NCBI GenBank assembly: GCA_963782055.1 | Contig: CAWAIF010000003.1 | Coordinates: forward strand, 6,823,948-6,887,947 | DNA from: an uncultured delta proteobacterium | Lineage (GTDB): Bacteria; Myxococcota_A; Polyangia; Polyangiales; Polyangiaceae | DNA: 64,000 nt | Direction: 5' to 3' | Shown: piece after piece, positions 1 through 64,000 of the stretch | Position numbering within the stretch: the first letter of the stretch is position 1 | Layout: every line of letters begins with the position of its first letter | Translations under genes and position numbers: made by a program | Notes under the pieces: model-generated | Database searches by the model: none | Seen by the model: the letters and a program-made list of their open reading frames with translations, nothing else | Told to the model about the DNA's origin: nothing

Positions 1-2
1 AC

Positions 3-248
3 GACGGCGGGGAGGCGTCTCTGGATGGCGGCGCCCCCGTGGACGCAGCGGGCGTCGCCGTCTCCATGCGCTACTGCGCCACGCGCGCGGGCCCTGTGTC
101 CTCCTGCGACGCGGGCCCGGATGCCGGTTGGGTCCTTTATTGCCCTGACGGAACGAAGTGCGAGGTCTACCACCTAGGCATTTGGGGTTGCTGTTACCCA
201 CTTCACAAAGGATGCGGCTATGGCAATCCTCATTCCGTCTGTCGGTGA
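3..248 (+). CDS. Small Cys-rich secreted protein, 5'-truncated by the window edge. C-terminal motif YCATRAGPVSSCDAG...GIWGCC is shared with the next gene.
   Basis: Open frame from the window start to TGA at 246-248. Cys pattern and high third-position GC. Tandem paralog of the 380..871 gene. Confidence 0.4.
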   Translation, partial: DGGEASLDGGAPVDAAGVAVSMRYCATRAGPVSSCDAGPDAGWVLYCPDGTKCEVYHLGIWGCCYPLHKGCGYGNPHSVCR

Positions 249-379
249 TGGCCGCGCCTGTATCACCCACATCGGCACGCAGGGGCTTCAAGGGCAACGG
301 CACACCCGAGCAGGTGTTCCACAACGGCAGCACCACGTTGACGGTCGCCGTAGGCGCCGGTTGCCCCTGAGCGGCCACG

Positions 380-871
380 ATGTCGGAGCGCTCCATGCAT
401 GCCATCTATTGCACAATCACCGCCGCGACGCTCCTGGCGTGCGGCGGCCACATCGACACTGGGGGCGGCCAGAATGACGGCGATGGCGATGCATCGCTCG
501 ATGGCGGCGCGACCGTGGACGGGGCCGGGGTCGACGCAGTCGCCAAACCCTACTGCGCCACGCGCGCCGGCCCCGTGTCGTCCTGCGACGCGGGTGCCGA
601 CGGCGGGTAGGTGATGCGCTGCCCCGATGCCGTGACCGATTGTCGATTCGTCTCGGGCTTTTGGGGTTGCTGTACTAATACTCTGCAATACGTCTGCAGG
701 TATGCCTCTTCTACTGACGCGCCCGGCGCCCGGCTGTCAATGAGCGCCGTGACAGCCCTCATTTCGGAAGTCGCCGCACCGTACTCTGAAGGAGATTATA
801 TCCGGTGTCGCCCACCCAGTATACGTACTGGTCGTCTACCACCACCTCCGCGACCTGCTCAGGACCGGTGA
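380..871 (+). pseudogene. Cys-rich small lipoprotein, signal peptide with lipobox LLACGG. Reading frame is interrupted by an in-frame TAG at 608-610 that replaces a Trp conserved in the upstream paralog.
   Basis: ORF 380..610 ends GG*, and the same frame continues as 611..871 with the conserved CPD..C..GFWGCC motifs. Aligns to paralog 3..248, where TGG stands at this position. Confidence 0.35.
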
Positions 872-921
872 CCGCGAAAACCTGGTGATCGCCACAGGCC
901 GGCAGTTCGCACTTCTCGACG

Positions 922-1779
922 CTACCACCGAGCCCTTCCGTGGCCCAATACATGGAGGGGGCCATCGATCGCGAACGTCGCCCCTGTCGCGTCGAGCAGG
1001 ACCGGCGGTCCGGCGCATCCGGTGAGGGGACACCTCTGGATGTCTCCGTTAGTCCAGTAGACGACGCCGCTGGCGACGACGATGGCGGATATCTTCCGGT
1101 CCGTCGAAGCGAACGCCCTCGTCGTGCTCGTGCAGTCGGATTTCTGACACGTCATCAGCGCGTCCGACGTGCCCCAGAAGAGCGAGTCCGCACCGATGGC
1201 GATCGCGAACGGGGAGGCCTGGCCGCCGGCGAGCAGGGTGGGCTGGTTTCCGCAGCCCGCAATGTCGCAGCACATGACGGTGCCCTTCGTCCGCTCCGTC
1301 CAGTAGACGCTCGTCGCGTCGACGGCGATGCGCTCCGGGGCGATGGGACCGGAGACGAGGGTGGTCGGCGTCGCGCAGCCGGCGAGGGAGCATTCCTCGA
1401 TGGCCCCGGGCGCCGGCGGGACGGGCGATCGGGACCAGTAGACATTGGCGCCGTCGACGGCCAGATCGGTCGGAGAATCCTCGGTTGCGATCGTCTGAGG
1501 CTGGCAGTCGTCCTTGGCGCAGGCGGCGACCGTGCCGCCGGATTCAATCCAGTGAAGGCTCGTGGCGTCGACGACGAGCCGGTCCACAAAGTGGGGAGAC
1601 GATGAGGATGCGACATACGTCGGCGCCTGGAGGGACCAGCACTCGCCCTCCGCGCACGAGAGCCCGGGGGCGCACGTGCCACCTTCGAGGCAGGCTTGAC
1701 CCTGCTGTCCCGTGCCGACATCCGCCGGCTCGCCGCAGCCGGCGAGCAGCAAGGCTACGAGAATCGCCCGCGTGTCCAT
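922..1779 (-). CDS. Lipoprotein with repeated VYW / YWTD-like beta-propeller motifs. Paralog of 9074..10093. The 3' end is frameshifted at a C5 run near 955; the conserved C-terminus continues in ORF 759..965 in another frame.
   Basis: Signal peptide MDTRAILVALLLAGCG. Repeated D(A)TSVYWT / GANVYWS motifs. About 85% similar to 9074..10093. Frame break inferred by alignment to the paralog (FAIDG|SSMYWATGGLG). Confidence 0.55.
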   Translation of the reverse strand: MDTRAILVALLLAGCGEPADVGTGQQGQACLEGGTCAPGLSCAEGECWSLQAPTYVASSSSPHFVDRLVVDATSLHWIESGGTVAACAKDDCQPQTIATEDSPTDLAVDGANVYWSRSPVPPAPGAIEECSLAGCATPTTLVSGPIAPERIAVDATSVYWTERTKGTVMCCDIAGCGNQPTLLAGGQASPFAIAIGADSLFWGTSDALMTCQKSDCTSTTRAFASTDRKISAIVVASGVVYWTNGDIQRCPLTGCAGPPVLLDATGATFAIDGPLHVLGHGRARW

Positions 1780-1900
1780 CGGGTCGGAGCTTACGGGCTC
1801 CGAGGGCGGTGCGCACGCATCACCCATCCTCAACCCTTCTGATCTCTTGATCTTGCTGTTCCACAACCACCCACGATCACCCATCTTGCACACCGCGCGC

Positions 1901-3304
1901 TCAATCCGCGCCCTTGATGCTCGCCACCGGGTAGAGCCGCTTCGCGACGCGCGCGATCTCCTCCGCCTCCAGCACCGCGAGCACGGCGTCCAGGTCCTTG
2001 TAGACGTGCGCGCACTCGTCCAGCGGGATGTGCCGGTGGTTGCTGACGATGCCCTCGACGGTCACGCCGCCGAGCGTGCGCTTCACCGTCGCCATCTCCT
2101 GGTCGATGCGATCCTGCTTGTGCTCGAGCTGCCGCCGCGCCTTGCCCCGCGCCATCACCCGGCCGGAGCCGTGGTTGACCGAGCACGCGCTCGCGTACGC
2201 GTTGGCGTCGGCGAAGAGGATCGCCGCGCCCTCGTACATCGAGCCCGGGATGAGGCACGGGTGGCCGGTCTCCTCCCACGCGGTGCCCGCGAGGTCCGGG
2301 TGGCCCGCCGGGAAGGCCCGCGTCGCGCCCTTCCGGTGCACGAAGCCCCGTTGCGTCGTGCCATCCGGCAGCACCAGCGTCTCCTGCTGGACCAGGTTGT
2401 GGCTGATCTCGTAGTAGACCTCCACGTCGGCGCCGAAGACCTCCTGCGTCGCCTCCCGGATGCCGTTGACGATGACGTGCCGGTTGGCGACGGCGAAGTT
2501 CGCCGCGGAGTTGTGGTGGGCCCAGTACTCCTCGCCGAGCGGCTCGTCCGCCCGCAGCCACGACTCCTCCCGCCGGCTGGACGGCAGGCCCCGCAGCCGC
2601 GCGCCCTCGTAAAAGAAGTGGTTGGCGGTCTGCCAGCCGTAGCCCCGGCTGCCGCAGTGGACCATCACGTACACCTCTCCGGTGTCCCGGTCGCACTGCA
2701 TCTCGACGAAGTGGTTGCCGCCGCCGACGGAGCCGAGCTGCGGGAGCACGCTGGCGTACGCCTTCTGCACCTTGCGCAGGTCCGCGTCTTCCGGCACCGG
2801 GATGTACTGCCGCTCGCAGAGGTCGGCCGAGACGCCGAGCGCCTTGGCGCCGTGCCGCAAGATCTCCTCCGTCTGGCTCGCCTTGAACTTCGGCATGAGC
2901 TCCGGCCGGTGCCGGCCCTTGCCCGTCGCGATCCGCCGCTCCACCTCCCGCACCCACCGCTCCCGCGCGTACTTGCTCCGCACCGCGCCGGCGCCGAGGT
3001 CGGCCTTCATGGTGAGGATGCCGCAGGAGATGTCGTAGCCGGAGCCGCCCTGCAGGATGGTGTCGCTCGTGACGATGACCGAGCCGACCGGCACGCCGTA
3101 GCCGGTGTGCGTGTCGGGCATGAGGTACGCGCCGATGACGCCCTCGAAGCTGGCGCCGGCGTGGATCTGCTGCCACACCGTCTCCTCCGACGCCTCGTAG
3201 AGCGCCTCGGAGAGGAAGGCGTGCGCGTCCACCTTCATGGTCCCGGTCCTCGGGAGCACGTAGTGGTTCTCGGTCACCTTGGTGACGGCGTACTTGAGCG
3301 ACAT
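1901..3304 (-). CDS. rtcB: RNA-splicing ligase RtcB (3'-phosphate/5'-hydroxyl nucleic acid ligase)
   Basis: 467 aa. Conserved RtcB motifs are visible in the translation (GGNHF, MVHCGSRGYG, HNHA-like). Full-length family member. Confidence 0.93.
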   Translation of the reverse strand: MSLKYAVTKVTENHYVLPRTGTMKVDAHAFLSEALYEASEETVWQQIHAGASFEGVIGAYLMPDTHTGYGVPVGSVIVTSDTILQGGSGYDISCGILTMKADLGAGAVRSKYARERWVREVERRIATGKGRHRPELMPKFKASQTEEILRHGAKALGVSADLCERQYIPVPEDADLRKVQKAYASVLPQLGSVGGGNHFVEMQCDRDTGEVYVMVHCGSRGYGWQTANHFFYEGARLRGLPSSRREESWLRADEPLGEEYWAHHNSAANFAVANRHVIVNGIREATQEVFGADVEVYYEISHNLVQQETLVLPDGTTQRGFVHRKGATRAFPAGHPDLAGTAWEETGHPCLIPGSMYEGAAILFADANAYASACSVNHGSGRVMARGKARRQLEHKQDRIDQEMATVKRTLGGVTVEGIVSNHRHIPLDECAHVYKDLDAVLAVLEAEEIARVAKRLYPVASIKGAD

Positions 3305-3560
3305 GGCGTGGTCACCGACGGGGTGAGGCGAGCGTACCGGACATCGGTCCGCGGGAGGTCACGGCGTCGTCGGGCCCCGGGCACTGCGCATGCGAACCCG
3401 CATGATTCTTTGCGGAGGCACGCGTTCAGGAACGTAGCGGGCCCACACGCACCCCACTAAAGTGCAATCCATCGCCGTCGTGCGTTGACGAGCTGGAGTT
3501 CCTCCTCCAGGCTGCTCGGGCGAGGAGGGAGCCATGAGCAAGCAAGCATCCGGGCGGTGG
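3063..3560. repeat. Direct repeat copy 1 (~500 bp, ~92% identical to 5263..5765). Spans the rtcB 5' coding end plus its upstream region up to an ATG-(GCAA)2 tract.
   Basis: Direct alignment of the two stretches in the sequence. Divergence begins exactly at the GCAA tract on one side and inside rtcB codon ~80 on the other. Confidence 0.8.
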
Positions 3561-3700
3561 GAGCTGCCAGTAGCCTGCGCTCGCCGCGTCGGAACGGAGG
3601 CGGAGGTCTCGTAGGCGACGCGCACCACGTGGGGGATGGCGGCCATCGTTCAGGTTGAGGTCCGCGTTGGGCACCCTCTCCCGCATGAGCCACGCGAGAT

Positions 3701-3756
3701 CACTTTAGTGGTCTATTTTGTGGACGACGGCAAACATTTGGACCACTTTAGTGGTC
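3701..3756. promoter_or_regulatory. Two palindromic operator-like sites with core CACTTTAGTG. Site 1 is 3701-3710. Site 2 is the 16-bp palindrome GACCACTTTAGTGGTC at 3741-3756, which abuts the hipA-like ATG at 3758. The same 10-mer in inverse orientation (CACTAAAGTG) occurs at 3455-3464 and 5652-5661.
   Basis: Seen directly. Inverted-repeat arms CCACT/AGTGG separated by TT. Position overlaps the RBS/start of the downstream toxin gene, as is typical of HTH-antitoxin autoregulation. Confidence 0.45.
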
Positions 3757-3757
3757 C

Positions 3758-5020
3758 ATGCCTCGCTGTACGCTGGAAATATTCGTGGGGAAGCGCTGGG
3801 CGCGCGCGGGCGAGGTGCACGTCACCGACGAGGCGGCCGGCTACGCCGGTCCAGCCCGCTTCGAGTACGACTTCGACTACCTCGAGGGCCACGGGGATGC
3901 GCTCGGGGCCGTCGACGCGCGCGCGGTGTCGTGCCGCTATCCACTCGCTTACGACGTGCGCGACGAACCGCGCTGGCCCGCGTTCTTGCTCGACGTGATC
4001 CCGTCCGGCGCGGCGAGACGCTTCTGGGAGCGGGAGCTCGGGGTCGCGAACGTTGCTTCCTCCGACTGGGCCGTGCTCCTGCGCGGCGGGGGCAATCCGC
4101 CCGGTAACCTTCGCATCGCCGAGGCGGCGCCACCGCCACCCAGGGCGCACCGGGGCTTCGCCCGCGCAGACGTCGTGGCGCGGGCAGAGCGCTTTCTCGA
4201 GCACGCTCGCGCCCACGGTGCGGAGGTCGCCGGAGCCACCGGCGCGGGAGGCGACTCTCCCAAGCTGCTCTTGCGCGAAGATCGCACCGGGCGCTTCCAC
4301 GCCGACGGCGCGATCGACGACGCGGCGACACGCGCGCTCTGGCTCGTGAAGTTCCCGCGATCGCGCAAGGACGTGGACCGGCTCGTGCTGGAGACCGAAG
4401 CCGGGTACCACCGCGTCGCGCGGCGCTTCGGCGTGCGCGTGCACGCCGACCTCACCTGGGAGAGTGACTGCCTCTTCGTACCGCGCTTCGATCGGGTGCT
4501 CGAGGAAGACGGGGGGGTTCGCAGGCTCGGCCTGGAGAGTCTGTGCTCGCTCGCGGGGGTCTCCGACTTCGGGGTGCCGGTCACCAAGGAGGCGCAGGCG
4601 GAAGCGCTCGTGAAGTTCGCCTCGGATCCGGTAGAGGCGCTTCACGAATTCGTGCTCCGCGACGTGCTCAACGTCGCCCTCGGCAATACCGACAATCACG
4701 CGCGGAATACCGCGGTCCTCAAGGACGAGCGCGGCAGCGTCGCGCTGTCACCCCTCTACGATTTCGCCCCGATGCTCCTCGACTCCGAGGGCATCGTCCG
4801 CGTGTGCCGCTGGAGCGACGAGGTGGCCGGGTTCCCGCGCTGGACGGCGGCGCGCGAGGCGCTCGGTGAAGGCGGGATCAGCTGGCTGAGATCGATCGCC
4901 CATCGCGTGCGCACGCTGCCGCGGTGGCTGGACGAGGAGCGCGTCCCCCAGCGGGTTCGCGAGGCGGTGCTCCCGCGCATCGCGCGCGTCGCGCACGACC
5001 TGGAGGAGGGCACGAGGTGA
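3758..5020 (+). CDS. hipA: HipA-like Ser/Thr kinase toxin-family protein (HipA C-terminal kinase fold)
   Basis: 420 aa. Catalytic-loop-like motif NTDNHARNTAV (compare HipA GATDGHAKNFSV), LSPLYDFAPM (compare LTPFYDIISA), and an N-terminal LEIFVGKRWARAGEV coupling-domain-like start. Confidence 0.78.
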   Translation: MPRCTLEIFVGKRWARAGEVHVTDEAAGYAGPARFEYDFDYLEGHGDALGAVDARAVSCRYPLAYDVRDEPRWPAFLLDVIPSGAARRFWERELGVANVASSDWAVLLRGGGNPPGNLRIAEAAPPPPRAHRGFARADVVARAERFLEHARAHGAEVAGATGAGGDSPKLLLREDRTGRFHADGAIDDAATRALWLVKFPRSRKDVDRLVLETEAGYHRVARRFGVRVHADLTWESDCLFVPRFDRVLEEDGGVRRLGLESLCSLAGVSDFGVPVTKEAQAEALVKFASDPVEALHEFVLRDVLNVALGNTDNHARNTAVLKDERGSVALSPLYDFAPMLLDSEGIVRVCRWSDEVAGFPRWTAAREALGEGGISWLRSIAHRVRTLPRWLDEERVPQRVREAVLPRIARVAHDLEEGTR

Positions 5021-5280
5021 CCAAGGAGGAACGCGCGACGCTGCGCCGCGAGCTCTATGCCCGGATAGACCGCGGAGACATCGGGCTCGTGGAGGCCATC
5101 CGCACCATGCGCAGGATCGTCGGCAAGAGCCAGGTCGACTACGCGCGGCTCGTCGGGGTCAGCCCGCGCATCCTCAAGGAGATCGAGCGCGGCGTGGGGA
5201 ACCCGACAATGGAGACGCTCCGGAAGATCCTTCGTCCGTTCCGGCTCGACGTGGGCGTGCGCCGGGCGTCGTCACGATGA
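5017..5280 (+). CDS. XRE-family helix-turn-helix DNA-binding protein (HipB-like antitoxin candidate). Its GTG start overlaps the hipA-like stop (GTGA).
   Basis: VTKEERATLRRELYARI...QVDYARLVGVSPRILKEIERGVGNPTMETLRKIL is a typical XRE HTH. The 4-nt overlap suggests translational coupling. Gene order toxin-then-HTH is the reverse of canonical hipBA. Confidence 0.6.
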   Translation: MTKEERATLRRELYARIDRGDIGLVEAIRTMRRIVGKSQVDYARLVGVSPRILKEIERGVGNPTMETLRKILRPFRLDVGVRRASSR

Positions 5281-5506
5281 CCGAGCCGACCGGCACGCCG
5301 TAGCGGGTGTGGGTGTCGGGCATGAGGTACGCGCCGATGACGCCCTCGAAGCTGGCGCCGGCGTGGATCTGCTGCCACACCGTCTCCTCCGACGCCTCGG
5401 AGAGCGCCTCGGACAGGAAGGCGTGCGTGTCCACCTTCATGGTCCCGGTCCTCGGGAGCACGTAGTGGTTCTCGGTCACCTTGGTGACGGCGTACTGGAG
5501 CGACAT
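5174..5506 (-). pseudogene. Truncated duplicate of the rtcB 5' end (first ~80 codons only). Homology stops at the repeat boundary, after which the reading frame runs into unrelated sequence.
   Basis: MSLQYAVTKVTENHYVLPRTGTMKVDTHAF...GSVIVT matches the RtcB N-terminus at ~90%. Lies inside direct repeat copy 2. Confidence 0.7.
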
Positions 5507-5765
5507 GGCGAGGTCACCGACGGGTGAGGCGAAGATACCGGACACCGGTCCGCGGGAGGTCGCGGCGTTGTCGGCCCGCACACTGCGCATGCCAACCCGC
5601 ATGATTCTTTGCGGAGCCACATGTTCATGAGGGAGCGCGCCCACACCCGCCCACTAAAGTGCAATCCATCGACCGCCGTGCGTTGACAAGCTAGAGTTCC
5701 TCCCCCAGGCTGCTCGGGCGAGGAGGGAGCCATGAGCAAGCAAGCAAGCAAGCAAGCAAGCGCAA
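5263..5765. repeat. Direct repeat copy 2 of the rtcB 5'/promoter segment (partner of 3063..3560). The GCAA tract at its end is expanded to 6 units.
   Basis: Sequence alignment to 3063..3560. Confidence 0.8.
5736..5759 (+). repeat. Tetranucleotide microsatellite (GCAA)6. It lies immediately after an SD-preceded ATG (5732-5734) and upstream of an out-of-frame lipoprotein signal peptide.
   Basis: Seen directly. GGAGGgagccATGa then GCAAx6. The duplicated copy at 3538-3545 has only 2 units. Confidence 0.9.
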
Positions 5766-5792
5766 TCTTCGGGCCTTCGACGCCGCACGCTC

Positions 5793-7667
5793 TTGAGCGC
5801 GCTCGTCGCGGTCTGCGGCACGTCGATGCTCGGCTGGACCTGCGGTGACCCACCCGTCCGGCTCGGAGGCAACGACCTGATCTTCGGTACGCAAGCGCCG
5901 GGGAGCGGCGCGGGCAGCGTGGCGCGCTTGCAGCTCGGCTCGTCCGCGCCTTTCGACCACTGGGACTACCGCGGCGACGCGCTCATCGCCAACGCGGCGA
6001 ACAGCGGTGACCCGGCGAACGAACCGCTCGACCCGTTCGACTTGCCCGCGTACCCCATCGACGGAACGGGGCCCGGAGGCAACCTGAACGTCGAGTACGT
6101 CTTGCAGCACGCATTCTGGGTCACGCGGCAGGGGCGGCATGGGTCCGTCGATCTCGCCGACCAGCACGAGATCATGCTCTTCGCGCGCGATCCCCAGGAG
6201 CAGGCGGAGACGATGCGGAGCTTCGTCGGGAACTACGCGGACGCGGGTACGGCGATCCAGTTCTTCCCGGGCGACTGGGGCAACCTCTGGAACGTGGCCG
6301 CCGTCCCGCTTCCCCGTGGGTTCGTGTACCCTCCCAGCGCCAACTACAACCTCGGCACGCTCGACGAACCGCTACCCGTTCCGCTGACCTTCCCCCTGGT
6401 CGACAAGGCCATCTTCTGGCCGAACTACGTCCCGGTGGGGCCGGGCACGGAGCCCGATGGGCACTCCTCGGTCAAGGCGGTGAAGATCATCAACCGCGGT
6501 CTCTGCGGCAGGGAGCTGCCGTACTACACCGGCGATCCGGACAACCCCGGCATCCTCGAGACCGTGGTGGCCGAGGCCGCTCCGGCGATCGCCGGAGGCA
6601 TCGTCAACGCGGACTGTCACGCCGACGTCACCGTACCCTGGTCGCAGGCCGGCTCCTTCATCGACTTCACCACGGAGCGGGAGGATCGCCAACTCGGAGG
6701 CTTCTTCTTCAACATGGCCGAGAGGTCGTCCGGGTACCTCGGCGTGCAGAGCAAGGTCCTGGCCCGGGCCGCCATCCGGTTCGAGCTCTTCGACGGCCGA
6801 CTCTCCTCGGAAGGCGAGATGGTCCACACCAACGCCGCCGGCGGCCTCGGCGAGGCCGGCGGACTCGTGAGCGACAAGGTCGTCGTCGCCGTGTCCAACG
6901 TCCTCACGAGGGCGATGGACGCACCGCTTCCCACGAACGCCGAGCCAGAGACCCTCGCGGAGACGATTTACCGCGCGTCGGGCGACCTGCAGGGCTACGC
7001 GGGCAGCGACGGGTACAACAAGGCGAAGAAGAAGTTCAACATCGACACCGTGACCGGTCAAACCCGTGTCGATCTGGACGCGACCGGAGGGGACGACTCG
7101 GTGCCGCCGACCACGGCCGACCTGTCCGCGACGCGCTGTGCGGTGTTCGTGGATAGCTTTCGTCACCAGCTCAAGCAGGGCGACCTGCCGGTCGTTGCCC
7201 CCATCCTCGGCCTGACCCCGGCGGAGCGGCAGCAGGTGTGGGACGCGAAGCTCAACGAGACCGAGGTCCGGAACGGCAAGACCGTGCTCAAGAACTTCCG
7301 CTGCGTCCACAGACCCGACAATCCGAAGGACCAGGACCCCAACGAAGGGATCTGCGAGTACGTCGTCCGCGCGAAACGGGTCAACGTCTTTCCCGACGGT
7401 GTGGAGCTGGTCCTGCTCGACGACCTCAAGGACATCAACCAGGCGGCTTATCCGGTGTGGGTCCACGCGATGGCTGCGCAGCTCACCGGGACGGCCGACG
7501 CGCTGAGCAACGTCTGCGATCCACCCCGGTCCCAGGGCGCGACATACACCTTTCGCCCTTTCGTGAGCCCCTTCAAGCTCACCAGCCACGGGGACCGCCA
7601 CTTCCGCTGCGCGGACTCCTGCACGGCGTTTCTCCCGGACTTCTGCTCCCATGTCGAAGAGTACTGA
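5793..7667 (+). CDS. Large secreted lipoprotein of unknown function. The track start (TTG 5793) falls inside the signal-peptide hydrophobic core; the functional start is probably ATG 5732, which requires a change in the GCAA tract length.
   Basis: In the main frame the upstream sequence encodes ...SGLRRRTLLSALVAVCG (n-region RRR, h-region, lipobox AVCG). It contains no ATG/GTG/TTG between a TGA at 5733-5735 and 5793. High third-position GC through 7667. Confidence 0.65.
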   Translation: MSALVAVCGTSMLGWTCGDPPVRLGGNDLIFGTQAPGSGAGSVARLQLGSSAPFDHWDYRGDALIANAANSGDPANEPLDPFDLPAYPIDGTGPGGNLNVEYVLQHAFWVTRQGRHGSVDLADQHEIMLFARDPQEQAETMRSFVGNYADAGTAIQFFPGDWGNLWNVAAVPLPRGFVYPPSANYNLGTLDEPLPVPLTFPLVDKAIFWPNYVPVGPGTEPDGHSSVKAVKIINRGLCGRELPYYTGDPDNPGILETVVAEAAPAIAGGIVNADCHADVTVPWSQAGSFIDFTTEREDRQLGGFFFNMAERSSGYLGVQSKVLARAAIRFELFDGRLSSEGEMVHTNAAGGLGEAGGLVSDKVVVAVSNVLTRAMDAPLPTNAEPETLAETIYRASGDLQGYAGSDGYNKAKKKFNIDTVTGQTRVDLDATGGDDSVPPTTADLSATRCAVFVDSFRHQLKQGDLPVVAPILGLTPAERQQVWDAKLNETEVRNGKTVLKNFRCVHRPDNPKDQDPNEGICEYVVRAKRVNVFPDGVELVLLDDLKDINQAAYPVWVHAMAAQLTGTADALSNVCDPPRSQGATYTFRPFVSPFKLTSHGDRHFRCADSCTAFLPDFCSHVEEY

Positions 7668-8493
7668 GGTCCGGCCGAAGGCGGGCCGACGGCTCGAAGG
7701 GCGCACAGTGACCGAGCTGGGACGAACACGCATCAATCATGTCGCGGCGCTACTAGTCGTACCCATGCTCGTGATCGCGGCGTGCGGAGGAGAGATCACG
7801 GACAATGGCCAGGACGGGGGAGCAGACACCGGTCTAGCTGGTGATGGCTCGGGCACGGACGCCGGCTACACCCAGTGTGTTGCGCCCAACGACGACTCGC
7901 TGTGTGGTGGCCAGTGCTCGGATGTCTGCGCATCCGGCTTTCCCTGCCTGAAGGACACGCAAGAAGTCTTGGGTCTGTGTCCGCGAAAGGGGGCGCACCT
8001 CGGGGGCGACTGTACTCGCTGCGCAGACGGCTACCTGTGTACCGACCGTACTACCCTCACCGATCCAGCCGGCGCATACTGCGCCGACGAGGAGTACGGC
8101 GTACTCCTTGCCATGAACGGGAAGAGCGACTGGGTCCGCTACTCCGACCGCGCGGCCTACACCGGCGCGCCGATCCCGCCGCCTCCCACCACCTGCCCCG
8201 ACGTCCCAGGCCTCCACCTCTGCGGCGGGGCCTGCGGTGACTGCCCGAGCGGGTGGTTCTGCATCGGCCGCTCGCCCATGCACCCCATCAGCCTGTGCTT
8301 CCCGCCAGGGGCCAACAGCCAGGGTCCCTACTCGTGCTCCAAGCCGGGACCTTGTGACATCATCGGACAGCACTGCTTCACCTTCAAGGTGGACAGCGCA
8401 TCGCAAGCCATCGCGGACGCGAACGGTCTGTGCGTGACGGACGCGCAGTGCCCGCTCGCCGCGCAGTACCCCGGGGGCGGGAGCTGCCAGTAG
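7651..8493 (+). CDS. Cys-rich secreted lipoprotein. Paralog of 29075..29950 with a shared C-terminal motif FTFKV..SQ.IADANG.C....QLPGGG.C.
   Basis: Signal peptide with lipobox LVIAACGG. 28 Cys. Paralogy seen directly. Confidence 0.62.
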   Translation: MSKSTEVRPKAGRRLEGRTVTELGRTRINHVAALLVVPMLVIAACGGEITDNGQDGGADTGLAGDGSGTDAGYTQCVAPNDDSLCGGQCSDVCASGFPCLKDTQEVLGLCPRKGAHLGGDCTRCADGYLCTDRTTLTDPAGAYCADEEYGVLLAMNGKSDWVRYSDRAAYTGAPIPPPPTTCPDVPGLHLCGGACGDCPSGWFCIGRSPMHPISLCFPPGANSQGPYSCSKPGPCDIIGQHCFTFKVDSASQAIADANGLCVTDAQCPLAAQYPGGGSCQ

Positions 8494-9073
8494 GGGCAGC
8501 GCGTGCTCGGCACGCGCCGCCGAGGTCCGTCCGCGTGGAGCACCAGCCTCCCCGATGGCGCGCGGCGCGCGACATCGCCATGGCACTACCCGCAGAAGCC
8601 GTCGAACTGCTCCCGGGGAGCCCCTGTTGGGTGCGCTCGCCTGGCGAGAACAGGCGAGAACATGAAGCTCTCGTCGACGTTCTGCATGACGTGCCCGTCG
8701 TCGGCGTCGAGCTCGCGGACCATGTCGCGACGAAGACGAGCGAGACCGCGCTGCACGTCGCTGAAGACGCACGGGGCCTGGTATGCTCTGGAAGAAGGGT
8801 CCGACGATGGACGGAGACCGTCGAGGGTGGTCCATGACCTACGAACGTGTCGCCTGGTGCTTTCTTCGTCGCTCGGTCAGCGCCGAGGCCATCGGCCGGA
8901 GGCTCGCTCCTTCGCCTCCCAACCGCGACGATCCGCTCGACCGTGACGACGGCCGGCGCGGACCTGGACGCGACCCGCAGCAGGGACACGCGACGACCTA
9001 GTCCGCCGCCGCCACACGCAGCGGCCCCCGGACACGCCCGCGGATTGATCCAGACCGGCGACCAGAAGCGAAA

Positions 9074-10093
9074 TCACCTCGGGAGACGCCACATCATACC
9101 AAAAGCGGCCATATAATGCTGGTTGTTTGCCCAATACACATATTCATCGTCCACGACCACTTCCGAGGCGGACTGGCCCGTGGCGAGAACCTGGCGGTCG
9201 CGGCACGTCGGCAGTGCGCACTTCTCCACCGTGGAGTCACCGAGCCCTCCCGTGGCCCAGTACATGGACGAGCCGTCGATCGCGAACGTCGCCCCTGTCG
9301 CGTCGAGCAAGACGGGCGGTCCGGCGCATCCGGTGAGGGGACACTTCTGGATGTCTCCGTTCGTCCAGTAGACGTCACCGCCGGCGACGACGATGGCGAT
9401 GATCTCCCGGTCCGTCGAAGCGAACGCCCTCGTCGTGCTCGCGCAATCGGATTTCTGACACGTCATCAGCGCGTCCGACGTGCCCCAGAAGAGGGAGTCC
9501 GCACCCATGGCGATCGCAAACGGGGAGGCCTGGCCGCCGGCGAGCAGGGTGGGCTGATTTCCGCAGCCTCCGATGTCACAGCGCATGACGGTGCCCTTCG
9601 TACGCTCCGTCCAGTAGACGCTGGCCGCGTCGACCACGATACGCTCCGGGGCGATGGAACCGGAGACGAGGGTGGTCGGCGTCGCGCAGCCGGCGAGGGA
9701 GCACTTCTCGATGGCCCCGGGCGCAGGTGGGAGGGGCGATCGGGACCAGTAGACGTTGGCGCCGTCGACGGCCAGGTCGGTCGGCGAATCCTCGGTTGCG
9801 ATCGTCTGAGGCTGGCAGTCATCCTTGGCGCAGGCGAAGACAGTGCCGCCGTACTCGATCCAGTGAAGACTGGTGGCGTCGACGACGAGCCGCGCCACCG
9901 AACCGGATGACGCCGAGGATGCGAGGTACGTCGGCGGCTGGAGGGACCAGCACTCGCCCTCCGCGCACGAAAGCCCGGCGGCACACGTGCCGCCCTCGAA
10001 ACAGGCTTCGCCCTGCTGTCCCGTGCTCGCCGGCTGCGCAGACTCGCCGCAGCCAGCGAGGAGCAGCGCGATCAGGATCCCTCGCGTCCCCAT
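9074..10093 (-). CDS. Lipoprotein with VYW / YWTD-like beta-propeller repeats. Intact paralog of 922..1779.
   Basis: MGTRGILIALLLAGCG signal with lipobox. Repeated ..SVYWT.. motifs. Full C-terminus ...YVYWANNQ. Confidence 0.7.
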   Translation of the reverse strand: MGTRGILIALLLAGCGESAQPASTGQQGEACFEGGTCAAGLSCAEGECWSLQPPTYLASSASSGSVARLVVDATSLHWIEYGGTVFACAKDDCQPQTIATEDSPTDLAVDGANVYWSRSPLPPAPGAIEKCSLAGCATPTTLVSGSIAPERIVVDAASVYWTERTKGTVMRCDIGGCGNQPTLLAGGQASPFAIAMGADSLFWGTSDALMTCQKSDCASTTRAFASTDREIIAIVVAGGDVYWTNGDIQKCPLTGCAGPPVLLDATGATFAIDGSSMYWATGGLGDSTVEKCALPTCRDRQVLATGQSASEVVVDDEYVYWANNQHYMAAFGMMWRLPR

Positions 10094-10225
10094 GAAGAGG
10101 GAGTGTACCGCCTTCAAGCGCGGTCTTCTACCGAGGCTTCGGCGGCGCGATTGCCGTCTGATGGACGTCAACCAATCTTGCAGGTGAGCGACGACAACTT
10201 GCAGGTCGGTGCACGGCTCCCAGAG

Positions 10226-11926
10226 CTACAACCTCCCCTGCAGCACCGCCGAGAACGTGGTCACCAGCTTCGTCGGGGCGGAGTCGCCCGAGGCGCGCGC
10301 GGTGTCGATGGCCTGATCGAACTCCAGGTCGAGCTGCAGCGCCCTGGTGTAGTGCGCGGCGGCGACGACGCCCAGGGTGTGGCGGCCGTTGTCGCCGAGG
10401 TTCACGTCGGGGGAGTAGTAGTCGTAGCGCAGCGCCAGCGTCGCCCAGCGGGTGAAGTCCTGCTCCAGACGCACCACGCCGCCGAGCTCCTGCTTGTTCA
10501 CCACGTCGGCGTTGATGTCCGCCGGGATGGTGGGCAGCCCGAAGGCGTAGTGGACGCCGCGGTCCATGTTGCTGCCGGTGGCGACGGAGAGGAAGGCGCG
10601 GGAGGCGCCTAGCTTCTTGAAGAACTTGTGGTGCAGCGTGGCGTCGAGGTCGACGAGCCAGCGCGGGTAGTTCTTGAAGCGGAGCTTCTGCGCGTCGACG
10701 GTCTGCCCCTGGCCGAGCCAGCCGCCCACGGCCACGTCCGCCGGGCCGAAGTCGTAGCGGACGCGGAGGGTGCCGTCCTTGCCCTTGTTCAGGTCGGGGA
10801 CGACGGTGAAGCCGGGCTCGCCGAGCATCTTGCCGTTCATCAGGCCGAGGTCGACGCGCACGCGGTCCTTGCGGGTGCGGAAGTCCACGTGGGCGCCGGT
10901 GTCGAACTCCTCCGGGAAGAGGTTCTGCTCCATGAAGGAGTGCTCGATGAAGGGGCGGTCGGGGTCGTACTCGAGCACCTCCTGGGAGATGAAGGGCTTG
11001 AACATGCCGGCGCCGAACTCGACGCGCATGCCGCGGGGCAGCGGCACGACGCCGATGGCCTCCACGTGCCGCGCGGGGGTGCCCGTGCCGTCGAGGGGGC
11101 CGCCGAGGGGGATGGGCGCCACCTCGATGACGAAGCGCGCGAAGGGGTTGGGCTCGAAGTGGAGGGCGACGCGCGCGCGGCGGAGGCGGAAGACGTCGCC
11201 GTTGGTGGTGGTCCCGTCGGGGCGGGCGATGGTGTCGTTGGCGCCGATGCCGTCGGGGAGGATGCCGTTCTGGGCGTTGGGCGAGGCAGCGGCGTTGTAC
11301 AGGTGATAGACGAGCTGCGGCTGGACGAAGGCCTCGAGACGCAGGTGACGGAGCCACCGCATCGGCCCGTGGTTCTCTCGCGCGCGCTCGCGCAGCAGGT
11401 GACCGACGACGCGCTCCAGGCGCCGGATGCGCTCGGCGTCGCGGTCTCCCCCGCCGAAGCGACCGCCCCAGGCGCGTCCGCCACCCGGACCGCCGGGACC
11501 CCAGCCGCGACCAGGCCCACCGGGGCCGGGACCCCGGCCGCGCCCGCCACCTGGACCGGCGCCTCGACCACCACCGCGCGCGCCGCCTGGACCCCAGCCT
11601 GGGCCGCCGCGCCCGGGGCCGCGACCCGGACCCCACGGACGCGGCGCCGGTCCGGTCTCGGTGCCGGACGTGGAGAGCGGTTGATCCTGCCACGGCGGCG
11701 GCGGAGGCACGGGGATCGCCGGCGGCGTCGCCGTAGCGGCTCCCGCCGCCGCCGCGCCGGCCTTCGGCGCCTCGTTCTTCTTCGGCGCCTCGTTCTTCTT
11801 CGGCGCGTGGTCTCCCTTCGGCGCGCCGCCCTTCTTCGGCGGCGCGCCGGTCTGTGCGAGCGCGGGGCTCGCGGCGAGGAGACTCACGAGGCACGCGGCC
11901 GCCCACGACATCGTCCGTCGACGCAT
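10226..11926 (-). CDS. Outer-membrane beta-barrel (porin-like) protein. An ~110-aa Gly/Pro/Arg/Trp-rich low-complexity region (GPGRG/WGPGG repeats) follows the signal peptide.
   Basis: Signal peptide MRRRTMSWAAACLVSLLAASPALAQ. C-terminal alternating amphipathic segments ending ...FSAVLQGRL. Low-complexity tract seen directly. Confidence 0.55.
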   Translation of the reverse strand: MRRRTMSWAAACLVSLLAASPALAQTGAPPKKGGAPKGDHAPKKNEAPKKNEAPKAGAAAAGAATATPPAIPVPPPPPWQDQPLSTSGTETGPAPRPWGPGRGPGRGGPGWGPGGARGGGRGAGPGGGRGRGPGPGGPGRGWGPGGPGGGRAWGGRFGGGDRDAERIRRLERVVGHLLRERARENHGPMRWLRHLRLEAFVQPQLVYHLYNAAASPNAQNGILPDGIGANDTIARPDGTTTNGDVFRLRRARVALHFEPNPFARFVIEVAPIPLGGPLDGTGTPARHVEAIGVVPLPRGMRVEFGAGMFKPFISQEVLEYDPDRPFIEHSFMEQNLFPEEFDTGAHVDFRTRKDRVRVDLGLMNGKMLGEPGFTVVPDLNKGKDGTLRVRYDFGPADVAVGGWLGQGQTVDAQKLRFKNYPRWLVDLDATLHHKFFKKLGASRAFLSVATGSNMDRGVHYAFGLPTIPADINADVVNKQELGGVVRLEQDFTRWATLALRYDYYSPDVNLGDNGRHTLGVVAAAHYTRALQLDLEFDQAIDTARASGDSAPTKLVTTFSAVLQGRL

Positions 11927-12012
11927 GGCGCGACTGTACACGTGAGGCGGCCTCCTTCCGAGCCCTGCGAGCGCGAGCGCGGGCACCAGAAGGGCCGCGG
12001 GGCGCCTGGTCG

Positions 12013-13979
12013 CTACGCGCGGCTCGCGGCGCGCTCCCAGATGCGCGCCTCCTTGAAGACGCGCACCAGCTCCGGGTCCAGGTGCTGGTCCTTCACCCCG
12101 TAGTCCAGGATGTCCAGCGCGCGCTCCAGGGGCACCGCCTTCTTGTACGGGCGGTCGCTCGCGGTGAGCGCGTCGTAGATGTCGGAGATGCTCATCATCT
12201 TCGACTGAAGGGGGATCTCCTCCGCGCGCAGGCGGTTGGGGTACCCGGTGCCGTTCAGCCGCTCGTGGTGCGCGCCGGCGATGATGGGCACCCGCTTGAA
12301 GGCCTTGCCCCAGGGGATCCGCGAGAGGAAGCGGAAGGTGTGCGAGACGTGGCTGCGGATCTCGTCGAACTCCTGGTTGGTGAGCGACCCGCGCTTGACC
12401 GACAGGGCGTTGACCTCCTCGTCGGTGAGCAGCCGCTTCACCTCCCCGCGCATGTCCACGTAGGTCTCCTTGGAGATGACCTCGATCTTGGCGAAGTCCC
12501 CCGCCGCGAGCACCGTCGGCTCGTTGGCGGAGAGGATCGCCTCCCAGGCCTCGTCCAGCTCCCGCCGGCGGCGCTCCAGCTCCTCGTCCAGGGCGGTGAG
12601 GTCGGAGGCCGTGCCGCCCTTCTCCAGCAGGCGCACCTTCCGCGCGAGGATGTCCGACTCGACGGTGCGCGCCACGAAGTCGAAGCGCATGCGGATCTGC
12701 GCGAGCGACTCGTCGTAGAGCTTCTTCGCCTTGACGAGCACCTTCTCGCGCACGCCGATCTTGCCGAAGTCGTGCAGCAGGCTGGCGTACTCCAGCTCGC
12801 GCAGGTCCTCCCGGGAGAAGGTGGAGTCCTTGTAGGCGCCCTCGCCCACGCCGTCGACGACCTTGGCGAGCTCCACCGTCAGGTCGGCCACGCGCCGCGA
12901 GTGACCGCTCGTCGTCGGATCGCGCGACTCGATCGCCTCCACGCTCGCCTTCACGAAGCCCTCGAAGAGGTGGCGGATCTCGTCGTAGAGCATCGCGTTC
13001 TCGAGGGAGACGCCCGCCTGCGCGGCCACCATGCCGAGCAGCTCCTCGCTGCGCTCGTCGAAGGGGATGACCTGCTCGTCGACATCCTTCTTCGTCAGCA
13101 GCTTCTTCTCAGGCTCCTTCTTCTTGTTGATGAGCTGGATGACGCCGATGACCTCGTCGCGCTGCGAGATGAGCGGGGCGACGAGCATGCTCTTGGTGCG
13201 GTAGCCGATGCGCTCGTCGAAGCTGCGGTCGAAGCCGAAGGAGGAGCCGGGCGGCAGGTCGTAGACGTCGGGGATGTTGATGGGCTTCTTCGACAGCACC
13301 ACGCTGCCCGCGATGCTCCGGTTGGAGATGGGCATCGTGAACTCGCGCGAGTCGAAGGTGACCGAGTCGTTCTGCGTGAGCTTGAAGCGCAGCTTCTGGC
13401 CCTTCTCGTCGGTCTCCACCACGTAGATGCTGCCCGCGTCGGCGCCGGTGACGTAGCGGCTCTTCTCCAGGATGACGGAGAAGAGCTTCTCCACCACGCG
13501 CTCGGTCGTCATGGCGCGGGCGATGTTGATGAGCTCCCCCAGCTCGTAGCGGTAGCGGCGCAGCCACTTGCCGCGCCGCTCCGCGCGGCTCTTGGCGTCG
13601 AGCAGGTCGAAGGAGCGCTGCACCGCGACGTACAGGTCCTCCGGCGCCGGGTCGTCACCCAGGATGCTCGCCAGGCCCAGGTTGAGGGCCTGCGCCAGAT
13701 CGCGCTCCTCCGGGCGGCCGAGCAGCACCAGCAGCGCGGTGCCGTCGGCGAAGCGCGCCGCGTAGGGCTCGAGCACGTCTCGGCCGCGGTCCCACACGCG
13801 CGCGGGGGCCACGAGCACCCGCAGCTCCCCGCGATGCACGGCCACCATCAGCGGGTGGGGGCGCAGCACCTTGTCCGCGGCGAAGCGCGGGTCGGCGAGC
13901 AGCGTCTCGGCGACCTTGTCCAGCACCTGAAGGGCGCGCTCGCCATGCGCGCCGTTACCCTCGCCGGTCACGAGCTGGC

Positions 13980-13983
<4 letters not shown>
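12013..13983 (-). CDS. GAF-domain / HD-GYP-type phosphohydrolase (cyclic-di-GMP phosphodiesterase family candidate). Its ATG overlaps the phoH stop (ATGA).
   Basis: HD motif region ...[17 protein letters not shown].. (HD-GYP signature). N-terminal GAF-like region. 4-nt overlap with the upstream phoH. Confidence 0.78.
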
Positions 13984-15035
<1,052 letters not shown>

Positions 15036-15068
15036 CGATCCCCGCGCCGCGCCAGGCCGGGGGCGGGT

Positions 15069-16217
15069 CTACAGGATGCCCCGCGCCTTCAAGATCGCCT
15101 GGATCGCGGGGCGGCGGCGCTCCAGCTCGGGGGTGTCCTTCACCGGCTCGAAGCGCGACTCCGTCCCCTGCCGCGGGGCGCGCACGTAGGCGGCCTGCAG
15201 GTGCGCGGTGAGCTCCTGGAGCAGCCGCTCGAACTGCACGGCGGGCAGACCGTCCACCTTCTTCTCCACCTCGAAGTACGTCCAGGGGATCTTCGCCGTC
15301 TCCAGCGCGTCGGCGCGCACCAGGAAGGTGTTGGTGTTGAAGACGCGCACGCTCGCGGCGTCGAAGTCGAGCGGCAGCCGGAACTCCTCCAGCACCTGCA
15401 GCCGCCCCTGCGCGTGCACCGGGATGCCGCCGCGATCGCCCGCCACCTTGTCGCACACCTCCACCAGCACCTCCGCCGCGGAGGCCATGAAGAGGCCGAG
15501 CAGCACCGGGTCCACCGTGGCGCCCAGGTTGTCGACGTTGGTGATCCACACGTACTTGCCGCCGGCGTGGCGGAACTGCCGCAGCAGCCCGGAGCGCAGC
15601 AGCGCGTCGGGGAGGTCGCCGTGGCCGGTCGCGTACGGGCTGGGGTGCTGCTGCGCGTCGAGGAACAGGCCGCCCTCCGGAGAGAGGCGGAGCGAGAGGT
15701 CCTGCACGAACGTCCGCACGTGAGGCGGCGCGCGCCGCACGCGAAGCGCCTCGGCGATGCCCGACTCCGTCGCGTCGCTCGTCATCAGCCACAGGGGCAC
15801 CGGGCGCCCCGCGCGATCGCTCACCACCGCGTTCTCCGCGAGTCGGATGTCCAGGAAGGTCTTGTCGTCCACCGCCGGGACCAGCGCCTTGATCACGCCG
15901 CCCATGCGCGTGGCCATGCCGCCCGCCATCACGCAGAAGGCGAGCTCTCCTCGCGCCATCGCGCTGCGCCCCAGCTCGGCGAGGCGCTCGGCCTCCGGCG
16001 ACGCCGGTGGGGGCACCTGCCAGAGCTCGTCGGGCCCCGGCGCGCGCACCTCCCCCTGCACGCGGTTACGCGTGTCGCGCCGTGTCGCCGGGTCACCCTC
16101 GCGCAGGGTGGCCGCCCACGCGGCGAGCCGATCGGGGTCGAAGCCGTGTGCGCGCAGCCGCGCCATGAGCTGGGGGTCGAGCGCGCGGAGGGAGGCTGCA
16201 AGGACGTTTTGCGCCAT
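15069..16217 (-). CDS. UTP-glucose-1-phosphate uridylyltransferase, UDPGP (eukaryotic-type UGPase) family
   Basis: Motifs GGMATRMG, KYVWITNVDNLGA and GHGDL are typical of the UDPGP family. Confidence 0.72.
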   Translation of the reverse strand: MAQNVLAASLRALDPQLMARLRAHGFDPDRLAAWAATLREGDPATRRDTRNRVQGEVRAPGPDELWQVPPPASPEAERLAELGRSAMARGELAFCVMAGGMATRMGGVIKALVPAVDDKTFLDIRLAENAVVSDRAGRPVPLWLMTSDATESGIAEALRVRRAPPHVRTFVQDLSLRLSPEGGLFLDAQQHPSPYATGHGDLPDALLRSGLLRQFRHAGGKYVWITNVDNLGATVDPVLLGLFMASAAEVLVEVCDKVAGDRGGIPVHAQGRLQVLEEFRLPLDFDAASVRVFNTNTFLVRADALETAKIPWTYFEVEKKVDGLPAVQFERLLQELTAHLQAAYVRAPRQGTESRFEPVKDTPELERRRPAIQAILKARGIL

Positions 16218-16286
16218 GGTCGATGGCCTGGCATGGTACGAGCAACTCGAGCGTTCACGTAGGCGAAAGCGCAGGGTGGGAACGGA

Positions 16287-16640
16287 ATGCGGCGCTCATT
16301 TTCAATCACACGTTCAAGCTTTGGGTGTGCGGCCTCGTCGGCACTCATACTCGCGCTCGGCCTCGCGCCGTCGGCGTGCGTCGCCACGGTGGAGGCGCCC
16401 CCGCCGCGCGCCGTCGTCGTCGCCGGCCCGCCCCCCGCCCCCATCCACGAGGTGCGGCCCCCGCCGGGCGCGCCCAACGCCACGTGGGTGGCGGGCTACT
16501 GGCACTGGAACGGCGTGACCTACGCGTGGATCCCTGGGCACTGGGAGTCCGCGCCGCCCGGCGAGCGCTGGTACGGGCCTCACTACCTGCGCGCCCACGG
16601 CCACTACTACTACCAGCCCGGCGGGTGGCACCGCCGCTGA
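16287..16640 (+). CDS. Small lipoprotein with tandem YxWxxGHW / WY..G.YW aromatic motifs
   Basis: Signal peptide with lipobox LAPSAC. Pro-rich linker. WVAGYWHWNGVTYAWIPGHW repeat motif. Confidence 0.5.
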   Translation: MRRSFSITRSSFGCAASSALILALGLAPSACVATVEAPPPRAVVVAGPPPAPIHEVRPPPGAPNATWVAGYWHWNGVTYAWIPGHWESAPPGERWYGPHYLRAHGHYYYQPGGWHRR

Positions 16641-16668
16641 GGTGGCCGTCGCGTGCTACCAATAAGGC

Positions 16669-18281
16669 GTGCGCCACCGCCACGCGCTCCTGCTCCCCGT
16701 CGTGCTCTTGCTCGCGTCCGTCGGCCCGGCGACGGCGGGCGACGTGATCGTGCAGGAGCCCATCCCCGACGATCCGCGCGACGACATCGCGATGGGGGTG
16801 GTGGTGGAGGGCGACCTGCCGGCGGCCATCCAGACGCGCAGCGGCGTCGTCTCGGCGCCCGACCCGAGCAAGCCGCCCTCGCACGACGAGATCGCGGCGT
16901 CGAGCTTGGCCGACAGCCAGGGCGGCGTGACCTTCACGCCCGATCGCGACACCCGCCGCCCCGACACCCTGCCGTACTCCGACCCCTTCACGCCCTCGAC
17001 CGCGCCGTTCAAGCGCCTCGTCGCCTACGACGCCGTGGACACGCACTTCGCCCTCTACGTCTACGACGGGCACATGAACCCCCTGCCGGTGCAGGAGGGC
17101 GGGCCCTCGAGCGCCGAGGACGAGTTCTACGCCGACGTGCCGCTCGCGGTGTCGCCCTCGCGCATGGTGCGCATCCCCAGCGTCGGCCCCGACGCGCGCG
17201 TGCTCCACGCGCACCTGGCCGCCGGCCCGCGCGAGATCCCCTTCCGCCTCCTGCACGACGGCGCGGACAACTGGTTCCTCCAGAGCACCGAGACGGGCAG
17301 CGCGCGCCTGGTGATGGACCTGGCCGCCGCGCGCTCCACCTTCGGCGGGGAGCTCGGCGATCCGTCCTGGATGATGCTGCCGGCGCCGCCCCCGGTGCCC
17401 TCCGACGTGGAGGAGGCGGTGGCGGTGGTGGCCGCAAAGATCGGCGTGAGCCGCCGCCTGAGCCCGCGCGAGGACGTGCAGAAGATGGTCGCGTACTTCC
17501 GGAGCTTCACCGACTCCGATCGGCCGCTGGCCGCCTCGCGCGACGTGTACACCGACCTCTCCCTCTCCCGGAAGGGCGTGTGCCGCCACCGCGCCTACGC
17601 CTTCACCGTGACGGCGCTCGGCCTCGGCATCCCCACGCGCATGGTGATGAACGAGGCGCACGCCTGGGTCGAGGTCCACGACGGCACCGAGTGGCGGCGC
17701 ATCGACCTGGGCGGCGCGGGGCACATGCTCGCCGACTCGGGCAAGAGCGCGGTGCCCTACAGCCCGCCGCCGGATCCCTTTGCGTGGCCGGCCGGGGCGA
17801 CACGCGGGCAGGATCTGGGGGACGCCTCGCGCTCCCGTCCGACCGGCGGCGGGTCGACGGCGGCCGGCGGCGCCGGCGCCTCCTCCAGCGCCTCGGCCGG
17901 CGGCGCGGCGACGCAGGCGCCCGACCGGGCCGCGGGGGCGTCGTCCGGGCCGCGCGCGGCTGCGCGGCCGGACCCCGACGACGAGCGCCCGCGCTCGACG
18001 GTCTCGGTCGTGCTGGGCGAGTCGGACGCCCTGCGGGGCGCCGCGCTTCACGTCCACGGCGCGGTGCGCGCCGACGGCGCCGCCTGCCCGCACGTCCCGG
18101 TGGAGATCATCCTGCGCGTACCGAAGACGCGGCGGGAGTCGCGCGTGGGCACCATGGCCACCGACGGCGCGGGCGCGTACTCCGGCGCCATCGTGCTGCC
18201 CTCTTCCGTGCCGCTCGGCGACTACGTCGTCGTCGTGCGCACCGAGGGCGACGCGCGCTGCGGGTGGGGGAGCTCGGCCCC

Positions 18282-18285
<4 letters not shown>
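16669..18285 (+). CDS. Secreted transglutaminase-like (Cys-His-Asp papain-fold) domain protein
   Basis: GTG start after an in-frame TAA. Signal peptide. Core KGVCRHRAYAFTVTALGLGIPTRMVMNEAHAWVEV (Cys..His). Low-complexity G/A/S linker, then a C-terminal domain. Confidence 0.75.
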
Positions 18286-19473
<1,188 letters not shown>

Positions 19474-19493
<20 letters not shown>

Positions 19494-20466
19494 CGGCGGC
19501 GCGCCGCAGCTCCTTCACCCAGACGGTGCGCTGCTGCATGATCGCTTCCTCCGTCGCCTGATCGTACATCTGCTCGCGCACCTTCTCGTACGGCGGGATG
19601 GGCTGCCGCTTGGCCAGCCGGAACACCACGATGGCCTGGTCCCCGATGCGGATGGGGTCGGAGATGTCCCCCTCCTTCATGTGCTGGAGCATCTGCCGGG
19701 CGGCGGGGAGGATGCGCGACATGGGCTGCGCGCCGCGCGAGCCGCAGTTGTCGAGCGTGGCCGTGTCGTCGGAGTCCTCCTTGACGAGCTTGCAGAAGTC
19801 CTCGCCGCGGCGCGCGCGCATGACGATGTCCTGCGCCAGCTTCTCCTTCGCGTCGATGCCCGCCGCGGAGGTGGGCAGCTTCATCGCGATGACCTGCAGG
19901 TCCACCGGCGCCTCCGAGCCGATCTGCTTGACCAGCTTGGCGTAGGCGGCGCGGGCGTCCTGCTCGGTGATGCGCACGCGGCCGGCGACGCGGAGCTGCA
20001 GCAGCTTGCCCTCGAGGAGCTGGCGGCGGACCTCGTCGCGGTAGTCCTGCTCGGAGAAGCCCTGCATGCGCGCCTGCTCGAGGAGCTGCTTCTCGGTGAT
20101 GCCGACCTGCTGCGCCTTCGTCTCCAGGGCGCGATCGAGCTCGGCCATCTTCACCGAGATGTGGGCCTTGTCCGCCTGCTGCTCGATGAGCCGCTCGTCG
20201 ATCATCTGGTCGAGCACGGTGCGCATGATGCTCGGCTCGGCGGCGGCCATCTGCGTGGGGTCCCCGCCGGTCTGGCGGGCCACGAGGGTGAGCTGGGGGC
20301 GGGCGCGGTGGCGCAGCTCGCTCAGCAGGATGGGGCGGTCGCCCACGACGGCGACGATGCGCTCGACGATGACCGCGTGCGCCGGACGAGGCATGGCCGT
20401 CGTGACCGCGGCGGCGGAGGCGAGACCCAGCACCAGCGCGAGGGGGCGGACGAGACGGAGACGCAT
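19474..20466 (-). CDS. Periplasmic chaperone / peptidyl-prolyl isomerase of the SurA family
   Basis: Signal peptide. SurA N-terminal chaperone-like region, then a parvulin-like C-terminal segment. Unusually gene-dense overlap with the preceding gene's end. Confidence 0.7.
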
Positions 20467-20475
20467 GCGGCCGGT

Positions 20476-22791
20476 CTAGCGCACTTCGAAGCTGCTGACG
20501 AGAAGGCGGTTTTCCTGCACCTGGACCGCGCCGTGGTCGGTCACGCGAAGTCGCGTCCCGTTGCCCCGCATCATCCAGAGGCCGGCGTAGATCTCCACCT
20601 GCTTGCCGCGCCAGTCGGGGGGGATGGAGAGGGGGATCTCGTCGCGCAGGATCTTGCCGGGCGGGGCGTCGTCGAAGAGCAGGGTGCGGGAGACCTGCGC
20701 GTGGTCGCCGTTGACCGAGTCGGTGCCGTTGGGCTGGATGTGCATGAAGACCCCGACGCCGCGGCGCACGTCCTTCTGCACGCGCCAGTCCAGCTCCAGG
20801 TGGGCGGTCTGGTCGGCGACGGGTTGCGGCGGGTCCAGCCGGATCGCCACCAGCTCCAGGCCTCCCTCGAACTTCACGCCCGCGGGCTTCGCGCCGGGCG
20901 GCGGGGCGTCGGCGATGACGTCGTCGCCGGAGGACGTCTTGGCCACGATGGACGGCAAGGGCGGCTCGTGCATGACCGCGAAGACGAGCGCGGCGGGCAC
21001 GAAGGGCAAGAGCAGCGCCGCGAAGGTCGCCGGATCGCCGGCGACGCGGCGCAGGCGGCCGCGGGTGCGGTCGCGACGGACGAGCCACGCCGCCAGGAGC
21101 AAGGCGGCGAGGGAGGCCGCGCCCCCGGCCAGCGCGGCGCGCGGGAGGAAGCGGAGCACGACCTGGTGGTGGCCGGCGGGCAGATCGACGGCGAGCAGGC
21201 CGTGATCGTCGGCGATGGCGCCCTCGGAGGTCTTCCACCCGGGGTGCCAGTTCTGGTTGACGCGCACGCGGCCGGGCGCGTCGAGCGTCACGTCCAGGGC
21301 CATGCGGTCGGGCGACCACGCGGCGGTGCGGACGCTCCCGCGCGCCCCCTCGGCGAGGTAGGCCTCGTCGGGCAGGTCGGCGCGGAGCAGCGCCGACTCG
21401 GGCACGGGGTACGCCTCCCAGCACGCGAGCGAGCCGCGGTTCTGCGCGGGGTACTGCATGAGCACCCAGCGGTTGCCGCGCGCCTGGTGGAAGGGGCGCG
21501 GCGGGGCCTCGGCGGGGCGCGGGTCAGCGCTGCGCACGATGGCGACGTGCTCGAAGCCGTACGCCATGACGCCGGCGTTGGCGGCGAGCAGGAGGATCAT
21601 GACGAAGAGCACGGGGCCGCCGGCGCGCTCGCGGCGCGCGCGCACGTGGAGCAGGCCGACGCCGAAGGCGGCGGCGACGGCGACGAAGAGCGCGAGCACG
21701 TAGAGGAAGCGCTCGGGGTAGCGGAGCGCCTCGTAGACGGGGAGCGCCTTGAGCATCGCGAACAGGGAGGGCCTGACGGCGTAGCCGGCGGCGAGCCAGG
21801 TGGCGAGCACGCCGCCGACGAGCATCGGGCGCGCGCGGCGGACCGTGAGGCCGACGCCCGCCGCGAAGAGCGCGGCGGCGCCGATGTAGTAGGTGCCGTG
21901 GTCGTTGAAGTCGCCGCCCGCCCCGCCGTTGATGGGGAGCATGGTGGTGTGGAGCATGCTCAGCCACCTGTTGCCGGGCGCGCCGCCGATGACGCGCGGG
22001 GCCATCGCCAGGGCGTGGGCGATGGGCAGGAGGCGGAAGGCGGACATGGCGAGGCCGAGCAGCGCGCACGCGGTGGCCATCGCGGCGCCGGTGGCGAGCG
22101 CACGGCGCCGGCGCCTCTCGCGCAGGAGGAAGAGGGCCACCTCGAAGGCGGCGAGGAGCGCGGCCATGGGCGCGGCGTAGGTGCCGCCGAAGCCGACGAT
22201 GAAGGCCATGGAGCACGCGGCGAGGACCACGCCGGACCGCGCGCCCCCGAGGGCGCCGCGCACGCCGAGCGCGACCCAGGGCAGGAGCTCGAAGCCGTAG
22301 AAGTTGGTCCAGGAGAGGGCGCCGGCGAAGGCAAAGCCGCCGCTCATGGCGAAGATGGGCGCCGCCACCGCCGCACCCAGGCTGGGCGCGCCGTGCGAGC
22401 GCGCGTAGCGGTACGCGCCCTCCAGGCCGAGCACGATCATGGCGAAGGCGATGAGCGGCTCGGCGCGCAGCGTCCCGAACAGGAGGGTGAGCAGGAAGGT
22501 GGGGGACGCGAAGTGGCTCTGCGGGGTGCCGAGCAGGTCCATGCCGCCGCAGTAGTAGGGGTCCCAGAGGGGGACCTGGCCGTAGTGCAGCACGGTGCGC
22601 CGCGCGACGTCCTCGTACTGCAGGAGCACCTGCGCGTCGCGGAAGGTGTTCATCTCGGCGGCGCGGCGCAGGGACATCCACGTCGCCGAGAGGGCGAGCG
22701 CGGAGAAGCCGGCGAGCCGGCGCGGCAGCGAGCGCGACGCGCGTTCGGCCGCGTCGGCGAGGCGCCTCAGTAGATCGCTCGCGGCCGGCAT
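20476..22791 (-). CDS. Large polytopic inner-membrane protein (YfhO / glycosyltransferase-39-like topology) with a ~350-aa C-terminal extracytoplasmic domain
   Basis: At least 10 hydrophobic helices in the first 430 aa. Start placed at MPAASDLL. Codon bias is consistent with coding. Confidence 0.55.
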   Translation of the reverse strand: MPAASDLLRRLADAAERASRSLPRRLAGFSALALSATWMSLRRAAEMNTFRDAQVLLQYEDVARRTVLHYGQVPLWDPYYCGGMDLLGTPQSHFASPTFLLTLLFGTLRAEPLIAFAMIVLGLEGAYRYARSHGAPSLGAAVAAPIFAMSGGFAFAGALSWTNFYGFELLPWVALGVRGALGGARSGVVLAACSMAFIVGFGGTYAAPMAALLAAFEVALFLLRERRRRRALATGAAMATACALLGLAMSAFRLLPIAHALAMAPRVIGGAPGNRWLSMLHTTMLPINGGAGGDFNDHGTYYIGAAALFAAGVGLTVRRARPMLVGGVLATWLAAGYAVRPSLFAMLKALPVYEALRYPERFLYVLALFVAVAAAFGVGLLHVRARRERAGGPVLFVMILLLAANAGVMAYGFEHVAIVRSADPRPAEAPPRPFHQARGNRWVLMQYPAQNRGSLACWEAYPVPESALLRADLPDEAYLAEGARGSVRTAAWSPDRMALDVTLDAPGRVRVNQNWHPGWKTSEGAIADDHGLLAVDLPAGHHQVVLRFLPRAALAGGAASLAALLLAAWLVRRDRTRGRLRRVAGDPATFAALLLPFVPAALVFAVMHEPPLPSIVAKTSSGDDVIADAPPPGAKPAGVKFEGGLELVAIRLDPPQPVADQTAHLELDWRVQKDVRRGVGVFMHIQPNGTDSVNGDHAQVSRTLLFDDAPPGKILRDEIPLSIPPDWRGKQVEIYAGLWMMRGNGTRLRVTDHGAVQVQENRLLVSSFEVR

Positions 22792-23187
22792 GGGGGCACC
22801 GTCACGCGTACCTCGGCCCCGCCGGGGCGGGGCCATCCCTCGCGCATGCCGTCGTCCACCGCGCGCAGCACCTCGCCCAGCGGGGCGCGATGGCTGTCGG
22901 CGAAGCTGCGCGCGCGCGTCATCTCCTGGCGGTGGAAGTCGTCGTCCTGCGACCAGGGGTCGGTAGGAAAGCGCTTCGCGGCCTCACGCCGGAGCTGCGG
23001 CTCGGCACCGGCGATCGTCCGGAAGGCGTCGTGCGCCTGCTCCGGCGTCAGGTGGCCTCGGGGTGCCTTCGTCGGCGACGTGAGGGCGAGCGCGACGGCG
23101 ACGGCCGCGGGCACGGCCGCGACCGTCCACCAGAGCGCCCGCGCTGATCTTCCCTCGGCCTCCGGCCTCAGGCGAAGCACCGTGCGC

Positions 23188-23583
23188 TCAGCGCTTGGAG
23201 TACTGGAACCGCTTGCGCGCGCCGGGCTGGCCGTACTTCTTGCGCTCCTTCTTGCGCGCGTCGCGCGTGAGGAAGCCGGCCCGCTTCAGCGCCGGGCGGC
23301 GCTCCGGGTCGATGGCGCAAAGCGCGCGGGAGATCCCGTGGCGCATGGCCTCCGCCTGCGCGGAGTGACCGCCGCCGCAGACCGTCGCCCAGACGTCGTA
23401 CTGGTCGGTCACCTCGATGAGCTCGAGCGCCTGGCGCATGATCATGCGCGACGTCTCCCGCTCGAAGTACTCGTCGGCGGTGTGGCCGTTGACGGTGACT
23501 TGCCCGGAGCCGGCCTTGAGCCAGATGCGCGCGATGGCGGTCTTGCGTTTGCCGGTGGCGTAGGTGCGATCGGTGGTCGTCAT
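23188..23583 (-). CDS. rpsI: 30S ribosomal protein S9
   Basis: 131 aa, ...[19 protein letters not shown]...[16 protein letters not shown]. Confidence 0.95.
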
Positions 23584-23588
23584 GGCTC

Positions 23589-24029
23589 TCAGAAGGAAAG
23601 GGTCAGGGGCTGGGGCTTCTGCGCGGCGTGCGGGTGATCCGGCGTCGCGTAGACCTTGAGCTTGGTCAGCATCTGCCGGCCGAGCACGTTCTTGGGCAGC
23701 ATGCCCTTGACCGCCTTCTCGATCGGGAAGGCGGGCTTGCGCTCCAGCAGGTGCCGGTACGACTCCGCCTTGAAGCCACCGGGGATGCCGGAGTGGCGGT
23801 AGTAGAACTTCTTCTCCAGCTTGTTGCCGGTGAGCTTCACCTTGCCCGCGTTGACGACGACGACGAAGTCGCCGGTGTCGACGTGGGGGGTGTAGGTCGG
23901 CTTGTGCTTGCCGCGCAGCACGCGGGCAATCTCGCTGGCTAGGCGTCCGAGCGGCTTGCCGTCGGCGTCGACGACGTACCAGCTCCGGCTCTTCTCGGCC
24001 TCGGCCTTCTTGGCGGCGAACGTGGTCAT
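23589..24029 (-). CDS. rplM: 50S ribosomal protein L13
   Basis: 146 aa, [54 protein letters not shown]... Confidence 0.95.
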
Positions 24030-24140
24030 GACGAAATGCTCCAAATCCCTCGAAGGGCGCGGGAAACTACGGGACGGAGTCTCGTCTGTCAAGGGAGGGG
24101 TGGCCCTCCTGGCTCGTGCTCTGGCCCATGCTCGCTCGCA

Positions 24141-24300
24141 CGCGGGCCGGCGGGCTGCGCAGGCGAGGCGTGCGCCGTCGCGCGCGCGAGCTTGCGCGTG
24201 GGCCCTGCGCGCGAGCCTCCTCACCTCGGCCATCGCTATCGCTCGGCCGGGGAGGACGATCGGCTGCCAGCTCTGCTCTCTGCAGTCTGAACGCATGGTC
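24141..24300. repeat. Dispersed GC-rich repeat element, copy A, with consensus ~GCGCGAGCTTGCGCG.GCCCTGCGCG...CCATCGCT.GCTCGG.CGGGGAGG
   Basis: Shares these blocks with 36395..36500 (same orientation) and 47170..47290 (reverse complement). Intergenic. Confidence 0.55.
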
Positions 24301-24560
24301 AGCCGCCGGCCGGGGGGTGTGCGTCCCCGAAGCTTGATGACGCCGAACGGCCAGATCATGAACACGCTAACGATCTGCCCGTTCGGCGGCGAGGGGGCGG
24401 GGGGGCTGGGGTGGGGGCGGGAGCACTGCAAGGGTGCTTGCGCTTCGACGCGCGGGCTGAAAACGCGGGGAAGGGGGAGGCGAGGCGGGGGGCGGAGGGT
24501 TCGGCCTTGCCGCCGAATTCTTTCGCACGTAAAAGATCGGCACTCGAAAGGTCTGCCCGT

Positions 24561-25772
24561 ATGATCGCCTTCTCGCCCTCCGAAGATCAGAAGCTCATGC
24601 TCGACGCGGCCCGCGGCTTCGGCAAGACGCTGGCCGCCCGCATGCGCGAGCTGGAGAAGCTGCGGGGCCTCCCCGACGACGTCCGCAAGACCGCCCACGA
24701 GATGGGGCTGGGGCTGGCGGCGGTGCCGGAGACGATGGGGGGCGCCGGGCTTGGGCTGGTGACCGCCGTCCTGCTCGAAGAGGAGATCGCCGCGGGCGAT
24801 CCGGCCGCCGCCTTCGGGTTCGGCGGGCCGGGGGCGCTGGGCGCCGCCGTCGCCGAGCTGGCGACGCCGGAGCAGGCCCGCGCGCTGCTCGAGCCGTTCG
24901 CGGGCGCCGACGGGCACTCGCGCTTCGGCGCGGTCGCCTTCGGGGAGCCGAAGCCGCACCGCGAGCGGCCCGGCATGACGACGGTCGCGCGCAAGGACGG
25001 CGACGGGTGGGTGCTCGACGGCGAGAAGGCGTACGTGGTCAACGCCGACCGCGCCGACACCTTCGTGGTCTTCGCGCAGGTGGACGAGAGCAAGGGCTGG
25101 GACGGCCTGGGCGCCTTCGTGGTGCGCAAGGGCGACGCCGGCCTCGAGGTCCTCCCGCGTGGCACCTCCCTCGGCCTGGACATCGCCAGCTTCGGCGGCA
25201 TCCGCCTCGCCGGCGTGCGCGTGAAGGCGGCCGACCGCCTCGAGGGTGGGGAGAGCTTCGCCCCCGCGACGGTGCGCTTCTTCGTCAAGCACGGGCTCGT
25301 CGTCGCCGCGCGCGCCGCAGGCCTCGCCCGCGCGGCGATGGAGACGACGCGCGACTACGTCGAGGGCCGCAAGGCGTTCGGCAAGCCCGTCGCGCACTTC
25401 CAGGCCGTCGCCTTCACCGTCGCCGACCGCGCGATGGACGTCGAGGCGGCGCGCGCGCTGCTGTGGCGCGCCGCGTGGCTCTGGGACTCCGGCGCCAAGG
25501 AGCGCGAGGCGCTGCTCGTCTCCGCCCACGCCATCGCGCACGCCCACGAGGCGGCGATGCGCTGCGGCGACGACGGCGTGCAGCTCCACGGCGGCGCCGG
25601 CTTCATGCGCGACTACCCCGTCGAGAAGTACATGCGCGACGCCAAGCAGCTCGGCGTGTGCGGCCTTCCCGCCGCGTGCGCCGACCAGCTCGCCGCCGCC
25701 ATCGAGATCGGGCGCCCGCTCGACCTCGGGCTCGTCCTTCCCACCCCCGAATCCGGCTGCGCCTTCGTCTGA
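24561..25772 (+). CDS. Acyl-CoA dehydrogenase family protein
   Basis: 403 aa. ACAD fold motifs (..[12 protein letters not shown].., C-terminal ..[22 protein letters not shown]..). Confidence 0.85.
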
Positions 25773-25815
25773 GAGGATGTGAATGAATGGGAGCGCAAGA
25801 ACCGAGGAACCCACG

Positions 25816-27042
25816 ATGAGCATCGAATTCTCCCTCACCAGGCGGCAGCTCGAGATGCGCGAGGCCATCCGCGGCCTCACGCGCAACGTCATCCGGCCGG
25901 AGAGCCTGAAGTGGGACCGCGAGCACGGCATCCCCGACGACTTCCTGCGCAACCTGGCGATGCTCGCCGGCAACCTCGGCCACCTGGCGATGGGCGCGGA
26001 GACCGGGCCGAAGACGCCCGACGCCATGCCCTCCGGCGAGAAGAAGAAGAGCGCCCTCAACGTCAACACGGTGCTCGCCGCCGAGGAGATGTCCTGGGGC
26101 GACGCCGGCCTGCTCCTCTGCCTCCCCGGCCCCGGCCTGGGCGGCCCCCCTGTCCGCGCCACCGGCACCCCCGAGCAGAAGAAGAGGTTCCTCGGCATGT
26201 TCGGCGACCTCACCGAGCTCAAGTGGGGCTGCTACGCCCTCACCGAGCCCGGCGCCGGCAGCGACGTCGCCGGCATCCGCGCGAGCTGCCGCAAGGAGGG
26301 CCACGAGTGGGTCCTCAATGGCCGCAAGTGCTACATCACCAACGGCGCGCGCGCCTCGTGGGCCGTCGTCTTCGCCACCGTCGACCCGAGCCTCGGCCGC
26401 GCCGGCCACCGCGCCTTCGTCGTCGAGAAGGGCACGCCGGGCTTCGGCGTCGGCCGCATCGAGGACAAGATGGGCCTTCGCGCCAGCGAGACGGCGGAGC
26501 TCGTGCTCGAGGACTGCCGCGTGCCGGAGGACAACCTCCTCGGCGGCGAGGAGAAGTACACCAGCAAGGAGGGCTTCATGACCGCGATGAAGACCTTCGA
26601 CAACACCCGCCCCATCGTCGCCGCGATGGCGCTCGGCATCGGCCGCGCAGCCTACGAGTACGCACGCGACTTCGTGAAGGACAACTACGCCCTCTCGCGC
26701 CACACCCCGCGCTACGCCGCCGTCTCGGAGAAGCTCGCGAAGGTGGGGCGGCAGCTCGACGTCGCGCGCATGCTCACGTGGCGCGCCGCGTGGCTCGCCG
26801 ACGAGGAGCAGCCCAACGCCAAGGAGGCGAGCATGTGCAAGGCGGCCGCCGGTCAGGCCGCCATCCGCGCGTGCATCGACGCGATCGAGATCTGCGGCGC
26901 GGAGGGCTCGCTCCTCAAGGAGCACCAGCTCCTGGAGAAGTGGTTCCGCGACATCAAGGTCTACGACATCTTCGAGGGCACCGGGCAGATCCAGCGCATC
27001 GTCATCTCCAAGCGCCTGTTCCCGGGACTGAAGCACTTCTAG
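25816..27042 (+). CDS. Acyl-CoA dehydrogenase family protein (second, tandem)
   Basis: [21 protein letters not shown] start with AGGAA SD. ..[18 protein letters not shown].., ..[36 protein letters not shown].. Confidence 0.85.
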
Positions 27043-27165
27043 TCCGGCGCGCGCGTGACCCCGCGGGGGTCGCACGCCGTCGCGACAGGGCGCAGGCGAT
27101 CGCGATGGATGGCGCGAGATCCAGGCGACTTTGTCGGGCGATGAGGTGGAACGGACGATGCTAGG

Positions 27166-28179
27166 ATGAGCTGCATGGCAGCTCGCAGCGTCCTGGGGTT
27201 CTTCGCGCTCGTCTCCGTCGCCGCGCTCGCCGGCGCGTGCGCGTCCTCCACCGAGGACGTCGGCTCCTCCGCCGCGACGATCGACTACATCTGCAACGAG
27301 AAGGCGTCGGCCACCCTCGACGGCATCCCCGCCTACGCCTACTGCGGCAACTTCAACGTCTGGTCCAACAACGGCGTCGACGTGAAGAGCACCTCCGGCG
27401 GCAACGGCTGGGTGCAGACGGAGGGCGGCTACGGCTACCAGTGCGTCGAGTACGCCGTCCGCTACGAGCACTTCAAGTTCGGCGTGAAGACCGGCTGGGG
27501 CATCTCCTACGCCAAGCAGATGTGCGCGACGCACCCGTCGAGCATGTCGGTGACCACCAAGCCCGTGCACGGCGACCTCGCCATCTTCGGCGCGGGGAGC
27601 TGCGGCGCCGACGCCACCGCGGGGCACGTGGCGGTGGTCAGCTCCGTCACCAGCACCAACTTCACCGCGGTGCAGGAGAACAGCGCGGGCACCTACACCT
27701 GGAAGAAGACGTGCGCGAGCTGCTTCCTCCACGCCACCGCCAACAACGGCTCCACCGACCCGTGCGCCGCCGCCGCCAACGGCGATTACTGCGGCGCGTC
27801 CTCCCAGTTCACCGGCGGCACCAAGGGCACCCTCTACACCTGCAAGGGCGGCGCGACCGCGAGCAAGACGGTGTGCCCGAACGGCTGCAAGGTCATGCCG
27901 CCCGGCCAGCCCGACGTCTGCGCCCCGGCGGCGGACGCCGGCCCCGACGCGGCGACGGACGCGGCCACCGACGGCGCGGCGACCGACGACGCCGCCACCG
28001 ACGCGACGCCCGCGGACGACGCCGCGCCGCCTCCCGCCGACACCGACGGCGGCCCGGTGAGCGACGTGCCCGGACAGGACGGCGGCTGCCAGACCTCCGG
28101 CCACGCGCCGACGGGCTCCGCGTGGCTCGTCGCGCTCGGGCTGTTCCTCGCGGTGCGCCGCCGCCGCGCGCGGGAATGA
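27166..28179 (+). CDS. CHAP-domain (Cys/His amidase-peptidase) secreted protein with an Ala/Asp/Thr-rich linker and a MYXO-CTERM-like C-terminal sorting tail
   Basis: Signal peptide. CHAP core GYGYQCVEYAVRY...GHVAVV. C-terminus GGCQTSG...WLVALGLFLAVRRRRARE (GC + TM helix + RRRR). Confidence 0.7.
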   Translation: MSCMAARSVLGFFALVSVAALAGACASSTEDVGSSAATIDYICNEKASATLDGIPAYAYCGNFNVWSNNGVDVKSTSGGNGWVQTEGGYGYQCVEYAVRYEHFKFGVKTGWGISYAKQMCATHPSSMSVTTKPVHGDLAIFGAGSCGADATAGHVAVVSSVTSTNFTAVQENSAGTYTWKKTCASCFLHATANNGSTDPCAAAANGDYCGASSQFTGGTKGTLYTCKGGATASKTVCPNGCKVMPPGQPDVCAPAADAGPDAATDAATDGAATDDAATDATPADDAAPPPADTDGGPVSDVPGQDGGCQTSGHAPTGSAWLVALGLFLAVRRRRARE

Positions 28180-28238
28180 CGCGCGCCGTCCGGGCGGCGC
28201 AGTGGTGCAGCAGTCCGCACCGTGGCCCGGAGCTCCGG

Positions 28239-29084
28239 CTACGGAACTAGGGACCCGAAGCGGTCGTAGCACTCCAGCCCGACCGGGCCACGCAGCTTCT
28301 TGCAGTCTTCCAGGCTCATGCACGCTGCCGCATACCGCTTCGCGACCGCGTCGCTGCCGTCCCCGTTCCTGTAGACGGCGCATGCCCAGTTGTCGGGGTA
28401 GTACGGATCGCACCAGACGGTGGGCAGTCCTCCGGTGGCCGGGAGGCTGCACGTGCGAATGGCATCGGGCGATCCGTTCAGCGTGCCCTCGCAGAACCCG
28501 AATCGTCGCGTCGCGGAGCGACCGCTGCACACCGCCGCGGGTTGGCCGCACTTCCCGCAAGCGCCGCCGCAGAGCGGGCCGAAGAGCGATGTAGGACACG
28601 GCTCGCCGGACGAGTCGAGTGGCCGATCGTCGTAGGGCGTCTTGTCGGCGTACCGGCACACGTCGCGCACACCGATCTGGAACAGCGCGTGGCAGACGTC
28701 GAGCGGCACGCACACCAGGTCGCCGTTGGGCCGCGTGATGCACGCGTCGCCGTCGTCGCACGCGAAGCACGGATACCGCCCCTGGTCCTGAAGGTCCGCC
28801 AGACAAATCCCTCCGCTCGCCGGCGCGCCCGAGTCGATGTCCGCGCTCCGCTGACACCCGTAGCCGGGGCACACCGGGGCCGGCAGCTCCGGACAGGGTG
28901 GGTCTCCGCCGCAGAGCCGGACTCCGCTTGCGGACACACACTGCGGGTGGTCGGCGAACCCGCCGTCCACGGCGCCCTGGCCCCCGTCCAGTCCGTGCAT
29001 CGAGGGGTCCCCGAGATCGCTGCGGGCGCCGCAGCCAACCGTGGCGGCAGCGAGTGCGAGAGCGAGACCTCTCGCTAGTTGCAC
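28239..29084 (-). CDS. Cys-rich secreted lipoprotein (different Cys spacing from the 7651 family)
   Basis: GTG start giving VQLARGLALALAAATVGCG (lipobox). ~30 Cys. The track start at 29216 would overlap the upstream gene and was rejected. Confidence 0.5.
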   Translation of the reverse strand: MQLARGLALALAAATVGCGARSDLGDPSMHGLDGGQGAVDGGFADHPQCVSASGVRLCGGDPPCPELPAPVCPGYGCQRSADIDSGAPASGGICLADLQDQGRYPCFACDDGDACITRPNGDLVCVPLDVCHALFQIGVRDVCRYADKTPYDDRPLDSSGEPCPTSLFGPLCGGACGKCGQPAAVCSGRSATRRFGFCEGTLNGSPDAIRTCSLPATGGLPTVWCDPYYPDNWACAVYRNGDGSDAVAKRYAAACMSLEDCKKLRGPVGLECYDRFGSLVP

Positions 29085-29950
29085 GCCCCGCCCCCCGGGA
29101 GCTGGGCGGCGAGCGCCTGACACGTGGCCGATGGCAAGCAGACGCCATTGGCGTCTGCGATGGACTGCGACTGCGGCGTGACCTTGAAGGTGAAGCACGC
29201 GTCGCCCCCGCTGCATGGCGGCTGGCCGGCACCGCAGATGCTATTCACCGTGGTGGCCGCGCAGAAGCCGACGGGGTGCAGGGGCGCGCGCCCGATGCAG
29301 TGCTGCCCGGTATCACACCCGCCGCAGTTCCCGCCGCACACCTGGACACCCGGGATCGAGGGGCACATGGACGGATTGGGTGGCGTGTCGCCGGTGAACA
29401 GATCGCGGTCGTAGTAGGTGACGTCTAGGTCGGCGGAGGCGTCCGGGTCGGCGCGGTAGAGCAGCTCACCCAGCTCGAAGGGAAAACACATCAGGCCCTT
29501 GAGTGGCTGGTGATAGCCACTCGGCACACACAGGTCGCCATCGTTACAATTGAGGCATCCGGTCACGCCGAAGGAATAGGCCGCGAGGGCCTTGTTGTAG
29601 CAGATTTGGACCGGCGCCGAGGCATCGCACCCCGAAAGGCAAGCCGTTGGAGGATCGCAGCCCCCGCCGCAGATGGCATATCCGCTCGGCGACATGCAAC
29701 GCGAGTAGCCCGCGTCGTCGACCGGGCCGGCGTCGATCACGTCCGGCGCAGCGTCGGGGCGTCCGGCCTCCGGGCCCTCGTCGACGGTGCCCCCGCAGGC
29801 GGCGAGCACCCAAAGCAGCGCGGGAAGCCACCGGAGCGTCACTGGCACTGCCCGTTCGTCGGGTTGGTCGCTGGCGGCGTACACCCGCTCGTGTTCCCCT
29901 GCGTGCAGATGGGCTGGACGCAGGCACGTGTATCGCAATCGACTGCGCAC
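29075..29950 (-). CDS. Cys-rich secreted lipoprotein, paralog of 7651..8493
   Basis: Shared C-terminal block ..CFTFKVTPQSQSIADANGVCLPSATCQALAAQLPGGGACN. Signal peptide/lipobox LLWVLAACGG. Confidence 0.6.
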   Translation of the reverse strand: MRSRLRYTCLRPAHLHAGEHERVYAASDQPDERAVPVTLRWLPALLWVLAACGGTVDEGPEAGRPDAAPDVIDAGPVDDAGYSRCMSPSGYAICGGGCDPPTACLSGCDASAPVQICYNKALAAYSFGVTGCLNCNDGDLCVPSGYHQPLKGLMCFPFELGELLYRADPDASADLDVTYYDRDLFTGDTPPNPSMCPSIPGVQVCGGNCGGCDTGQHCIGRAPLHPVGFCAATTVNSICGAGQPPCSGGDACFTFKVTPQSQSIADANGVCLPSATCQALAAQLPGGGACN

Positions 29951-31611
29951 GGCCCCGCAGGAGTCTCACTGCTAGGACAGGTGGCCGGGCCGCCATTCTT
30001 GAACGCCCAGTCCTCGTTGTAGAAGTTGGCCAGATCGATGCCGGCATCGACGAGCGGCGCTCGCCTGGCGGTGCAGATCTTGGTGAACCAGTCCGTCCGC
30101 GTGAAGTCGACGTGTCCGAGTGGTGGCGCGTCCGTCATGAACGAGGCGTAGAACAAGGCGAGCGCCGGGTTGTTGATCTCGTCCAGACGATCGAAGAGCA
30201 CAGCCTCTGCCGCCTGCGGCCGGTAGTTCAGCCGCTTCATCGGGACGATGATCTCGCAGCGCCCGTGATGCGGGTTGACGCACGCGTTGCTCCGGTCGAC
30301 GGAGCTGGGGAAGGGCACGCAACCCCAGTGCACGAGGTGCCCCCCGGACGTCGCCATGATGGTCTCCGCGAGAGTATTGGCGTCGCTGGCTGCCATGCCG
30401 AACTCCTTTGCACCCTCGCTTGCGGTGTCTCTCACCGTCTTCGCCGCGGCTTTGCATTGCTCGCTCGGGTCCGCGGGGCACGTGTAGTTCGGGTCGCCCT
30501 TGACGGGATCGCACGCAAAGAGCGTGTCACGAGCCGAGTCGGAGAAGTCGTCCAGTTTGGGGTACATCTGCAGCGCCTGCGCCGTATCGTGAATCTGCCG
30601 CGGGATGTCGTCCGTCAGCGCGGACGTGAGCGTGTTGGAAAGTCCCGGGATGTCGACGAAGTACGGGGGGAAGATCACGTGGACGCCGTTGCACGCCCGT
30701 GTCGGCTGATCATCCAGCGTGCTCGGAAAGGCGTTGCCATGGCCATCCACGCCCGCAGGACCCCCGCCGAAGCTCGATTCAGCCGCCACGACGCCGTCGG
30801 AGCCCACGAAGAGGCGGAAGGCGCTCGAGAACGCCGCGTCGCATTTCTCATCTGGCCCGGGATTCACACCCTGGGTCACGTCAAGCAGTTCGAGCGCCAC
30901 GTTCGAGATCTGCAGCCTGACGTCACCGTTCATCACGAAGCCTCCTCGCAGGTCCTGCACCCGTCCCTGCGTGTGGGCGATGAACGAGGCGAAGTTGTCG
31001 TATGCGAGCGTCAAGGACGAGAGCGAGTCCGTGGTGAAGCACGCAGCCCCGTGGTTCGTGAACAGGCTTCCCCGGAGCCCCGTGTCGATCTGCGCGAACA
31101 GATCCGCGTATGCGAACTCCTGCGAGCATCCGCCAGCCTGCGAGAGGTAGGCGCTCCGGATCGTGCCCGAGTTGTTCGGCGAGTTGAAGTCGCCAGGCGT
31201 AAGGTGCAGCTCGGTCGGTGTGGGGCCGAAGGGTTGAGTCGTCGCCGGTAGGACCACACCGGGCGGCTGCTTCCGCGTCAAGCCGAGCCAGAAGAACTCC
31301 GCGGCCGTTCTGGTGAGCGCCTCGAAGCGATCCTCGAAGTCGATCGAGAAGATGTGCGCTTCGTAGGGGTTCACCAGCAGGGCCGAATCGAACGGATCGG
31401 CCAGGATGAATGCCGGAAGAGGGTCGTTCTCGTCGCTCCCGCGCAGGCGTGCGTGCACGGGAAACAATGTGGTGCCGCCGTGGAAGGAGTCGATGTATAG
31501 GCTCCTCGCCGGCACGCTCGCGAGCTCTCCGCAGGTCGTATACGTGTTGGGGCATCCCGTCGTGCCCCACGCGTACGTTTGCGGGGCGTACGTCAACCCG
31601 GGGATGATCAA
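29839..31611 (-). CDS. Secreted protein of unknown function. The frame is open upstream through a heptanucleotide SSR to an out-of-frame ATG at ~31852; the track start (TTG 31611) is probably not the real start.
   Basis: Upstream of 31611 the main frame encodes ..(LVARRSS)n LLLAVSAVTCNPSPPAGDHTYTFEILVDGAGATGGSGTQLVAFHSAGLKEL, which is signal-peptide-like, with no start codon. Confidence 0.65.
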   Translation of the reverse strand: MIIPGLTYAPQTYAWGTTGCPNTYTTCGELASVPARSLYIDSFHGGTTLFPVHARLRGSDENDPLPAFILADPFDSALLVNPYEAHIFSIDFEDRFEALTRTAAEFFWLGLTRKQPPGVVLPATTQPFGPTPTELHLTPGDFNSPNNSGTIRSAYLSQAGGCSQEFAYADLFAQIDTGLRGSLFTNHGAACFTTDSLSSLTLAYDNFASFIAHTQGRVQDLRGGFVMNGDVRLQISNVALELLDVTQGVNPGPDEKCDAAFSSAFRLFVGSDGVVAAESSFGGGPAGVDGHGNAFPSTLDDQPTRACNGVHVIFPPYFVDIPGLSNTLTSALTDDIPRQIHDTAQALQMYPKLDDFSDSARDTLFACDPVKGDPNYTCPADPSEQCKAAAKTVRDTASEGAKEFGMAASDANTLAETIMATSGGHLVHWGCVPFPSSVDRSNACVNPHHGRCEIIVPMKRLNYRPQAAEAVLFDRLDEINNPALALFYASFMTDAPPLGHVDFTRTDWFTKICTARRAPLVDAGIDLANFYNEDWAFKNGGPATCPSSETPAGPCAVDCDTRACVQPICTQGNTSGCTPPATNPTNGQCQ

Positions 31612-31763
31612 CTCCTTCAGCCCCGCGGAGTGGAACGCAACGAGTTGCGTCCCGGAGCCGCCCGTCGCACCGGCGCCATCAACGAGGATCTCGAAGGTGT
31701 ACGTATGGTCGCCTGCCGGTGGACTCGGGTTGCAGGTGACCGCACTGACAGCGAGGAGCAGGG

Positions 31764-31847
31764 CGACGAGCGACGAGCGACGAGCGACGAGCGACGAGCG
31801 ACGAGCGACGAGCGACGAGCGACGAGCGACGAGCGACGAGCGACATG
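31764..31847 (-). repeat. Heptanucleotide microsatellite (CGACGAG)~12 on the plus strand, (CTCGTCG)n on the coding strand. It lies directly after ATGTCG, and the ATG is out of frame with the downstream signal peptide.
   Basis: Seen directly. All three frames of the tract encode the same (LVARRSS)n heptad. Copy number is 12 by my reading (+/-1). Frame relation is derived from the track ORF phases. Confidence 0.85.
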
Positions 31848-32003
31848 GCTACCCCCAACTAACGGCCAGTGTGGCGTTGGACGAGTACTCGGTCAAGCGG
31901 CGACGCGCCAGCGCGTCAAGATGGGTCGCACTCTGTGCGCATGCGCTCCGGAGCTCGCCCTCACCAGATCGACGAACGGCGACGCCCGTGCGACTCTCGT
32001 CCC

Positions 32004-32468
32004 GTGCGTCTGCGCCCACTGAACGCCGGGGAGGCCGCCGAGGTCGAGCTCCTCGCCTCCCGCATGCGCGACACCCTCGTCGAGGTGCTCGGGGAGGCGC
32101 GCGGCAGCGGCATGGTCGATCACGACTGGCTCGTCGAGCGCGTGCGCTTCCACGCGCGCGTCGGCCTTGTGGTCGTCGCGGAGCGTGACGGCGCCATCGT
32201 CGGCCACGCCATGGCGCGCGAGGAGGACGGCGTCGGCCATTTCTCCACCATCTACGTGGAGCCCGCGTCGCGCCGCGCGGGCGTCGCCGGTGCGCTGGTG
32301 CGCCGCGTCGACGCGTGGTTCGCGGAGCGCGGCTTGCCGAGCGCGCGCTACTCCACCGATCAGGACAACGCTCCGCTGCTCGCCCTCTTCGCGAAGCACG
32401 GCTACGCGGCGGCGGAGACCGACGCGGCGTCGCACATGGTGAAGCTCACCAGGCGGCTCGGCCCGTAG
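32004..32468 (+). CDS. GNAT-family N-acetyltransferase
   Basis: ...GAIVGHAMAREEDGVGHFSTIYVEPASRRAGVAGALVRRVDAWFAERG.. (acetyl-CoA binding R/Q-x-x-G-x-G/A). Start chosen at GTG VRLRPLNAGEAAEVELL. Confidence 0.68.
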   Translation: MRLRPLNAGEAAEVELLASRMRDTLVEVLGEARGSGMVDHDWLVERVRFHARVGLVVVAERDGAIVGHAMAREEDGVGHFSTIYVEPASRRAGVAGALVRRVDAWFAERGLPSARYSTDQDNAPLLALFAKHGYAAAETDAASHMVKLTRRLGP

Positions 32469-32482
32469 CAGACGGAGCCTCT

Positions 32483-32953
32483 TCAATCCCTGGGGCCGCC
32501 CGCGCGCTCGCCCGCCGCGAGCCGCGCGTCGACCGACAGCGGACCCGCGCCGACGATCAGAAGAAACACCAGTCCGAGCAGCATCGAGAAGTCGGTGCGC
32601 GCCTCGTGCGCCATCTTCCAGAAGCCGTGGTGGATCAGCATCGGGATCTTGGTGGTGGCGATGGCGACCAGGATGGTGGCGAGCAGCGGGACCGCCGCAA
32701 GCCGCGTGAGCAGGCCGAGGATCACAAGCAGCCCGAAGAGCGTCTCCACCCCACCGACGAAGGGCCCCATCACCGCCGGCGCGGGGATGCCGATCCGCGC
32801 GAAGCGTCCGACCCCGAGCGCCTCGGGGTAGAGGAACTTCTGGATGCCTTCCGACAGGAAGACGGCGCCCACCAGCAGGCGGACCAGCACCGTCGCGGCG
32901 GGCGCGCGGCTCCCGAGCACACGGGCGCGCAGCGAGGTGGGCGCCGCGCTCAT
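32483..32953 (-). CDS. DoxX-family integral membrane protein
   Basis: 156 aa with 4 TM helices. ..LVRLLVGAVFLSEGIQKFLYPE.. is a typical DoxX motif. ATG overlaps the PmbA-like stop region. Confidence 0.72.
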   Translation of the reverse strand: MSAAPTSLRARVLGSRAPAATVLVRLLVGAVFLSEGIQKFLYPEALGVGRFARIGIPAPAVMGPFVGGVETLFGLLVILGLLTRLAAVPLLATILVAIATTKIPMLIHHGFWKMAHEARTDFSMLLGLVFLLIVGAGPLSVDARLAAGERAGGPRD

Positions 32954-34281
32954 ACCGCCGCCGACACGCTCGCCATGTGGAAGTCGCGCGCCAGCACCGC
33001 CGGCACGCGCACCACGCCGCCGTCCCACCAGGGGATCCGCCAGGTGGGCTTCGTCATGCCGACCAGGTTCTTCAGCACCGCCGCGGGTGACTCGTTGAAG
33101 CGGAAGTTGTTCACCGGGTGGGTGACCTTCCCCTTCTCGATCCAGAACACGCCGTCCCGCGTCAGGCCGGTGACGAGCATCGTCTGCGGGTCGACCCAGC
33201 GCGTGTACCAGAAGCGCGTGACCAGCAACCCGCGGTCCACCTTCGCCACCAGCGCGTCCACGCTCGCCGCGGCCCCTCCCGACAAGTGCCAAGTCGCGTG
33301 CGCGCCCGTCGGGGCCTTGCCCTGCTTCTTTGCCCAGTAGCGCGAGTAGTTCAGGTTCTGGAGCTTGCCGCCCTCCACCCAGGTCGTGCGTGCGAGCGGC
33401 ATCCCCTCCCCGTCCCACGTGCGCCCCGGCGTCGCGGGGTCGAGCGGGTCGGAGCGCAGCGTCACCGCGCTCGCGAAGAGCTTCTCCCCGATGCGCGTGC
33501 CGCCGCCCGGCTTCGCGAAGAAGGACCGACCCTCGTCCGCGCGCCGCGCGTCCAGCGCGTCGAAGAAGAAGCCCATCAGGTCGCCGACGGCGGCGGGCTC
33601 CAGCACCACGGTGTAGCGCCCGGGCGCGAGCGCCTTCGGCCCGTGCGAGCGCGCCCCCTTGTCCGCCGCCACGTGCGCGAGCGCGCCCGCGTCCACGTCC
33701 GACGCGCGCACCTCCTCCGCGCCCGACCAGCCGGAGCCCTCCCCGTCCGGCGTGCGCGCGGTCATCGTCAGCGACGCGATGCTCGACGCGTGCGACGCGC
33801 GCAGCCCCGCGCTGGACCAGAGCCGGGTGTGCGCGCCGTGCGTCTCGTAGAAGCCGGCGATGCTCAGCTCCTTGTCCTTCGCGCGGGCGATGGCGAGCTT
33901 CGCCGCCTCCGCGCGCCGGTCGGGGGACAGCGCCTCCGTCGTCGCGTCGTACGCCGCGGGGCTCGGAGGGAAGTCGTGCGCGCCGAGCACGCCCATCCAC
34001 TCCGGGTCCTCCGGGGACGCCTTCGCCATCGCCAGCGTGCGCTTCACCAGCGCCTCCAGGGACGCGTCGTCGGTCTGGTTGGTCTCCGCCGACGCGTGGC
34101 GCTTGCCCACCGCGAGCGTCAGCCGCGCGCCGGTGTCGTCGGTCATCCCCGCGGTGGTGATGTCGTTGACCGCGAAGCGCGTGTTGCCGGACCGCCCGGT
34201 GGTGGCGCGGGCGAGCGCCTCCGCGCCGGGGGCGAGGCGCGCCGCCAGGTCGAGCAGCGTCTTGCAGGCGTCGGCGCTCAT
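32950..34281 (-). CDS. pmbA: TldD/PmbA-family metallopeptidase, PmbA/TldE-like partner. Its ATG overlaps the tldD stop (ATGA).
   Basis: MSADACKTLLDLAARL.. start. Conserved C-terminal ..VTRFWYTRWVDPQTMLVTGLTRDGVFWIEKGKVTHPV.. of the PmbA_TldD family. Confidence 0.78.
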   Translation of the reverse strand: MSADACKTLLDLAARLAPGAEALARATTGRSGNTRFAVNDITTAGMTDDTGARLTLAVGKRHASAETNQTDDASLEALVKRTLAMAKASPEDPEWMGVLGAHDFPPSPAAYDATTEALSPDRRAEAAKLAIARAKDKELSIAGFYETHGAHTRLWSSAGLRASHASSIASLTMTARTPDGEGSGWSGAEEVRASDVDAGALAHVAADKGARSHGPKALAPGRYTVVLEPAAVGDLMGFFFDALDARRADEGRSFFAKPGGGTRIGEKLFASAVTLRSDPLDPATPGRTWDGEGMPLARTTWVEGGKLQNLNYSRYWAKKQGKAPTGAHATWHLSGGAAASVDALVAKVDRGLLVTRFWYTRWVDPQTMLVTGLTRDGVFWIEKGKVTHPVNNFRFNESPAAVLKNLVGMTKPTWRIPWWDGGVVRVPAVLARDFHMASVSAAV

Positions 34282-35891
34282 GCCTTGCTCCGCTTGGTGT
34301 CCAGCACGTTGACCTTGCGGAAGCGCGCGGGCGAGCACCCGTGGCTCACCGGGTTGTCCTGCACCGGCTCCCCCTTGCCATCGTGCAGGGTGCCGTGCAT
34401 CTCGAAGTGCGACGCGTCGGCGATCATGTCGCAGGAGTGCCAGAAGTCGATGGTGTTGGACTGGTAGGCCACGTCCTTCAGGGCGCCCGTGATCTTGCCC
34501 TTCTTCACCTCGTAGAACATCTGCCCGCCGAACTGGAAGTTGTAGCGCTGGTGGTCAATCGACCACGAGCCGTTGCCGTGGATGAGCACCCCGTCGTCGG
34601 TGGCCGCGACGATGTCCGCGAGCGACATCGTCTTGTCCCCCGGCTTCAGCGACACGTTGGGCATGCGCTGGAAGGGCACGGAGGCGTGGTCCTGGGCGTA
34701 GGAGCAGCCGCGAGAGGTCTTCTCGCCGATCCACGCCGCCTGATCGCGCGTCGTCTGGTAGCCGACGAGCAGGCCGTCCTTCACCAGATCCCAGCGCCCG
34801 CACTTCACGCCGTCGTCGTCCCAGCCGCTGGTGGCCAGTCCCCCCGGCGTCGTCTTGTCCGCGTAGACGGTGACGCCCGGGTCGCCGATCTTCAGCTTGC
34901 CCAGCTTGTCGGGGGTGGCGAAGGAGGTGCCCGCCAGGTTGGCCTCGTAGCCCATGGCGCGGTCCAGCTCGGTGGAGTGGCCCATGGACTCGTGGATGGT
35001 CAGCCAGAGGTGCGACGGGAGCAGGATGACGTCGCGCTTGCCGGGCTTCACCGAGGGCGCCTTCAGCTTCTCGGCGGCGTCCTCCCCCATCTTGCGCGCG
35101 TCGGCGAGCAGGGACGACCGCGTCACCATCTCCCATCCGGCCTGCGCGCGCGGCAGCTCCGTCCCGCGCGTCACGAACTCGCCGGTCTTCTTGTCGGTGG
35201 CGGTGACGTCGTACCAGCAGCCGACGCGGGTGATGCTCTGCTCGATGAGGGAGCCCTCGGTGGAGGCGAAGAGCTTCCACTCGCCGTGCGCCTCCGCGTT
35301 GCCGGTGAGGAAGCTGACGCCGGACACCTTGCGCGCCTCGCGCCAGGCGGCGAGCAGCAGCTCCGCCTTCTCGGCGACGGGGACGTCGAAGGGATCGACC
35401 TCGAGCGGCGTCGCGTACTTGACGCCGTGGTACGCGGGCACCGGGGCGAGCGCGATGGGCCGCTTCTGTGCGCCGCGGTCCGCCTTCGCCACGGCGACGG
35501 CCTGCTGGGCTGCGGCCTTCGCGCTCGCGGGGCTCACCGAGGCGGCGGCGGCGAAGCCCCACGCGCCGAAGGCGAGCACGCGCACGCCCACGCCGTAGTT
35601 CTCGGAGTAGCTCACCTCCCGCACGTGGTCCTCGCGGGTGCCGACGCGCTCGTAGCGGCGGCGCACGACGCGGGCGTCGGCGTAGGTGGCGCCCGCCTTC
35701 TTCGCGGCGTCGAGCGCGCCGTCGAGCACCGACTCCAGGGAGGCGTGCACGGCGGGGGGCAGCACCGGAGGCGGCCGGGGACCGGGCACCGGCGGCACGG
35801 GGGCGCGCGCGGCGGGCCCGCACGCGGTCAGCGCGCCGAGGCCGGATCCGACGAGAAAGGAGCGGCGACCGAGGGACATGGCGCGGAGCAT
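34278..35891 (-). CDS. tldD: TldD-family metallopeptidase with a Tat-like/lipoprotein-type N-terminus (RRSFLVGSGLGALTAC)
   Basis: HExxxGH-like ..IHESMGHSTELDRAMGYEANLAGTSF.. and a C-terminal GG..W..D motif. ~520 aa. Confidence 0.83.
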   Translation of the reverse strand: MLRAMSLGRRSFLVGSGLGALTACGPAARAPVPPVPGPRPPPVLPPAVHASLESVLDGALDAAKKAGATYADARVVRRRYERVGTREDHVREVSYSENYGVGVRVLAFGAWGFAAAASVSPASAKAAAQQAVAVAKADRGAQKRPIALAPVPAYHGVKYATPLEVDPFDVPVAEKAELLLAAWREARKVSGVSFLTGNAEAHGEWKLFASTEGSLIEQSITRVGCWYDVTATDKKTGEFVTRGTELPRAQAGWEMVTRSSLLADARKMGEDAAEKLKAPSVKPGKRDVILLPSHLWLTIHESMGHSTELDRAMGYEANLAGTSFATPDKLGKLKIGDPGVTVYADKTTPGGLATSGWDDDGVKCGRWDLVKDGLLVGYQTTRDQAAWIGEKTSRGCSYAQDHASVPFQRMPNVSLKPGDKTMSLADIVAATDDGVLIHGNGSWSIDHQRYNFQFGGQMFYEVKKGKITGALKDVAYQSNTIDFWHSCDMIADASHFEMHGTLHDGKGEPVQDNPVSHGCSPARFRKVNVLDTKRSKA

Positions 35892-35959
35892 ACCCCCGCC
35901 GGCGCGGGGATCGCGCGGGGTGTGGCCGGGCGAGGCCCGCGTGCTATCTTGGCTCCGCC

Positions 35960-36322
35960 ATGTCCGAAAAGATGACCTTCCACGACTACATGCGCGCCTA
36001 CGGCGAGGACCACCAGAACAAGATCAACAAGGCGTGCCACATGATCGGCATCCCGCTGATCCTCGGCTCCCTGCCGGTGATCCCGGTCGCGCCGCCGGTG
36101 GGCCTGTCCATGTTCGGGGTCGGCTGGACGTTCCAGTTCGTGGGGCACTTCTTCGAGGGCAAGAAGCCGAGCTTCACGCGGGACGTGCGATACCTGCCGA
36201 TCGGCGCGGTGTGGGTGACGGTGGAGTGGGTGGAGCTGCTGACGGGGAAGCGGATCTACCGGGTGAGGGAGACGGCGAAGCACGCAGAGACGAACGGGGT
36301 GACGGCCGCGGCGACGGCCTAG
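35960..36322 (+). CDS. DUF962 (YGL010w-like) small membrane protein
   Basis: MSEKMTFHDYMRAYGEDHQNKINKACHMIGIPLI... HxxN(K/R) motif family, 120 aa. Confidence 0.62.
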   Translation: MSEKMTFHDYMRAYGEDHQNKINKACHMIGIPLILGSLPVIPVAPPVGLSMFGVGWTFQFVGHFFEGKKPSFTRDVRYLPIGAVWVTVEWVELLTGKRIYRVRETAKHAETNGVTAAATA

Positions 36323-36394
36323 CGGAGAAGGAGAGGAGGGGCCCCGCCCCGCCCATGCTCGGGCACGTGCTCGCTCGCGCGCGCGCCGGCCGGG

Positions 36395-36500
36395 TGGGCG
36401 TGATGGACGGGCGACGGCACGCACGCGAGCTTGCGCGCGAGCCCTGCGCGTGGGCGCCCTCCCCTCGCCCATCGCTCGCTGGCGCTCGCTCGGGCGGGGA
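36395..36500. repeat. Dispersed GC-rich repeat element, copy B (same family as 24141..24300)
   Basis: GCACGCGAGCTTGCGCGCGAGCCCTGCGCG...CCATCGCTCGCTGGCGCTCGCTCGGGCGGGGAGG. Intergenic. Confidence 0.55.
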
Positions 36501-36956
36501 GGGTTTTCGAAGCGCTGGTGGGCCCGGTTTCGTCGGAGGATGCGGCCCGGCTGCTACAGGCGACGAGGAACGCTCCGGCGCTTCGTGAAGACGGAGCGGA
36601 TGGAATAGTGCGGCGACGCGCGATCTTCGTGGGCGATCGAAGCTCGCGCTCGCGCCTGCGTTCCAATCCGCAGATGCAACTCGACACGATCGACGACTTC
36701 GCGCGAGACGCCCGCCGGCGAGTGCGGCGGGTGGTGTGCTTCTTCCACGCGGCGGCCGTCCTCGCGCTCGTCGCCGGCGCGTGGATCGACGCGCAGCCTC
36801 CGCGACCGCACCTCGATTGCCACACCTTCGTCGGTCAGACGTACTCGCACTACCCGCACCCGTACGGCCTGCCGCCGCCGGCGTCCTGGACGCGATGCGC
36901 CTGGCGGTGAGAAGGAGTCGCGGGATGCGCGGCGGCAGCTCGGCTAGACTGGCAGC

Positions 36957-37373
36957 ATGAGGATGGTCGGAGTGGTCGGCGTGAGCGCGGTGCTGCTCGT
37001 CGCGTGCGTGGGGCCGGCGGGGGTGCCGGCGCACTCGGGCGCGACGCAGGAGGCGAACCCGGGGGACGTGGCCAACGCGGCGGTCGTGGTCGGCGCGCGC
37101 GCGGCGACCGACAGGCAGGAGGTCCGCTTCGGCTGGGACGTGCGGCTGGACGACGAGCACGTGCAGTGGCGTGAATGCGTGACCGCGAAGGAGTGCGGGG
37201 GCGCGCTCCACACCGGCGCCGCGTCCCGGCTCCTCGGCGTCGAGACCGTAGGGACCGCGGACGTGGCCGACCCCGCCGGCAAGACGCAGCGCGTGGAGGT
37301 CAAGCGCATGCGCTTCCGGCCCCTCTCCGCCACGCGCGCGCTGCCGGCTCCTGCGGACGGCACCTCGCCTTGA
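36957..37373 (+). CDS. Small lipoprotein of unknown function
   Basis: MRMVGVVGVSAVLLVACVG lipobox. Modest coding bias. Confidence 0.42.
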   Translation: MRMVGVVGVSAVLLVACVGPAGVPAHSGATQEANPGDVANAAVVVGARAATDRQEVRFGWDVRLDDEHVQWRECVTAKECGGALHTGAASRLLGVETVGTADVADPAGKTQRVEVKRMRFRPLSATRALPAPADGTSP

Positions 37374-37496
37374 TGCGCGCGCTCACCGCCCACCGGCCCG
37401 CGCGCCTGCTCGGGCACGCGCGCGGCGTCGGGTACGGGGAGCCGGCGGTCTGTCACGCCCCTTGAGTTTCTCCGTCATCCCTGGCACGAGGCAGGC

Positions 37497-37886
37497 ATGA
37501 CGACCGACCTGTGGATGCTCGTCGCGAGCGCGGGGCTGTACTGGGCACTCATCTTCGCCGCCGCGACGCCTCGCATGTTCAAGAACGGCATTCCCTGGTC
37601 CCTGGGCAACCGTGACGCCGCGACCGTCGCCGTCCCGGCCTGGGCCGACCGAGCGCAGCGCGCGTGCAACAACATGCAGGAGAACCTGATCCTGCTCGTC
37701 GTGCTGGTGCTGGTCGCGCACGCCGCGAACCGCGCGAGCGAACGGACCGTGCTCGGCGCGGAGATCTTCTTCGGCGCCCGGATCGCGCACGCGGTCGTCT
37801 ACATCGCGGGGATCCCCGTCGTGCGCACGCTCGCGTGGGCGACCGGCGTCGCCGGGCTCGCCGTCATCGCCGCCGCGCTCGTGTGA
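37497..37886 (+). CDS. MAPEG-family (membrane-associated, microsomal-GST-like) membrane protein
   Basis: 129 aa, 4 TM. ..RAQRACNNMQENLILLVVLVLVAHA.. fits the MAPEG pattern. Confidence 0.6.
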   Translation: MTTDLWMLVASAGLYWALIFAAATPRMFKNGIPWSLGNRDAATVAVPAWADRAQRACNNMQENLILLVVLVLVAHAANRASERTVLGAEIFFGARIAHAVVYIAGIPVVRTLAWATGVAGLAVIAAALV

Positions 37887-38031
37887 CGCGCGCGCCGCCG
37901 CGCGAGGCTCGGGGTTCGCCCTCGGGGTGACGCGCTGACGACGGCGCGCCCGGTTCTGGCCATCCCCGGATCAGCGCGCGCGAACGACGATTGGGCGGGC
38001 ACCCGCCGGCAATCTCCGGCGACGAGAGTGC

Positions 38032-38409
38032 TCACCCCGTGCGCCGGCCGGCGCGGGGTCGGGCGCCCTCGGCCATGCGCGCGCGGAGCAGCTTTTTCAC
38101 CAGCGAGGTGGGCAGCGGCCGGTCCGGACCGAAGTGCAGCGCGCTCTTCGTCTTGTCGTAGACGGCGAGGTCGGCCGCGAGCGTGCGCAAGGTCGTCCCG
38201 CTGAAGGGGTAGTACGAGCAGCCCCTGGAGGTGGCGGAGAAGCCCGCGATGACCTTCCCCTCGTGGCGGAAGGCGGGCAGGCGGTAGCTGATGCACTCCT
38301 CCGCGTCCGGGACGAGGGCGCGGATGGTCTTGCGCAGCTCCTCGAGCAGCGCGCGGCTCTTCGGGGGCACGCCGGCGAGGTACGCGTCGATGGCGGGGTC
38401 TCGTTTCAT
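38032..38409 (-). CDS. DUF1801 (YdhG-like) domain protein
   Basis: 125 aa, MKRDPAIDAYLAGVPPKSRALLEELRKTIRALVPDAEECISYRLPAFRHEGKVIAGF... Confidence 0.68.
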   Translation of the reverse strand: MKRDPAIDAYLAGVPPKSRALLEELRKTIRALVPDAEECISYRLPAFRHEGKVIAGFSATSRGCSYYPFSGTTLRTLAADLAVYDKTKSALHFGPDRPLPTSLVKKLLRARMAEGARPRAGRRTG

Positions 38410-38438
38410 CGGGGCTCCGGGCGATTGGGCGGGTGACG

Positions 38439-39170
38439 TCAGAACGAGCGCATGACGCTCAGCTCGGGCATGTACGCGATGGCGCCTCCCCGGCCGAACG
38501 CGGCGGCGATCTTCAGCGGGGCGAGCATCATGCCGAGGTTTGCGTTCCCGAAGCGGATGCCGAGACCGGTGGTGACGAAGAAAGGCCCGGCGACGTCCCA
38601 CGCCTGCACCGGCTGGTGTCCGAGAACGTCGTCCTTCACCACGAGGGTGAGGTCGACCGGCGCGCCGAAATCGGCCATCCCGAAGCCGAAGAGGGCGTAG
38701 GGCCGAAAGGCGTAGCGGGTGCGCGTGAGCGGGTGCGCGCCGAGCACCCAGGTAACGCGTGCCTCCAACATGGAGTCGTTGAGCAATCCGTAGTCGGCGA
38801 CGTGGACGTTCTGGGGGTGGAAGTAGAAGCCGTACCGAACGCCGAGCAGGACGCCGTCGGTGAGCGCGACGTCGACCGCACCGACGGCGAAGTTGGCGAG
38901 TCCGCCGAGGCCCGGGCGGACGTCCGTCCCGCCCGACACGACGGAGCTCCGGGGGCTCGGGAAGACGGGGCCGCCGTCCTTCTCCGCGCACGTCCACGCT
39001 GCGCTCGCGCAGACGTTCGCACCGGATGGATGCAAGACGATGGTCAGCCCGTCGGAGAATCCGAGCCAGAAGCGGTGGAGCTTCACCGGCTTGTCGCCCG
39101 CGGCGAGTCCGGCCCGCGGGAGCGCCAGCAGCGCGAGCGAGACGGCGAACGCGGCCAGCTTGCGGTTCAC
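38439..39170 (-). CDS. Small outer-membrane beta-barrel protein. Its GTG start overlaps the RCC1 stop.
   Basis: Signal peptide VNRKLAAFAVSLALLALPRAGLA. Alternating beta-strand pattern. C-terminal aromatic ...YMPELSVMRSF. Paralog at 44349..45071. Confidence 0.6.
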   Translation of the reverse strand: MNRKLAAFAVSLALLALPRAGLAAGDKPVKLHRFWLGFSDGLTIVLHPSGANVCASAAWTCAEKDGGPVFPSPRSSVVSGGTDVRPGLGGLANFAVGAVDVALTDGVLLGVRYGFYFHPQNVHVADYGLLNDSMLEARVTWVLGAHPLTRTRYAFRPYALFGFGMADFGAPVDLTLVVKDDVLGHQPVQAWDVAGPFFVTTGLGIRFGNANLGMMLAPLKIAAAFGRGGAIAYMPELSVMRSF

Positions 39171-40390
39171 GGCAACCCCACGACGCGTGTCGGAACGTCG
39201 CGGTCGGCCGTCGTCCCGTCGCCGAGCTGGCCGTAGTCGTTCCATCCCCAGCAGTAGACATCGCCGGAGACGAGGAGCGCACACGAGAAGTCGTAGCCGG
39301 CGTGGAGGTCGACGATGCCGGAGAGCCGCCCATCGCCCGACGGAGAGACGACCGGGGTCGGCGTGAGGTGCTGGTCGGTCGTGCCGTCGCCGAGCTGGCC
39401 GTGGGTGTTCGCGCCCCAGCACACCGCCGTGCCGTCGGCGAGCCGGGCGCAGGAGTGGTAGTCGCCGAGCGCGAGTTGCACGGCATCCGTCAACCCCGCG
39501 ACTTTCACTGGCGTCGATCGGTCGGTGCCCTTCGTACCGTCGCCGACCTGGCCCTCGCTGTTCCAGCCCCAGCACCAGGCCGTCCCGCCCTCCACCAGCG
39601 CGCACGCGTGGACCAGTCCTACGAAGGCCTTCTGGACCTTCGTGCCCGGTGGCAGGAGGACCGCGGCGAGCGCCGGGTGATAGGCGGACGATTCCGCCCC
39701 GTTACCGAGGACCCCAGAGGTCTGGTGACCGCAGCAGTACACAGATGTGTCCCGGGTACCGCACAGGAACTGCTGGCCCAGCGCAACGCTATCGAGCGAC
39801 CCGAGGTCCGGGCGCGGCGCCGGCGTGGCCGGGTAGCCTGCGTCCGGATATGTCGGGTCGCAGTCTGGTGGATAGCCCCAGCAATAGAGGGCATGGTCGG
39901 CTCGACGCGCACACTCGAAGTCGCCGTGCGGCGAGGAAATAAGCGCGGTCGCGCCCTTGAGTACTGCAACACCGGGGGGCGTTTGCGGCTTGCCGGACCC
40001 ATCGCCCAGGCGCTGAAACTGGTCGTCGTATCCCCAGCAATCGACGGTTCCGTCGGCAAGCAGGATGCATTGACCTATGTAGTGCGCGCTGACCATGATG
40101 GGAACGCCGTTGGTCGGGACGGCCTGTGGCCTGGGGACTGCCAGCCAGCCGCCGTCACCACCCACTTCACCGTTGGGACTCCCCCCCCAGCATAGCAGGG
40201 TTCCCTCACGGCTCCGGTAGCAGGCATGACGACCGTCGGCGACCAGCAGCGGCGCGAAACCGCCTCCGTCGGAGGCATCGCTCACGTCCCGGCCGGCGTC
40301 GGCACGTTGCGGTACGCCAAGCCCGGTACGTGCGCCGCAACCCGCGAGCAAGATGATGAGAGACGCGTACTGAAGCGTCGGCGACGGCAT
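39167..40390 (-). CDS. RCC1-repeat (regulator of chromosome condensation-like beta-propeller) lipoprotein
   Basis: MPSPTLQYASLIILLAGCG lipobox. Repeated C.GWN..GQLGDG / HSCA..DG...CWG motifs, 6-7 blades. Confidence 0.75.
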   Translation of the reverse strand: MPSPTLQYASLIILLAGCGARTGLGVPQRADAGRDVSDASDGGGFAPLLVADGRHACYRSREGTLLCWGGSPNGEVGGDGGWLAVPRPQAVPTNGVPIMVSAHYIGQCILLADGTVDCWGYDDQFQRLGDGSGKPQTPPGVAVLKGATALISSPHGDFECARRADHALYCWGYPPDCDPTYPDAGYPATPAPRPDLGSLDSVALGQQFLCGTRDTSVYCCGHQTSGVLGNGAESSAYHPALAAVLLPPGTKVQKAFVGLVHACALVEGGTAWCWGWNSEGQVGDGTKGTDRSTPVKVAGLTDAVQLALGDYHSCARLADGTAVCWGANTHGQLGDGTTDQHLTPTPVVSPSGDGRLSGIVDLHAGYDFSCALLVSGDVYCWGWNDYGQLGDGTTADRDVPTRVVGLP

Positions 40391-40401
40391 TCGTGAGCTC
40401 G

Positions 40402-41733
40402 TCAGTGGCACGCGCCGTCCACGCAGGTCTGCCCAGACCCACAGCATGCCCCATCGACGACACACGACGCCGGGCAGCAATCCTGAGCGCCACCTGGTAG
40501 CGTCATGCACGGTCCGCCGCAGCAGTGTCCCCCGCAAAGCCGTGCGCCGCCGTTGCCGCCGGAGATCGTGATGTTGCAGCACGTCTGGTCGGTGGTCGCG
40601 CAGACGGAACCAGGGAAGCAGCACTCGCCGCCGCACTGTGTCGCGGCGGCTGGACAGGTGCAGGTCCCGTCCGGGTTGCAGACATTTCCGCCCGTGCAGC
40701 ACGTCGTCGTCCCGTTCGCCGGGTTGGGACACACGTCCGCCGGGCCGCAGCACGTGTCGGTCTTCGCGTCGCAGGGCTGACCCTCCGGGCAGCACACCGT
40801 TCCGCCATTGCACGCCCGGTCGTTGGGGCAGCAGGTGCTGTCCGCCTCCGAGGTGCACGTTTCGGTGCCGCTATCGCAGCAGTTCTGGTTGCAGCTCGTC
40901 GTACCGCCCGGACAGCAAAGATGCTGCGCTTCGCTCGAGCATGTCGAGCCGTAGTCGCAACAGAAGTGGCCTTGACCCTCGACGCCGCACGGAACGGGGC
41001 AGCAGCCGAACTGGTTCCCGAGCTCGTTGCACTGGTCGTTGCAAACGTTGTCGGCGAGCACCGCGGCGACGATGACGACCGCGAGGCAGACAGCGAGCGG
41101 AATGCCGAAGAACTGTCCGTCCCAGACGGCCGCGCAGGTGACCAATCCCAAGAATACCGCCAAGGAGGCGCCCACCGTGCACTGCAGGTGGCAATTCCGG
41201 CAATTCTCCCCATCCTGCGGGTACTCCGGCTGCGCGGGAACCGACGACACTGACGAACCGTCAGCCGCCACGCACGTGCCCGACGACAGCACCTCCTGCA
41301 AGTGCTTGTAGGTGTCCAGGATGTGCTGCGACGCAGGTGCCACCCCCGCGTCGAAGGGCGTCCCGTCGGCGAAGTGCACCGTGCTCGCGTCGGCGTCCTT
41401 CGGAAAGGGCGCGAGCGGCTTGCCGTCGACGTCGCCGGTGACGACGGTGTCGCCGCGGAGCAGGTGGATGACGTGCTGCTCCTGCCCGCTGTACGCCGGG
41501 CCCTGCTTCACCGTCTCGCTCCAGCCCTGCGGGGTGGAGACGGCGGTCGCGTCGAACGCCAGCGACCCGTCGACGACGAGCCGCATCTCGGTCGACGTGG
41601 GCGACATGTCCATGTCGAGCTCGTTCGCGCCGTCGGTGACGGTGCGATGCCAGCCGCCATCGCTGGCCGTCGCGGTACACAGCGGCACCGAGGAGGACGG
41701 CGAATCGCTCGAGCAGCTGAGGACGCCGAGCAC
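40402..41733 (-). CDS. Membrane-anchored protein with an extremely Cys-rich C-terminal domain (CC/CCP/CCG clusters, ~60 Cys in 200 aa). The functional start is probably the ATG at 41806 beyond a pentanucleotide SSR.
   Basis: Upstream of the GTG at 41733 the main frame encodes ..PRARSVLAASGALLVLGVLSC (signal/lipobox-like) with no start codon. Two internal hydrophobic helices, then a C-rich tail. Confidence 0.62.
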   Translation of the reverse strand: MLGVLSCSSDSPSSSVPLCTATASDGGWHRTVTDGANELDMDMSPTSTEMRLVVDGSLAFDATAVSTPQGWSETVKQGPAYSGQEQHVIHLLRGDTVVTGDVDGKPLAPFPKDADASTVHFADGTPFDAGVAPASQHILDTYKHLQEVLSSGTCVAADGSSVSSVPAQPEYPQDGENCRNCHLQCTVGASLAVFLGLVTCAAVWDGQFFGIPLAVCLAVVIVAAVLADNVCNDQCNELGNQFGCCPVPCGVEGQGHFCCDYGSTCSSEAQHLCCPGGTTSCNQNCCDSGTETCTSEADSTCCPNDRACNGGTVCCPEGQPCDAKTDTCCGPADVCPNPANGTTTCCTGGNVCNPDGTCTCPAAATQCGGECCFPGSVCATTDQTCCNITISGGNGGARLCGGHCCGGPCMTLPGGAQDCCPASCVVDGACCGSGQTCVDGACH

Positions 41734-41770
41734 GAGGAGCGCTCCGGATGCAGCTAGGACACTACGGGCA

Positions 41771-41800
41771 CGAGGCGAGGCGAGGCGAGGCGAGGCGAGG
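41771..41800 (-). repeat. Pentanucleotide microsatellite (CGAGG)6 on the plus strand, (CCTCG)6 on the coding strand. It lies directly after ATGTCG (ATG 41806..41804), and the ATG is out of frame with the downstream signal peptide. A G9/C9 homopolymer lies 25-33 nt upstream, at 41830-41838.
   Basis: Seen directly. Copy number is confirmed by two independent track translations (MSPRLASPRLASCP, DVASPRLASPRLVPVVS). A main-frame TGA overlaps the ATG. Confidence 0.9.
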
Positions 41801-42271
41801 CGACATCACGTTTCCCCTTTCGTGACACGCCCCCCCCCGGTGGCGACGCGTGAACGCCATCCTCGGCCTGTCCACCTCCGAAGACAAGGCACGAAGGCAA
41901 GCCATCAAAGAATGAGTAGGAGGTCGTCGCACACGCGCGCGCTCCTGCCGAACTGGTGTCCGCGCCGTCCGCGCCACCACGCCCCGGCCTCGCGGCGCGG
42001 GATGGACCGCAGCTCATTCCATTGTAATGATCGACGGATGGCCCTCGGTCGACACCTGCAGCTCGCCGCGACTGCCGCGTTCCTCGTGGGGTGTGGCGGG
42101 ATCGTCGCCGCGCCTCCCGATGCCGGTGCAGGCGCCGCCGCGCGAGGCTCGGGGTTCGCCCTCGGGGTGACGCGCTGACGACGGCGCGCCCGGTTCTGGC
42201 CATCCCCGGATCAGCGCGCGCGAACGACGATCGGGCGGGCACCCGCCGGCAATCTCCGGCGACGAGAGTGC

Positions 42272-42649
42272 TCACCCCGTGCGCCGGCCGGCGCGGGGTC
42301 GGGCGCCCTCGGCCATGCGCGCGCGGAGCAGCTTCTTCACCAGCGAGGTGGGCAGCGGCCGGTCCGGACCGAAGTGCAGCGCGCTCTTCGTCTTGTCGTA
42401 GACGGCGAGGTCGGCCGCGAGCGTGCGCAAGGTCGTCCCGCTGAAGGGGTAGTACGAGCAGCCCCTGGAGGTGGCGGAGAAGCCCGCGATGACCTTCCCC
42501 TCGTGGCGGAAGGCGGGCAGGCGGTAGCTGATGCACTCCTCCGCGTCGGGGACGAGGGCGCGGATGGTCTTGCGCAGCTCCTCGAGCAGCGCGCGGCTCT
42601 TCGGGGGCACGCCGGCGAGGTACGCGTCGATGCCGGGGTCACGTTTCAT
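42272..42649 (-). CDS. DUF1801 (YdhG-like) domain protein, near-identical second copy
   Basis: Translation identical or nearly identical to 38032..38409. Confidence 0.68.
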   Translation of the reverse strand: MKRDPGIDAYLAGVPPKSRALLEELRKTIRALVPDAEECISYRLPAFRHEGKVIAGFSATSRGCSYYPFSGTTLRTLAADLAVYDKTKSALHFGPDRPLPTSLVKKLLRARMAEGARPRAGRRTG

Positions 42650-42786
42650 CTGAGCGTCTCCTCCTCGAGGCGCCGGCGCTCGGGGCCCATCACGGCGCGC
42701 TGACGGGCTCGGCCGAAGCAGCTGTCAGCCGCACCGGATCGTACGCGATGACCACCTGCCTGGCGTTCCACGTTTTCCACGTTTCA

Positions 42787-42851
42787 ATTTCCCGAACGGG
42801 AAATTTCCGTTTGCCAGGACTCATCGGGGAGCTACGTTTCCCGAACGGGAA
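42787..42851. promoter_or_regulatory. Two palindromic operator-like sites: ATTTCCCGAACGGGAAAT at 42787-42804 and TTTCCCGAACGGGAAA at 42836-42851. The proximal site ends 5 nt before the hipB-like ATG at 42856.
   Basis: Seen directly. Perfect inverted repeats TTTCCCG-AA-CGGGAAA. The arrangement parallels the 3701..3756 sites. Confidence 0.5.
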
Positions 42852-42855
42852 AATC

Positions 42856-43113
42856 ATGGCGGAACGGACCAAGAGCGAACCAGACTTCCCGAGCGGGATC
42901 ATTCGAACGCCGAAGGACATCGGCGCGTGGGTGCGCCGCGCGCGGAGGGCGAGCGGGAAGACGCTCGCGGAGGCCGCCGCGCTCACCGGCGTCGGGGTGC
43001 GCTTCCTCCACGAGCTGGAGCACGGCAAGGAGACCGCGTCCCTCGGCAAGGCGCTCCTGGTGCTCCACCGCATGGGACTCGTGCTCGCGATCCGCGAACG
43101 GCGCGCGCGATGA
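42856..43113 (+). CDS. hipB: HipB-like XRE-family HTH antitoxin candidate
   Basis: 85 aa, ..IGAWVRRARRASGKTLAEAAALTGVGVRFLHELEHGK.. Its stop overlaps the hipA ATG (ATGA). Confidence 0.7.
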   Translation: MAERTKSEPDFPSGIIRTPKDIGAWVRRARRASGKTLAEAAALTGVGVRFLHELEHGKETASLGKALLVLHRMGLVLAIRERRAR

Positions 43114-44346
43114 CGCGCAGGCTGGTCGTCGTCCACGGGCTGCGACGCGTCGGTCACCTCGAACCGAGCGACGACCGCATGACGTTCGCGTACGACCCGG
43201 CATGGGTCGCCTCTCCGGACGCCTTCGCGATCTCCGCTCAGCCTGCCGCTGGACGGGAACTTCGATGCGACGCGCGCCACGCGGTTCTTCGCGAACCTCC
43301 TGCCCGAGGCGAACGTACGGACGCTCATCTGCCGCCGTCTCGGGCTCTCCGGGTCGAACGACTTCGGCCTCCTCGCCGCCATTGGTGGGGAATGCGCGGG
43401 AGCGCTCTCCATCCTTCCGGAGGGCGTCGACCCGGCGGAGCACGCGAACGAGTACGAGGAGCTGGACCGGGCGAGGCTCGAACAGCTGGCCACGAGCTAC
43501 GAGGCGCTGCCCATCGTCGACGGGTCCGGCCGCGCCCGGCTCTCCCTCGCCGGCGCGCAGGACAAGCTGCCCGTGAGGATGGACGGCGATCGCATTCTCT
43601 TGCCGATCGGCAACTCGCCGAGCTCGCACATCCTCAAGCTCCCCAACCGCAACTACAAGCATCTGCCGGCGAACGAGGCGCTCGTCATGGAGCTGGCGCG
43701 GCAGGTGAAGCTTCCAGTCGTGGCGACGACGTGGCGTGCCCTCGGAGAGGAGGGGATGTGCATCGTGGAGCGCTACGACCGCGTGGTCCGGGGCGGCGAG
43801 CTCCGTCGCGTGCACCAGGAGGACTTCTGCCAGGCCATGGGCCTCTCCTTCAGCACGAAGTACGAGGAGGAGGGCGGCCCGTCCTTCGCGAGCTGCGTCG
43901 AGCTGGTACGCGAGCACTCGGTCGTGCCGCTCGCCGACGTCGACGCGCTCCTCGGCTGGCTCGCCTTCGACGCGATCGCCGCCAACGCGGACGGTCACGG
44001 CAAGAACCTGTCGCTGCTCCTCGGAGGAGGGCCGAGGCTCGCTCCCTTCTACGATCTGGTCTGTACGCGAGCCTACGAAGGTCTCGACCGGCGCCTGGCG
44101 ATGAGCATCGGCGACGAGCGCGACCCGGATCGGCTGCGGCCCGAGCACCTCGACGATTGCGCCGCCGCGCTCGACGTGAAGCCGTGGCTCCTCCGCGCGA
44201 CGTTCGAGCGGATGGCGGACTCGATCCTCCAGCGGCTCGACGCCACGGTCGAGGCCGCCGGGGTGGGTGAGTCGCCCGCCGTACGACGCACCGTGCCGCT
44301 CGTGCGGAAGCAGGCGAAGCGCTGGCTTCGAGAGCTGGGCGGGTGA
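43110..44346 (+). pseudogene. hipA: HipA-family Ser/Thr kinase toxin gene with a +1 frameshift at ~43233-43237. The N-terminus is in one frame and the rest of the protein (from ISLSLPL) is in the next.
   Basis: Frame A reads MTRRLVVVHGLRRVGHLEPSDDRMTFAYDPAWVASPDAFAIS. Frame B reads LSLPLDGNFDATRATRFFANLLPE...IGGECAGALSI...DGHGKNLSLLLGG..FYDLV to 44346. One extra nucleotide in atcTCCGctc. Confidence 0.7.
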
Positions 44347-44348
44347 CG

Positions 44349-45071
44349 TCAGAACGCGCGCATGAAGGTCAGCTCGGGCATGTACGCGATGGCGCCTCCC
44401 GAGCCGAACGCGGCGGCGATCTTGAGCGGCGCCACCATGAAGCCGTAGCGATCGTTGCCGAATCGAAGACCCAGGCCGGTCGTGACGTAGAAGGGCCCGG
44501 CGACCTTCCACGCCTGCACGGGTTGCTGTCCGTAGACATCGTCCTTCACCACGAGCGTCATGTCGACCGGGGCGCCGAAGTCGGCCATCCCGAAGCCGAA
44601 GAGCACGTAGGGGCGGAAGCCGAAGGCGGTCTGCGTGAGCGGATGCGAGCCGAGCACCCAGGTCGCACGCGCCTCCCACATGATGTTGGTGATTGGGAAG
44701 TTGGTGACGTGGACGCTCCCCCAGTCGAAGTAGAGGCCCCAGCGGAGGCCGAGCAAGACGCCGTCGGTTGGCGCGAGGTCGAGCTCGCCCATGAAAATGC
44801 CGGCGGGCCCGCCGAAGCCCGGGCTCACCTTGGCCGCGCCCGACACCACCGAGCTCTGCGCGTTCGGGAAGACCGGGCCGTTCGCTTCCGCGCAAATCCA
44901 CTCGGTGCTCGCGCAGACGTTCGCACCCGACGGGTGGAAGACGGTGGTGAACCCGAGGGAGACGCCGAACCAGACGCGGCGGGGCTTCGTCCGCTTGCTG
45001 CCGGCGGCGAGTCCGGCCCGCGGGAGCGCCAGCAGCGCGAGCGAGACGGCGAGCGCCGCGATCGTGCGCAT
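44349..45071 (-). CDS. Small outer-membrane beta-barrel protein, paralog of 38439..39170
   Basis: MRTIAALAVSLALLALPRAGLA signal. ~70% aa identity to the paralog. C-terminal ..YMPELTFMRAF. Confidence 0.6.
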   Translation of the reverse strand: MRTIAALAVSLALLALPRAGLAAGSKRTKPRRVWFGVSLGFTTVFHPSGANVCASTEWICAEANGPVFPNAQSSVVSGAAKVSPGFGGPAGIFMGELDLAPTDGVLLGLRWGLYFDWGSVHVTNFPITNIMWEARATWVLGSHPLTQTAFGFRPYVLFGFGMADFGAPVDMTLVVKDDVYGQQPVQAWKVAGPFYVTTGLGLRFGNDRYGFMVAPLKIAAAFGSGGAIAYMPELTFMRAF

Positions 45072-45150
45072 CACGGCAACCCCACGACGCGGGTCGGGAC
45101 GTGCCGGTCGCTCGTCGTCCCGTCGCCGAGCTGGCCGTAGTCGTTCCATC
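45071..45150 (-). pseudogene. Remnant of the RCC1 lipoprotein gene (last ~26 codons only, WNDYGQLGDGTTSDRHVPTRVVGLP)
   Basis: Matches the C-terminus of 39167..40390. Upstream sequence is unrelated, so this is a deletion after duplication. Confidence 0.55.
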
Positions 45151-45344
45151 CCTGCGCCCCCGTCCTCCTGCCGCCGCACCCCAGGAGGATGACGCCGACC
45201 AGCGAGCCCACGAGGACCACCCCCCGAGAGGGATCGCCCCAGCGACTGAAGACTACCACGTCCGATCACGGCACCGACCACGCGCGACTCAGCCCCGCCC
45301 GGGCGAGCGCCCCAGAGCCGCCACAACCGCGCTATCCTCCACCC

Positions 45345-45971
45345 GTGCGCGCCGAGCCGCCGAACCAGTGGGTCGCCATCGACCAGAGCGGCCGGATCGC
45401 CCTCTTCTGCGGCTCCCCGGACGCGGCGGTCCCGCGCGCGGCGCGCCCCGTGGACCTGAACGTCGCGGGCATCCTGCTCCCCGACCCGGACGAAGCCCGC
45501 TCCTACCGCGCGCCGGCGTCCGGCCCGAGCACCTTCGACGACGTGGGCGCCGAGCACGCTCTTTCCCTCGACACGCTGGAGCGCCTCGGCGCGGCGGGCA
45601 TCTTCGTCTACGAGGCGCGCGGTGAGGGCGCCGCGTACCCGTACCGTCGCGTCCTCCGCCCCTTCCGCGCGGCGCACGTCGACGCCGCTTCAACGCGGAT
45701 GCGGGCGCTCGCCACGGCGGTGGTGCTGCCGCGCTCCTTCGACGACGCACCGGAGATCCAGCCGCTCGAGCTCGTCCCGTGCGACGCGCGGGCGCGCGAG
45801 TACGTGGCAGAGGGAGACACGCGCAGGCTCCCCATCCTCCACGGGCGCCCGCCGCCACCCGAGCGCGGCCCGCTCGGCTTCCGGTGGCCGCCGGGGACGA
45901 GCTCCTTCTTGCTCGCGGCGATCATCATCGCGGCCGTTCTCGTCTTCGTCGTGCAGTTCAATCCGCACTGA
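45345..45971 (+). CDS. Hypothetical protein with a C-terminal transmembrane helix
   Basis: Strong third-position GC bias. C-terminal ..SSFLLAAIIIAAVLVFVVQFNPH. No recognisable family. Start at GTG VRAEPPNQW is uncertain. Confidence 0.4.
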   Translation: MRAEPPNQWVAIDQSGRIALFCGSPDAAVPRAARPVDLNVAGILLPDPDEARSYRAPASGPSTFDDVGAEHALSLDTLERLGAAGIFVYEARGEGAAYPYRRVLRPFRAAHVDAASTRMRALATAVVLPRSFDDAPEIQPLELVPCDARAREYVAEGDTRRLPILHGRPPPPERGPLGFRWPPGTSSFLLAAIIIAAVLVFVVQFNPH

Positions 45972-45978
45972 CGCGCCC

Positions 45979-46788
45979 ATGGTCGCGGGAGAGGCCCCCC
46001 CTACCCTCTCGCCTGTGACCTCACCAGGCACACCGCTCGTCGACTTCGGCCGCGCCGCGCGCGACTACGCGCGCCACCGCCCCGGCTTCCCGCCGGCCTT
46101 CTTCGACCACGTCGCCCACCTCGGCATCGGCGCGCCCGGCCAGCGCATCCTGGATCTCGGCACGGGCACCGGCACCCTCGCGCGCGGCTTCGCGGAGCGC
46201 GGCTGCGACGCGGTCGGCCTGGATCCCTCGGAGGAGCTGCTCGCCCAGGCCGCGACCCTCGCCGCGGAGCAACACCTGTCCGTCCGCTGGGTGCGCGGGT
46301 GGGCGGAGTCGACCGGCCTGCCTGACGCCGACTTCGACGTCGTCTGCGCGGGCCAGTGCTGGCACTGGTTCCACGGCCTGCGCGCCGCCACGGAGGCGCG
46401 CCGGCTCCTGCGCGCGGGCGGCCGCGTCCTCATCGCCTACTTCAGCTACCTCCCGCTGCCCGGCACCCTCGCGGAGGCCACCGAGCAGATCATCCTCCGC
46501 CACAACCCGGGCTGGGACTGGGCCGGCCACGACGGCCGCCACCCCCGCTTCGCCGACAACCTCGTCCGCGCCGGCCTCGCGGCGCCCGCCACCTTCGACT
46601 TCGTGCTCCCCATCGCCTTCACCCACGAGGACTGGCGCGGCCGCTTCCGCGCCCACGCCGCCGTCCTGACCCTGCCGCCCGAGAAGGTCGCCGCCTTCGA
46701 CGCCGACCTCGCCCGCCTCCTCGCCGACCGCTTCCCCGAGCCGCTGATGGTCGACCACCGCCTCTTCGGCATCGTCGCCCGGAAGTAG
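45979..46788 (+). CDS. Class I SAM-dependent methyltransferase
   Basis: Motif I ILDLGTGTGTLARGFAERG. Post-I acidic DPSEELL. 269 aa. Confidence 0.75.
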   Translation: MVAGEAPPTLSPVTSPGTPLVDFGRAARDYARHRPGFPPAFFDHVAHLGIGAPGQRILDLGTGTGTLARGFAERGCDAVGLDPSEELLAQAATLAAEQHLSVRWVRGWAESTGLPDADFDVVCAGQCWHWFHGLRAATEARRLLRAGGRVLIAYFSYLPLPGTLAEATEQIILRHNPGWDWAGHDGRHPRFADNLVRAGLAAPATFDFVLPIAFTHEDWRGRFRAHAAVLTLPPEKVAAFDADLARLLADRFPEPLMVDHRLFGIVARK

Positions 46789-46959
46789 AGCGCCCGCCCA
46801 CCGTCCACCTCCACGACCAGCCGCTCACTCAGCGCCACGAAGTCCACGACATAGCTCCCGCCCAGCACGTGCTGCCGCCGAAACTTCACCCCGCACACCC
46901 CGCAGCGCCCGCCAGAGCATCTCCTCCGACCGCGTCGCGTCAGCCCCCCGCATCCGTCG

Positions 46960-47300
46960 AGCATGGTGATGGAGGAAGAAGAGCGAGGGAGCTTCGTGCG
47001 AGGCCATGCCCCCCATGCCGGAAGAAGCGTGACGGCCGCAGTGAGGACTTCACCTCGGACAGCCGGAGGGCCGGCGCGATTCTTCCGGCCCCGGCGTGGC
47101 CTCGCACGAAGCTCCCTCGCGCCACGCCCGCCCCCGTCTCTCGAGATGAGTGGGAGGGGGGCCCAGTCCACCCCGCCGAGGCCGGCCCAGTGCACGACAC
47201 CATCCTCCCCGCCCGAGCGAGCGCGAGCGAGCGATGGGCGAGGGGAGGAGGCTCGCGCGCAGGGCTCGCCAGAGCCCGAGCACGAGCCAGGCGGGGCCTC
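46960..47300. repeat. Dispersed GC-rich palindromic element, copy C. It contains a long hairpin (22-bp perfect arms GAGGGAGCTTCGTGCGAGGCCA / TGGCCTCGCACGAAGCTCCCTC ~90 bp apart, with nested inverted repeats) and a reverse-complement copy of the 24141/36395 consensus at 47200..47290.
   Basis: Seen directly. Intergenic between the methyltransferase gene and bamA. The same motif set recurs at two other intergenic sites. Confidence 0.6.
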
Positions 47301-47310
47301 CCTCCTCCTC

Positions 47311-50300
47311 CTAAAACAACCCGATCGCAAAATTCAGCGCGCCGATGTCCTCGAACGGCTGCTTCGTCAGGTTGAACCCGTAATCCAGCGCGATCGCCCC
47401 CACCGGCGTGTCCACCCGGATCCCCGACCCCGCCGCCACCCGCAGCGTCAGCGAGTGATCGAACGGGTACGTCGGATCGCCCCACAGGTTCCCCGCGTCG
47501 ACGAACACCACGGTGTGCAGCGGCCCCATCACCGGGATGCGCACCTCCACGCGCGGGTTGAACATCAGGTTGCCGCCGTTGACCGCGACGTTGGTCGGCT
47601 GCAGCGTGCCGCCCGACGCGTTGATGGTGTCGACGGCGTCCTGCGGGATGACGGTGTCCTGCGTGTATGACCGCATGGAGTCGAAGCCGCCCATGAAGAA
47701 CTCGCGGTCGGGGTAGGTCACCGAGTTGGTGGTCACCTGCGCGACCTCCCCCATCCGCAGCGTGGCCGCCAGGATGACGCCCTTGTAGATGGGGATGTAG
47801 CCGGACAGCGTCTGCGTCAGCCGCACGAAGTGCCCCTCGCTGGTGTTGCCGGAGCCCAGCGGGAAGGCGTCGTCGTGCTCCACGCCCACCACCGCGAGCG
47901 TGCCCTTGTGCGCGTCGAAGGAGTTGTCGCGGCAATCCCACGTGGCGACCACCCGCTCGGAGAAGAGCGCCGACTCGCCGCTGGGCACGCGCAGGAGCTG
48001 GTCGCAGAAGATGTTGCCCTGGCAGTGCGACGCCGGGTCGTCCACGCCCTGGAAGACGTGCAGGTTGTTGTATTCTGCACTGACCGAGAAGGCGAACAGG
48101 AGCTGCCGCTCCGGGCGGTAGTAGGCCGTCGGGATGAGCGCCGCCTTCCCGATGGTGAAGTACGGCTCCAGCGTGCGCGCGTAGAGGGCGTCCACGTTGC
48201 CGCGCACCAGCGGGCCCAGGCCGACCTCCGGGAAGCCCACGCTCAGGGTGACGTTGCCCGCCAGGCGCTCCGAGATGCTGAGCGGCTTGAAGTTCTGCGC
48301 GATGAGCGGGTCGGTGATGAGAAAGTCCGGCAGGTAGGAGACCTGCGCGCGGAAGGACAGCGCGATGGCGTCGCCGAAGACGTTCTTGTGGCCGTACTCG
48401 AAGGCGCCGCGCACGCCCTGCCCGGTGGCGAAGCCCGCCCGGAACTCGATGTACTGCGGCAGCGACTCCTGCACCGTGATGACCACCGTCTTGTCGCGCT
48501 GCGGGACCTGCGGGTTCTGCAGGGCGACGTTCACGCTGGAGAAGACGCCGAGGGTCGCCACGCGCTCCTGCGTCTTGCGCACGTCGCTCGTCCGGTACGG
48601 CTGCCCCACGGTGAGGGCGATGCGGCGGCGGATGACGTTCTCGTCGGTGTGCCGGTTCCCCCGCACCAGGATCTGCTGGACGATGACGCGGTCGCCCTCG
48701 GTGATGTCGAAGCGCACCCGCGCCTGCGTGGAGTCGAGCGACTTCTCGATCGCGAACTTCACGTCGGCGTAGAAGTAGCCCTCCTCCTTGTACAGGTCGA
48801 CGATGCGGCGGCGCGCCTCGTCCACCTTGGCCGCGCTGAGCGGGCCGCCCATGTCCAGCGCGGCCGCGTCGGCGATGCGCTTCTCGGTGATGGAGCGCGC
48901 GCCGTAGAACACCACGTCGCGCAGGAAGGTGCGCGGCCCCAGCTTGATCGGGATGCGCAGGCGCACCACAGGCTCGCAGGTGACGCCGTGCGCCCTGTCG
49001 GGCGTGCAGGTCCACGACTGCGGCAAGGGCGGCACCGGCCGCGGCAGACCCTGCCTGTCGTAGACGCACGCGTCGGCGGGCGTGCCCTTGCGCGGCAGCG
49101 GCGCGCACGTCCCGGGCGGCGAGTCGGGAGAGCAGGTGCGCCGGATGACCTGCACCGGCCCCACCGTGGCCGAGAGGAACCCCTCGCTCCGATAGAGCTC
49201 TTGCACGTGCGCCGCGGCGCGGTCGTAGGTGTCCGGCACGTAGGTGCGGTCGGGGTCGAGATCGATGGGCACCGCCGGACGCCCCGCCGGCGTCACGCGA
49301 GAGCCGGAGGTGTGGGAGAAGAGGGAGTCGACCAGGCGCGGGTCCGGGCTGACGACCAGGTCGGCGCCGGGGAGCTCCTCGTCCAGGAAGCTGTCGATCT
49401 CGTTGCCGATCTGCGAGGCGGAGCGCGGCCCGCCGCCGCGCAGGTCCTTGATCTCGTCGGCCGCGACGCACGGGTAGGTGCGCGCGGCGACCACCACCCG
49501 CTCGCCCTCCTGGACGTGGAAGACCAGCGTGCGCGCGTGGTCCGCCGGGCGACCGCGGACCTCCACCTTCACCTCGGCGTCGAGGAAGCCGCGCAGCACG
49601 TAGAAGCGCCGCAGCTTGTCCGCCAGGTGCTGCAGCCCGAGGTCTGTCTCGGCGTCGACGCCCAGCGCGGAGGAGAGGGCGTCGGCGTCGTAGTGCTCGT
49701 TGCCATCGAAGCTCAGGGCGAAGCGGGCGCCGGTGTCGACGCGCACGCGCAGCGTGACCAGCCCGGAGGCGAGCACCACGTCGTGGGAGACGCGCGCGTC
49801 GTACCATCCGCCCGCGCGCAGGCGCGTCTCCAGGTCCGTGTCGGCGGCGTCGAGCGCCGTCTCGTCGGCGCGGTCGCCCTTGTCCACATGGTACGCGCGC
49901 GTGTAGCGGTCGAGGTCCTCCGCCCTGGCGCCGAAGGAGTAAAAGACACGGCGCGCGAGGACGCGGGCCGGGCCCGGCTGCACGTCCAGCAGCGCGATGA
50001 CCCGCGTCGGCTTGTCCGTCGCCCGGGTGGCGAGGTCGGCGTGCGCCTGCGGGAAGCCGCGCCGGGCGAGCAGCGCCTCGATGCGTCGCTCGCGCACCTC
50101 CAGGTCGTTGCCTATCAGCTCGCCGCCCTCGCTCAGGCCCGCCTCGCGCAGGATGTCGTCCCGCTCGACGGGCACGTCGTGCAGGTCCACCTTCAGCGAC
50201 TCGATGAGGCGCCGCGGTACGGCGTGCACGCGCAGCTTCACGCCGCTGCCGTAGGGCTCCACCGTCACGTGCGCGGTGCCGTACAGGCCGCTCTCCATCG

Positions 50301-50610
50301 CCTCGCCCATGGCGATGCGCGCGAGCAACGGCGAGAAGGGCTGACCGGCGCGCACGCGCAGCAACCTGGGCGGGCGCATGTCCCCCCACGGATCGTCCTC
50401 CTGCACCACCTCCACGCTGACGACCGGCTTGCCCGCGTAGGCGCGCAGGTCGGGCGCGGTGCCCACCTGCGGCTCCGCGGGGCCGAGTGGGGGCTCCACC
50501 GGGGGCGCGAGCACCTTCACGGCGGGCGGGCCGGCAGCGCTCGCGACCGGAGAGATCAGACCGAGGAGCGATGCGCAGAGTACGACGACCGCTCGCCTAC
50601 TCGAACTCAA
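47311..50610 (-). CDS. bamA: Omp85/BamA-family outer-membrane protein assembly factor, an unusually long form (~1099 aa) with POTRA-like repeats and a C-terminal 16-strand barrel
   Basis: Signal peptide. C-terminal barrel with ..GFNLTKQPFEDIGALNFAIGLF terminal aromatic. Sits downstream of tamB. Confidence 0.82.
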   Translation of the reverse strand: MSSSRRAVVVLCASLLGLISPVASAAGPPAVKVLAPPVEPPLGPAEPQVGTAPDLRAYAGKPVVSVEVVQEDDPWGDMRPPRLLRVRAGQPFSPLLARIAMGEAMESGLYGTAHVTVEPYGSGVKLRVHAVPRRLIESLKVDLHDVPVERDDILREAGLSEGGELIGNDLEVRERRIEALLARRGFPQAHADLATRATDKPTRVIALLDVQPGPARVLARRVFYSFGARAEDLDRYTRAYHVDKGDRADETALDAADTDLETRLRAGGWYDARVSHDVVLASGLVTLRVRVDTGARFALSFDGNEHYDADALSSALGVDAETDLGLQHLADKLRRFYVLRGFLDAEVKVEVRGRPADHARTLVFHVQEGERVVVAARTYPCVAADEIKDLRGGGPRSASQIGNEIDSFLDEELPGADLVVSPDPRLVDSLFSHTSGSRVTPAGRPAVPIDLDPDRTYVPDTYDRAAAHVQELYRSEGFLSATVGPVQVIRRTCSPDSPPGTCAPLPRKGTPADACVYDRQGLPRPVPPLPQSWTCTPDRAHGVTCEPVVRLRIPIKLGPRTFLRDVVFYGARSITEKRIADAAALDMGGPLSAAKVDEARRRIVDLYKEEGYFYADVKFAIEKSLDSTQARVRFDITEGDRVIVQQILVRGNRHTDENVIRRRIALTVGQPYRTSDVRKTQERVATLGVFSSVNVALQNPQVPQRDKTVVITVQESLPQYIEFRAGFATGQGVRGAFEYGHKNVFGDAIALSFRAQVSYLPDFLITDPLIAQNFKPLSISERLAGNVTLSVGFPEVGLGPLVRGNVDALYARTLEPYFTIGKAALIPTAYYRPERQLLFAFSVSAEYNNLHVFQGVDDPASHCQGNIFCDQLLRVPSGESALFSERVVATWDCRDNSFDAHKGTLAVVGVEHDDAFPLGSGNTSEGHFVRLTQTLSGYIPIYKGVILAATLRMGEVAQVTTNSVTYPDREFFMGGFDSMRSYTQDTVIPQDAVDTINASGGTLQPTNVAVNGGNLMFNPRVEVRIPVMGPLHTVVFVDAGNLWGDPTYPFDHSLTLRVAAGSGIRVDTPVGAIALDYGFNLTKQPFEDIGALNFAIGLF

Positions 50611-53600
50611 GCCGCCACCGGAGGTCTACACCGACGTTGCCCACGCCGAGCGATGTTACGTCATTGTTGACGTTGTCGTACGACCCCTGGATGCTGACGC
50701 CCTTGCTGAGCCTCCACAGGATGTTGGCGTACAGCTCGTTGGAGCCGCTCAGGCCCGTGGCGACGTTGGCGGTGACGTCCTTGGTGATGCGCTTGCCCAC
50801 GCTGACGACGGGGACCGTCTGGCCGGAGTGGGGAGAGTACGCGCTGCCGAAGTGGAAGTCGTCGATGACCGGGATGGCCGATCGCACCGCGGCGCTCGCG
50901 CCCGTGGCGGCGGAGACCGCCTCCAGAGCGAGCCCCTGCCCGATGGCCGTCTGCGCCTGGTCGGCCTCCGCGCGCGTGATGCCGATGGTGAGCAGGAGCA
51001 CGATGTCCTCCTGCGCGAGCGGAGGGTCGCTCGTCAGGTCCACCTTCAGGTCGTCGCTGTCGCCGTAGGCGTGGACGTTGATGCGCCACGTCGTGCCGGC
51101 CTGCGCGCCGGAGCTGGAGCTGGCGCTGTAGCTGCTGCCGCCGGTGCGCCGGTACTCGGTCTGGGCCTGGATGTCGACGTTGGCGACGAGCCGGTCGGGG
51201 TCGTTGAAGCGGATCTTCGCCTCCTTGATGTCGAAGACGCTGGAGCCGAAGGGCAGCCGGAAGTGCCCGCCGGGCTCTGCCCGCAGCTCCCCGCGCAGGC
51301 CGTAGCGCTGGTTGGTGCCGCTCACCAGCAGCGGCCCGGAGTCCAGCGCGAGCTTCACGTCGATGAGGTTGTTGTGGATGTTGAGCGGCACGCGGGAGAA
51401 GACCTGCAGGTCCAGCTTCACCGCGTCGAGGGAGGGATCGTAGGTCTCCACCTCGGTGCGCTTGGCGCGCCCGCCGAAGGCGGAGATGTTGTCCACCAGG
51501 TTGATGGGCCGCGTGTAGTCGAAGGAGGTGACCACGACCGCGCCCGTCACGTGCGGGAGGTTGCGCGTCTCCCCGCTGCCCTTGTCGTCCAGGGTGACGG
51601 CCAGGTCGGCGTCCAGGCCCGCGGAGATGCCGGGGGCGGGCGTGATGCGAACCCCGCGCGCGGAGACCGAGAGCTTCGCCGTGCCGATGGTCAGGTGGCG
51701 GATGGGCACGCGCCCGGCGAGATCCAGCGTGCCGCCGGCGAACTTGCCCACGCCGCGGGCCACGCGGATCTCCTGGTTCTCCGCGCGCAGGTCCACGTCC
51801 ACGTCGGTGATGGGGTCGGGCAGATCGTGGATGTCCAGCTCGCTCGCCTTGATGCGCAGGTCGCCCTGCAGCACCGGGTCCTGCAGCGGCCCGGTCACGT
51901 GCACGCCACCGGAGAAGCTGCCGACCGCCTTGTCCAGCTTGGGCACGGCACCGGCGAGCACGCCGAGGTCCACCGGCGCCAGGTCCGCCGTCATGTCCAG
52001 CGTCGTCGCGCCGAAGACATCCGACGCGGTGCCCTGCACGCTGATCGCGCCGGAGAGTCCGCCGCCTGCCTGCAGGTCCAGCTCCAGCGGGGGGATGGTG
52101 AGGGTGTCGTCGCGCAGCGCGATGACCGCGGCGGTCGGGTTGAGGGAGATCTTCTTGTTCTCCCTGCCCACCACCAGCTCGCGCGGGAGGAAGCGCACCA
52201 CCCCGTGCTCCATGTCGCCCTGCTTGAGGTGGTCGATCGTCAGGTCGCCGCTGAGCACGCCGCCCAGCCTGGCGAGCGGGGAGGTCTCCCCGCCCTCCGT
52301 CGCGGGCGCCACGATCTTGCCGAAGGGCCCCAGCTCCAGCTTGCGGAAGAGCACCGAGCCGGCCACCTCGACCTGCTTGGCGCGCGAGAAGGTGAGGCGC
52401 TCCACGTGCGCCTCGCCGCCGAAGACGTCGCCCGTCACGACGTACTCGCCGTGCGAGGAGGTGTCGCGCGCGTAGGCCTCCTTGTCGAAGGCCGGGTAGA
52501 GCAAGCCGCCGCAGCGCGTCTTGCCGACGGCGCCCTGCTTCGGCGCGACCTGGGTCATGGTGACGTGCAGGCGCGAGCCGCCGAGGGAGGCGCCTCGCAC
52601 GTGCACCGGGGAGACGTCGGCGTCGGCCTCCACGGTGAAGGCGTCCACCGTGCCGCTCACCTGCGCGATGCCGGAGACGGTGCCCTCCAGCTCCTGCGCG
52701 TAGGAGCCCAGCGTCTGCAAGCGCGAGAGCGGCACGCTCTCCAGGACCAGGTTGCCGTGCAGCGCGCCGCCCTCCTGGATGCTCGCCGAGCCGAGGACGG
52801 AGCCGACCGCCGAGCCGTCCTTCTCCCGCCGCACCTTGTGCAGGGAGATGGAGTGAAGCTGCACGTCGGCGCCGTCCAGGCCGGCGAGCCGATCCCGCCA
52901 GCTCAGGTCGACGTCGGCGTCGCCGTCGTCGAACTGCTCGCCCAGGAGGTCGATCTGGGTGAAGTGCGGGCTCGCGTGCACCGCGATGAAGCCGCCGCCG
53001 CACGGGTCCTCCGGGCCGCCCAGCGCGAGGTGGAAGGTGGTGTCCCCCGAGATGTTGGCGTCGAGCTGGTCGAAGCGCGGGTCGTCGTTCATCTGGAAGA
53101 TGTCGAGCAGATCGCGCAGGTCGAGCGAGTCGGCGTGGGCGGTGGCGTCCATCTGCATGCTGCCCGGCCCGCCGAAGTCCAGGCGCGCGCTGGGCATCTG
53201 GTAGCTGCTCTTGTTCTTCACCGCGCGCACGTTGGTCAGGGTGAGCAGCTTCTGGTCGAGCTCGGCGTGCGCCGCCGTCACGTTCCCGAAGGGCATGTCG
53301 GCGATGGCGAAGTCCTTGATGCTCGCGTCGCCGACCAGCCGCGGGTTGGTCGTGTCCTCGCCGACGTGCACCTTCACCTGCGCCTGGCCGGCGAGGGGGA
53401 TGGAGGCGAGCGGGGTGATGTCCGCGAGGCCGACGTCGGCGTCCGGCGCGTCCACCTGCAGCCCGCCGGCGAAGCCGATGAAGACGTAGCCGCCCTGGAT
53501 GTGGCTGTGCGCCAGGTCGGCGTGGGCCGCGCGGAAGGACACGCCGTCCGGCCGCACCGCGAAGTGCGCGCCCACGTGCGCCTCGCTGAAGCCGACGAGG

Positions 53601-55024
53601 CGCTCGCGGCTCGGGTCGTCGGCCGGCCGGTCGTAGACCCCGAAGTTGCGCGTGACGGCGGTGAAGTCGCCGTCCAGCTTGAGCGGGTCGAGCAATCCGC
53701 CGAAGCTCGCCAGGTGAACCTCGTCGATGTCCCACCCGACGTGCGCGTGCGGGTGGACGTCCAGGTCACGCAGCAGCGTGGTGAAGCTCACGCCGTGGAT
53801 CTCCGCCTTCACCCCGAGCGTCTTGGCCAGCGGCTCGACGTGCAGGCCGCTCAGGCTCACCACGCCGCCGGCGAGCTTGACCTCCATGGTCGGGCTGCGG
53901 ATGACGTTGTCCTTGATGGACACCTGGCCGTCGAGGGCGTCGGCGAGGTGGTAGTGCCCCACGCGCACGCCGCCCGCGCGCAGCCGGCCGTCGGCCTGGG
54001 GCATGTTCATCCCCGCGGCGTACTTCACGTCGGCGTCGAGGGAGACCCACCCGCCCACGTCGGGCGTCTGCGCGAAACGGCTGGCGATGCCGACGGGCGC
54101 GCGCACCTTCGCGTGGCCGGAGAAGTCGGGGAGGTCCTGCGGCGCCCTGGGGTAGCGCACGTGCACGTGGTTGAGCGAGACCTCCACCTGGCGCGGGTCG
54201 TCGTCGGCGAGCGAGCAGGTGGGGGCGTTGGCCTGCGTCGGGTCCAGGTCGGCCGCGCCTGTCAGCTCCAGCCGGCGCACCGTCACGTCGTCGGGGGTGA
54301 TGCGCACGCGGCCGTCCAGGCTGCAGAGGACGTCGTCGTCGGAGGCGTGCTTACCGCCGCCGAGGTCCCGCACGCGGTGCATCTGGGAGGCGCCGGCGCG
54401 GACCGCGATCTCGAAGGAGGAGCCGCGGACCGGGTCGTCCTCGGTCGTCACGTCCAGGTCCACCTCGTGCGCGTGGACGCTCGCGTCGTCCACGGTGAGG
54501 TCCACGTCGCCATCTGTGATGGCGAAGACATCGAAGAAGGCGTGGAAGGGACCGGTCTGCTTGCTGCTCGCCGACTTGACGTTCAGGTTGACCAGCTTCT
54601 TGTCCTTGACCACCACCCGCGCACGCGGCGCCTCGATGTCGATCTGGTCGATGATGAGCTTGCCGCTGAGCAGCGGGAAGAAGCGCGGGCGCACGGTGGC
54701 GCTCTTCGCGGTGAGGAAGGGGCTGCCGCCGTCGGTGGCGTCGACGCGCAGGTCGGCCAGCTCCAGGGCGATGGGCCAGAGGTGCACCACCACGCGATAG
54801 TGGGCCTGGATGCCCTCGTCCCGGAGCATCCGGGACGTCTCCCTGGCCGTCCACTGCTGGACGAAGTCGCTGCGGGCGAGCAGGGTCAGCGCGATGGGCA
54901 GCGCCCCGAGCAGCGCCAGCACCCCGCAGATCACCCGGGCCAGGGCGCGCCCCAGCGAGAAGCGCCGCCGTGGCGGCGCCGCCGGGGGCGGAAGCTGGGT
55001 CTCCTGGGAGCGCTCGTACGGCAT
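50597..55024 (-). CDS. tamB: TamB / AsmA-like translocation-and-assembly-module protein (DUF490 C-terminus)
   Basis: 1475 aa with an N-terminal membrane anchor. Long beta-rich repetitive body. C-terminal ..VSIQGSYDNVNNDVTSLGVGNVGVDLRWRLEFE is typical of TamB. Overlaps the bamA start. Confidence 0.78.
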   Translation of the reverse strand: MPYERSQETQLPPPAAPPRRRFSLGRALARVICGVLALLGALPIALTLLARSDFVQQWTARETSRMLRDEGIQAHYRVVVHLWPIALELADLRVDATDGGSPFLTAKSATVRPRFFPLLSGKLIIDQIDIEAPRARVVVKDKKLVNLNVKSASSKQTGPFHAFFDVFAITDGDVDLTVDDASVHAHEVDLDVTTEDDPVRGSSFEIAVRAGASQMHRVRDLGGGKHASDDDVLCSLDGRVRITPDDVTVRRLELTGAADLDPTQANAPTCSLADDDPRQVEVSLNHVHVRYPRAPQDLPDFSGHAKVRAPVGIASRFAQTPDVGGWVSLDADVKYAAGMNMPQADGRLRAGGVRVGHYHLADALDGQVSIKDNVIRSPTMEVKLAGGVVSLSGLHVEPLAKTLGVKAEIHGVSFTTLLRDLDVHPHAHVGWDIDEVHLASFGGLLDPLKLDGDFTAVTRNFGVYDRPADDPSRERLVGFSEAHVGAHFAVRPDGVSFRAAHADLAHSHIQGGYVFIGFAGGLQVDAPDADVGLADITPLASIPLAGQAQVKVHVGEDTTNPRLVGDASIKDFAIADMPFGNVTAAHAELDQKLLTLTNVRAVKNKSSYQMPSARLDFGGPGSMQMDATAHADSLDLRDLLDIFQMNDDPRFDQLDANISGDTTFHLALGGPEDPCGGGFIAVHASPHFTQIDLLGEQFDDGDADVDLSWRDRLAGLDGADVQLHSISLHKVRREKDGSAVGSVLGSASIQEGGALHGNLVLESVPLSRLQTLGSYAQELEGTVSGIAQVSGTVDAFTVEADADVSPVHVRGASLGGSRLHVTMTQVAPKQGAVGKTRCGGLLYPAFDKEAYARDTSSHGEYVVTGDVFGGEAHVERLTFSRAKQVEVAGSVLFRKLELGPFGKIVAPATEGGETSPLARLGGVLSGDLTIDHLKQGDMEHGVVRFLPRELVVGRENKKISLNPTAAVIALRDDTLTIPPLELDLQAGGGLSGAISVQGTASDVFGATTLDMTADLAPVDLGVLAGAVPKLDKAVGSFSGGVHVTGPLQDPVLQGDLRIKASELDIHDLPDPITDVDVDLRAENQEIRVARGVGKFAGGTLDLAGRVPIRHLTIGTAKLSVSARGVRITPAPGISAGLDADLAVTLDDKGSGETRNLPHVTGAVVVTSFDYTRPINLVDNISAFGGRAKRTEVETYDPSLDAVKLDLQVFSRVPLNIHNNLIDVKLALDSGPLLVSGTNQRYGLRGELRAEPGGHFRLPFGSSVFDIKEAKIRFNDPDRLVANVDIQAQTEYRRTGGSSYSASSSSGAQAGTTWRINVHAYGDSDDLKVDLTSDPPLAQEDIVLLLTIGITRAEADQAQTAIGQGLALEAVSAATGASAAVRSAIPVIDDFHFGSAYSPHSGQTVPVVSVGKRITKDVTANVATGLSGSNELYANILWRLSKGVSIQGSYDNVNNDVTSLGVGNVGVDLRWRLEFE

Positions 55025-55234
55025 GGGCTGGGCGGATGGACGGGGCGAGAGGTGAAATGTAGCGAAAAGCGGGGGCCCGGCCCATTGTTTGACGTGTAAA
55101 AAACCGCGAAATCTCGGCGGATTTAGGCACTGCTAGCACGCTTGCACTCCGACGCCTGGCGGCCAACCTCTCGAGGGGACCCCCGCCGGGGGGGCCGGCC
55201 CCCACGGCCGGGGCCGCGGTGGTAAAAGGACACC

Positions 55235-55957
55235 ATGCGGCGGACGACGGAGGGGGTCCTCTCCAGCGGGGAGCTGGTCCCGCGCCGCATCGCGGCCATC
55301 GAGCGGCACGATCCGGAGCGGGTCATCCGGCTGCTGGAGCCGCTGGTGCTCGAGCGGCGCCGGGCGAGGCTGCGGGAGGTCATCGACGCGCGCCTCGGCA
55401 GCGTGTGCGTGGTCTTCGACGCCCCCCACGATCCGCACAACGGCGCGGCGGTGGTGCGCACCTGCGAGGCCTTGGGCGTGCAGACGTTGCACGTCGTCGA
55501 GCGCCGGGAGAGCTTCCTCGCCGCCGCGTCGGTGGCGCGCGGCGCGGAGAAGTGGGTGGACGTGCTCACCCACAAGGACGTCGCCGGCGCCGTCGCCGCC
55601 GCGCGCGCCGCGGGCATGGAGCTCTGCGCCGCGACCGCCACCGGCGAGCTGGAGCCGCCCGATCTCGCCCGCATCCCGCGCCTCGCGCTGGTGCTGGGCA
55701 ACGAGCGCGACGGCATCGCCGACGAGCTGCTCGCCGCGTGCACCCGCTCCGTGCGCGTACCGATGCGCGGCTTCGTCGAGAGCCTCAACGTCAGCGTGAC
55801 CGCCGCCATCCTGCTGTCCCACGCCACCGCCGGCCGCCCCGGGGACCTGCCGGAGCGCGACAGGCGCAGACTCTACGCGCGCGGCCTGTATCTCACCGTC
55901 CCTCGCGCAGCGGATGTGCTGCGCGAAGATCCCGGCGACCCAGACCGTGAACCATGA
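55235..55957 (+). CDS. SpoU/TrmH-family RNA 2'-O-methyltransferase
   Basis: ..LALVLGNERDGIADELL.. and ..IPMRGFVESLNVSVTAAILL.. (SPOUT motifs). Confidence 0.8.
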   Translation: MRRTTEGVLSSGELVPRRIAAIERHDPERVIRLLEPLVLERRRARLREVIDARLGSVCVVFDAPHDPHNGAAVVRTCEALGVQTLHVVERRESFLAAASVARGAEKWVDVLTHKDVAGAVAAARAAGMELCAATATGELEPPDLARIPRLALVLGNERDGIADELLAACTRSVRVPMRGFVESLNVSVTAAILLSHATAGRPGDLPERDRRRLYARGLYLTVPRAADVLREDPGDPDREP

Positions 55958-56039
55958 ACTTTGCATCGACTGGCGGACATGATTACCCTCGCGTTGGGCC
56001 GGCGCGTACCCCTGCGCAAAGCTCGCCCTCAAAGCACCC

Positions 56040-56603
56040 ATGACCCAGGACGCCGACACCAAGGCCGAGACGGCCGAAGACGAAGCGAGCACCCCGGCCG
56101 ATCCGGCCGAGGAGGAAGCCACCCCGGCCGACCCGCTGGAGGCTGCCCGCGCAGAGGCCACCCGCCTCAAGGACGCGCTGATGCGCACCGCCGCGGACTT
56201 CGACAACTTCCGCAAGCGAAGCCGCCGTGAGGTGGAAGACGCCCGCCGCACCGGCCGCGTGGACCTGCTCAAGGAGCTGCTCCCCGTCTTCGACAACCTG
56301 GAGCGCGGCGTCCAGAGCGCCCAGCGCGCGCAGGACGTCAAGGCCGTCGCCGACGGCCTGACGATGATCCTCAAGCAGTTCGAGGCGACGCTCGGGCGCG
56401 CCGGCATCACCCGCGTGCCGACCATCGGCAGCATCTTCAATCCCAGCGTGCACGAGGCCATCCAGCAGGTGGAGACGGCGGAGCACCCGCCCGGCACCGT
56501 CGTGGCGGAGGTCCAGCCCGGCTACCTCCACGGCGACCGACTCGTCCGCGCGGCGATGGTCGTGGTCGCCAAGCCCAAGAGCGACGGCGAGAGCGCCTCG
56601 TAG
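56040..56603 (+). CDS. grpE: Nucleotide exchange factor GrpE
   Basis: ..[31 protein letters not shown].. Immediately upstream of dnaK. Confidence 0.9.
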
Positions 56604-56714
56604 CCTCACCCCCCTCCGAAGAGGCGTGCTTGACGCGTCAACCTTTGGCGGGGCAAAAGGGGTCTGTGCTCATGCCTGGCGCACGCAAACGGTGTATCGT
56701 CGGATTCCCTGACC

Positions 56715-58580
<1,866 letters not shown>

Positions 58581-58639
58581 GTGGGGTCCGCGCGGCTTCG
58601 CCCGGGGTGCCCGGCGGTCATCCGCGCTATAGTTGGTGC

Positions 58640-59902
<1,263 letters not shown>

Positions 59903-59904
59903 TC

Positions 59905-60738
59905 ATGCCCCACGCGCGCGCCGGCGACGGCACCCGCATCCACTACGAGGTCCACGAGGGCCGCGCGACCGGCGAGCGGCCGACGGTCGTGCTGGTGCAG
60001 GGGCTCGGCCTCTCCTCGCGCTTCTGGTTCGACCAGCCGAAGCTCGTCTCGGAGGACCGAGACGCGCCGCACCGCGTGGTGGTGCTGGACAACCGCGGCA
60101 CCGGCCGCAGCGACAGGCCGCGCGGGCCGTACCGCATGGCGCGCATGGCCGACGACGTGGCGGAGGTCATCGCGCTCACCGGCAGCGCCCCGGCGATCGT
60201 CGTCGGCATCTCCATGGGCGGGATGATCGCCCAGCGCCTCGCCATCCGGCACCCGGACAAGGTGCGCGGCCTGGTCCTGCTCGCCACCACGCCCGGCCTG
60301 CCCGCGGCGGTGCTCCCCGCCCCGCGGACCATCGCCACCCTGCTGAGCGCGCCGCTGCAGCGCAAGGGCGGCGGCGCGTCGCGCCGCTACAACCGGCTCC
60401 TCTTGCCGGAGGCCGAGCTCGACCGCGCGCACGTGCACTTCGCGCGATGGCCGGCGGCGCTCGCGCACGATCCGCTCCGCTTCTCCACCTTCCTCGCCCA
60501 GTTCTTCGCCGTCATGACCCACTGGACCGGCGACGCCCTCCGGCGCATCGACTGCCCCGCGGTGGTGGTGCACGGCGCCGAGGACATCCTCGTCCCGCCG
60601 CGCAACGGCGAGCGCATCGCGCGGCGCATCCCCAACGCCTCGCTGGAGATCCTGCCCGCCGTCGCGCACGCAGTGCCCATGCTGGACAGCGCGGTGGTGC
60701 AGCGTTCGCTGCGCAAGCTGGCGGAGATGGGGGCGTGA
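59905..60738 (+). CDS. Alpha/beta-hydrolase fold protein
   Basis: ..VVLVQGLGLSSRFW.. and nucleophile elbow GISMGG. ..VVHGAEDILVP.. C-terminal His. Confidence 0.75.
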   Translation: MPHARAGDGTRIHYEVHEGRATGERPTVVLVQGLGLSSRFWFDQPKLVSEDRDAPHRVVVLDNRGTGRSDRPRGPYRMARMADDVAEVIALTGSAPAIVVGISMGGMIAQRLAIRHPDKVRGLVLLATTPGLPAAVLPAPRTIATLLSAPLQRKGGGASRRYNRLLLPEAELDRAHVHFARWPAALAHDPLRFSTFLAQFFAVMTHWTGDALRRIDCPAVVVHGAEDILVPPRNGERIARRIPNASLEILPAVAHAVPMLDSAVVQRSLRKLAEMGA

Positions 60739-61268
60739 GGCGCGCGGCGGCGGCGGCGATCGCCGCGGGGGCGATGGGGGCGGCGGCGATCGTGGCGTGC
60801 ACCTCCTCGTCGCGCGTGGTGCAGGCGCCCATGCTCCCCGTCGGGTACGTCATGCCGGTGGAGGACGCCGGCGCCGACGGCGACGCCGCGACAGGCCGCA
60901 AGGTGCTGGCGGGCACCTACAAGGGCGTGGGCATCCAGAGCAACGGCCCGGAGTGGCCGATGCTGGTGCACTTCGCCGCCGGCGGCGGCGCGGTGGTGCA
61001 CGCCTCGGTGCGCTACCCCTCGCTCGGCTGCGTGGCGGAGTGGAAGCTGCAGCGGGAGGGCCGAGGCGGCCAGTGGACCGGCGTGGAGAACGTGGTGAGC
61101 GGCAAGCGCTGCATCGCCTTCGGAGTGATCCACGTGGAGTGGGTCGACGACGTCACGCTCAAGTGGGACTGGCACGACACGACCAAGAAGCTGGGCGCGC
61201 GGGCGACGCTGACGAAGGACGTGACCGGACGAAACCCGTTCCGCGATCGCGAGCCGGACTTCCCCTGA
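60735..61268 (+). CDS. Small lipoprotein of unknown function. Its GTG start overlaps the hydrolase stop (GTGA).
   Basis: ..AAAIVACTSS lipobox. Coding bias. Confidence 0.5.
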   Translation: MRRAAAAAIAAGAMGAAAIVACTSSSRVVQAPMLPVGYVMPVEDAGADGDAATGRKVLAGTYKGVGIQSNGPEWPMLVHFAAGGGAVVHASVRYPSLGCVAEWKLQREGRGGQWTGVENVVSGKRCIAFGVIHVEWVDDVTLKWDWHDTTKKLGARATLTKDVTGRNPFRDREPDFP

Positions 61269-61271
61269 CCC

Positions 61272-63200
61272 TCACCCGTCCAGCACCTCACGCACCTTCC
61301 GCAGCAGCCTGGAGTGAGTGATGGGCTTCGGGAGGAAGGGCACGCCCTCCTCCAGGATGGGCCGCCCGCCGACTGTGCCCGTGTACCCCGACATGAACAG
61401 CACCTTCGTGCCGGCGCGCGCGGCGGTGAGACGCTCCGCGAGCCGGTGGCCGTTCATCCCGGGCATCACCACGTCGGTCACCAGCAGGTGGATCTCGCCG
61501 CGGTGCTCCTCGCTCAGGCGGAGCGCCTCGGAAGGGTCCCCCGCCGCGAGCACGGCGTAGCCCGTGCGCCGCAGGATCGCCACGAGCACCTTGCGAAGGT
61601 GCGCCTCGTCCTCCACGAGCAAGATGGTCTCGCCGGTCCGGTGTGCCGGGGCGAGCGACGGACGCGCTTCCGCCGCCACGCTGGTCGCCACCGCGCGGGG
61701 GAACAGCAGGCTGAACGTCGTCCCGGCGCCGGGGTCACTCTTGACGCGGATCGACCCGCCGCTCTGCTCCACGATGCCGAGGACGGTGGCCAGACCGAGC
61801 CCGGTGCCCTTGCCCACCTCCTTGGTGGTGAAGAAGGGGTCGAAGATCCGACTCCGCGTCGCCTCGTCCATGCCCTCGCCCGTGTCCGCGACGGTCAGCC
61901 GCACGTGAGGCCCGTGCTTCACGCTCGAAGGCCCCTGCGCGCCGCCCGACGGCGGCTCCACGTTGGACGTCTCGATCGTCAGCGTCCCGCCGCCCGGCAT
62001 CGCGTCGCGCGCGTTGACGGCGAGGTTCATCAGCACCTGCTCGATCTGTCCCGGGTCCACCTTCACCGTCCACAGCGAGGGGGCCGGGCGGATGATCAGC
62101 TCCACGTCCTCTCCGAGGAGGCGTCTCAACATTCGCTCGATGCCGGCGAGAGACTGGTTGAGGTCGACGACGCGCGGCTGGAGAACCTGCCGGCGGCTGA
62201 AGGCGAGGAGCTGGCCGGTCAGCTCCGCGGCGCGGCGCCCTGCCTTCTCGATCTCCGAGAGGTCCTCGTAAAGCGGGTTGGAGGGGTCGAGGCTCTCGAC
62301 GGCCATCGTCGCGTAGCTCAGGATGACGGAGAGGACGTTGTTGAAGTCGTGCGCGACACCCCCGGCGAGGCGACCGACAGCCTCCATCTTCTGGGCTTGA
62401 CGGAGCTTGTCCTCCATCCGCCTCTGCTCGGTCACGTCCTTGGCGTAGACGATCATGCACCGGCAATCCCGGACGAGCACCGTCTGCCCGGTGATCTGGG
62501 CATCGATCGGGGTGCCGTCCTTCTTCCTGTGCTTCCAGAGGCCGTAGTCGAGCACCCCGGGCTGGGCGCTCCCCGCCAGCTCGATCAACCTGGGGGCCTC
62601 CTCCGGAGGGCGTATGTCGGTCACCCGCATCCGCAAGAACTCCTCCCGCGAGTACCCGTAGTGCTTGATGGCCGCCTCGTTGACCGCGAGGAAGCGCATC
62701 GTCTCGATGTCGAAGACCCACGTCGGCATGGGGCTGTTGTCGAACAGCCCGCGGTACTCCGCCTCCGACTCGCGCAGCGCCTCCTCGCTCTCGCGAAGCC
62801 GCTGCTCGACCCGCGAGCGCTCGGTCACGTCGCGCTGGATCGCCAGGAAGCCGATGATCTGGCCGCGCTCGTCCAGCATCGGGTTGGCGGTCGCCTCGAT
62901 GTGCACGAGCCGGCCGTCCTTGGTCTTGTTGATGACCTCGACCGGGACGACCTCCTTGGAGAGGAGCCTGGCCCACAGGTCCTGGTAGAAGGTGGCGTCC
63001 TGCATGCCGGACTTCAGGATGCGCGGCGTGAACCCCACCGCCTCGGCGCGCGTGAAGCCGTAGAGCCTCTCGAACGCAGGGTTGACGTAGGTGATCGTGC
63101 CGTCGGGGGTGGTGGTGAAGATGATGTCGCTGGAGCGCTCCACCGCGAGCCTGAATGTCGGCTCCCCCTGCGCGTCGCTCCGGCGTGCTCGATCGTCCAT
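61272..63200 (-). CDS. Hybrid sensor histidine kinase/response regulator with two PAS domains
   Basis: PAS (..ITYVNPAFERLYGFTRAEAVG..), HisKA H-box AGGVAHDFNNVL, HATPase_c (..DTGEGMDEATRSRIFDPFFTTKEVGKGTGLGLATV..), REC (..LLVEDEAHLR..D..MPGMNG..). Confidence 0.85.
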   Translation of the reverse strand: MDDRARRSDAQGEPTFRLAVERSSDIIFTTTPDGTITYVNPAFERLYGFTRAEAVGFTPRILKSGMQDATFYQDLWARLLSKEVVPVEVINKTKDGRLVHIEATANPMLDERGQIIGFLAIQRDVTERSRVEQRLRESEEALRESEAEYRGLFDNSPMPTWVFDIETMRFLAVNEAAIKHYGYSREEFLRMRVTDIRPPEEAPRLIELAGSAQPGVLDYGLWKHRKKDGTPIDAQITGQTVLVRDCRCMIVYAKDVTEQRRMEDKLRQAQKMEAVGRLAGGVAHDFNNVLSVILSYATMAVESLDPSNPLYEDLSEIEKAGRRAAELTGQLLAFSRRQVLQPRVVDLNQSLAGIERMLRRLLGEDVELIIRPAPSLWTVKVDPGQIEQVLMNLAVNARDAMPGGGTLTIETSNVEPPSGGAQGPSSVKHGPHVRLTVADTGEGMDEATRSRIFDPFFTTKEVGKGTGLGLATVLGIVEQSGGSIRVKSDPGAGTTFSLLFPRAVATSVAAEARPSLAPAHRTGETILLVEDEAHLRKVLVAILRRTGYAVLAAGDPSEALRLSEEHRGEIHLLVTDVVMPGMNGHRLAERLTAARAGTKVLFMSGYTGTVGGRPILEEGVPFLPKPITHSRLLRKVREVLDG

Positions 63201-63284
63201 GTGACCAGCCTTCCAGCATACCGCCGGACCAGCCCTGGTGTCACCGGGGACCCAATGCTTGGAGCAGCTCTACCGCAGGGTCAG

Positions 63285-64000
63285 CTACTTTCCAGTCTTG
63301 GAGATCATCCCGCCGCCGGCGTTGATCCAGTAGACGCTGGTCGAATCCACCGCGATGCAGTTGGGGCCGTTCTGCTTCGTGGCGAGGGTCGCGTCGTTCT
63401 GGCCCGCCACCGTGGCGCGGTGGACCTCCCCGGTGCTGGGCTTGTAGGGCTGGACGTTGGACTGCTCGGCGTACCAGAGGGAGGTGCCGTCGGTCTCCAC
63501 GCCGTTGATGTAGGCCAGGCCGGAGGAGATCACGGGCGTCGGGGCGGCCGCGGTCGCGCCCAGGTCGATGGACAGGATGGCGGCTTTGTTCTGCGGGTAC
63601 GCGCCGAAGTAGGCGTTCTTCGAGTCGATGGCGATGTAGCCCACGCCGCCCACCTGGGTGGTCATCGTCGTCACGTTGCCGCCGGCGATGGGCACGCGCT
63701 TCACCAGGCCGGAGGTGTGGTCGGTGAAGTAGACGTTGGTCGCGTCGACGCGCAGGTGGGTGGCGTGGCCCTGGCCCGAGGGCCCGGCGAGCTTGATGGG
63801 GTTGGGCGTCGTCTTGTCGCTCTTCCAGACCGAGCCGTCGCCGGCGTTGGCCCAGTAGACGTTGTTGGCGTCCACGACGACGTCGACCGGAACCGACTGC
63901 CCGCTGGCGATGGGCGTGGCCGACCCGCCGCCCACCGGGATGCGCTGGACGGTGCCGTTGTTGACGCCGGCCCCCTCGTCGGCGAAGAAGAGGTCGGTCC
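63285..64000 (-). CDS. Secreted beta-propeller repeat protein (VYW family relative). The N-terminus lies beyond the window end.
   Basis: Repeated ..NNVYWANAG.. / ..TNVYFTD.. / ..TSVYWINAG.. motifs. The ORF runs off the 3' edge. Confidence 0.5.
   Translation of the reverse strand, partial: TDLFFADEGAGVNNGTVQRIPVGGGSATPIASGQSVPVDVVVDANNVYWANAGDGSVWKSDKTTPNPIKLAGPSGQGHATHLRVDATNVYFTDHTSGLVKRVPIAGGNVTTMTTQVGGVGYIAIDSKNAYFGAYPQNKAAILSIDLGATAAAPTPVISSGLAYINGVETDGTSLWYAEQSNVQPYKPSTGEVHRATVAGQNDATLATKQNGPNCIAVDSTSVYWINAGGGMISKTGK

Follow-up and report, generated by a model that had tools for sequence, protein, structure and literature searches.

The question raised by this locus is how a kinase–HTH gene pair came to stand between two copies of one divergent promoter region. 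Within the window (the whole stretch of DNA analysed, 64,000 nucleotides), positions 3067-3548 (copy A1) recur at 5269-5746 (copy A2) with 92.5% identity over 483 columns (BLASTN, E=0; 30 substitutions and 6 gap columns), neither copy being assigned a strand. No third copy is found within the 64-kb window. Besides rtcB codons 1-80, the repeat takes in 230 bp of intergenic sequence and, past a ribosome-binding site and an ATG, the first part of a GCAA tract. Specifically, A1 runs from rtcB codon 80 to codon 1 and across the divergent intergenic region to a GGAGG ribosome-binding site, the ATG at 3534 and (GCAA)2 at 3538-3545, followed by GCA; A2 bears the promoter, ribosome-binding site and ATG in actual use by a downstream lipoprotein gene, here called L. 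These results agree with a first-pass annotation of the same DNA, which had described a direct repeat of about 500 bp from the rtcB 5′ region, a truncated rtcB pseudogene in copy 2, right-hand homology starting inside the last HTH codons (where the BLASTN limits of copy 2 indeed fall) and a contrast between (GCAA)2 then GCAT in copy 1 and (GCAA)6 in copy 2. The sigma54-like motif that it also reported could not be confirmed as meaningful: the match is GGCAC-N6-TGC at 3380-3393 rather than 3369-3384, the window holds 2 such matches versus 4.7 expected by chance, and the motif lies on the plus strand and is therefore unable to drive rtcB. Segmental duplications are common in this 64-kb window; others pair 815-1810 with 9130-10124 and 37892-38410 with 42132-42650 (99%).

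The two copies have diverged in an uneven manner. The intact rtcB gene (1901-3304, minus strand; 467 aa, GC3 0.98) encodes an RNA ligase (Pfam RtcB, 2.4e-85), and its first 80 codons lie within A1. The pseudogene in copy 2, rtcB′ (5267-5509, minus strand), retains codons 1-80 (94% over 80 aa by tblastn) and runs into the HTH gene at its 3′ end. Over codons 1-79, four of its six substitutions are non-synonymous, and the amino-acid changes K4Q, A27T, Y36S and G68R are all derived in copy 2 when set against six outgroup RtcB proteins; the last of these puts Arg in place of an invariant Gly. Divergence between A1 and A2 is 2.9% in the coding segment, 11.5% in the middle of the intergenic region and 5.4% in the proximal segment holding the promoter and ribosome-binding site, with indels in the spacer (Fisher p=0.0008 for coding versus mid-intergenic). 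This unevenness exceeds the prediction of simple neutral decay of one pseudogene, and calls for another process as well: gene conversion in the coding part, selection pulling the two promoter copies apart, or a foreign origin of one of them.

With respect to the intervening genes, the HipA-like kinase and XRE-HTH gene that had been proposed from the letters are both recovered by Pfam, and their GTGA overlap is confirmed. The kinase gene (3758-5020, plus strand; 420 aa) encodes a putative toxin of the hipA Ser/Thr family and matches HipA_C (PF07804) at 98.7 bits against a cut-off of 30.5 (E=5e-28); its score for Couple_hipA (PF13657), a domain recorded for many homologs, is 21.7 bits against a cut-off of 22.5. 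The catalytic loop GNTDNHxRN, the YD motif and the GxGGDSPK loop (G309, N310, T311, D312, N313, H314, R316 and N317; D335; G162-K169) are invariant across 28 homologs and align with the GNxDxHxxN...YD motifs of the HipT and HipA structures when a family profile is compared with the PDB. Single-sequence search yielded no relative of solved structure, and only the family profile reaches PDB kinases. The HTH gene (5017-5280, plus strand; 87 aa, HTH_3 3e-10), a putative antitoxin and autorepressor, begins with a GTG that overlaps the hipA stop codon by 4 nt, and both genes have a GC3 of 0.87-0.89.

Homologs of the kinase number at least 820, mostly in Polyangia. The order kinase then HTH was found in all seven homologous loci, and the canonical order, hipB then hipA, in none. 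The 4-nt overlap recurs in five of these loci (L001, L002, L004, L015 and L016) and partially in L003, and the partner protein in L001 is 84% identical to the HTH protein of the window. The seven homologous cassettes occupy six different contexts, none of which includes rtcB. Overall, the gene pair is well supported as a predicted self-contained, reversed-order type II toxin–antitoxin module consisting of a kinase and a translationally coupled HTH protein. If HipB and HipA are a guide, the HTH protein probably both counteracts the kinase and acts as repressor of the operon.

Consistent with such autoregulation, two predicted operators precede the kinase gene. O1, GATCACTTTAGTGGTC (3698-3713, plus strand; 16 bp), lies at -59 from the hipA start, and O2, GACCACTTTAGTGGTC (3741-3756, plus strand), is a perfect 16-bp palindrome separated from the hipA ATG by a single nucleotide, which leaves no room for a Shine-Dalgarno sequence between them. 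The corresponding CACTTTAGTG motifs are at 3701-3710 and 3744-3753, and the pair, GACCACTWTAGTGGTC, is spaced by 43 bp, overlaps the promoter and abuts the start codon. Most homologs keep this pair of 16-bp palindromes, at -59 and -16: every homologous locus has the proximal site, at -16 or -24, and the distal one is found at -59 in L001-L004 and L015 (-67 in L004), with L016 having the proximal site alone within 3 mismatches. The pattern CACTWWAGTG has four matches in the 64-kb window against 0.01 expected. Among these are the operator-like core CACTAAAGTG at 3455-3464 in A1 and its twin at 5652-5661 in A2 (plus strand), which may be a third site bound by the HTH protein; its flanks do not match the 16-bp operator, and it is absent upstream of the homologous cassettes. 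A predicted operator architecture thereby emerges for kinase-first HipA modules across a large clade, mostly of Polyangia, and makes their regulation directly testable.

How the module reached its present position is recorded at the two junctions. The right junction (J2, 5269-5274, plus strand) reads TCGTCA at the HTH stop codon, where copy 1 reads TCGTGA at 3067-3072, and the last 2-4 HTH codons are read from antisense rtcB′ sequence. The HTH protein of the window ends VRRASSR, those of L001 and L015 end VRRSA and VRRGS, and the L015 gene ends GGGTCGTGA (..TCGTGA). Judging from the latter, a 79%-identical homolog and not the true donor sequence, the sequence around the native HTH stop and that at rtcB codon 80 would have had a 6-bp microhomology, TCGTGA, in common, and a later G-to-C change at J2 would have removed the HTH stop and added two codons.

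The left junction (J1, 3546-3550) falls where the repeat homology ends in the GCAA tract, so that the earlier placement of this break inside the microsatellite holds. Directly after the break lies a remnant (3547-3641, plus strand) of the end of a gene like orf7651, the gene that follows L (7651-8560, plus strand, a span that includes a downstream flank of about 65 bp; its 280-aa product is Cys-rich and secreted and ends in YPGGGSCQ). Positions 3547-3573 read CAT CCG GGC GGT GGG AGC TGC CAG TAG, that is, HPGGGSCQ and a stop, and align codon by codon with 8467-8493, with synonymous differences only past the first codon. The next 65 bp or so probably match the orf7651 downstream flank: local alignment of 3545-3641 with 8465-8560 scores 27, compared with a mean of 14.9 and a maximum of 23 for 300 random windows, although homology past the 27-nt tail, at about 60-68%, rests on this one alignment statistic. 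The presence of an orf7651-like end directly after the break makes J1 a deletion joint within an older, longer duplicated unit, which would once have read rtcB′-promoter-lipoprotein-orf7651. Of the two origins suggested initially, tandem duplication therefore survives as a component and simple cassette insertion at the microsatellite is not supported.

Taken together, these observations lead us to favor, at slightly better than even confidence, a segmental duplication followed by loss, with a deletion starting in the (GCAA)n tract, over insertion of a mobile cassette. The layout is that of duplication then loss, in that A1 continues into intact rtcB and A2 into L, while the inner ends are the stubs rtcB′ and the orf7651-like tail. 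First, a stretch starting at rtcB codon 80 and taking in the promoter region, L and orf7651 would have been doubled as a direct repeat, the novel joint placing the HTH stop codon against rtcB codon 80 through the TCGTGA microhomology. The proximal copy would later have lost nearly all of L-orf7651 by a deletion from (GCAA)n to nine codons before the orf7651 stop. Every gene would thereby keep one working copy, in an altered order, and three scars would remain, namely the 483-bp repeat, the rtcB′ stub and the tail encoding HPGGGSCQ. In its simplest form, this history is one of tandem duplication then loss, in which the ancestral order was rtcB←A→L→orf7651→hipA→HTH (A being the repeated region), the whole block from A to HTH was doubled, and one copy of L-orf7651 and one of hipA-HTH were then lost; in a variant, hipA-HTH was copied into the duplication joint through template switching. 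The simplest form calls for a third event, in which the second hipA-HTH copy, lying after 8560, was lost, and no hipA or HTH remnant is detectable elsewhere in the 64-kb window.

As the locus now stands, rtcB and L each have the complete control region that they once shared, and the rtcB′ promoter copy, if still active, would fire antisense into the antitoxin gene. On the reading of duplication then loss, the locus would be a clean bacterial example with readable scars (a promoter repeat, an 80-codon gene stub and a 9-codon gene tail), which explain how a toxin–antitoxin module could come within a divergent promoter region without disabling either neighbor. In terms of comparative evidence, every locus protein is a singleton at 90% identity among 15 billion sequences, and no synteny is seen at the nearest rtcB loci (65-81% aa). 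The 10 rtcB loci compared all lack hipA, HTH and L, and neither the ancestral order nor an empty site was seen, no relative with synteny having been found.

Among the alternatives, one that we consider unlikely is that A1 and the cassette were imported together from a related strain, by homology-facilitated illegitimate recombination or Campbell-type integration. One crossover would have occurred in rtcB/A and the other end would have joined illegitimately at TCGTGA to recipient rtcB codon 80, such that the 7.5% divergence of A1 and A2 is simply divergence between strains. The uneven distribution of that divergence, lowest in coding sequence and highest in a spacer with indels, is as found between orthologous regions, and both the microhomology signature at the right joint and the lower GC3 of hipA and HTH relative to rtcB are in keeping with import. 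The donor, however, must already have held the deletion from the microsatellite to the orf7651 tail together with the adjacent cassette, and import therefore saves no step. The four non-synonymous changes in rtcB′, all derived in copy 2, fit decay in place equally well.

Less probable still, and to our minds doubtful, is the main reading of the first-pass annotation, in which a mobile hipA-HTH cassette inserted in one step at (GCAA)n and generated a target duplication of about 480 bp. The spread of the cassette family over many unrelated contexts is what would be expected of horizontally moving toxin–antitoxin modules, only 0-2 codons separate the right edge of the cassette from the edge of the repeat, and the left break is within a slippage-prone tract. 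Against this, the roughly 150 bp from the microsatellite to O1 are not cassette DNA in any homolog and begin with the end of an orf7651-like gene. We know of no transposition or site-specific mechanism that produces target duplications of some 480 bp. Positions 1-9000 contain no transposase or integrase ORF, and the unit has no att-like site, terminal inverted repeats, tRNA or short target duplication, the flanking repeat being 483 bp. Finally, microsatellite lengths are error-prone in some sequencing technologies, but a mis-join or falsely duplicated repeat is very improbable, since 30 substitutions and 6 gap columns separate the copies, which are therefore not one collapsed or doubled sequence, both junctions enter sensible reading frames (HTH ending two codons late via a point change), the L signal peptide continues across the microsatellite, and the locus proteins are recorded from one contig of 7.0 Mb.

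Returning to segmental duplication and loss, the tract in which its deletion would have started also bears on the expression of L (5736-7667, plus strand; GC3 0.89, no Pfam hit). The ATG is followed after 4 nt by (GCAA)6 (5732-5761, plus strand; 6.8 copies at 100% by TRF), a frameshifting microsatellite. In this assembly the start codon and tract are out of frame with the L body, which is in frame 0: in silico, six units give a 38-aa ORF, and two, five or eight give a lipoprotein precursor of 639-647 aa. No alternative start codon with a ribosome-binding site was found ahead of the L signal peptide. The public gene model of L starts downstream of the signal peptide, and frameshifting microsatellites, if their lengths vary, would therefore matter for annotation too. 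The 113 homologs of L are distant (identity at most 42%), and their N-termini run from signal peptide to Cys to GNPPVR; L is accordingly predicted to be a surface or secreted product, its signal peptide ending at the Cys kept before GNPPVR. On sequence grounds, L and orf7651 are a real two-gene unit; the module recurs in L018 (45% aa, 2e-48) and in the window at 31848-29075 on the minus strand (39% aa), where L matches the protein of a second microsatellite locus, SSR2 (6e-7).

Since L is out of frame at (GCAA)6, its expression is probably turned ON and OFF as repeat units are gained or lost. Two more perfect microsatellites in the window share the start-codon tract architecture, giving three start-adjacent tracts in 64 kb (tetra-, penta- and heptanucleotide), each of which would be one unit from ON. 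A broader picture, which we offer tentatively and at somewhat less than even confidence, is of a Polyangia-type myxobacterium with true contingency loci, in which operons of the L-orf7651 kind are switched by start-adjacent tracts and (GCAA)n has served as a breakpoint as well. The HTH protein may bind CACTAAAGTG in both promoter copies, tying the toxin–antitoxin regulator to L and/or rtcB, and the rtcB promoter copy may make antisense RNA against the antitoxin gene.

Compared with known systems, the toxin–antitoxin pair itself is ordinary. In E. coli hipBA, HipB is the HTH antitoxin-repressor and HipA a kinase of GltX. The present module resembles it in its HipA_C domain and putatively Couple_hipA-like N-terminus, its XRE HTH partner of about 88 aa and its multiple promoter-overlapping palindromic operators, and differs in its inverted gene order and in having two operators rather than four; by profile, its kinase resembles E. 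coli HipA in the catalytic core only (E about 1e-5). The reversed order, correctly noted in the first-pass annotation but there termed unusual, is the rule for this clade and has already been described in the hipAB subclades of Hip-tree clades VI/VII and the HipE/hipEB family of clade IX (Gerdes et al. 2021, mBio, PMC8262856). As in those modules, a long HipA-type kinase (putative N-subdomain plus HipA_C core) with intact motifs precedes a small HTH protein, and the promoter has palindromic operators as in hipBA autoregulation. Reversed modules are rare in the Hip tree (8 + 12 of 1,239; PMC8262856), the tables of which contain no myxobacterial names, whereas here the order was found in 7/7 loci examined from a family of at least 820 homologs.

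The proposed history also has a counterpart elsewhere. Tandem duplication and random loss is, to our knowledge, rarely invoked for bacterial chromosomes. It is a model of gene-order change in animal mitochondrial genomes (PMC5745709, PMC4223735), and the likeness lies in a directly doubled block, loss of one copy per gene, leftover pseudogene stubs and duplicated non-coding DNA, and a resulting new gene order. Unlike the mitochondrial cases, the process here is inferred from scars alone, and the scar of the second hipA-HTH loss is not visible.

With respect to L, known contingency loci are genes for surface proteins whose 5′ coding region holds a tract of tetra-, penta- or heptanucleotide units (PMC11868660). 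Those of Haemophilus, Neisseria, Campylobacter and Bartonella are alike in having a perfect tract of non-multiple-of-3 units after the ATG and before the signal peptide, such that one unit more or fewer restores the frame; here there are three such genes in 64 kb. We found no report of such loci in myxobacteria in the literature searched. Unlike the small-genome, host-adapted pathogens that carry them, the present host, probably a myxobacterium of the Polyangia, has high GC and a contig of at least 7 Mb. If the repeat lengths vary among reads or strains, microsatellite phase variation would extend beyond host-adapted pathogens to a large-genome, high-GC, soil-type bacterium.

A direct repeat of the rtcB 5′ region, with a kinase gene and an HTH gene lying between its copies, had been reported in the first-pass annotation, and this description was borne out. 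Specifically, BLASTN aligned copy 1 (3067-3548) with copy 2 (5269-5746) at 92.5% identity over 483 columns, against a window GC content of ~65-75%, and no third copy was present within the 64-kb window. Each copy comprises rtcB codons 1-80 (minus strand), ~230 bp of intergenic sequence, a GGAGG ribosome-binding site, an ATG and the start of a GCAA tract, which reads (GCAA)2-GCAT in the first copy but (GCAA)6 in the second. Leftward from copy 1 runs an intact rtcB gene (467 aa; Pfam RtcB, 2.4e-85), and rightward from copy 2 a 1.9-kb ORF. The first protein encoded between the copies (420 aa; gene at 3758-5020) matches HipA_C (5e-28) and, near threshold, the Couple_hipA domain; the second is an 87-aa HTH_3 protein whose gene (5017-5280) overlaps that of the kinase by GTGA.

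The two junctions of this arrangement are informative. At the left, the sequence past the break at 3546-3550 reads CAT CCG GGC GGT GGG AGC TGC CAG TAG, encoding HPGGGSCQ and a stop, and orf7651 (7651-8493), the gene that follows the lipoprotein gene L (5736-7667), ends TAC CCC GGG GGC GGG AGC TGC CAG TAG, or YPGGGSCQ and a stop. The first codon differs (His/Tyr), and otherwise there are three synonymous third-position differences. The corresponding BLASTN match (3550-3573 versus 8471-8493) is weak (E=0.045), and we count it as homology on the strength of the codon-by-codon agreement, the matching peptide and the alignment scores: local alignment of 3545-3641 with 8465-8560 scored 27, compared with a mean of 14.9 (sd 2.3, maximum 23) for 300 random windows. 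L and orf7651 are a genuine two-gene unit: downstream of a metagenomic L homolog (40% identity) lies a homolog of orf7651 (45% identity, 2e-48), and within the window a distant L paralog (31848-29839, minus strand) has an orf7651 paralog (29950-29075) downstream, ending LPGGGACN and a stop. Taken together, the orf7651-like end after the break and the pairing of these genes suggest that copy 1 formerly preceded its own L-orf7651, and that these genes were lost in a deletion starting in the GCAA tract and ending 9 codons short of the orf7651 stop. The proposal that the microsatellite was the breakpoint thus holds insofar as the tract marks the break, but the orf7651-like tail beyond it identifies a deletion joint rather than the edge of an inserted cassette.

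At the right junction, the HTH proteins of two homologous kinase loci end VRRSA (L001; ...CGCTCGGCGTGA) and VRRGS (L015; ...GGGTCGTGA), and that of the window ends VRRASSR (...CGGGCGTCGTCACGATGA); the equivalent position of copy 1, inside rtcB, reads TCGTGACGATGA. The simplest reading we infer from these sequences is that the native HTH gene would have ended ...GCGTCGTGA and been joined to rtcB codon 80 through the 6-bp microhomology TCGTGA, and that a later G-to-C change in copy 2 would have converted the HTH stop to Ser with the gain of two codons.

With respect to the origin of the arrangement, no transposase, integrase, terminal inverted repeat, short target duplication or tRNA was found at the locus, and other segmental duplications occur in the window: 815-1810 versus 9130-10124 (85.5% identity), 38426-39248 versus 44336-45152 (80%), and a ~519-bp direct repeat, 37892-38410 versus 42132-42650, whose copies are 99% identical, lie 4.2 kb apart and bracket the gene led by a pentanucleotide tract (SSR3). 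This last pair is a younger segmental duplication of broadly the same kind as the rtcB repeat. The lack of mobile-element features together with these duplications favors direct segmental duplication followed by loss, with the deletion anchored in the microsatellite, which we regard as the best explanation of the flanking repeat at somewhat better than even odds. Assuming an ancestral order rtcB<-A->L->orf7651->hipA->HTH, where A is the shared control region, one tandem duplication of the block that starts with rtcB codon 80 would create the novel joint at the HTH stop and would be followed by one deletion from the microsatellite to the orf7651 tail and one deletion of the second hipA-HTH past ~8560. 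These three events would yield exactly the present order, with a single working copy of every gene.

Two observations weigh against duplication and loss. First, the scar of the third event is not visible in the window, and a search of the window for a remnant of the second hipA-HTH returned none; copying of hipA-HTH by template into the duplication joint is an alternative. Second, the copies have not diverged evenly: the coding part differs at 7/238 positions (2.9%), the middle at 19/165 (11.5%) with a further 5 gap columns, and the stretch near the ATG at 4/74 (5.4%) (p=0.0008 for coding versus middle). The rtcB stub of copy 2 appears to be decaying in place, since all four of its four amino-acid differences are derived in copy 2, including replacement of the invariant Gly68 by Arg. 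The middle has diverged at more than twice the rate of this stub, and one of three explanations is needed: gene conversion acting on the coding segment, promoter copies that have evolved apart, or one copy being foreign; the last of these, by homology-facilitated recombination, is a rival to duplication and loss. Relatives able to decide among these origins were absent from the collections searched. A word-indexed search of 5.8 billion proteins returned only L's own entry, all locus proteins were singletons on clustering at 90% identity, exact look-ups of the window HipA and the public L model (P0001) returned no contig, and the shared RBS-ATG-(GCAA)2 string had no match in a metagenome scan. 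Scanning genome contigs for RtcB gave 10 loci at 65-81% amino-acid identity, all without hipA, the HTH gene, L, synteny or DNA similarity to the intergenic region.

Other repeated sequences in the window are recorded here as well. The 815-1810/9130-10124 pair consists of paralogous minus-strand secreted-protein genes without a Pfam family (93% identity in the central 300 bp), in direct orientation and flanking the whole rtcB-hipA-L-orf7651 region. A DUF1801 gene (42272-42724, minus strand) has its 3′ 379 bp within one copy of the 37892-38410/42132-42650 repeat. A 66-nt inverted repeat (36437-36502/47204-47269; 92% complementary, arms 10.7 kb apart) is related to 24094-24255 (~74-81% identity). 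A small Cys-rich ORF (..YCATRAGPVSSCDAG..) is present at 3-133 and 476-612 (77% identity), and the latter copy is probably a pseudogene because TAG (608-610) replaces the TGG of the first.

The most noteworthy part of the locus analysis is the presence of frameshifting microsatellites at lipoprotein gene starts. The L ORF has a coding-type GC3 of 0.89, no Pfam family and 113 distant homologs at no more than 42% identity, whose N-termini show a signal peptide, then Cys, then GNPPVR; L has ...LLSALVAVCGTSMLGWTC-GDPPVR. Its sole start with a ribosome-binding site is the ATG at 5732. From in silico frames, this ATG is out of frame with (GCAA)6 and gives a 38-aa product, and with n=5, 8 or 2 the product begins MSKQASKQAQSSGLRRRTLLSALVAVCGTSMLGWTCGDPP.... 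The public model P0001 (5826-7667, 613 aa) starts MLGWTCGD, downstream of the signal peptide; the signal peptide is missing from it because the microsatellite puts the true ATG (5732) in another frame. At the locus of the closest L homolog (L017; 42% identity), the N-region at 225-300 of L017 (MMAKITRRAAMVR, then a stop) is positively charged and differs in frame from the body; this shift occurs without a repeat tract and may be either genuine or an error in sequencing.

Across the whole window, exactly three perfect tracts have a unit of at least 4 nt in at least 4 copies. In addition to (GCAA)6, on the plus strand at the L start, these are (TCGCTCG)11 (SSR2; 31763-31844, minus strand), 3 nt after the ATG at 31846-31844 and before ...LLLAVSAVTC, and (CCTCG)6 (SSR3; 41771-41803, minus strand), 6 nt after the ATG at 41806-41804 and before ...LLVLGVLSCSS. 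SSR2 is out of frame with its 640-aa body (29839-31761), and n=7, 10 or 13 would restore the frame; this protein is the distant L paralog (BLASTP 6e-7), with the orf7651 paralog next to it (29075-29950, minus strand). SSR3 is out of frame with a 455-aa body (40402-41769) that has no Pfam family, and would be in frame at n=4, 7 or 10. All three tracts thus lie 3-6 nt past an ATG and ahead of a signal peptide with Cys, and all are out of frame in the assembly by one unit. Judged by their sequence, the three genes have the predicted architecture of contingency loci. Tracts with units of 4, 5, 7, 8, 10 or 11 nt in at least 4 copies were absent from 184 kb of other-genome loci, a metagenome scan for ATG+(TCGCTCG)4 returned one unrelated low-GC contig only, and the literature searched contained no report of microsatellite phase variation in myxobacteria. 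Homopolymers C9 (41830-41838) and C8 (40181-40188) were also observed; the former is G9 on the SSR3 gene strand, ~25 nt upstream of the start codon, and may be a second slippage-prone tract at this gene.

In terms of present-day control, copy 1 would still supply the control region of rtcB, and copy 2 that of L. In copy 1, the promoter facing right, with its ribosome-binding site and ATG, would open a 26-codon ORF read toward hipA; in copy 2, the rtcB promoter faces left and, provided it remains active, would read antisense into the HTH gene. A hairpin, CATGCGAACCCGCATG then ATTCTTTGCG, is found on the plus strand of both copies (3389-3413 and 5588-5612); that of copy 2 lies ~310 bp past the HTH stop and upstream of the L promoter, where weak terminator or insulator activity would be possible. 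A sigma54-like motif noted in the first-pass annotation lies at 3380-3393 on the plus strand, and a sigma54 promoter was rejected because this strand is wrong for rtcB and the 2 matches found show no enrichment over the 4.7 expected from shuffled sequence. The first-pass interpretation is partly supported: it stands for the cassette and the break at the microsatellite, and is not supported for the sigma54 motif and the insertion edge. A sigma70-type promoter scan of 3200-5900 gave no matches, an Rfam search of 1-12000 found nothing, and PADLOC gave weak generic matches only.

The kinase gene is preceded by palindromes, at 3698-3713 (O1) and 3741-3756 (O2) in the window, with the consensus GACCACTWTAGTGGTC across loci. 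Most loci have a pair at -59 and -16, with a spacing of 43 bp; in L004 the pair is at -67 and -24, and L016 shows the proximal member alone. The proximal palindrome stops 1-3 nt short of the kinase start codon. Upstream of the distal operator there is no similarity between loci, and we therefore take operator 1 and the HTH stop codon as the limits of the cassette. The operator core, CACTAAAGTG, is also present unchanged in each repeat copy (3455 and 5652), ~75 bp upstream of the ATG, and these sites and the two operators are its only occurrences in the window (0.01 expected). No such additional core lies upstream of homologous cassettes, and the flanks of the 3455 and 5652 sites do not match the full operator. 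These sites may represent a candidate third HTH site connecting the module with the duplicated promoter. We rejected a derivation of the right part of the repeat from another hipA 5′ end, as local alignment was no better than for random windows and only the 10-nt core is shared.

At least 820 kinase homologs were detected, of which the best 120 are 53-79% identical; hits with a named source are assigned to Labilithrix, Polyangiaceae, Pendulispora, Myxococcales or Deltaproteobacteria. The kinase gene precedes the HTH gene in all six homologous loci compared (L001, L002, L003, L004, L015 and L016), with a 4-nt overlap in complete contigs. Neighbors vary by locus (PIN and MazEF genes, VWA/BatA genes, an aminotransferase), and rtcB is absent near the kinase in these six. 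A functional rtcB-hipA link was rejected, given no co-occurrence in 7 hipA loci or 10 rtcB loci. In the PDB, a 28-member family profile matches HipT and E. coli HipA over their kinase cores, and the GNxDxHxxN catalytic loop and YD motif, whose residues are invariant in the family, align to both. Kinase-first order has been described for hipAB subclades and HipE/hipEB, at 8 and 12 of 1,239 modules (Gerdes et al. 2021, PMC8262856). Because this order is already described, the window module belongs to a new group within a known kind, the reversed-order HipA modules; the group is apparently large and drawn mainly from Polyangia.

Follow-up and report, generated by a model that had tools for sequence, protein, structure and literature searches.

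A tetranucleotide repeat in the signal peptide region of a Myxococcota-like lipoprotein operon as a probable phase-variation switch

Introduction

Repeat-driven phase variation is conventionally presented as a device of host-bound pathogens with small genomes. Phase variation of the Neisseria Opa proteins is driven by (CTCTT)n in the region encoding the leader peptide (PMC3960869), and PilC1 and PilC2 of Neisseria gonorrhoeae undergo translational on/off switching through poly-G in their signal peptide region (PMC13190605). Tetranucleotide contingency loci are known as a class in Haemophilus influenzae (PMC2651432). In myxobacteria the one known phase variation is the yellow/tan switch of Myxococcus xanthus (PMC3986340), and a 2025 review described species with many phase-variable repeat loci as uncommon, with soil and ocean bacteria forming a gap in knowledge (PMC11868660). 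Here we analyse a 64-kb stretch of DNA (the window) in which a two-gene envelope lipoprotein operon (gene A, 5732-7667; gene B, 7651-8493) carries a repeat tract at 5735-5761 that is probably a slipped-strand contingency switch. The mechanism, of the Opa and PilC type, is already known; what is new is the lineage and the gene family.

Gene A has in common with opa a non-triplet repeat in the signal peptide region of an envelope protein with the frame set by unit number, a repeat-encoded segment that would leave with the leader, and several paralogs per genome each with its own tract. Opa forms a beta-barrel in the outer membrane of a host-restricted pathogen with a small genome, whereas predicted lipoproteins of a ~7-Mb, 70% GC Myxococcota-like genome are concerned here; the tract of gene A lies in the n-region directly after the ATG and that of opa in the hydrophobic core, and the A family alone mixes 1-, 4-, 5- and 7-nt units and has no sequence relation to Opa. 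The likeness is one of mechanism only, with gene A and the two further genes described below, which bear a heptamer and a pentamer repeat, having no Pfam match at all, the Opa (Opacity) family included. The PilC layout recurs in those A family members that carry poly-G (L004, L024/25 and L029), although protein family and organism differ and the tracts in the window consist of multi-nucleotide units.

As in gene A, the frame of the Haemophilus loci is set by a tetranucleotide tract near the 5′ end, with one Haemophilus genome holding many such loci. The H. influenzae genes lic1A and lex2A carry (CAAT)n and (GCAA)n, respectively, the lex2A unit being the same GCAA as at 5736-5759. The Haemophilus genes code for cytoplasmic enzymes that modify LPS, in a low-GC commensal or pathogen, whereas the present genes form an operon predicted to encode exported lipoproteins. 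A localized frameshift in a Mycoplasma surface lipoprotein was reportedly described by Theiss and Wise in 1997 (listed in PMC3711429), and the variable surface lipoproteins of Mycoplasma resemble gene A in that a lipoprotein is turned on or off by frameshift in a short repeat at the 5′ end. Mycoplasmas are, in contrast, wall-less, low-GC and host-bound, their tracts are mostly homopolymers or lie in promoters, and there is no homology to A. The yellow/tan switch of M. xanthus acts at colony level, has no repeat-tract mechanism described and is unrelated to the A family. Searches of the literature brought up no account of repeat-mediated phase variation in a myxobacterium, and the initial annotation of this DNA knew of no description of the layout in high-GC Myxococcales.

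Results

Start codon, repeat tract and reading frames of gene A

The GGAGG Shine-Dalgarno sequence, 5-nt spacer, ATG and (GCAA)6 reported in the initial annotation were confirmed by direct reading and by TRF, which returned (AGCA)6.8 with 100% matches over 27 nt (Table 1), a tract length known from one assembly. A frame check likewise upheld the claim that the long frame of gene A (634 codons, open to 7667) is +1 relative to ATG 5732, is shut on its 5′ side by a TGA (5733-5735) that overlaps this ATG, and has no ATG, GTG or TTG before TTG 5793, which lies inside the hydrophobic core. Direct reading found no Shine-Dalgarno-like sequence before either TTG 5793 or ATG 5826, and no in-frame start with a Shine-Dalgarno sequence that would bypass the tract, the frame being closed by the TGA at 5733-5735. 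A sigma-70 scan found no promoter upstream of ATG 5732.

Table 1. Features of the three repeat loci and of the upstream copy within the 64-kb window.
Feature	Position	Strand	Remarks
Shine-Dalgarno GGAGG	5722..5726	+	5-nt spacer to start codon; read directly
Start codon ATG of predicted lipoprotein gene A	5732..5734	+	
Tract (AGCA)6.75, equal to (GCAA)6 at 5736-5759	5735..5761	+	TRF
Short frame of the OFF state, 38 codons, ending at TGA 5846-5848	5732..5848	+	
Signal peptide after the tract (+1 frame): n-region AQSSGLRRR, h-region TLLSALVAVCGTSMLGW, lipobox-like GWTC	5762..5843	+	
Predicted mature part of lipoprotein A, no Pfam or NCBIfam model	5841..7667	+	Homologs; GC3 0.89
Gene B, predicted Cys-rich lipoprotein, 280 aa, lipobox VIAAC	7651..8493	+	17-nt overlap with the end of A
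Older copy of the 5′ module, comprising codons 1-79 of rtcB, intergenic region, Shine-Dalgarno sequence, ATG 3534-3536, (AGCA)3 at 3537-3548	3067..3548	+	
Second locus: (TCGTCGC)11.7 immediately after ATG 31846-31844, SLVARRS repeats, OFF	31763..31846	-	
Body of the second gene	29839..31762	-	blastp 5e-7 against A; P0059-type homolog
B-type partner at the second locus	29075..29950	-	38% identical to 7651-8493
Third locus: (TCGCC)6.6 immediately after ATG 41806-41804, SPRLA repeats, OFF	41771..41806	-	
Body of the third gene, predicted Cys-rich secreted protein or lipoprotein	40402..41770	-	Unrelated to A

Translation of the tract gave the same cyclic SKQA peptide in all three frames, as had been claimed. 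When tract length was varied in silico, n=2, 5 or 8 GCAA units gave a 639-647-aa protein with the N-terminus MSKQASKQAQSSGLRRRTLLSALVAVCGTSMLGWTCGDPPVR, while other lengths gave 18-42 codons; the fusion of ATG and protein at 5 or 8 units described in the initial annotation is thereby reproduced, and n=2 does likewise. At n=6 the gene is apparently OFF, again as proposed, with the ATG frame stopping at TGA 5846-5848. A repeat of non-triplet units separates the start codon from the functional protein, with unit number setting the frame in silico. That the OFF tract is one unit from ON carries no weight, because this follows from any unit length that is not a multiple of 3, and it was dropped as evidence.

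Signal peptide and protein A

A basic n-region (RRR) and a hydrophobic core are present in A. The RRRTLLSALVAVCG cited in the initial annotation is part of the signal peptide, with the lipidated Cys probably lying later by comparison with the C-x-GNPPVR of homologs. In the homolog alignment the candidate codon is 5841-5843, with GWTC before and including the Cys and GDPPVR after it, and this second Cys is probably the lipidated one. Judged by the lipobox criterion [LVI][ASTVI][GAS]C, GWTC is a non-canonical box, with homologs having LAGC, VAAC, LSGC and VFAC at the aligned position. As the lipobox Cys of the homologs directly precedes GNPPVR, the signal peptide of A is placed 5′ of the annotated ATG 5826. 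The database copy of A (613 aa) lacks a signal peptide because it was called from this ATG, which flags a systematic annotation error whereby such genes are called from internal starts, minus the signal peptide. The structure model of A had a pLDDT of 75.8, and the single-sequence structure a pLDDT of 31, too low to be of use.

The two-gene family

An exhaustive HMMER search was needed, as a word-indexed search matched only A itself, whether the query was A alone or the family alignment; it identified 113 homologs of A at E<=1e-3 (best 2.5e-105, 42% identity). The taxonomic placement is based on homologs in MAGs that bear the names Polyangiaceae, Myxococcales and 'delta proteobacterium'. The family alignment has 29 invariant columns, with C-x-GNPPVR after the lipobox and a C-terminal CEY..AKRLNV.PD..ELVF.DD motif, and A shows full-length homology including both. 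A B-type gene directly follows A in at least 10 other loci (L003, L004, L005, L007, L015, L024-L028, L031). By homology A is a member of an unnamed two-gene family (A+B) of predicted lipoprotein operons in Myxococcota MAGs and metagenomes. None of A, B, the heptamer gene and the pentamer gene falls in an accepted Pfam or NCBIfam family, the sole match of B being VlpC_Nterm at 19.4 bits, far under the 160-bit cut-off.

Upstream copy of the 5′ module

The duplicated copy with a short tract noted earlier is real, with 3067-3548 forming a direct repeat of 5269-5746 in which the ATG at 3534-3536 is followed by AGCAAGCAAGCA at 3537-3548. Its 2-3 units had been taken as a sign that tract length is mutable. 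This does not stand, because homology between the copies breaks off at a point within the tract (3548 / 5746), which makes the short tract the mark of a rearrangement junction and not of slippage; it was dropped as proof of slippage.

Two further loci in the window

First-order Markov simulation of the window (200 replicates) gave maximal perfect runs of 15-23 nt for periods 4, 5, 7 and 8, against 27, 33 and 82 nt observed. Three long perfect non-triplet repeats, and only three, are present, each exceeding all 200 simulations, and all three directly follow a Shine-Dalgarno sequence and ATG and precede an out-of-frame signal peptide with a lipobox-type Cys. No long repeats were found elsewhere in genes of the window. 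At the second locus 10 or 13 units would give a 666/673-aa protein with the signal LLLAVSAVTC, and at the third 4 or 7 units a 464/469-aa protein with the signal RARSVLAASGALLVLGVLSC (both in silico). The second gene is, on sequence similarity, a distant member of the A superfamily with a shared C-terminal domain. The pentamer gene was rejected as a member of family A, having no similarity to A.

Repeats in relatives

A repeat in the signal peptide region was found, with differing units, at 11 of the 14 A-type loci read as DNA, a count that includes two window genes (A and the second locus). The tracts are (TCGCC)n in L003, the L007/L011/L019 locus, L015 and L027, (TCTCG)4 in L026, (GCCA)7 in L028, and poly-G placed just before the lipobox in L004 (G8), L024/25 (G9) and L029 (G11), making six unit types across the family (AGCA, GCCA, TCGCC, TCTCG, TCGTCGC and poly-G). 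L024 and L025 come from two samples and both carry G9; poly-G length differences in MAGs could be assembly errors. That different units occupy the same position argues for selection for mutability and not for a particular peptide.

At each repeat locus the right unit number restores a 600-685-aa lipoprotein in silico. Three loci are ON (L003, L007/L011 and L029) and eight OFF, plus one OFF allele, a tally that is biased because four OFF relatives were chosen since their called N-termini lacked a signal peptide. OFF genes have a single frame break, at the tract, with coding bias of the GC3 0.89-0.98 type and full-length alignment to homologs. L011 and L019, metagenome contigs of one homologous locus from different samples, carry TCGCC n=6 (30 nt, ON) and n=7 (35 nt, OFF), respectively, with flanks that match at 250/250 nt upstream and at 899/900 nt downstream.

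Ten of the 18 metagenome matches to ATG(TCGCC)4 (L006, L008, L009, L012, L013, L016, L017 and L021-L023) were set aside, being from unrelated organisms and having no signal peptide context; nine are low-GC, some with a GC of 0.49-0.54. The high-GC matches L014 and L018 were also set aside, having no lipoprotein context.

Discussion

In the proposed mechanism ribosomes would start at the ATG at 5732 and read through the (AGCA)n tract, which would lie in the n-region of the signal peptide and encode a stop-free, basic, polar SKQA peptide in every frame. With a 4-nt unit, one tract length in three would be ON: only at n=2, 5 and 8 would the ATG be in frame with the remainder of the signal peptide and with the mature protein of 600 aa, while at n=6 no exportable lipoprotein would be made because the frame ends after 38 codons. 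As cleavage removes the signal peptide, the mature protein would not vary with tract length. Units gained or lost through slippage during replication would turn gene A on or off heritably and reversibly, with B probably falling with A through lost translational coupling or polarity. We infer that the tract at 5735-5761 does switch; at six tetranucleotide units it is short, and switching could be slow. In Haemophilus the switching rate rises with tract length. The suggested benefit is a population that is heterogeneous for a surface or envelope component facing phage, prey or kin recognition.

The arrangement might instead reflect decay, in which a signal peptide n-region that tolerates insertions undergoes neutral repeat expansion and dispensable genes are inactivated one way. 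That all three window loci are OFF fits decay too, as do the transposase insertion that also interrupts the homolog L001/L011, the match to A in two segments in L015 and L019, and the dead remnant at 3067-3548. We nevertheless consider decay unlikely, given that each OFF gene is broken only at its tract with strong coding bias and full-length homology kept, that ON alleles exist in relatives, and that the tracts are perfect, with other long repeats absent from genes of the window. Needed genes would purge non-triplet units, yet six unit types recur at one site. Three separate tracts with 4-, 5- and 7-nt units all off by whole units would be an unusual type of assembly or sequencing error, and the clean alternative lengths of L011 and L019, in contigs otherwise identical, and the agreement of two samples on G9 make it highly improbable that the real tract has 5 or 8 units and gene A is plainly in frame, even though repeats are error-prone, above all the poly-G tracts of MAGs (L004, L024). 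A mixed population at the tract would be phase variation in itself.

The n=6 allele could also be expressed regardless, by initiation at TTG 5793 or ATG 5826, by re-initiation downstream of the 38-codon frame, or by ribosomal or transcriptional frameshifting at the repeat, such that the tract tunes expression and does not switch it. A start at TTG 5793 would yield MSALVAVCGTSMLGWTC, with most of the hydrophobic core retained, and the short frame ends close to ATG 5826, but neither codon is preceded by a Shine-Dalgarno-like sequence, the product from 5826 would lack a signal peptide and that from 5793 the basic n-region that homologs have. We know of no tetranucleotide repeats that act as frameshift or transcript-slippage sites, and this explanation is very unlikely. 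Slipped-strand phase variation, the original interpretation of the locus, is supported by the two further loci in the window, the repeats at 11 of the 14 A-type loci and the one-unit polymorphism between L011 and L019.

Three candidate switches lie within 64 kb of a 70% GC, ~7-Mb genome, and a lipoprotein operon family of soil Myxococcota shows recurrent repeats at the same site with natural ON/OFF alleles visible in metagenomes, such that the use of contingency loci by free-living social or predatory bacteria becomes directly testable. The A+B envelope system, uncharacterised as yet, is probably one whose variable expression is under strong, fluctuating selection by phage, prey or kin recognition. 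We lean slightly towards the wider view that a lineage of soil Myxococcota (Polyangia-like) possesses a 'phasome', in which many envelope lipoprotein operons are each gated by a hypermutable repeat within the disposable n-region or core of the signal peptide, with 1-, 4-, 5- and 7-nt unit types acquired independently in paralogs and orthologs. Were this so, stochastic surface variation would not be confined to small-genome, host-adapted pathogens and would also be normal for free-living predatory bacteria with large, high-GC genomes.

Start and Product of Gene A

The only long open frame behind the gene A ATG runs from a TGA overlapping that ATG (5733-5735) to 7667, lies +1 relative to it and contains no ATG, GTG or TTG before a TTG at 5793, as the initial annotation had it; the 5-nt Shine-Dalgarno spacing and the perfect (GCAA)6 were likewise borne out by the sequence, the latter also by TRF. 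As assembled, the ATG frame closes after 38 codons at 5846-5848. In silico, 2, 5 or 8 units fuse the ATG to a 639-647-aa protein starting MSKQASKQAQSSGLRRRTLLSALVAVCGTSMLGWTCGDPPVR, in keeping with the earlier claim that 5 or 8 units would join it to signal peptide and mature protein, with any other unit number giving 18-42 codons only. Translation also agreed with the claim of one peptide from all tract frames (SKQA). The window has a G+C content of 70.6%, and 200 first-order Markov simulations of it gave longest perfect runs of 15-23 nt for periods 4, 5, 7 or 8, vs. 27, 33 and 82 nt observed.

The database product of gene A is a 613-aa singleton called from an ATG at 5826, on a contig of 7,003,164 bp, with no family match in Pfam or NCBIfam. 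Exhaustive HMMER searching found 113 relatives (best 42% identity, E = 2.5e-105), those in named genomes coming from MAGs labelled Polyangiaceae, Myxococcales or 'delta proteobacterium'. Their N-termini are lipoprotein signals with a Cys immediately before a conserved GNPPVR..G..L.FG, which aligns with the second Cys of the window protein (GWTC before GDPPVR, codon 5841-5843), such that the Cys in ...ALVAVCG, originally read as lipidated, is probably not the lipidated residue. With the matched Cys at this codon the called start cuts off the signal peptide and, judging from the alignment, the true start must lie upstream of 5826, at the out-of-frame SD-ATG. The order A then B is kept in every related locus with sufficient sequence.

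Some gene A homologs end, on our reading of the sequences, in MYXO-CTERM-like tails. Among these A-type proteins, P0068, P0092 and P0057 carry a C-terminal Gly/Cys motif, hydrophobic helix and Arg-rich tail resembling this sorting signal, and in two of the three the called protein runs on into a B-type domain, either as an A-B fusion or a read-through call.

Features of the window
Feature	Position	Strand	Remarks
Shine-Dalgarno GGAGG	5722-5726	+	Read from sequence; 5 bases before ATG
Gene A ATG	5732-5734	+	Perfect tract starts directly after
(AGCA)6.8	5735-5761	+	TRF; perfect; equal to (GCAA)6 at 5736-5759
Gene B	7651-8493	+	280-aa Cys-rich lipoprotein; directly after A, overlapping it
HipA-like kinase gene	3758-5020		HipA_C 5e-28
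HTH_3/XRE gene	4924-5280		HTH_3 7e-10
(GCGACGA)11.7, heptamer locus	31763-31844	-	TRF
Heptamer gene ATG	31846-31844	-	(TCGTCGC)11, then LLLAVSAVTC; 645-673-aa frame
(CGAGG)6.6, pentamer locus	41771-41803	-	TRF
Pentamer gene ATG	41806-41804	-	(TCGCC)6, then RARSVLAASGALLVLGVLSC; 459-479-aa frame

Other Repeat Loci in the Window

Only two further long perfect non-triplet repeats occur in the 64 kb, both on the minus strand directly behind an SD-ATG. Both genes are out of frame as assembled, with 10 or 13 units restoring the frame at the heptamer locus and 4 or 7 at the pentamer locus. The heptamer gene encodes a distant A-type protein (blastp 5e-7) with a B-type partner at 29075-29950 (38% identity to the first B), while blastp found no relationship between the pentamer gene and gene A. 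The repeat peptides SKQA, SLVARRS and SPRLA are basic or polar and free of stops, properties suited to the n-region of a signal peptide.

A third B-like Cys-rich protein (28239-29216, minus strand, 325 aa, ~29-30% identity to the other B proteins) lies directly 3′ of the heptamer-cassette B. A C9 run on the plus strand (G9 on the pentamer gene's strand) at 41830-41838, ~24-32 nt upstream of ATG 41806, falls within the promoter or 5′ UTR and could give that gene another mutable tract. At 36341-36354 a GGAGAGGAGG Shine-Dalgarno and its ATG are separated by a low-copy (GCCCC)2.8 that takes up the spacer, where a length change would shift the spacing.

Repeats in Related Loci

A repeat was present in the signal-peptide region of 11 of the 14 A-type loci read as DNA, the two window genes included, L002, L030 and L031 having none. 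With a suitable unit number, every repeat-bearing locus again encodes a lipoprotein of 600-685 aa that has a proper signal. The choice of four OFF loci by their truncated called N-termini biases the ON:OFF tally.

Repeats in A-type loci and state of the ATG (ON, in frame; OFF, out of frame with signal peptide and mature protein)
Locus	Repeat	State
Window gene at 5732	(AGCA)6.75	OFF
Window heptamer gene	(TCGTCGC)11	OFF
L003	(TCGCC)4.4	ON
L007/L011	(TCGCC)6.8	ON
L019 (one locus with L007/L011)	(TCGCC)7.8	OFF
L015	(TCGCC)4.6	OFF
L027	(TCGCC)8	OFF
L026	(TCTCG)4	OFF
L028	(GCCA)7, encodes SQPA	OFF
L004	G8	OFF
L024/L025	G9	OFF
L029	G11	ON

The survey of relatives proposed in the initial annotation found a one-unit ON/OFF difference at a homologous locus. 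L011 and L019, from different metagenome samples, match at 250/250 nt on the upstream side and at 899/900 nt on the downstream side, and are exactly one TCGCC unit apart, the former ON and the latter OFF. The nearest analogue of the window tract is that of L028, a Myxococcales MAG. The same GCGCAA follows both tetranucleotide tracts (window 5760-5766, L028 584-590), from which the two may derive from one ancestral tract with its unit altered by one base.

The ON allele in L001/L011 is cut to 303 aa, the L007 allele being full length (676 aa); an IS256-type Transposase_mut gene lies at L001 1629-2843, 340 nt downstream of the truncated homolog's stop. The (TCGCC)n-type members L003, L007, L010, L015, L020 and L027 share a conserved leader ~110 nt upstream of the ATG, in which a small GGAGC..GCTCC hairpin precedes CGACAAAGGGGAnnnCGGG-ATG, and the unrelated window pentamer gene carries a comparable ACGAAAGGGGAAACGTG-ATG. 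ATG(TCGCC)n is also found without lipoprotein context in metagenome contigs whose G+C is lower (0.38-0.54; L009, L012, L016, L017, L022; L006, L008). They form two groups, each of near-identical loci (4 vs. 6 units in one, 4 vs. 5 in the other), and vary in length as ordinary microsatellites do, in unrelated organisms. At L002 (229-300), encoding the closest A homolog (P0004, 42% identity) without a repeat, an upstream ATG opens a frame (MMAKITRRAAMVR, then a stop) that resembles the n-region of a signal peptide. The called start MTVLALGVAVSGVGATC lies in another frame, which may reflect a frameshift or assembly error.

The Upstream Copy and Neighboring Genes

The upstream copy, at 3067-3548, forms one arm of a direct repeat of 480 bp and spans codons 1-79 of rtcB together with the intergenic region, the SD, the ATG and the tract start; between the two arms lies a 1.7-kb segment (3549-5268) with the HipA-like and HTH_3/XRE genes. 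The copy's short tract had been offered as proof of mutable length. Homology of the two arms stops within the tract, and the short tract is therefore a rearrangement junction and no evidence of slippage, the rearrangement perhaps having been promoted by the repeat.

The HipA-like and HTH_3/XRE genes form a toxin-antitoxin-like pair, kinase first, with the end of the HTH gene extending into the duplicated part of rtcB. Four copies of the 10-mer CACTTTAGTG are present in the window (3455-3464, 3701-3710, 3744-3753, 5652-5661) vs. 0.01 expected, with two copies just 5′ of the hipA-like ATG 3758, one of them within the palindrome GGACCACTTTAGTGGTCC (3740-3757), and one in each copy of the rtcB/gene-A intergenic region, ~70-80 nt before ATG 5732. 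The 10-mer may serve as a shared operator or be left over from the rearrangement. Two paralogous lipoprotein genes (922-1893 and 9074-10171, minus strand; lipobox LLAGC, repeated ..VYW.. motifs), neither with a Pfam match, flank the rtcB to A+B region and share a 300-nt stretch 93% identical, 8.3 kb apart.

Probable Phase Variation and Its Alternatives

The gene A tract is probably best explained as a classic translational slipped-strand switch. The initial slipped-strand reading is supported by the repeat sites in A-type loci and the L011/L019 variant, while being corrected as to the lipidated Cys and the upstream copy. The switch tract would sit in a disposable part of an exported protein, with gene B likely co-regulated with A given their overlap. 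Decay instead of switching is improbable, in that different repeat units occupy one and the same site in related genes, genes elsewhere in the window lack long repeats, and OFF genes are otherwise intact, each having a single break along with strong codon bias and homology over its full length. Taken as a whole, these observations favor selection for switchability rather than neutral expansion or decay. Expression of the gene as assembled, through an alternative start or frameshifting, is very unlikely, and an assembly error at the tract is, by a little, the least credible reading.

As a slipped-strand switch, the tract has the design of Opa, with its CTCTT repeat in the leader peptide (PMC3960869), and of PilC, with poly-G in the signal peptide (PMC13190605), and also fits the Haemophilus tetranucleotide design (PMC2651432), but the protein lies outside these families because it has no Pfam matches. 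N-terminal repeat enrichment has been tied to phase variation chiefly in pathogens (PMC3315296), a 2025 review regards soil bacteria as a gap and multi-locus species as uncommon (PMC11868660), and our literature search found no report of repeat-mediated phase variation in myxobacteria. The mechanism is therefore a known one, in a lineage and gene family that are new for it.

Follow-up and report, generated by a model that had tools for sequence, protein, structure and literature searches.

Why should the gene for a large secreted protein be preceded by a long, perfect seven-nucleotide repeat that throws its ATG out of frame with its signal peptide? This is the question raised by locus 3, which lies on the minus strand of the window (the whole stretch of DNA analysed, 64 kb in length) from a Polyangiaceae-like myxobacterium. 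A preliminary description of this DNA had taken the arrangement for a frame switch, with the repeat lying between a start codon and a signal peptide in another frame. Frame arithmetic, coding signature and homology 5' of the annotated start, the design common to three loci and polymorphism at homologous loci all support this interpretation. We therefore propose, with a probability of roughly 0.8, that locus 3 is a simple-sequence-repeat contingency locus, i.e., a translational phase-variation switch operated by slipped-strand mispairing.

Start region and heptanucleotide tract of locus 3

The 5' region of the locus contains the following features, given in the direction of translation:

31852 to 31856, minus strand: Shine-Dalgarno-like GGGGG, 5 nt 5' of the ATG (TTGGGGGTAGCC-ATG; from the sequence)
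31849 to 31851, minus strand: TAG closing the long frame that encodes the signal peptide (from the translation, SWG-stop-PCRSS...)
31844 to 31846, minus strand: ATG start codon, out of frame with the lipoprotein ORF (main-frame offset +1)
31763 to 31844, minus strand: perfect heptanucleotide tract (CTCGTCG), 11.7 copies, GCGACGA on the plus strand (TRF, repeat scan, translations)
31679 to 31846, minus strand: 55-codon dead-end ORF read from the present ATG, MS(LVARRSS)3LVARRPAPRCQ...DPR and then a stop (ORF list, translation, simulation)

TRF finds in the tract a period of 7 and 11.7 copies with 100% matches (score 164), and the tract is also seen by direct reading of the sequence and in a separate scan for perfect repeats. 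The periodic run measures 82 nt with the G of the ATG included; it reads ATG-TCG, followed by 11 full CTCGTCG units and one further base. Of the earlier report of about 12 perfect CTCGTCG units at 31764 to 31847, the perfect heptanucleotide tract stands and the coordinates do not (31763 to 31844, 11.7 copies). The ATG, previously put at about 31852, is found at 31846 to 31844, positions 31852 to 31856 being the Shine-Dalgarno-like GGGGG, and the TAG, described as two codons 5' of the ATG, occupies 31851 to 31849 and ends 2 nt before it. Since this TAG closes the long frame just 5' of the ATG, no start codon further upstream is usable for that frame.

All three frames of the tract are translated into the cyclic peptide LVARRSS, as had been noted. 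That the ATG lies in a different frame, and that loss of one unit or gain of two would restore it, was reproduced by simulation of the unit number: minus one unit yields a product of 666 aa and plus two units one of 673 aa, and the remaining changes within −3 to +3 units yield products of 48 to 78 aa. Locus 3 thus has two of the features of a contingency locus, a perfect non-triplet tract in the 5' coding region at which a whole-unit change toggles between the full-length product and an early stop.

The large lipoprotein gene and its neighbours

Behind the tract lie the large gene and two smaller ones, which together form a cassette:

29839 to 31848, minus strand: long open frame of 669 codons, large lipoprotein (ORF list, GC3, homology from the Cys on)
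31732 to 31764, minus strand: hydrophobic core and Cys of the signal peptide in the long frame, ALLLAVSAVTC, with the Cys at 31734 to 31732 (translation)
29075 to 29842, minus strand: downstream gene with a GTG start, 255-aa Cys-rich lipoprotein (MTLRWLPALLWVLAACGG..., P0002)
28239 to 29216, minus strand: third cassette gene, second Cys-rich protein of up to 325 aa (ORF list, metagenome contigs)

The long frame is +1 relative to the ATG and open from 31848; its product includes a Cys-containing signal peptide, ...LVALLLAVSAVTC, and its translation from 31848 reads ...LVALLLAVSAVTCNPSPP. The preliminary description had rightly stated that this frame is open through the tract and has no start codon before TTG 31611; according to the sequence and the ORF list, neither ATG nor GTG nor TTG occurs in it ahead of that position. 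The longest ORF of the gene starts at TTG 31611 (590 aa) and the database annotation at TTG 31596 (585 aa, P0001), and from both starts the product is without a signal peptide. The 669 codons are free of stops and have a GC3 of 0.83–0.84, with 0.84 in the body of the gene. Between the tract and the annotated start (31612 to 31761) GC3 is 0.78 in the long frame versus 0.67 and 0.55 in the other frames. The protein aligns with P0022 from the lipobox Cys on (33% identity over 616 aa, E = 2e-88), the Cys region of the locus-3 protein coinciding with the lipobox region FALAC of P0022, whose signal peptide (MRTRLLLGGGVALSFALAC) is of the canonical lipoprotein type. Because the homology begins at the Cys, the annotated TTG start truncates the locus-3 protein.

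The large lipoprotein gene is thus predicted to start in truth at ATG 31846. This assignment is based on the TAG-closed frame, the lack of another start, the homology to P0022 from the Cys on, the GC3 values and the repeat-free homologues described below. The predicted in-frame product, MS(LVARRSS)3LV-ALLLAVSAVTC, has an n-region and a core that fit a lipoprotein. Measured against the standard of a basic n-region, a hydrophobic core and a lipobox [LVI][ASTVI][GAS]C, the putative lipobox AVTC is non-canonical in having T at −1; other members of the family have LVAAC, VAAC, TAAC or ALAC in this place.

A word-indexed search of 5.8 billion proteins with the 590-aa protein returned the self-match only, and with a three-sequence alignment as query such a search again returned only the large protein itself. 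No relative with more than 90% identity was found for the locus-3 tract. Scans of six cassette proteins against Pfam, NCBIfam and PADLOC matched no family, and a PDB sequence search and fold searches with the cassette proteins were empty; a VlpC_Nterm match of a 280-aa protein was discarded as sub-threshold (19 bits versus a cut-off of 160).

The GTG start of the 255-aa gene and the TGA stop of the large gene overlap (caGTGAcg), for which reason the two genes are probably co-expressed. The 255-aa protein is 37% identical to its counterpart at locus 1 (E = 3e-31), and in two metagenome contigs (L001 and L002) the third cassette gene is kept beside a homologue of the 255-aa gene (60% identity). 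A search of genome contigs with an alignment of the small proteins found no relative. On the other side of locus 3 the adjoining GNAT gene (31869 to 32468) is separate, divergently oriented and without repeats. A role of the tract as promoter spacer for this gene was rejected, since the tract is downstream of the lipoprotein ATG, within the 5' end that is transcribed and translated. A scan around locus 3 for promoter and terminator consensus sequences found none, such consensus sequences being uninformative for a myxobacterium.

Related loci and other explanations

Two further loci in the window are built in the same way, and part of one of them is duplicated:

5732 to 5761, plus strand: candidate switch of locus 1, ATG at 5732 to 5734, then (AGCA), 6.8 copies, at 5735 to 5761 (repeat scan, translations, simulation)
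5736 to 7667, plus strand: large lipoprotein of locus 1, paralogue of the locus-3 protein, ..AQSSGLRRRTLLSALVAVCGTSMLGWTCGDPPVRLGG (translation, homology)
41771 to 41806, minus strand: candidate switch of locus 2, ATG at 41806 to 41804, then (CCTCG), 6.6 copies, at 41771 to 41803 (repeat scan, translations, simulation)
40402 to 41805, minus strand: ORF of locus 2, Cys-rich secreted protein or lipoprotein, ..RARSVLAASGALLVLGVLSCSS.. (translation)
3385 to 3548, plus strand: orphan copy of the 5' module of locus 1 (leader, GGAGGGAGCC, ATG, AGCA repeats), about 90% identical

The claim that three loci share one design with units of 4, 5 and 7 nt proved correct, loci 1 and 2 both being out of frame. 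In the simulation, minus one or plus two units at locus 1 give 643 or 647 aa, and plus one or minus two units at locus 2 give 469 or 464 aa. After the large gene of locus 1 comes a Cys-rich partner gene, which ends at 8493; the ORF of locus 2 has no detectable relation to the large lipoprotein family. The orphan module has 3 AGCA units versus the 6.8 of locus 1, and unrelated sequence after them. The window contains exactly one long tract each of period 4, 5 and 7, and each starts at +3/+4 of an ATG with a G-rich, Shine-Dalgarno-like site 5' of it (GGAGGGAGCC-ATG at locus 1, AGGGGAAACGTG-ATG at locus 2). That three such loci would hardly arise by chance had already been argued. In 200 third-order Markov simulations of the window, in which perfect runs were counted, the expectation per 64 kb was 0.02 for period-7 runs of at least 21 nt, 0 for period-5 runs of at least 20 nt and 0.045 for period-4 runs of at least 16 nt. 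The length of the locus-3 tract is far beyond chance.

Homologous cassettes are found in soil metagenomes. Across the family and the window the start-adjacent repeats are (AGCA)6.8, (CCTCG)6.6, (AGCAG)2-5, (CCTCG)6-8, (TCTCG)4 and C10, the last a homopolymer version in L010; the repeat units contain no stop codon in any frame, and all encode R or K, as an n-region would allow. The (AGCAG) tract has 2 units in L006 versus 5 in L007 and L009. These contigs, from different metagenomes, are otherwise 99.9–100% identical, with 0–4 mismatches over 3–4.7 kb and the tract length as the sole indel. A metagenome scan for ATGTCG(CTCGTCG)3 found one unrelated low-GC contig. The family also has a repeat-free member, L094 (MRRTRRCGAGLMLVGGLTALVAAC), with an ATG, a basic n-region, a hydrophobic core and a Cys in the equivalent position, and the N-terminal layout of P0022, P0023, P0027, P0029 and P0048 is similar. 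The repeat therefore sits in what was ancestrally the n-region.

With a difference of 15 nt, the two (AGCAG) alleles are in the same frame, which would also fit selection for that frame.

In L095 (P0086) the allele ATG TCG (CCTCG)6 is in frame and is translated as MSPRLASPRLASLIVLAGTAVFAC; L092, a related locus whose leader is nearly identical, carries 8 units and is not in frame. L095 is the only in-frame case, the three loci of the window, L006/7/9, L092, L096 and L010 all being out of frame. If the phases were equally frequent, 7 of 8 OFF would have a p of about 0.2, which is unremarkable and also not reassuring.

This preponderance of out-of-frame loci would suit a decaying pseudogene or a neutral repeat expansion, in which the frameshift is damage rather than a switch. 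So would the losses among the closest relatives of the cassette, in which most of the large gene is gone (L001 and L002 retain residues 133–262 and the C-terminus, L010 and L011 a 106-aa remnant), and the fact that the gene of the sole in-frame allele is cut short at 303 aa beside a transposase gene. Mrazek et al. reportedly found in 2007 that long repeats with units of 5–11 nt accumulate in large non-pathogen genomes without a specific role, and such a general expansion would suit a neutral origin. We nevertheless regard this explanation as improbable. The stop-free long frame with its coding signature argues against a pseudogene. Against neutral expansion stand the position of the long non-triplet tracts of the window, all at +3/+4 of an ATG with a Shine-Dalgarno-like site and before a signal peptide, the equal placement in homologues from other organisms with six different units, and the nature of these units, stop-free in all frames and encoding basic residues. 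Neutral expansion is disfavoured because it predicts none of these: the intact frame, the placement at the start codon, the recurrence and the stop-free basic units.

There is a very small chance that the assembly has miscounted the units, or reflects the majority in a mixed culture, and that most cells really have the gene in frame (10 or 13 units), the OFF state being artefactual. Short-read assemblies of homologous loci do fail exactly at such tracts, with an N-gap in L008 and a contig end in L093. However, the source contig of 7.0 Mb suggests a long-read or finished assembly, in which a miscount by a whole unit (7 nt) is unlikely within a tract of 82 nt. All three tracts of the window, which are independent, would have to be wrong together, and the independently assembled L007 and L009 agree on 5 units.

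Hardly more credible is that the out-of-frame layout is itself functional, the tract belonging to a leader ORF from which the main ORF is reached by termination-reinitiation at an overlapping stop and start or by ribosomal frameshifting, with the repeat number tuning expression. In favour of this, the leader ORF of L006, L007 and L009 (11 or 16 codons) stops at a TGA overlapping the ATG from which the gene of 591 aa is annotated (GTGATGG), and both alleles keep the frame. L097, a diverged repeat-free orthologue, has an equal layout (MMAKITRRAAMVR and then a stop, overlap cgATGAcg), and of the two OFF frames of locus 1 one has as its stop a TGA overlapping TTG 5793, in the equivalent position 16 residues before the Cys. 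At locus 3, however, the first start codon in the main frame after the tract is TTG 31611, 40 codons past the signal-peptide Cys, and the leader ORF stops about 70 nt before this TTG, without overlap; locus 2 is without a usable internal start. A product starting at the hydrophobic core would be without the basic n-region, a region conserved in the main frame 5' of the internal starts. To our knowledge the repeat units are not among the slippery sequences at frameshift sites, which speaks against frameshifting. RNA-polymerase slippage as a frame-correcting step was rejected, being known for long homopolymers and not for 7-nt units.

The proposed switch and known systems

In the phase-variation switch that we propose, the heptanucleotide tract would form the first codons of the gene and thereby the n-region of the signal peptide, with its positive charge. 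Whole 7-nt units would be gained or lost at replication by slipped-strand mispairing, each step moving the frame by one position. With 10, 13, 16 and so on full units, the ATG would be fused to the signal peptide as MS(LVARRSS)nLV-ALLLAVSAVTC, and the full-length lipoprotein would be exported; with other unit numbers, such as the 11 full units of the present assembly, translation would stop after about 50–80 codons and export would not occur. The downstream Cys-rich gene, whose GTG overlaps the stop of the large gene, would probably go down together with it. The same switch with other units would be present in at least two more genes of the 64-kb window and in many members of the lipoprotein family in related soil bacteria. 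By analogy with other contingency loci, for which switching rates of 1e-5 to 1e-2 per division are expected, we infer that the locus-3 tract is unstable and slips at high frequency, and we expect its in-frame form to be expressed and exported.

The mechanism as such is established; new for it are the lineage, that of a Polyangiaceae-like myxobacterium, and the protein family. As to the lineage, DnaK was most similar to that of a Myxococcales MAG (78%), followed by two Polyangiaceae MAGs (76% and 73%) and Sorangium (72%). Nearly all that has been worked out about repeat-driven phase variation comes from host-adapted pathogens, and searches of the literature yielded no account of it in myxobacteria; a review of 2025 names soil and ocean bacteria as a knowledge gap (PMC11868660). 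Three candidate switches in 64 kb, together with those in the same lipoprotein family in several soil metagenomes, suggest that stochastic ON/OFF control of envelope proteins is also used in soil, where it may serve against phages or prey or in interactions between kin. In practical terms, annotation pipelines mis-start such genes, the database protein beginning at least 45 residues late and without its signal peptide, and the tracts break short-read assemblies.

A wider generalization is speculative and on the whole unlikely: that Polyangiaceae-like soil myxobacteria have a sizeable "phasome", with stochastic surface variation in social, predatory or phage-defence biology. This phasome may comprise one rapidly diversifying family of lipoprotein operons and unrelated Cys-rich secreted proteins, with start-adjacent repeats of many unit sizes. 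Part of the family may have three states: a long Arg-rich signal-peptide fusion, reinitiation from the leader ORF with a short signal peptide, and off. The in-frame copy number may also tune the count of RR-containing heptads and hence the efficiency or the route of export.

Among known systems, the Opa proteins of Neisseria are close in principle. There, a non-triplet repeat lies in the 5' end encoding the signal peptide and its copy number sets the frame, at independent loci with envelope products (PMC13183285). Locus 3 shares with them the position of the repeat in the signal-peptide region, the setting of the frame by copy number and, as predicted, the presence of several independently switching loci per genome with envelope products. 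Opa is, however, a beta-barrel outer-membrane protein, whereas the locus-3 family consists of large lipoproteins with no known domain; the Opa repeat lies in the hydrophobic core, that of locus 3 at codon 2 in the n-region; Opa has one conserved unit, whereas in the myxobacterial family the unit varies with the locus (1, 4, 5 or 7 nt); and the Opa hosts are host-restricted pathogens, the host of locus 3 a free-living, high-GC soil myxobacterium. With no Pfam or NCBIfam match and with the unit CTCGTCG rather than CTCTT, locus 3 would work in an opa-like manner without being a member of the Opa family.

The preliminary description had called heptanucleotide coding repeats rare, which is fair, yet there is a precedent in neuO of E. 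coli K1 (phage CUS-3), which is switched by 5' AAGACTC heptanucleotide repeats and is OFF in 65.6% of genomes (PMC13001214). As in neuO, the 7-nt unit of locus 3 follows directly after the coding start, one of three copy-number classes would give a full-length product and the heptad peptide would be translated. NeuO, however, is a cytoplasmic O-acetyltransferase encoded by a prophage, whereas the locus-3 repeat is part of the signal for export of a lipoprotein from a chromosomal operon, and the two show no sequence similarity; the switched gene encodes no acetyltransferase domain and the unit is CTCGTCG rather than AAGACTC, so that locus 3 is not of the neuO type.

The other counterparts are pilC of Neisseria, with a poly-G tract in the signal-peptide region (PMC13190605), and the lic/lgtC-type loci of Haemophilus influenzae, with tetranucleotide repeats just after the ATG (SSRs of H. 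influenzae: PMC2651432). In these genes, as at locus 3, the start codon is separated from the mature protein by a frame-shifting tract, the C10 of L010 and the AGCA of locus 1 being the respective counterparts. The proteins and the phylum are different, and switching rates have been measured there by experiment. In Burkholderia mallei and B. pseudomallei many SSRs, including some with units of more than 4 nt, change on passage and shift frames (PMC1574311). The likeness is that of a high-GC genome with frame-shifting SSRs. In Burkholderia, however, the repeats occur in genes of many classes and at many positions, whereas here they are found strictly at the start codons of signal-peptide genes.

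Repeat tract and start codon of locus 3

The preliminary description had reported a heptanucleotide tract after an ATG on the minus strand (locus 3). The tract was confirmed with Tandem Repeats Finder (period 7, 31763-31844, 11.7 copies, 100% matches, score 164) and by an independent perfect-repeat scan that recovered the identical run; on the minus strand the sequence is gttagTTGGGGGTAGCC-ATG-TCG-(CTCGTCG)11-C-CCTGCTCCTCGCTGTCAGTGCGGTCACCTGC. The ATG, first put at about 31852, had to be moved by some 6 nt to 31846-31844. Because 7 and 3 have no common factor, the tract encodes the same cyclic peptide LVARRSS in all three frames, as had been claimed and as translation verified. The frame of the ATG runs on as ...LVARRPAPRCQCGHLQ... 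to a stop at 31679, 55 codons in total. The long ORF (29839-31848) lies in another frame, closed upstream by a TAG (31851-31849); this frame is open across the tract, continues past it as LVALLLAVSAVTC-NPSPPAGDHTYTFEILV... and, as already noticed, contains no ATG, GTG or TTG before the TTG at 31611. The prediction that loss of one unit or gain of two restores the frame was borne out by editing the tract in silico: these two changes give a protein of 666 aa or 673 aa, all others from -3 to +3 units one of only 48-78 aa.

Four lines of evidence point to the upstream ATG as the true start. Read in the long frame, the 150 nt that separate the tract from TTG 31611 match the gene body in codon-position GC pattern: GC3 is 0.78 (0.84 in the body), as against 0.67 and 0.55 when the other two frames are read. 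The extended protein is 33% identical over 616 residues (E=2e-88) to P0022, a family member with a textbook lipoprotein signal at its N-terminus (MRTRLLLGGGVALSFALAC), and the alignment begins exactly at the Cys (AVTCNPSP / ALACGPGP); the signal peptide and 45 or more conserved residues are therefore missing from P0001, the annotated locus-3 protein (585 aa, start TTG 31596). Repeat-free family members have a Shine-Dalgarno site, ATG, basic n-region, hydrophobic core and Cys in the equivalent position, for example on contig L094 (GGGAGGAGGGCGAA-ATG-CGACGGACGCGGCGA..., translating to MRRTRRCGAGLMLVGGLTALVAAC), and the N-terminal layout of the proteins P0023, P0027, P0029 and P0048 is similar. 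Finally, a Shine-Dalgarno-like G-rich site lies 4-7 nt 5' of the ATG at each of the three repeat loci in the window.

The public annotation begins both large genes internally, P0001 (29839-31596) with MTYAPQ... and P0018 of locus 1 (5826-7667) with MLGWTCG..., so that the database entries are missing most or all of their signal peptides.

Three loci of one design in the window

Start-adjacent repeat loci in the window (ON, ATG in frame with the signal peptide; OFF, out of frame)
Locus 1, plus strand: GGAGGGAGCC-ATG(5732)-(AGCA)6.8; signal-peptide frame AQSSGLRRRTLLSALVAVCGTSMLGWTCG; ON at -1 or +2 units
Locus 2, minus strand: AGGGGAAACGTG-ATG(41806)-TCG-(CCTCG)6; signal-peptide frame RARSVLAASGALLVLGVLSCSS; ON at +1 or -2 units
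Locus 3, minus strand: GGGGGTAGCC-ATG(31846)-TCG-(CTCGTCG)11; signal-peptide frame LVALLLAVSAVTC; ON at -1 or +2 units

The window contains one long tract each of period 7, 5 and 4, with an anatomy common to all three loci, and all three are OFF in the present assembly. That three loci so alike, with units of 4, 5 and 7, are unlikely to arise by chance agrees with 200 third-order Markov simulations of the window, in which the expected number of perfect runs per 64 kb was 0.02 for period 7 (≥21 nt), 0 for period 5 (≥20 nt) and 0.045 for period 4 (≥16 nt). A relaxed scan (≥3 units) found a fourth, vestigial locus-1 module at 3385-3548 with three AGCA units only.

The 5' module of locus 1, a leader with the CCACTAAAGTG motif followed by GGAGGGAGCC, ATG and AGCA repeats, is thus present twice (3385-3548 and 5596-5761, ~90% identity). 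The upstream copy runs after its 3 AGCA units into unrelated sequence. Two genes, one HipA-like (3758-5020) and one HTH_3 (4924-5280), separate it from the downstream copy; the arrangement has the look of an orphan switch detached by an insertion or a duplication. The palindromic motif CCACTTTAGTGG / CCACTAAAGTG is found twice just 5' of the HipA-like gene (3700-3760) and once in each leader copy (3445-3460; 5650-5665), and may be the operator of the adjacent HTH protein. With a second HipA-like gene near locus 2 (43183-44346, PF07804, E=2.4e-47), two of the three switched loci are flanked by HipA-type toxin genes. A C9 run (41830-41838, G9 on the coding strand) 24-32 nt 5' of the locus-2 ATG may provide this locus with a second mutable tract, in the leader or the promoter, the run alone being within chance (2.8 homopolymers of ≥8 nt expected per 64 kb).

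The lipoprotein family and its homologous loci

The large proteins of loci 3 and 1 are distant paralogues. Each gene is followed 3' by one for a Cys-rich lipoprotein of ~250 aa (partners 37% identical, E=3e-31), and the locus-3 cassette has one additional Cys-rich gene. At locus 3 the TGA of the large gene is overlapped by the GTG of the 255-aa gene (caGTGAcg, 29842-29839) and the junction is equally tight in L092 and L096 (contigs with related cassettes), so that the switch probably governs a small operon. The family of the large proteins is small: among 1.84 billion representative proteins, searched exhaustively with HMMER, it has 178 members at E<=1e-3 (72 at E<=1e-10), with the N-terminal motif Cys-x-GNPPV(R/H)xG in common. 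The cassette proteins had no match in Pfam, NCBIfam, PADLOC or PDB sequences. Structure prediction gave no fold for the large protein (pLDDT 28) and a folded small protein (pLDDT 78), for which a structural-neighbour search returned nothing significant. The source is a Polyangiaceae-like myxobacterium, its DnaK having 78% identity with the homologue in a Myxococcales MAG, 76% and 73% with those in Polyangiaceae MAGs and 72% with that in Sorangium.

No protein in the collections searched exceeded 90% identity to the locus-3 protein. Homologous cassettes were collected via a small-protein search and the HMMER search with the large family.

Tracts in homologous cassettes (contigs)
L006, L007, L008, L009, four metagenome samples: (AGCAG) after ATG; L006 has 2 units, L007 and L009 have 5 each, L008 shows a run of N; out of frame
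L092, farmland soil: ATG TCG (CCTCG)8 in front of the gene for a homologue of 665 aa; out of frame
L093, carrying the L092 gene: contig starts within the tract
L095, leader near-identical to L092: ATG TCG (CCTCG)6; in frame, MSPRLASPRLASLIVLAGTAVFAC...
L096, metagenome: ATGATG (TCTCG)4; out of frame
L010, L011, metagenome: C10 between ATG and n-region RKRARVRLL...; out of frame

In L006-L009 the locus-1 protein has an orthologue of 591 aa (38% identity, ~640 aa), accompanied by an identical 275-aa partner; the flanks in these contigs are identical, with 0-4 substitutions over 3-4.7 kb, and the sole indel, of 15 nt, is the repeat. Putatively hypermutable tracts with units of 1, 4, 5 and 7 next to the start codon therefore recur across the lipoprotein family, and tract length is the fastest-changing character; at least one in-frame allele (L095) is on record. 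For tract instability the homologous loci provide indirect but good evidence.

A very similar leader-ATGTCG(CCTCG)n module stands ahead of unrelated genes (41790-41825; L092 1515-1545; L095 358-385): GAAAGGGGAAACGTG-ATGTCG precedes a Cys-rich 443-aa protein at locus 2, and CAAAGGGGAT(TC/CA)CGGG-ATGTCG precedes large-family lipoproteins in L092 and L095, which suggests that the module moves between genes or is repeatedly recruited. In the closest metagenomic relatives of the cassettes only remnants of the large gene are left (L001 4229-4854; L002 33-362; L010 804-1106) and the small Cys-rich genes are intact; the large genes apparently come and go quickly. A metagenome search for ATGTCG(CTCGTCG)3 matched only an unrelated low-GC contig (L098), which has several different 7-nt tandem repeats (5840-5870, 7505-7533, 9302-9380) and may harbor a further heptamer-repeat system.

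Proposed phase variation, rival readings and known systems

We propose, with a probability of roughly 0.8, that locus 3 is a contingency locus working by classical slipped-strand mispairing. Gain or loss of units would shift the ATG into or out of the signal-peptide frame, and in the ON phase the translated repeat would form the n-region of the signal peptide. No repeat unit has a stop codon in any frame, and the encoded peptides (LVARRSS, SPRLA, SKQA, SRAEQ) all contain R or K, a composition that an n-region can accommodate. Inferred steps in this scheme are the rate at which the tract slips, production and export of the ON form, and polarity on the genes 3' of the large one. A frame-switching repeat between ATG and signal peptide was what the preliminary description had put forward; frame logic, start evidence and homologous loci agree with it, the finding is real and the interpretation holds.

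Two rival readings are kept alive because 7 of the 8 independent loci observed are OFF and the sole in-frame gene (L095) is cut short; it adjoins a transposase gene. Against a prior of two-thirds OFF the excess has no significance, and neuO is OFF in 65.6% of genomes (PMC13001214). Gene decay or neutral repeat expansion in place of a switch would fit the closest relatives, from which the large gene has been lost (remnants only in L001/L002 and L010/L011), but is improbable, leaving unexplained the strict placement of every tract at an ATG before a signal peptide, the intact 669-codon frame and the stop-free units with basic residues. Alternatively, the OFF layout itself could be functional, with the repeat-bearing ORF as leader: in the L006 group the leader TGA shares bases with the ATG that starts the annotated gene (GTGATGG), the frame being the same in both alleles, the repeat-free orthologue L097 has an equivalent overlap (ATGA), and one OFF frame of locus 1 stops at a TGA overlapping TTG 5793 in the equivalent position. 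This reading is very unlikely and fails for locus 3, because no start codon of the main frame lies close to the signal peptide there, and the leader ends ~70 nt short of TTG 31611. That the assembly miscounted the units is scarcely to be expected for three tracts in one 7-Mb contig.

In three divergent locus-1 subfamily members the stop/start overlaps (TGATG, ATGA, TTGA) have one and the same position, 15-16 residues ahead of the Cys in the signal peptide (L006 6349-6390; L007 1665-1720; L097 228-270; window 5790-5797), and may represent a termination-reinitiation layout.

Our literature search turned up no account of SSR phase variation in myxobacteria, and a recent review counts the bacteria of soil and ocean among the gaps still to be filled (PMC11868660). 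The GC content of the window is ~70%; a high-GC precedent for plentiful SSRs is Burkholderia mallei (PMC1574311). The switch proposed for locus 3 resembles pilC, with its poly-G tract within the signal-peptide region (PMC13190605), and neuO of E. coli K1, where one of the three copy-number classes of a 5' heptanucleotide repeat is ON (PMC13001214). The pilC, neuO and Burkholderia proteins are unrelated to those studied here, so that locus 3 would work like these systems but belongs to none of their families: it would represent a familiar type of switch, in a lineage where none was expected and in a lipoprotein family that is uncharacterised.

Follow-up and report, generated by a model that had tools for sequence, protein, structure and literature searches.

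An old duplication in a myxobacterial chromosome with a near-identical DUF1801 tract, probably set by recent gene conversion, and a hipBA module present in one copy

Introduction

Chromosomal toxin-antitoxin modules generally tend to degrade and to be lost. HipBA is a type II system in which the gene of a helix-turn-helix antitoxin overlaps the gene of a kinase composed of Couple_hipA and HipA_C domains, and known examples include HipA of E. coli (pdb entries 3tpd and 3dnt) and of Shewanella (4pu3). Gene conversion and concerted evolution of bacterial paralogs have been described for rRNA operons, tuf genes, and the PE/PPE genes and other repeat loci of Mycobacterium tuberculosis (PMC6053082, PMC8022953, PMC12046097, PMC13061034).

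In this report a locus is described in which both processes probably meet. The window, i.e. the whole stretch of DNA that was analysed, comprises 64,000 nt and all coordinates are counted from its first letter. A 3-kb block of this GC-rich myxobacterial chromosome is an old duplication. Its uneven identity is best explained by a recent gene conversion of a DUF1801 gene and its 3' flank on top of that duplication, with loss of hipBA from copy 1, and we consider this explanation likely.

Results

Extent and identity of the duplicated block

Comparison of the region with itself by BLASTN gives two collinear matches. The first (37892–38410 versus 42132–42650) covers 519 nt with 5 mismatches and no gaps (99.04% identity). 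The second (38426–39248 versus 44336–45152) contains an OMP gene and the tail of an RCC1 gene and is 80.9% identical at the DNA level over 828 columns with 15 gap openings. The step from 99.0% to 80.9% spans an indel of 15 nt in copy 1 and 1685 nt in copy 2, and the old-divergence homology of the copies starts at 38426/44336. At the rate of the neighbouring block, the probability of finding at most five differences in 519 nt is 4e-40. Thus, the heterogeneity between the copies is far beyond chance and divergence is not uniform. An earlier note on this DNA had described a block at 37893–39245 that recurs at 42133–45150 and is almost identical over its first ~520 bp, which agrees with the two matches. 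Its estimate of ~85% identity for the OMP DNA is too high (81% measured), while its ~70% for the OMP proteins is close to the measured 68–71%.

The near-identical tract

The tract of copy 1 (37892–38410) consists of a 140-nt 3' flank, the DUF1801 gene (38032–38409, minus strand) and one further nucleotide. Its partner in copy 2 (42132–42650) contains the second DUF1801 gene (42272–42649, minus strand). The identical segment had previously been taken for DUF1801 and its upstream region; it is actually the gene and its downstream flank, with nothing upstream. Each gene encodes 125 residues and the proteins differ solely by A6G in copy 2. The protein is a member of DUF1801 (PF08818, YdhG-like; E = 4.5e-11, 43.4 bits with a gathering cut-off of 27.2 bits) and has hundreds of homologs at 70–80% identity.

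The five mismatches are located at 37992, 38095, 38308, 38393 and 38401. For the DUF1801 pair dS is 0.031 and dN is 0.004. Synonymous changes amount to 3 of 100 in DUF1801 versus 51 of 185 in the neighbouring block (Fisher P = 6e-8). The 140-nt flank has a single difference between the copies (P = 2e-18) and, since this flank is non-coding, constraint at the protein level is ruled out as the cause of the homogenization.

The two ends of the tract are unusual. In copy 1 it begins 5 nt past the stop codon of a MAPEG gene (37497–37886), and its leftmost 100 nt are fully identical up to the end of all homology (37892/42132). No homology is detectable to the left in the 400 nt beside either copy. 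Homology on both sides would be expected for conversion, but here the left end abuts unrelated sequence. Ordinary two-ended conversion does not predict this flush boundary. The right end is one base beyond the DUF1801 start codon. Here, 18 nt with two mismatches are followed by unrelated sequence. Both mismatches (38393 and 38401, nearest the start codon) are private to copy 2, while copy 1 agrees at these sites with the orthologous locus of a related organism (L005). They agree with a tract that ends near 38392 and is followed by old homology, and the right end of the converted tract would accordingly be placed at or just before the start codon.

Homology ends to the right of the tract because the copies carry unrelated upstream sequence. 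The 15-nt spacer of copy 1 (38411–38425), just upstream of the start codon, is common to L005 and not homologous to copy 2; on the minus strand it reads ATCGCCCGGAGCCCCG in copy 1 and ATCGCCCGGAGCCGCG in L005. Comparison of the first 50 to 137 nt upstream of the start codon reveals no similarity of copy 2 to copy 1 or L005. That DUF1801 was present in copy 2 before the recent event is suggested by its position, its orientation and the 18 nt with two mismatches.

OMP and RCC1 genes

OMP1 (38439–39170, minus strand) encodes 243 residues with a predicted signal peptide, a predicted small β-barrel and a C-terminal Phe. OMP2 (44349–45071, minus strand; 240 residues) is its diverged paralog, and each gene is an intact open reading frame. 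The signal-like N-terminus and the terminal Phe are read from the sequence. OMP1 has no family match in Pfam or NCBIfam, and only 10 sequence relatives of the OMPs were found among 5.8 billion proteins. The AlphaFold model of OMP1 is all-β with middling confidence (pLDDT 68.5). Its best PDB hits in Foldseek are small outer-membrane barrels (Ail, OprF-N, OmpA, NspA and OmpX), with E-values of ~1e-4 and low TM-scores of 0.3–0.67.

Between OMP1 and OMP2 dS is 0.34 and dN is 0.21, whereas dS between OMP1 and its L005 ortholog is 0.17. The neighbour-joining tree, an analysis that the earlier note had proposed, has the topology (OMP2,(OMP1,L005)) with P0004 outside and OMP2 on the longest branch. 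Tree and dS values together indicate that the duplication is older than the speciation that separated L005. The dS of the DUF1801 pair (0.03) is below that of the neighbouring-gene ortholog (0.17), which serves for comparison as just 36 nt of the L005 DUF1801 gene are available. Set against 0.34 and 0.17, it indicates that the identity of the DUF1801 genes is much younger than the duplication.

The GTG start codon of OMP1 overlaps the stop codon of an intact RCC1-repeat lipoprotein gene (39167–40390, minus strand, 407 residues). Pfam finds RCC1, RCC1_2 and WD40_RLD in its product. RCC1_2 (7.9e-40) and RCC1 (8e-36) match four stretches each, i.e. multiple repeats are present. Just the last 26 codons of this gene (39167–39248) are duplicated. 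The remnant in copy 2 (45071–45152, minus strand) comprises 26 codons, as had been noted before, and a stop codon that overlaps the OMP2 start; it is shorter than one blade. The order CysRich–RCC1–OMP recurs on a MAG contig (L003), and the side of copy 1 is thus the parental context.

A second patch of high similarity lies at the start of the OMP genes. A run of 49 nt (39100–39148, partner 45004–45052), which encodes the predicted OMP signal peptide, is identical in both copies, while L005 differs at 10 sites within it. This run is part of a patch of ~150 nt (39100–39249/45004–45153) in which copy 2 never stands alone against copy 1 and L005: ~28 sites private to copy 2 are expected and 0 are observed (P = 4e-14). 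Thus, beyond the DUF1801 tract the mosaic has at least one patch, ~150 nt in length, that departs from the old divergence. Furthermore, the RCC1 tail of copy 2 is 100% identical to that of L005 over 88 nt, and copy 1 has 13 private changes there. A simple history does not predict this pattern.

The hipBA module and its remnants

As previously described, hipBA is found in copy 2 only, between the DUF1801 and OMP genes. The divergent intergenic region between DUF1801 and hipB (42651–42855) contains two palindromes TTTCCCGAACGGGAAA (42788–42803 and 42837–42852). Four matches are counted (two sites on both strands) versus 0.16 expected. The same palindrome pair, spaced by 45–52 nt, also precedes hipB in two related modules (L006 and L007). 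These palindromes are probably HipB operators.

The antitoxin gene hipB (42856–43113, plus strand) encodes an 85-residue helix-turn-helix protein (Pfam HTH_3 and HTH_31). Its match to TIGR03070 (couple_hipB, E = 2e-12) is below the curated cut-off. It is located directly upstream of hipA, and its stop codon overlaps the hipA ATG at 43110 (ATGA), an arrangement of translationally coupled genes. The hipA gene (43110–44346, plus strand) has no intact toxin frame and is a pseudogene. A single additional C at 43234/43235 disrupts its frame; the site reads TCCG here and TCG in L006 and L007. This +1 frameshift is predicted to disable the toxin of copy 2. Read through, hipA corresponds to a 411-residue HipA with intact kinase motifs that contains Couple_hipA (PF13657, 3.5e-24) and HipA_C (PF07804, 2.6e-47) and aligns to E. 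coli HipA (3tpd) with E = 3e-42. The protein collection contains just a 257-residue C-terminal product from the same 7.0-Mb contig (P0017); in the source, hipA is called as a truncated fragment.

The hipA and OMP2 genes are convergent and their stop codons are 2 nt apart. The hipA stop lies within sequence homologous to copy 1, and the sequences quoted for it, tTGGGCGGGTGACGTCAGAAC in copy 1 and cTGGGCGGGTGACGTCAGAAC in copy 2, are correct. The palindrome TGACGTCA, which had been assigned to both junctions, is found once per copy and at the OMP-side junction only. It is formed by two convergent stop codons, TGA of hipA and, on the opposite strand, that of OMP (TCA), and occurs three times in the window. 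Thus, it is not a junction signature.

Copy 1 retains 13 nt of the hipA 3' end (38426–38438, plus strand; tTGGGCGGGTGA cg). The L005 locus lacks hipBA and has the layout RCC1 tail, OMP, 117-nt spacer and DUF1801 start. Its spacer reads CGCTGGATCCGAGGGCTGGGCGGGTGA, which in the hipA frame translates to RWIRGLGG*, the last eight codons and the stop. HipA homologs in unrelated contexts end in RKQARRW[LM]REL followed by 0–7 variable residues, and the translated L005 tail matches this conserved C-terminus. The close hipBA homologs occupy unrelated contexts (L006, L007, L011 and L012), so the L005 tail is not generic sequence downstream of OMP genes. Additionally, the L005 spacer matches operator 1 with its flank over 24 nt; with the promoter region as the sole target, an equal match was obtained in 8 of 2000 shuffles. 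The hipA tail kept in the L005 spacer indicates that hipBA was ancestral and that the copy 1 lineage lost it by deletion. A precise deletion from copy 1 had been suggested. The loss is supported by the L005 tail; its precision is contradicted by the 13 nt left in copy 1 and by the ~27 nt and possible operator remnant in L005.

Discussion

What the sequences show directly is the pattern of identity, with the dS values, the OMP tree, the remnant of hipA and its frameshift; how the copies recombined, in which direction conversion ran and in what order the events took place is inferred from these. The ancestral locus probably carried, on the minus strand, CysRich, the RCC1 lipoprotein gene, OMP, the convergent hipA-hipB pair and DUF1801. 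The segment from RCC1 codon 382 to 140 nt past DUF1801 (~3 kb with hipBA) would have been copied in direct orientation 2.9 kb along, before the split of the host lineage and the L005 organism. The copies would then have diverged to ~81% DNA identity, OMP2 being the fastest with dN/dS of ~0.6. In copy 1 and the L005 lineage hipBA was presumably deleted. From the 3' end of hipA ~27 nt would have remained in L005, possibly along with one operator, and copy 1 would have lost a further ~85 nt and kept 13 nt. In copy 2 the module would have stayed and hipA would have gained its +1 frameshift. Recently, a non-reciprocal homologous recombination probably copied DUF1801 and its 3' flank from one copy to the other, resetting ~500 nt to 99%. 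The separate patch of ~150 nt with the RCC1 tail and OMP signal peptide would have been exchanged at some point.

Recent homogenization of DUF1801 on an older duplication, as first proposed in the earlier note, is supported by the dS values (0.031, 0.34 and 0.17), the OMP tree and the homogenized flank. The boundaries of the tract raise the question whether it is instead an insertion. The 519-nt segment could have been copied recently into a copy 2 locus without DUF1801, through recombination that was non-homologous or one-ended (homology-facilitated illegitimate). In that case the old duplication would comprise RCC1 tail, OMP and hipBA only. On its left the tract directly adjoins unrelated sequence, on its right it reaches one base beyond the start codon, and upstream of that codon homology of copy 2 with either copy 1 or L005 is not detectable. 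However, relative to the OMP/hipA side the segment is placed and oriented just as it is in copy 1 and L005, which a random insertion into a chromosome of 7 Mb would achieve only by a large coincidence. Moreover, the final 17 nt ahead of the break contain two of the five mismatches, a clustering that is expected if old homology persists there. This origin is unlikely. Two further ideas, jointly improbable, are that the flush tract results from one-ended homology-facilitated illegitimate recombination within the chromosome, or that the patchwork is maintained. In the latter case repeated short conversions would keep DUF1801 and the OMP start/signal-peptide region alike while diversifying selection (dN/dS ~0.6) holds the surface-exposed barrel of the OMP paralog apart, a two-allele surface-protein arrangement. 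The whole block might also have been duplicated recently, with DUF1801 in its original state and one OMP region replaced by a diverged foreign allele. In the tree the OMP2 branch is the longest, the collections searched contain no closer relative of OMP2, and the identity of the copy 2 RCC1 tail with that of L005 hints at exchange between lineages. But hipBA is retained in copy 2, whereas its deletion and the DUF1801-proximal spacer are common to copy 1 and L005. It follows that the separation of the copies predates the split of copy 1 from L005 (dS 0.17) and, by far, the origin of the DUF1801 identity (dS 0.03). Such a replacement needs independent deletions and an import, i.e. more events, and is very unlikely.

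An assembly or polishing artefact has a similarly low probability. In this case the assembler would have collapsed the DUF1801 segment or copied it between paralogous sites, or mis-mapped polishing reads would have homogenized it, and the hipA frameshift would be an indel error. Exact look-ups of the window proteins gave no gene position on record, and the additional C, part of a CC pair, could be due to an indel error in sequencing. Yet the tracts differ at five sites, their flanks differ on both sides and the adjoining OMP genes are genuinely different and intact. A contig of 7.0 Mb suggests assembly from long reads, which can bridge a 0.5-kb repeat, and polishing does not remove 19% divergence across exactly one gene and its flank. 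Insertion of hipBA into copy 2 after the duplication would make copy 1 and L005 empty sites, and the many unrelated contexts of its close homologs do indicate that the module is mobile on evolutionary time scales. The supposedly empty sites, however, keep in-frame hipA 3' sequence, and the agreement of RWIRGLGG* in L005 with RW[LM]REL.. in the homologs is not due to chance; an insertion is hardly probable. Strong purifying selection on DUF1801 alone might be proposed for a gene this well conserved, with hundreds of homologs at 70–80% identity. As the sole cause it is refuted by the counts at synonymous sites (3 of ~100) and in the 140-nt non-coding flank (one difference), and its probability is negligible. 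Thus, recent gene conversion on an old duplication is preferred.

The locus illustrates in compact form the evolution of local duplicates in large GC-rich myxobacterial genomes. A single block unites an old divergence with a gene fragment at the edge of the duplication and with at least two conversion patches that differ in age. The toxin-antitoxin module is caught in three states: an intact antitoxin with a frameshifted toxin, a ~27-nt scar and a 13-nt scar. The identity of the DUF1801 paralogs would mislead dating or orthology calls. The event is of a known kind; it is clean but ordinary genome evolution and reveals no new mechanism or system.

Comparison with known systems

As in other converted bacterial paralogs, the copies are far closer within a bounded tract than across the remainder of the block. 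Judged by the dS of the neighbouring gene, the paralogs would be closer than orthologs. Synonymous and non-coding sites are included, and the block is a mosaic of differently aged tracts. Unlike in the described cases, conversion would concern a small, ordinary DUF1801 gene for which no dosage argument is evident, and the tract is short (~0.5 kb) with one end exactly at the limit of all homology.

OMP1 and OMP2 resemble the small outer-membrane β-barrels (OmpA N-domain, OmpX, Ail, NspA and OprF-N) in their predicted signal peptide, all-β prediction and C-terminal Phe. They differ from them in having few relatives, low TM-scores and no Pfam or NCBIfam match.

The hipBA module has the same gene overlap (ATGA) and domain composition as the described systems. 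The P-loop (AGAQxK), the catalytic loop (DGHxKN) and the Mg-binding Asp (FYD) of E. coli HipA have aligning motifs in the protein of copy 2. Paired palindromic operators upstream of hipB are likewise predicted here, whereas the E. coli operator differs in sequence from TTTCCCGAACGGGAAA. In contrast to the described systems the toxin frame is broken by a 1-nt insertion, and a sister copy of the locus lacks the module except for the 13-nt scar. Inactivation of the toxin with retention of the antitoxin, and outright deletion at a paralogous or orthologous site, are both familiar from the decay of chromosomal toxin-antitoxin modules. Here, the two outcomes are found side by side in one duplicated block, with a third state in a related organism.

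Organization of the duplicated locus

The window has a G+C content of 70.6%, and its proteins are all recorded on one contig of 7,003,164 bp (NCBI/ENA). The nearest relatives of the studied genes are found in metagenome bins assigned to Myxococcales, Polyangiaceae and 'delta proteobacterium', which identifies the stretch as part of a myxobacterial chromosome. Genes were mapped from open reading frames, Pfam matches and third-position GC. A MAPEG gene (37497-37886, + strand) is followed on the - strand by DUF1801-1 (38032-38409), OMP1 (38439-39170), the gene of a 407-aa RCC1-repeat lipoprotein (39167-40390), whose stop codon overlaps the GTG start of OMP1, and the gene of a Cys-rich protein of no family (40402-41733). 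Next come a non-coding stretch with no strand (41734-42131) and the second copy, with DUF1801-2 (42272-42649, -), hipB (42856-43113, +), hipA (43110-44346, +), OMP2 (44349-45071, -) and an RCC1 tail of 26 codons (45071-45152, -). An unrelated gene (45189-45971, +) and a SAM methyltransferase ORF with the domain in its C-terminal part (45622-46788, +) are located beyond it. The structured RNA search yielded no Rfam match in 36000-47500. A scan for promoters and terminators gave nothing exceeding background; its single hairpin within DUF1801 is duplicated together with the gene. Upstream of the Cys-rich gene and left of copy 2, six GGCGA pentanucleotides form a non-coding run (~41775-41805).

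The OMP proteins match no Pfam or NCBIfam model. AlphaFold, supplied with a 10-sequence alignment, returned an all-beta model (pLDDT 68.5). The best PDB neighbours of this model are the small outer-membrane barrels Ail, OprF-N, OmpA, NspA, OmpX and Pla (Foldseek E ~1e-4, with modest TM-scores). Together with the signal-like N-terminus and the terminal Phe, this makes a small outer-membrane beta-barrel a reasonable but not proven assignment.

Extent and identity of the copies

Self-BLAST aligns 37892-38410 with 42132-42650 without gaps over 519 nt, of which 5 are mismatched, whereas 38426-39248 and 44336-45152 share 80.9% identity with 15 gap openings. The mosaic duplication of unequal identity described in the earlier note is thereby confirmed and the junction strings quoted there are correct, but its value of ~85% for the DNA of the OMP side is too high. 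A near-identical segment of ~520 bp including DUF1801 was likewise found as described; the additional region is the 140-nt downstream flank of the gene and not its upstream region. In copy 1 the near-identical tract begins 5 nt past the MAPEG stop, and it ends one base past the DUF1801 start codon. Between both homology segments there are 15 nt in copy 1 and 1685 nt in copy 2 (hipBA and its promoter region). Sampling does not account for this drop in identity: at the rate of difference of the neighbouring block, P = 4e-40 for the whole tract, P = 6e-8 for synonymous sites alone and P = 2e-18 for the non-coding flank. Candidate palindromes around DUF1801 (37893-37924 and 38477-38508) were dismissed; their 72-78% complementarity over 32 nt is matched by dozens elsewhere in this GC-rich region.

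Copy 1 represents the ancestral context because it is contiguous with intact RCC1 and Cys-rich genes, and copy 2 is the derived copy. L003, a contig of a Myxococcales metagenome-assembled genome, carries Cys-rich (36% identity), RCC1 (52-67%) and OMP (46%) genes in the order of copy 1. Between its RCC1 and OMP genes lies a lipoprotein-like ORF of 119 aa (L003 4262-4621) that neither the window nor L005, the OMP locus of a related organism, contains.

Age of the parts and probable exchange between the copies

L005, a contig of 976 bp from an assembly of run SRR21285581, contains an RCC1 tail, an OMP gene and the start of DUF1801. By Nei-Gojobori estimates, OMP1 and OMP2 differ with dS 0.34 and dN 0.21, OMP1 and its L005 ortholog with dS 0.17 and dN 0.08, and OMP2 and L005 with dS 0.38. 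The OMP family is very small (10 proteins out of 5.8 billion reach E <= 1e-3), and the relatives L001, L002, L004 and L008-L010 (46-64% identity) show no synteny. The neighbour-joining tree is (OMP2,(OMP1,L005)) with the homologous protein P0004 outside. From the dS values and the tree, the OMP duplication is therefore older than the split from the L005 organism. DUF1801-1 and DUF1801-2, on the other hand, differ with dS 0.031 and dN 0.004, and the age of their identity is several-fold less than that of the split. The DUF1801 protein is conserved (hundreds of homologs with 70-80% identity), but protein constraint was rejected as the cause of the likeness since synonymous and non-coding sites are alike too. 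The best reading is recent non-reciprocal recombination upon an old duplication, which supports, with refinements, the earlier proposal of recent homogenisation.

A second patch is located at the other edge of the block. When copy 1, copy 2 and L005 are aligned together across the old block, the odd one out is copy 2 at 130 sites, copy 1 at 38 and L005 at 34. Over ~150 columns from the block edge (39100-39249 and 45004-45153), copy 2 is odd at 0 sites, with ~28 expected (P = 4e-14). In the OMP signal peptide a run of 49 nt is identical between the copies and L005 differs at 10 sites. Thus, exchange between the copies occurred more than once. Over the RCC1 tail and the first OMP codons, copy 2 equals L005 for 88 nt and copy 1 has 13 private changes, for which no donor was found within the window. 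Among them, the ATG start has changed to AAC, and an upstream GTG is used.

Comparison of 39141-39190 with L005 and 45051-45100 illustrates this replacement: the ATG start of OMP2 and the L005 ortholog (MRTIAAL...) is lost in OMP1, which now begins at the GTG overlapping the RCC1 stop (MNRKLAAF...), and 7 of the 13 private changes crowd into 20 nt around this start. In copy 2 the RCC1 tail is part of a 62-codon ORF (45071-45259, -) that starts with a lipoprotein-like signal of the ILLGCGG type (VILLGCGG) and keeps the stop/start overlap with OMP2. This ORF may have arisen by chance, or it may be expressed as a small remnant preserving translational coupling of OMP2. An internal deletion of the copy 2 RCC1 gene, fusing the lipoprotein signal to the last blade, was rejected (right flank against the RCC1 5' region: score 25, shuffle mean 24.7).

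Ends of the near-identical tract

For classical gene conversion, the tract has to be flanked by homology at both ends. At the left end of the 99% tract, 100 nt of perfect identity abut wholly unrelated sequence, and no weak homology was detected outside either block end. Upstream of the DUF1801 start codon, copy 2 shares no sequence with copy 1 or L005. The flush left end and the missing upstream homology do not fit classical conversion well. Older homology might have extended further left and later been lost from one copy, or the recent event might have been anchored in the 5' end of DUF1801 and closed by an illegitimate join. Alternatively, copy 2 would have had no DUF1801 gene at all before the recent event. 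This is improbable; it is kept because the tract is without flanking homology, both on its left and upstream of the DUF1801 start in copy 2. Recent recombination upon an existing duplication is preferred.

Two further candidates at the edges of copy 2 were discarded. The supposed inverted repeats around it are lipobox-coding stretches (42076-42100 and ~45170-45195) with a score of 29, the same as the best of 100 shuffles, and their similarity is attributed to convergence of codons and lipobox. No sign of a split gene was found either, and the idea that copy 2 had inserted into a lipoprotein gene was rejected: 41740-42130 has no third-position GC periodicity, and that of ORF 45189-45971 is strong.

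The hipBA module and its probable loss from copy 1

In copy 2, hipB is intact, matching Pfam HTH_3 and HTH_31 and, below threshold, TIGR03070 (couple_hipB). Upstream of it, TTTCCCGAACGGGAAA occurs twice, 49 nt apart (4 matches, i.e. two sites on both strands, against 0.16 expected). The same pair is kept upstream of hipB in the homologous loci L006 and L007, so these sites are probable HipB operators. Palindromes of this hipBA subfamily, TTTCCCGA(N)CGGGAAA, are spaced by 45-52 nt (window 42788-42803 and 42837-42852; L006 260-330; L007 1140-1210), and the pair is conserved across loci of unrelated genomic contexts; the second palindrome ends a few bases ahead of the hipB ATG.

The hipA frame is broken as assembled, with residues 1-42 in one frame and the remainder in another. 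Compared with L006 and L007, TCG has become TCCG, with one extra C at 43234/43235, either a mutation or an assembly indel. The only hipA product recorded for this contig in the protein collection is a C-terminal one of 257 aa (P0017). Read through the frameshift, both HipA domains are present; the closest homolog is P0013 (79% identity). The read-through protein matches E. coli HipA with E = 3e-42, and AGAQDK, DGHGKN and FYD line up with their counterparts in the E. coli protein. That chromosomal toxin-antitoxin modules decay is well documented.

After its OMP stop, L005 continues with TGACGTCACCCGCCCAGCCCTCGGATCCAGCG, whose opposite strand reads CGC TGG ATC CGA GGG CTG GGC GGG TGA (RWIRGLGG*), and hipA of copy 2 ends with CGC TGG CTT CGA GAG CTG GGC GGG TGA (RWLRELGG*). 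The HipA C-terminus in 14 homologs from other contexts is RKQARRx[LI]RE/DL plus 0-7 variable residues, and RRW[LM]REL in the closest four. Encoding a HipA-like C-terminus, the L005 spacer thus carries a real hipA 3' remnant, of which copy 1 keeps the last 13 nt. These remnants bear out the earlier suspicion that copy 1 has lost hipBA. A 24-nt match (20 identities, one gap) between the L005 spacer and the first hipB operator plus the copy-2-specific flank of that operator agrees in order and orientation but is only suggestive of an operator remnant; its score was reached in 8 of 2000 shuffle trials against the promoter region and in 15 of 500 against the whole module. The 16 nt directly upstream of the DUF1801 start are common to copy 1 and L005, and copy 1 resembles the L005 spacer less ~85 nt, the join being marked by a TG microhomology. 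In either orientation, no homology was found between copy 2 and L005 in their DUF1801-proximal spacers. In the simplest account, hipBA would have been present between OMP and DUF1801 before the duplication, a single deletion would have removed it in the ancestor that copy 1 shares with the L005 locus, and a further small loss would have followed in copy 1. Close hipBA homologs occur in unrelated neighbourhoods (L006, L007, L011 and L012), so the module moves on long time scales. Despite this mobility, the polarity at the present locus is loss.

The palindrome TGACGTCA, placed at both junctions in the earlier note, sits at just one of them. The window contains it three times, twice at the duplicated blocks, and it is also present in L005. 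Its bases are TGA, the hipA stop, then two further bases and TCA, the OMP stop as read on the opposite strand. It is part of the conserved OMP-downstream region, and no test showed it to be a recombination site.

Other repeats in the window

Several local duplications of differing ages are present. Direct repeats of 482 nt (3067-3548 and 5269-5746; 92.5% identity) flank a second HipA-family gene (3758-5020, +; Pfam HipA_C 5e-28). The repeat at 5269-5746 holds a 5' RtcB fragment of ~80 codons (in ORF 5174-5644, -), and the full RtcB gene is found at 1901-3304 (-); 3067-5746 is another local duplication leaving a gene fragment beside a hipA module. Two Cys-rich lipoprotein paralogs on the - strand (ORFs 922-1893 and 9074-10171) share 88.8% identity across 885 nt (874-1751 and 9183-10065). 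A GC-rich intergenic element of ~150-180 nt with an internal hairpin CCCCTCGCCC...GGGCGGGGAGG is located at 24091-24237 (+), 36328-36510 (+) and 47150-47312 (-). The latter two copies are mutually inverted, have a 66-nt core of 92% complementarity and bracket both duplicated blocks (36.4-47.3 kb). The element at 47150-47312 is adjoined by a 28-nt inverted repeat (46983-47120; 96% complementary, 82-nt loop).

Comparison with known systems

Concerted evolution and gene conversion among bacterial paralogs are well documented (PMC6053082, PMC8022953, PMC12046097, PMC13061034). The present locus is a further instance of paralog gene conversion and of toxin-antitoxin decay, and not a new kind of system.
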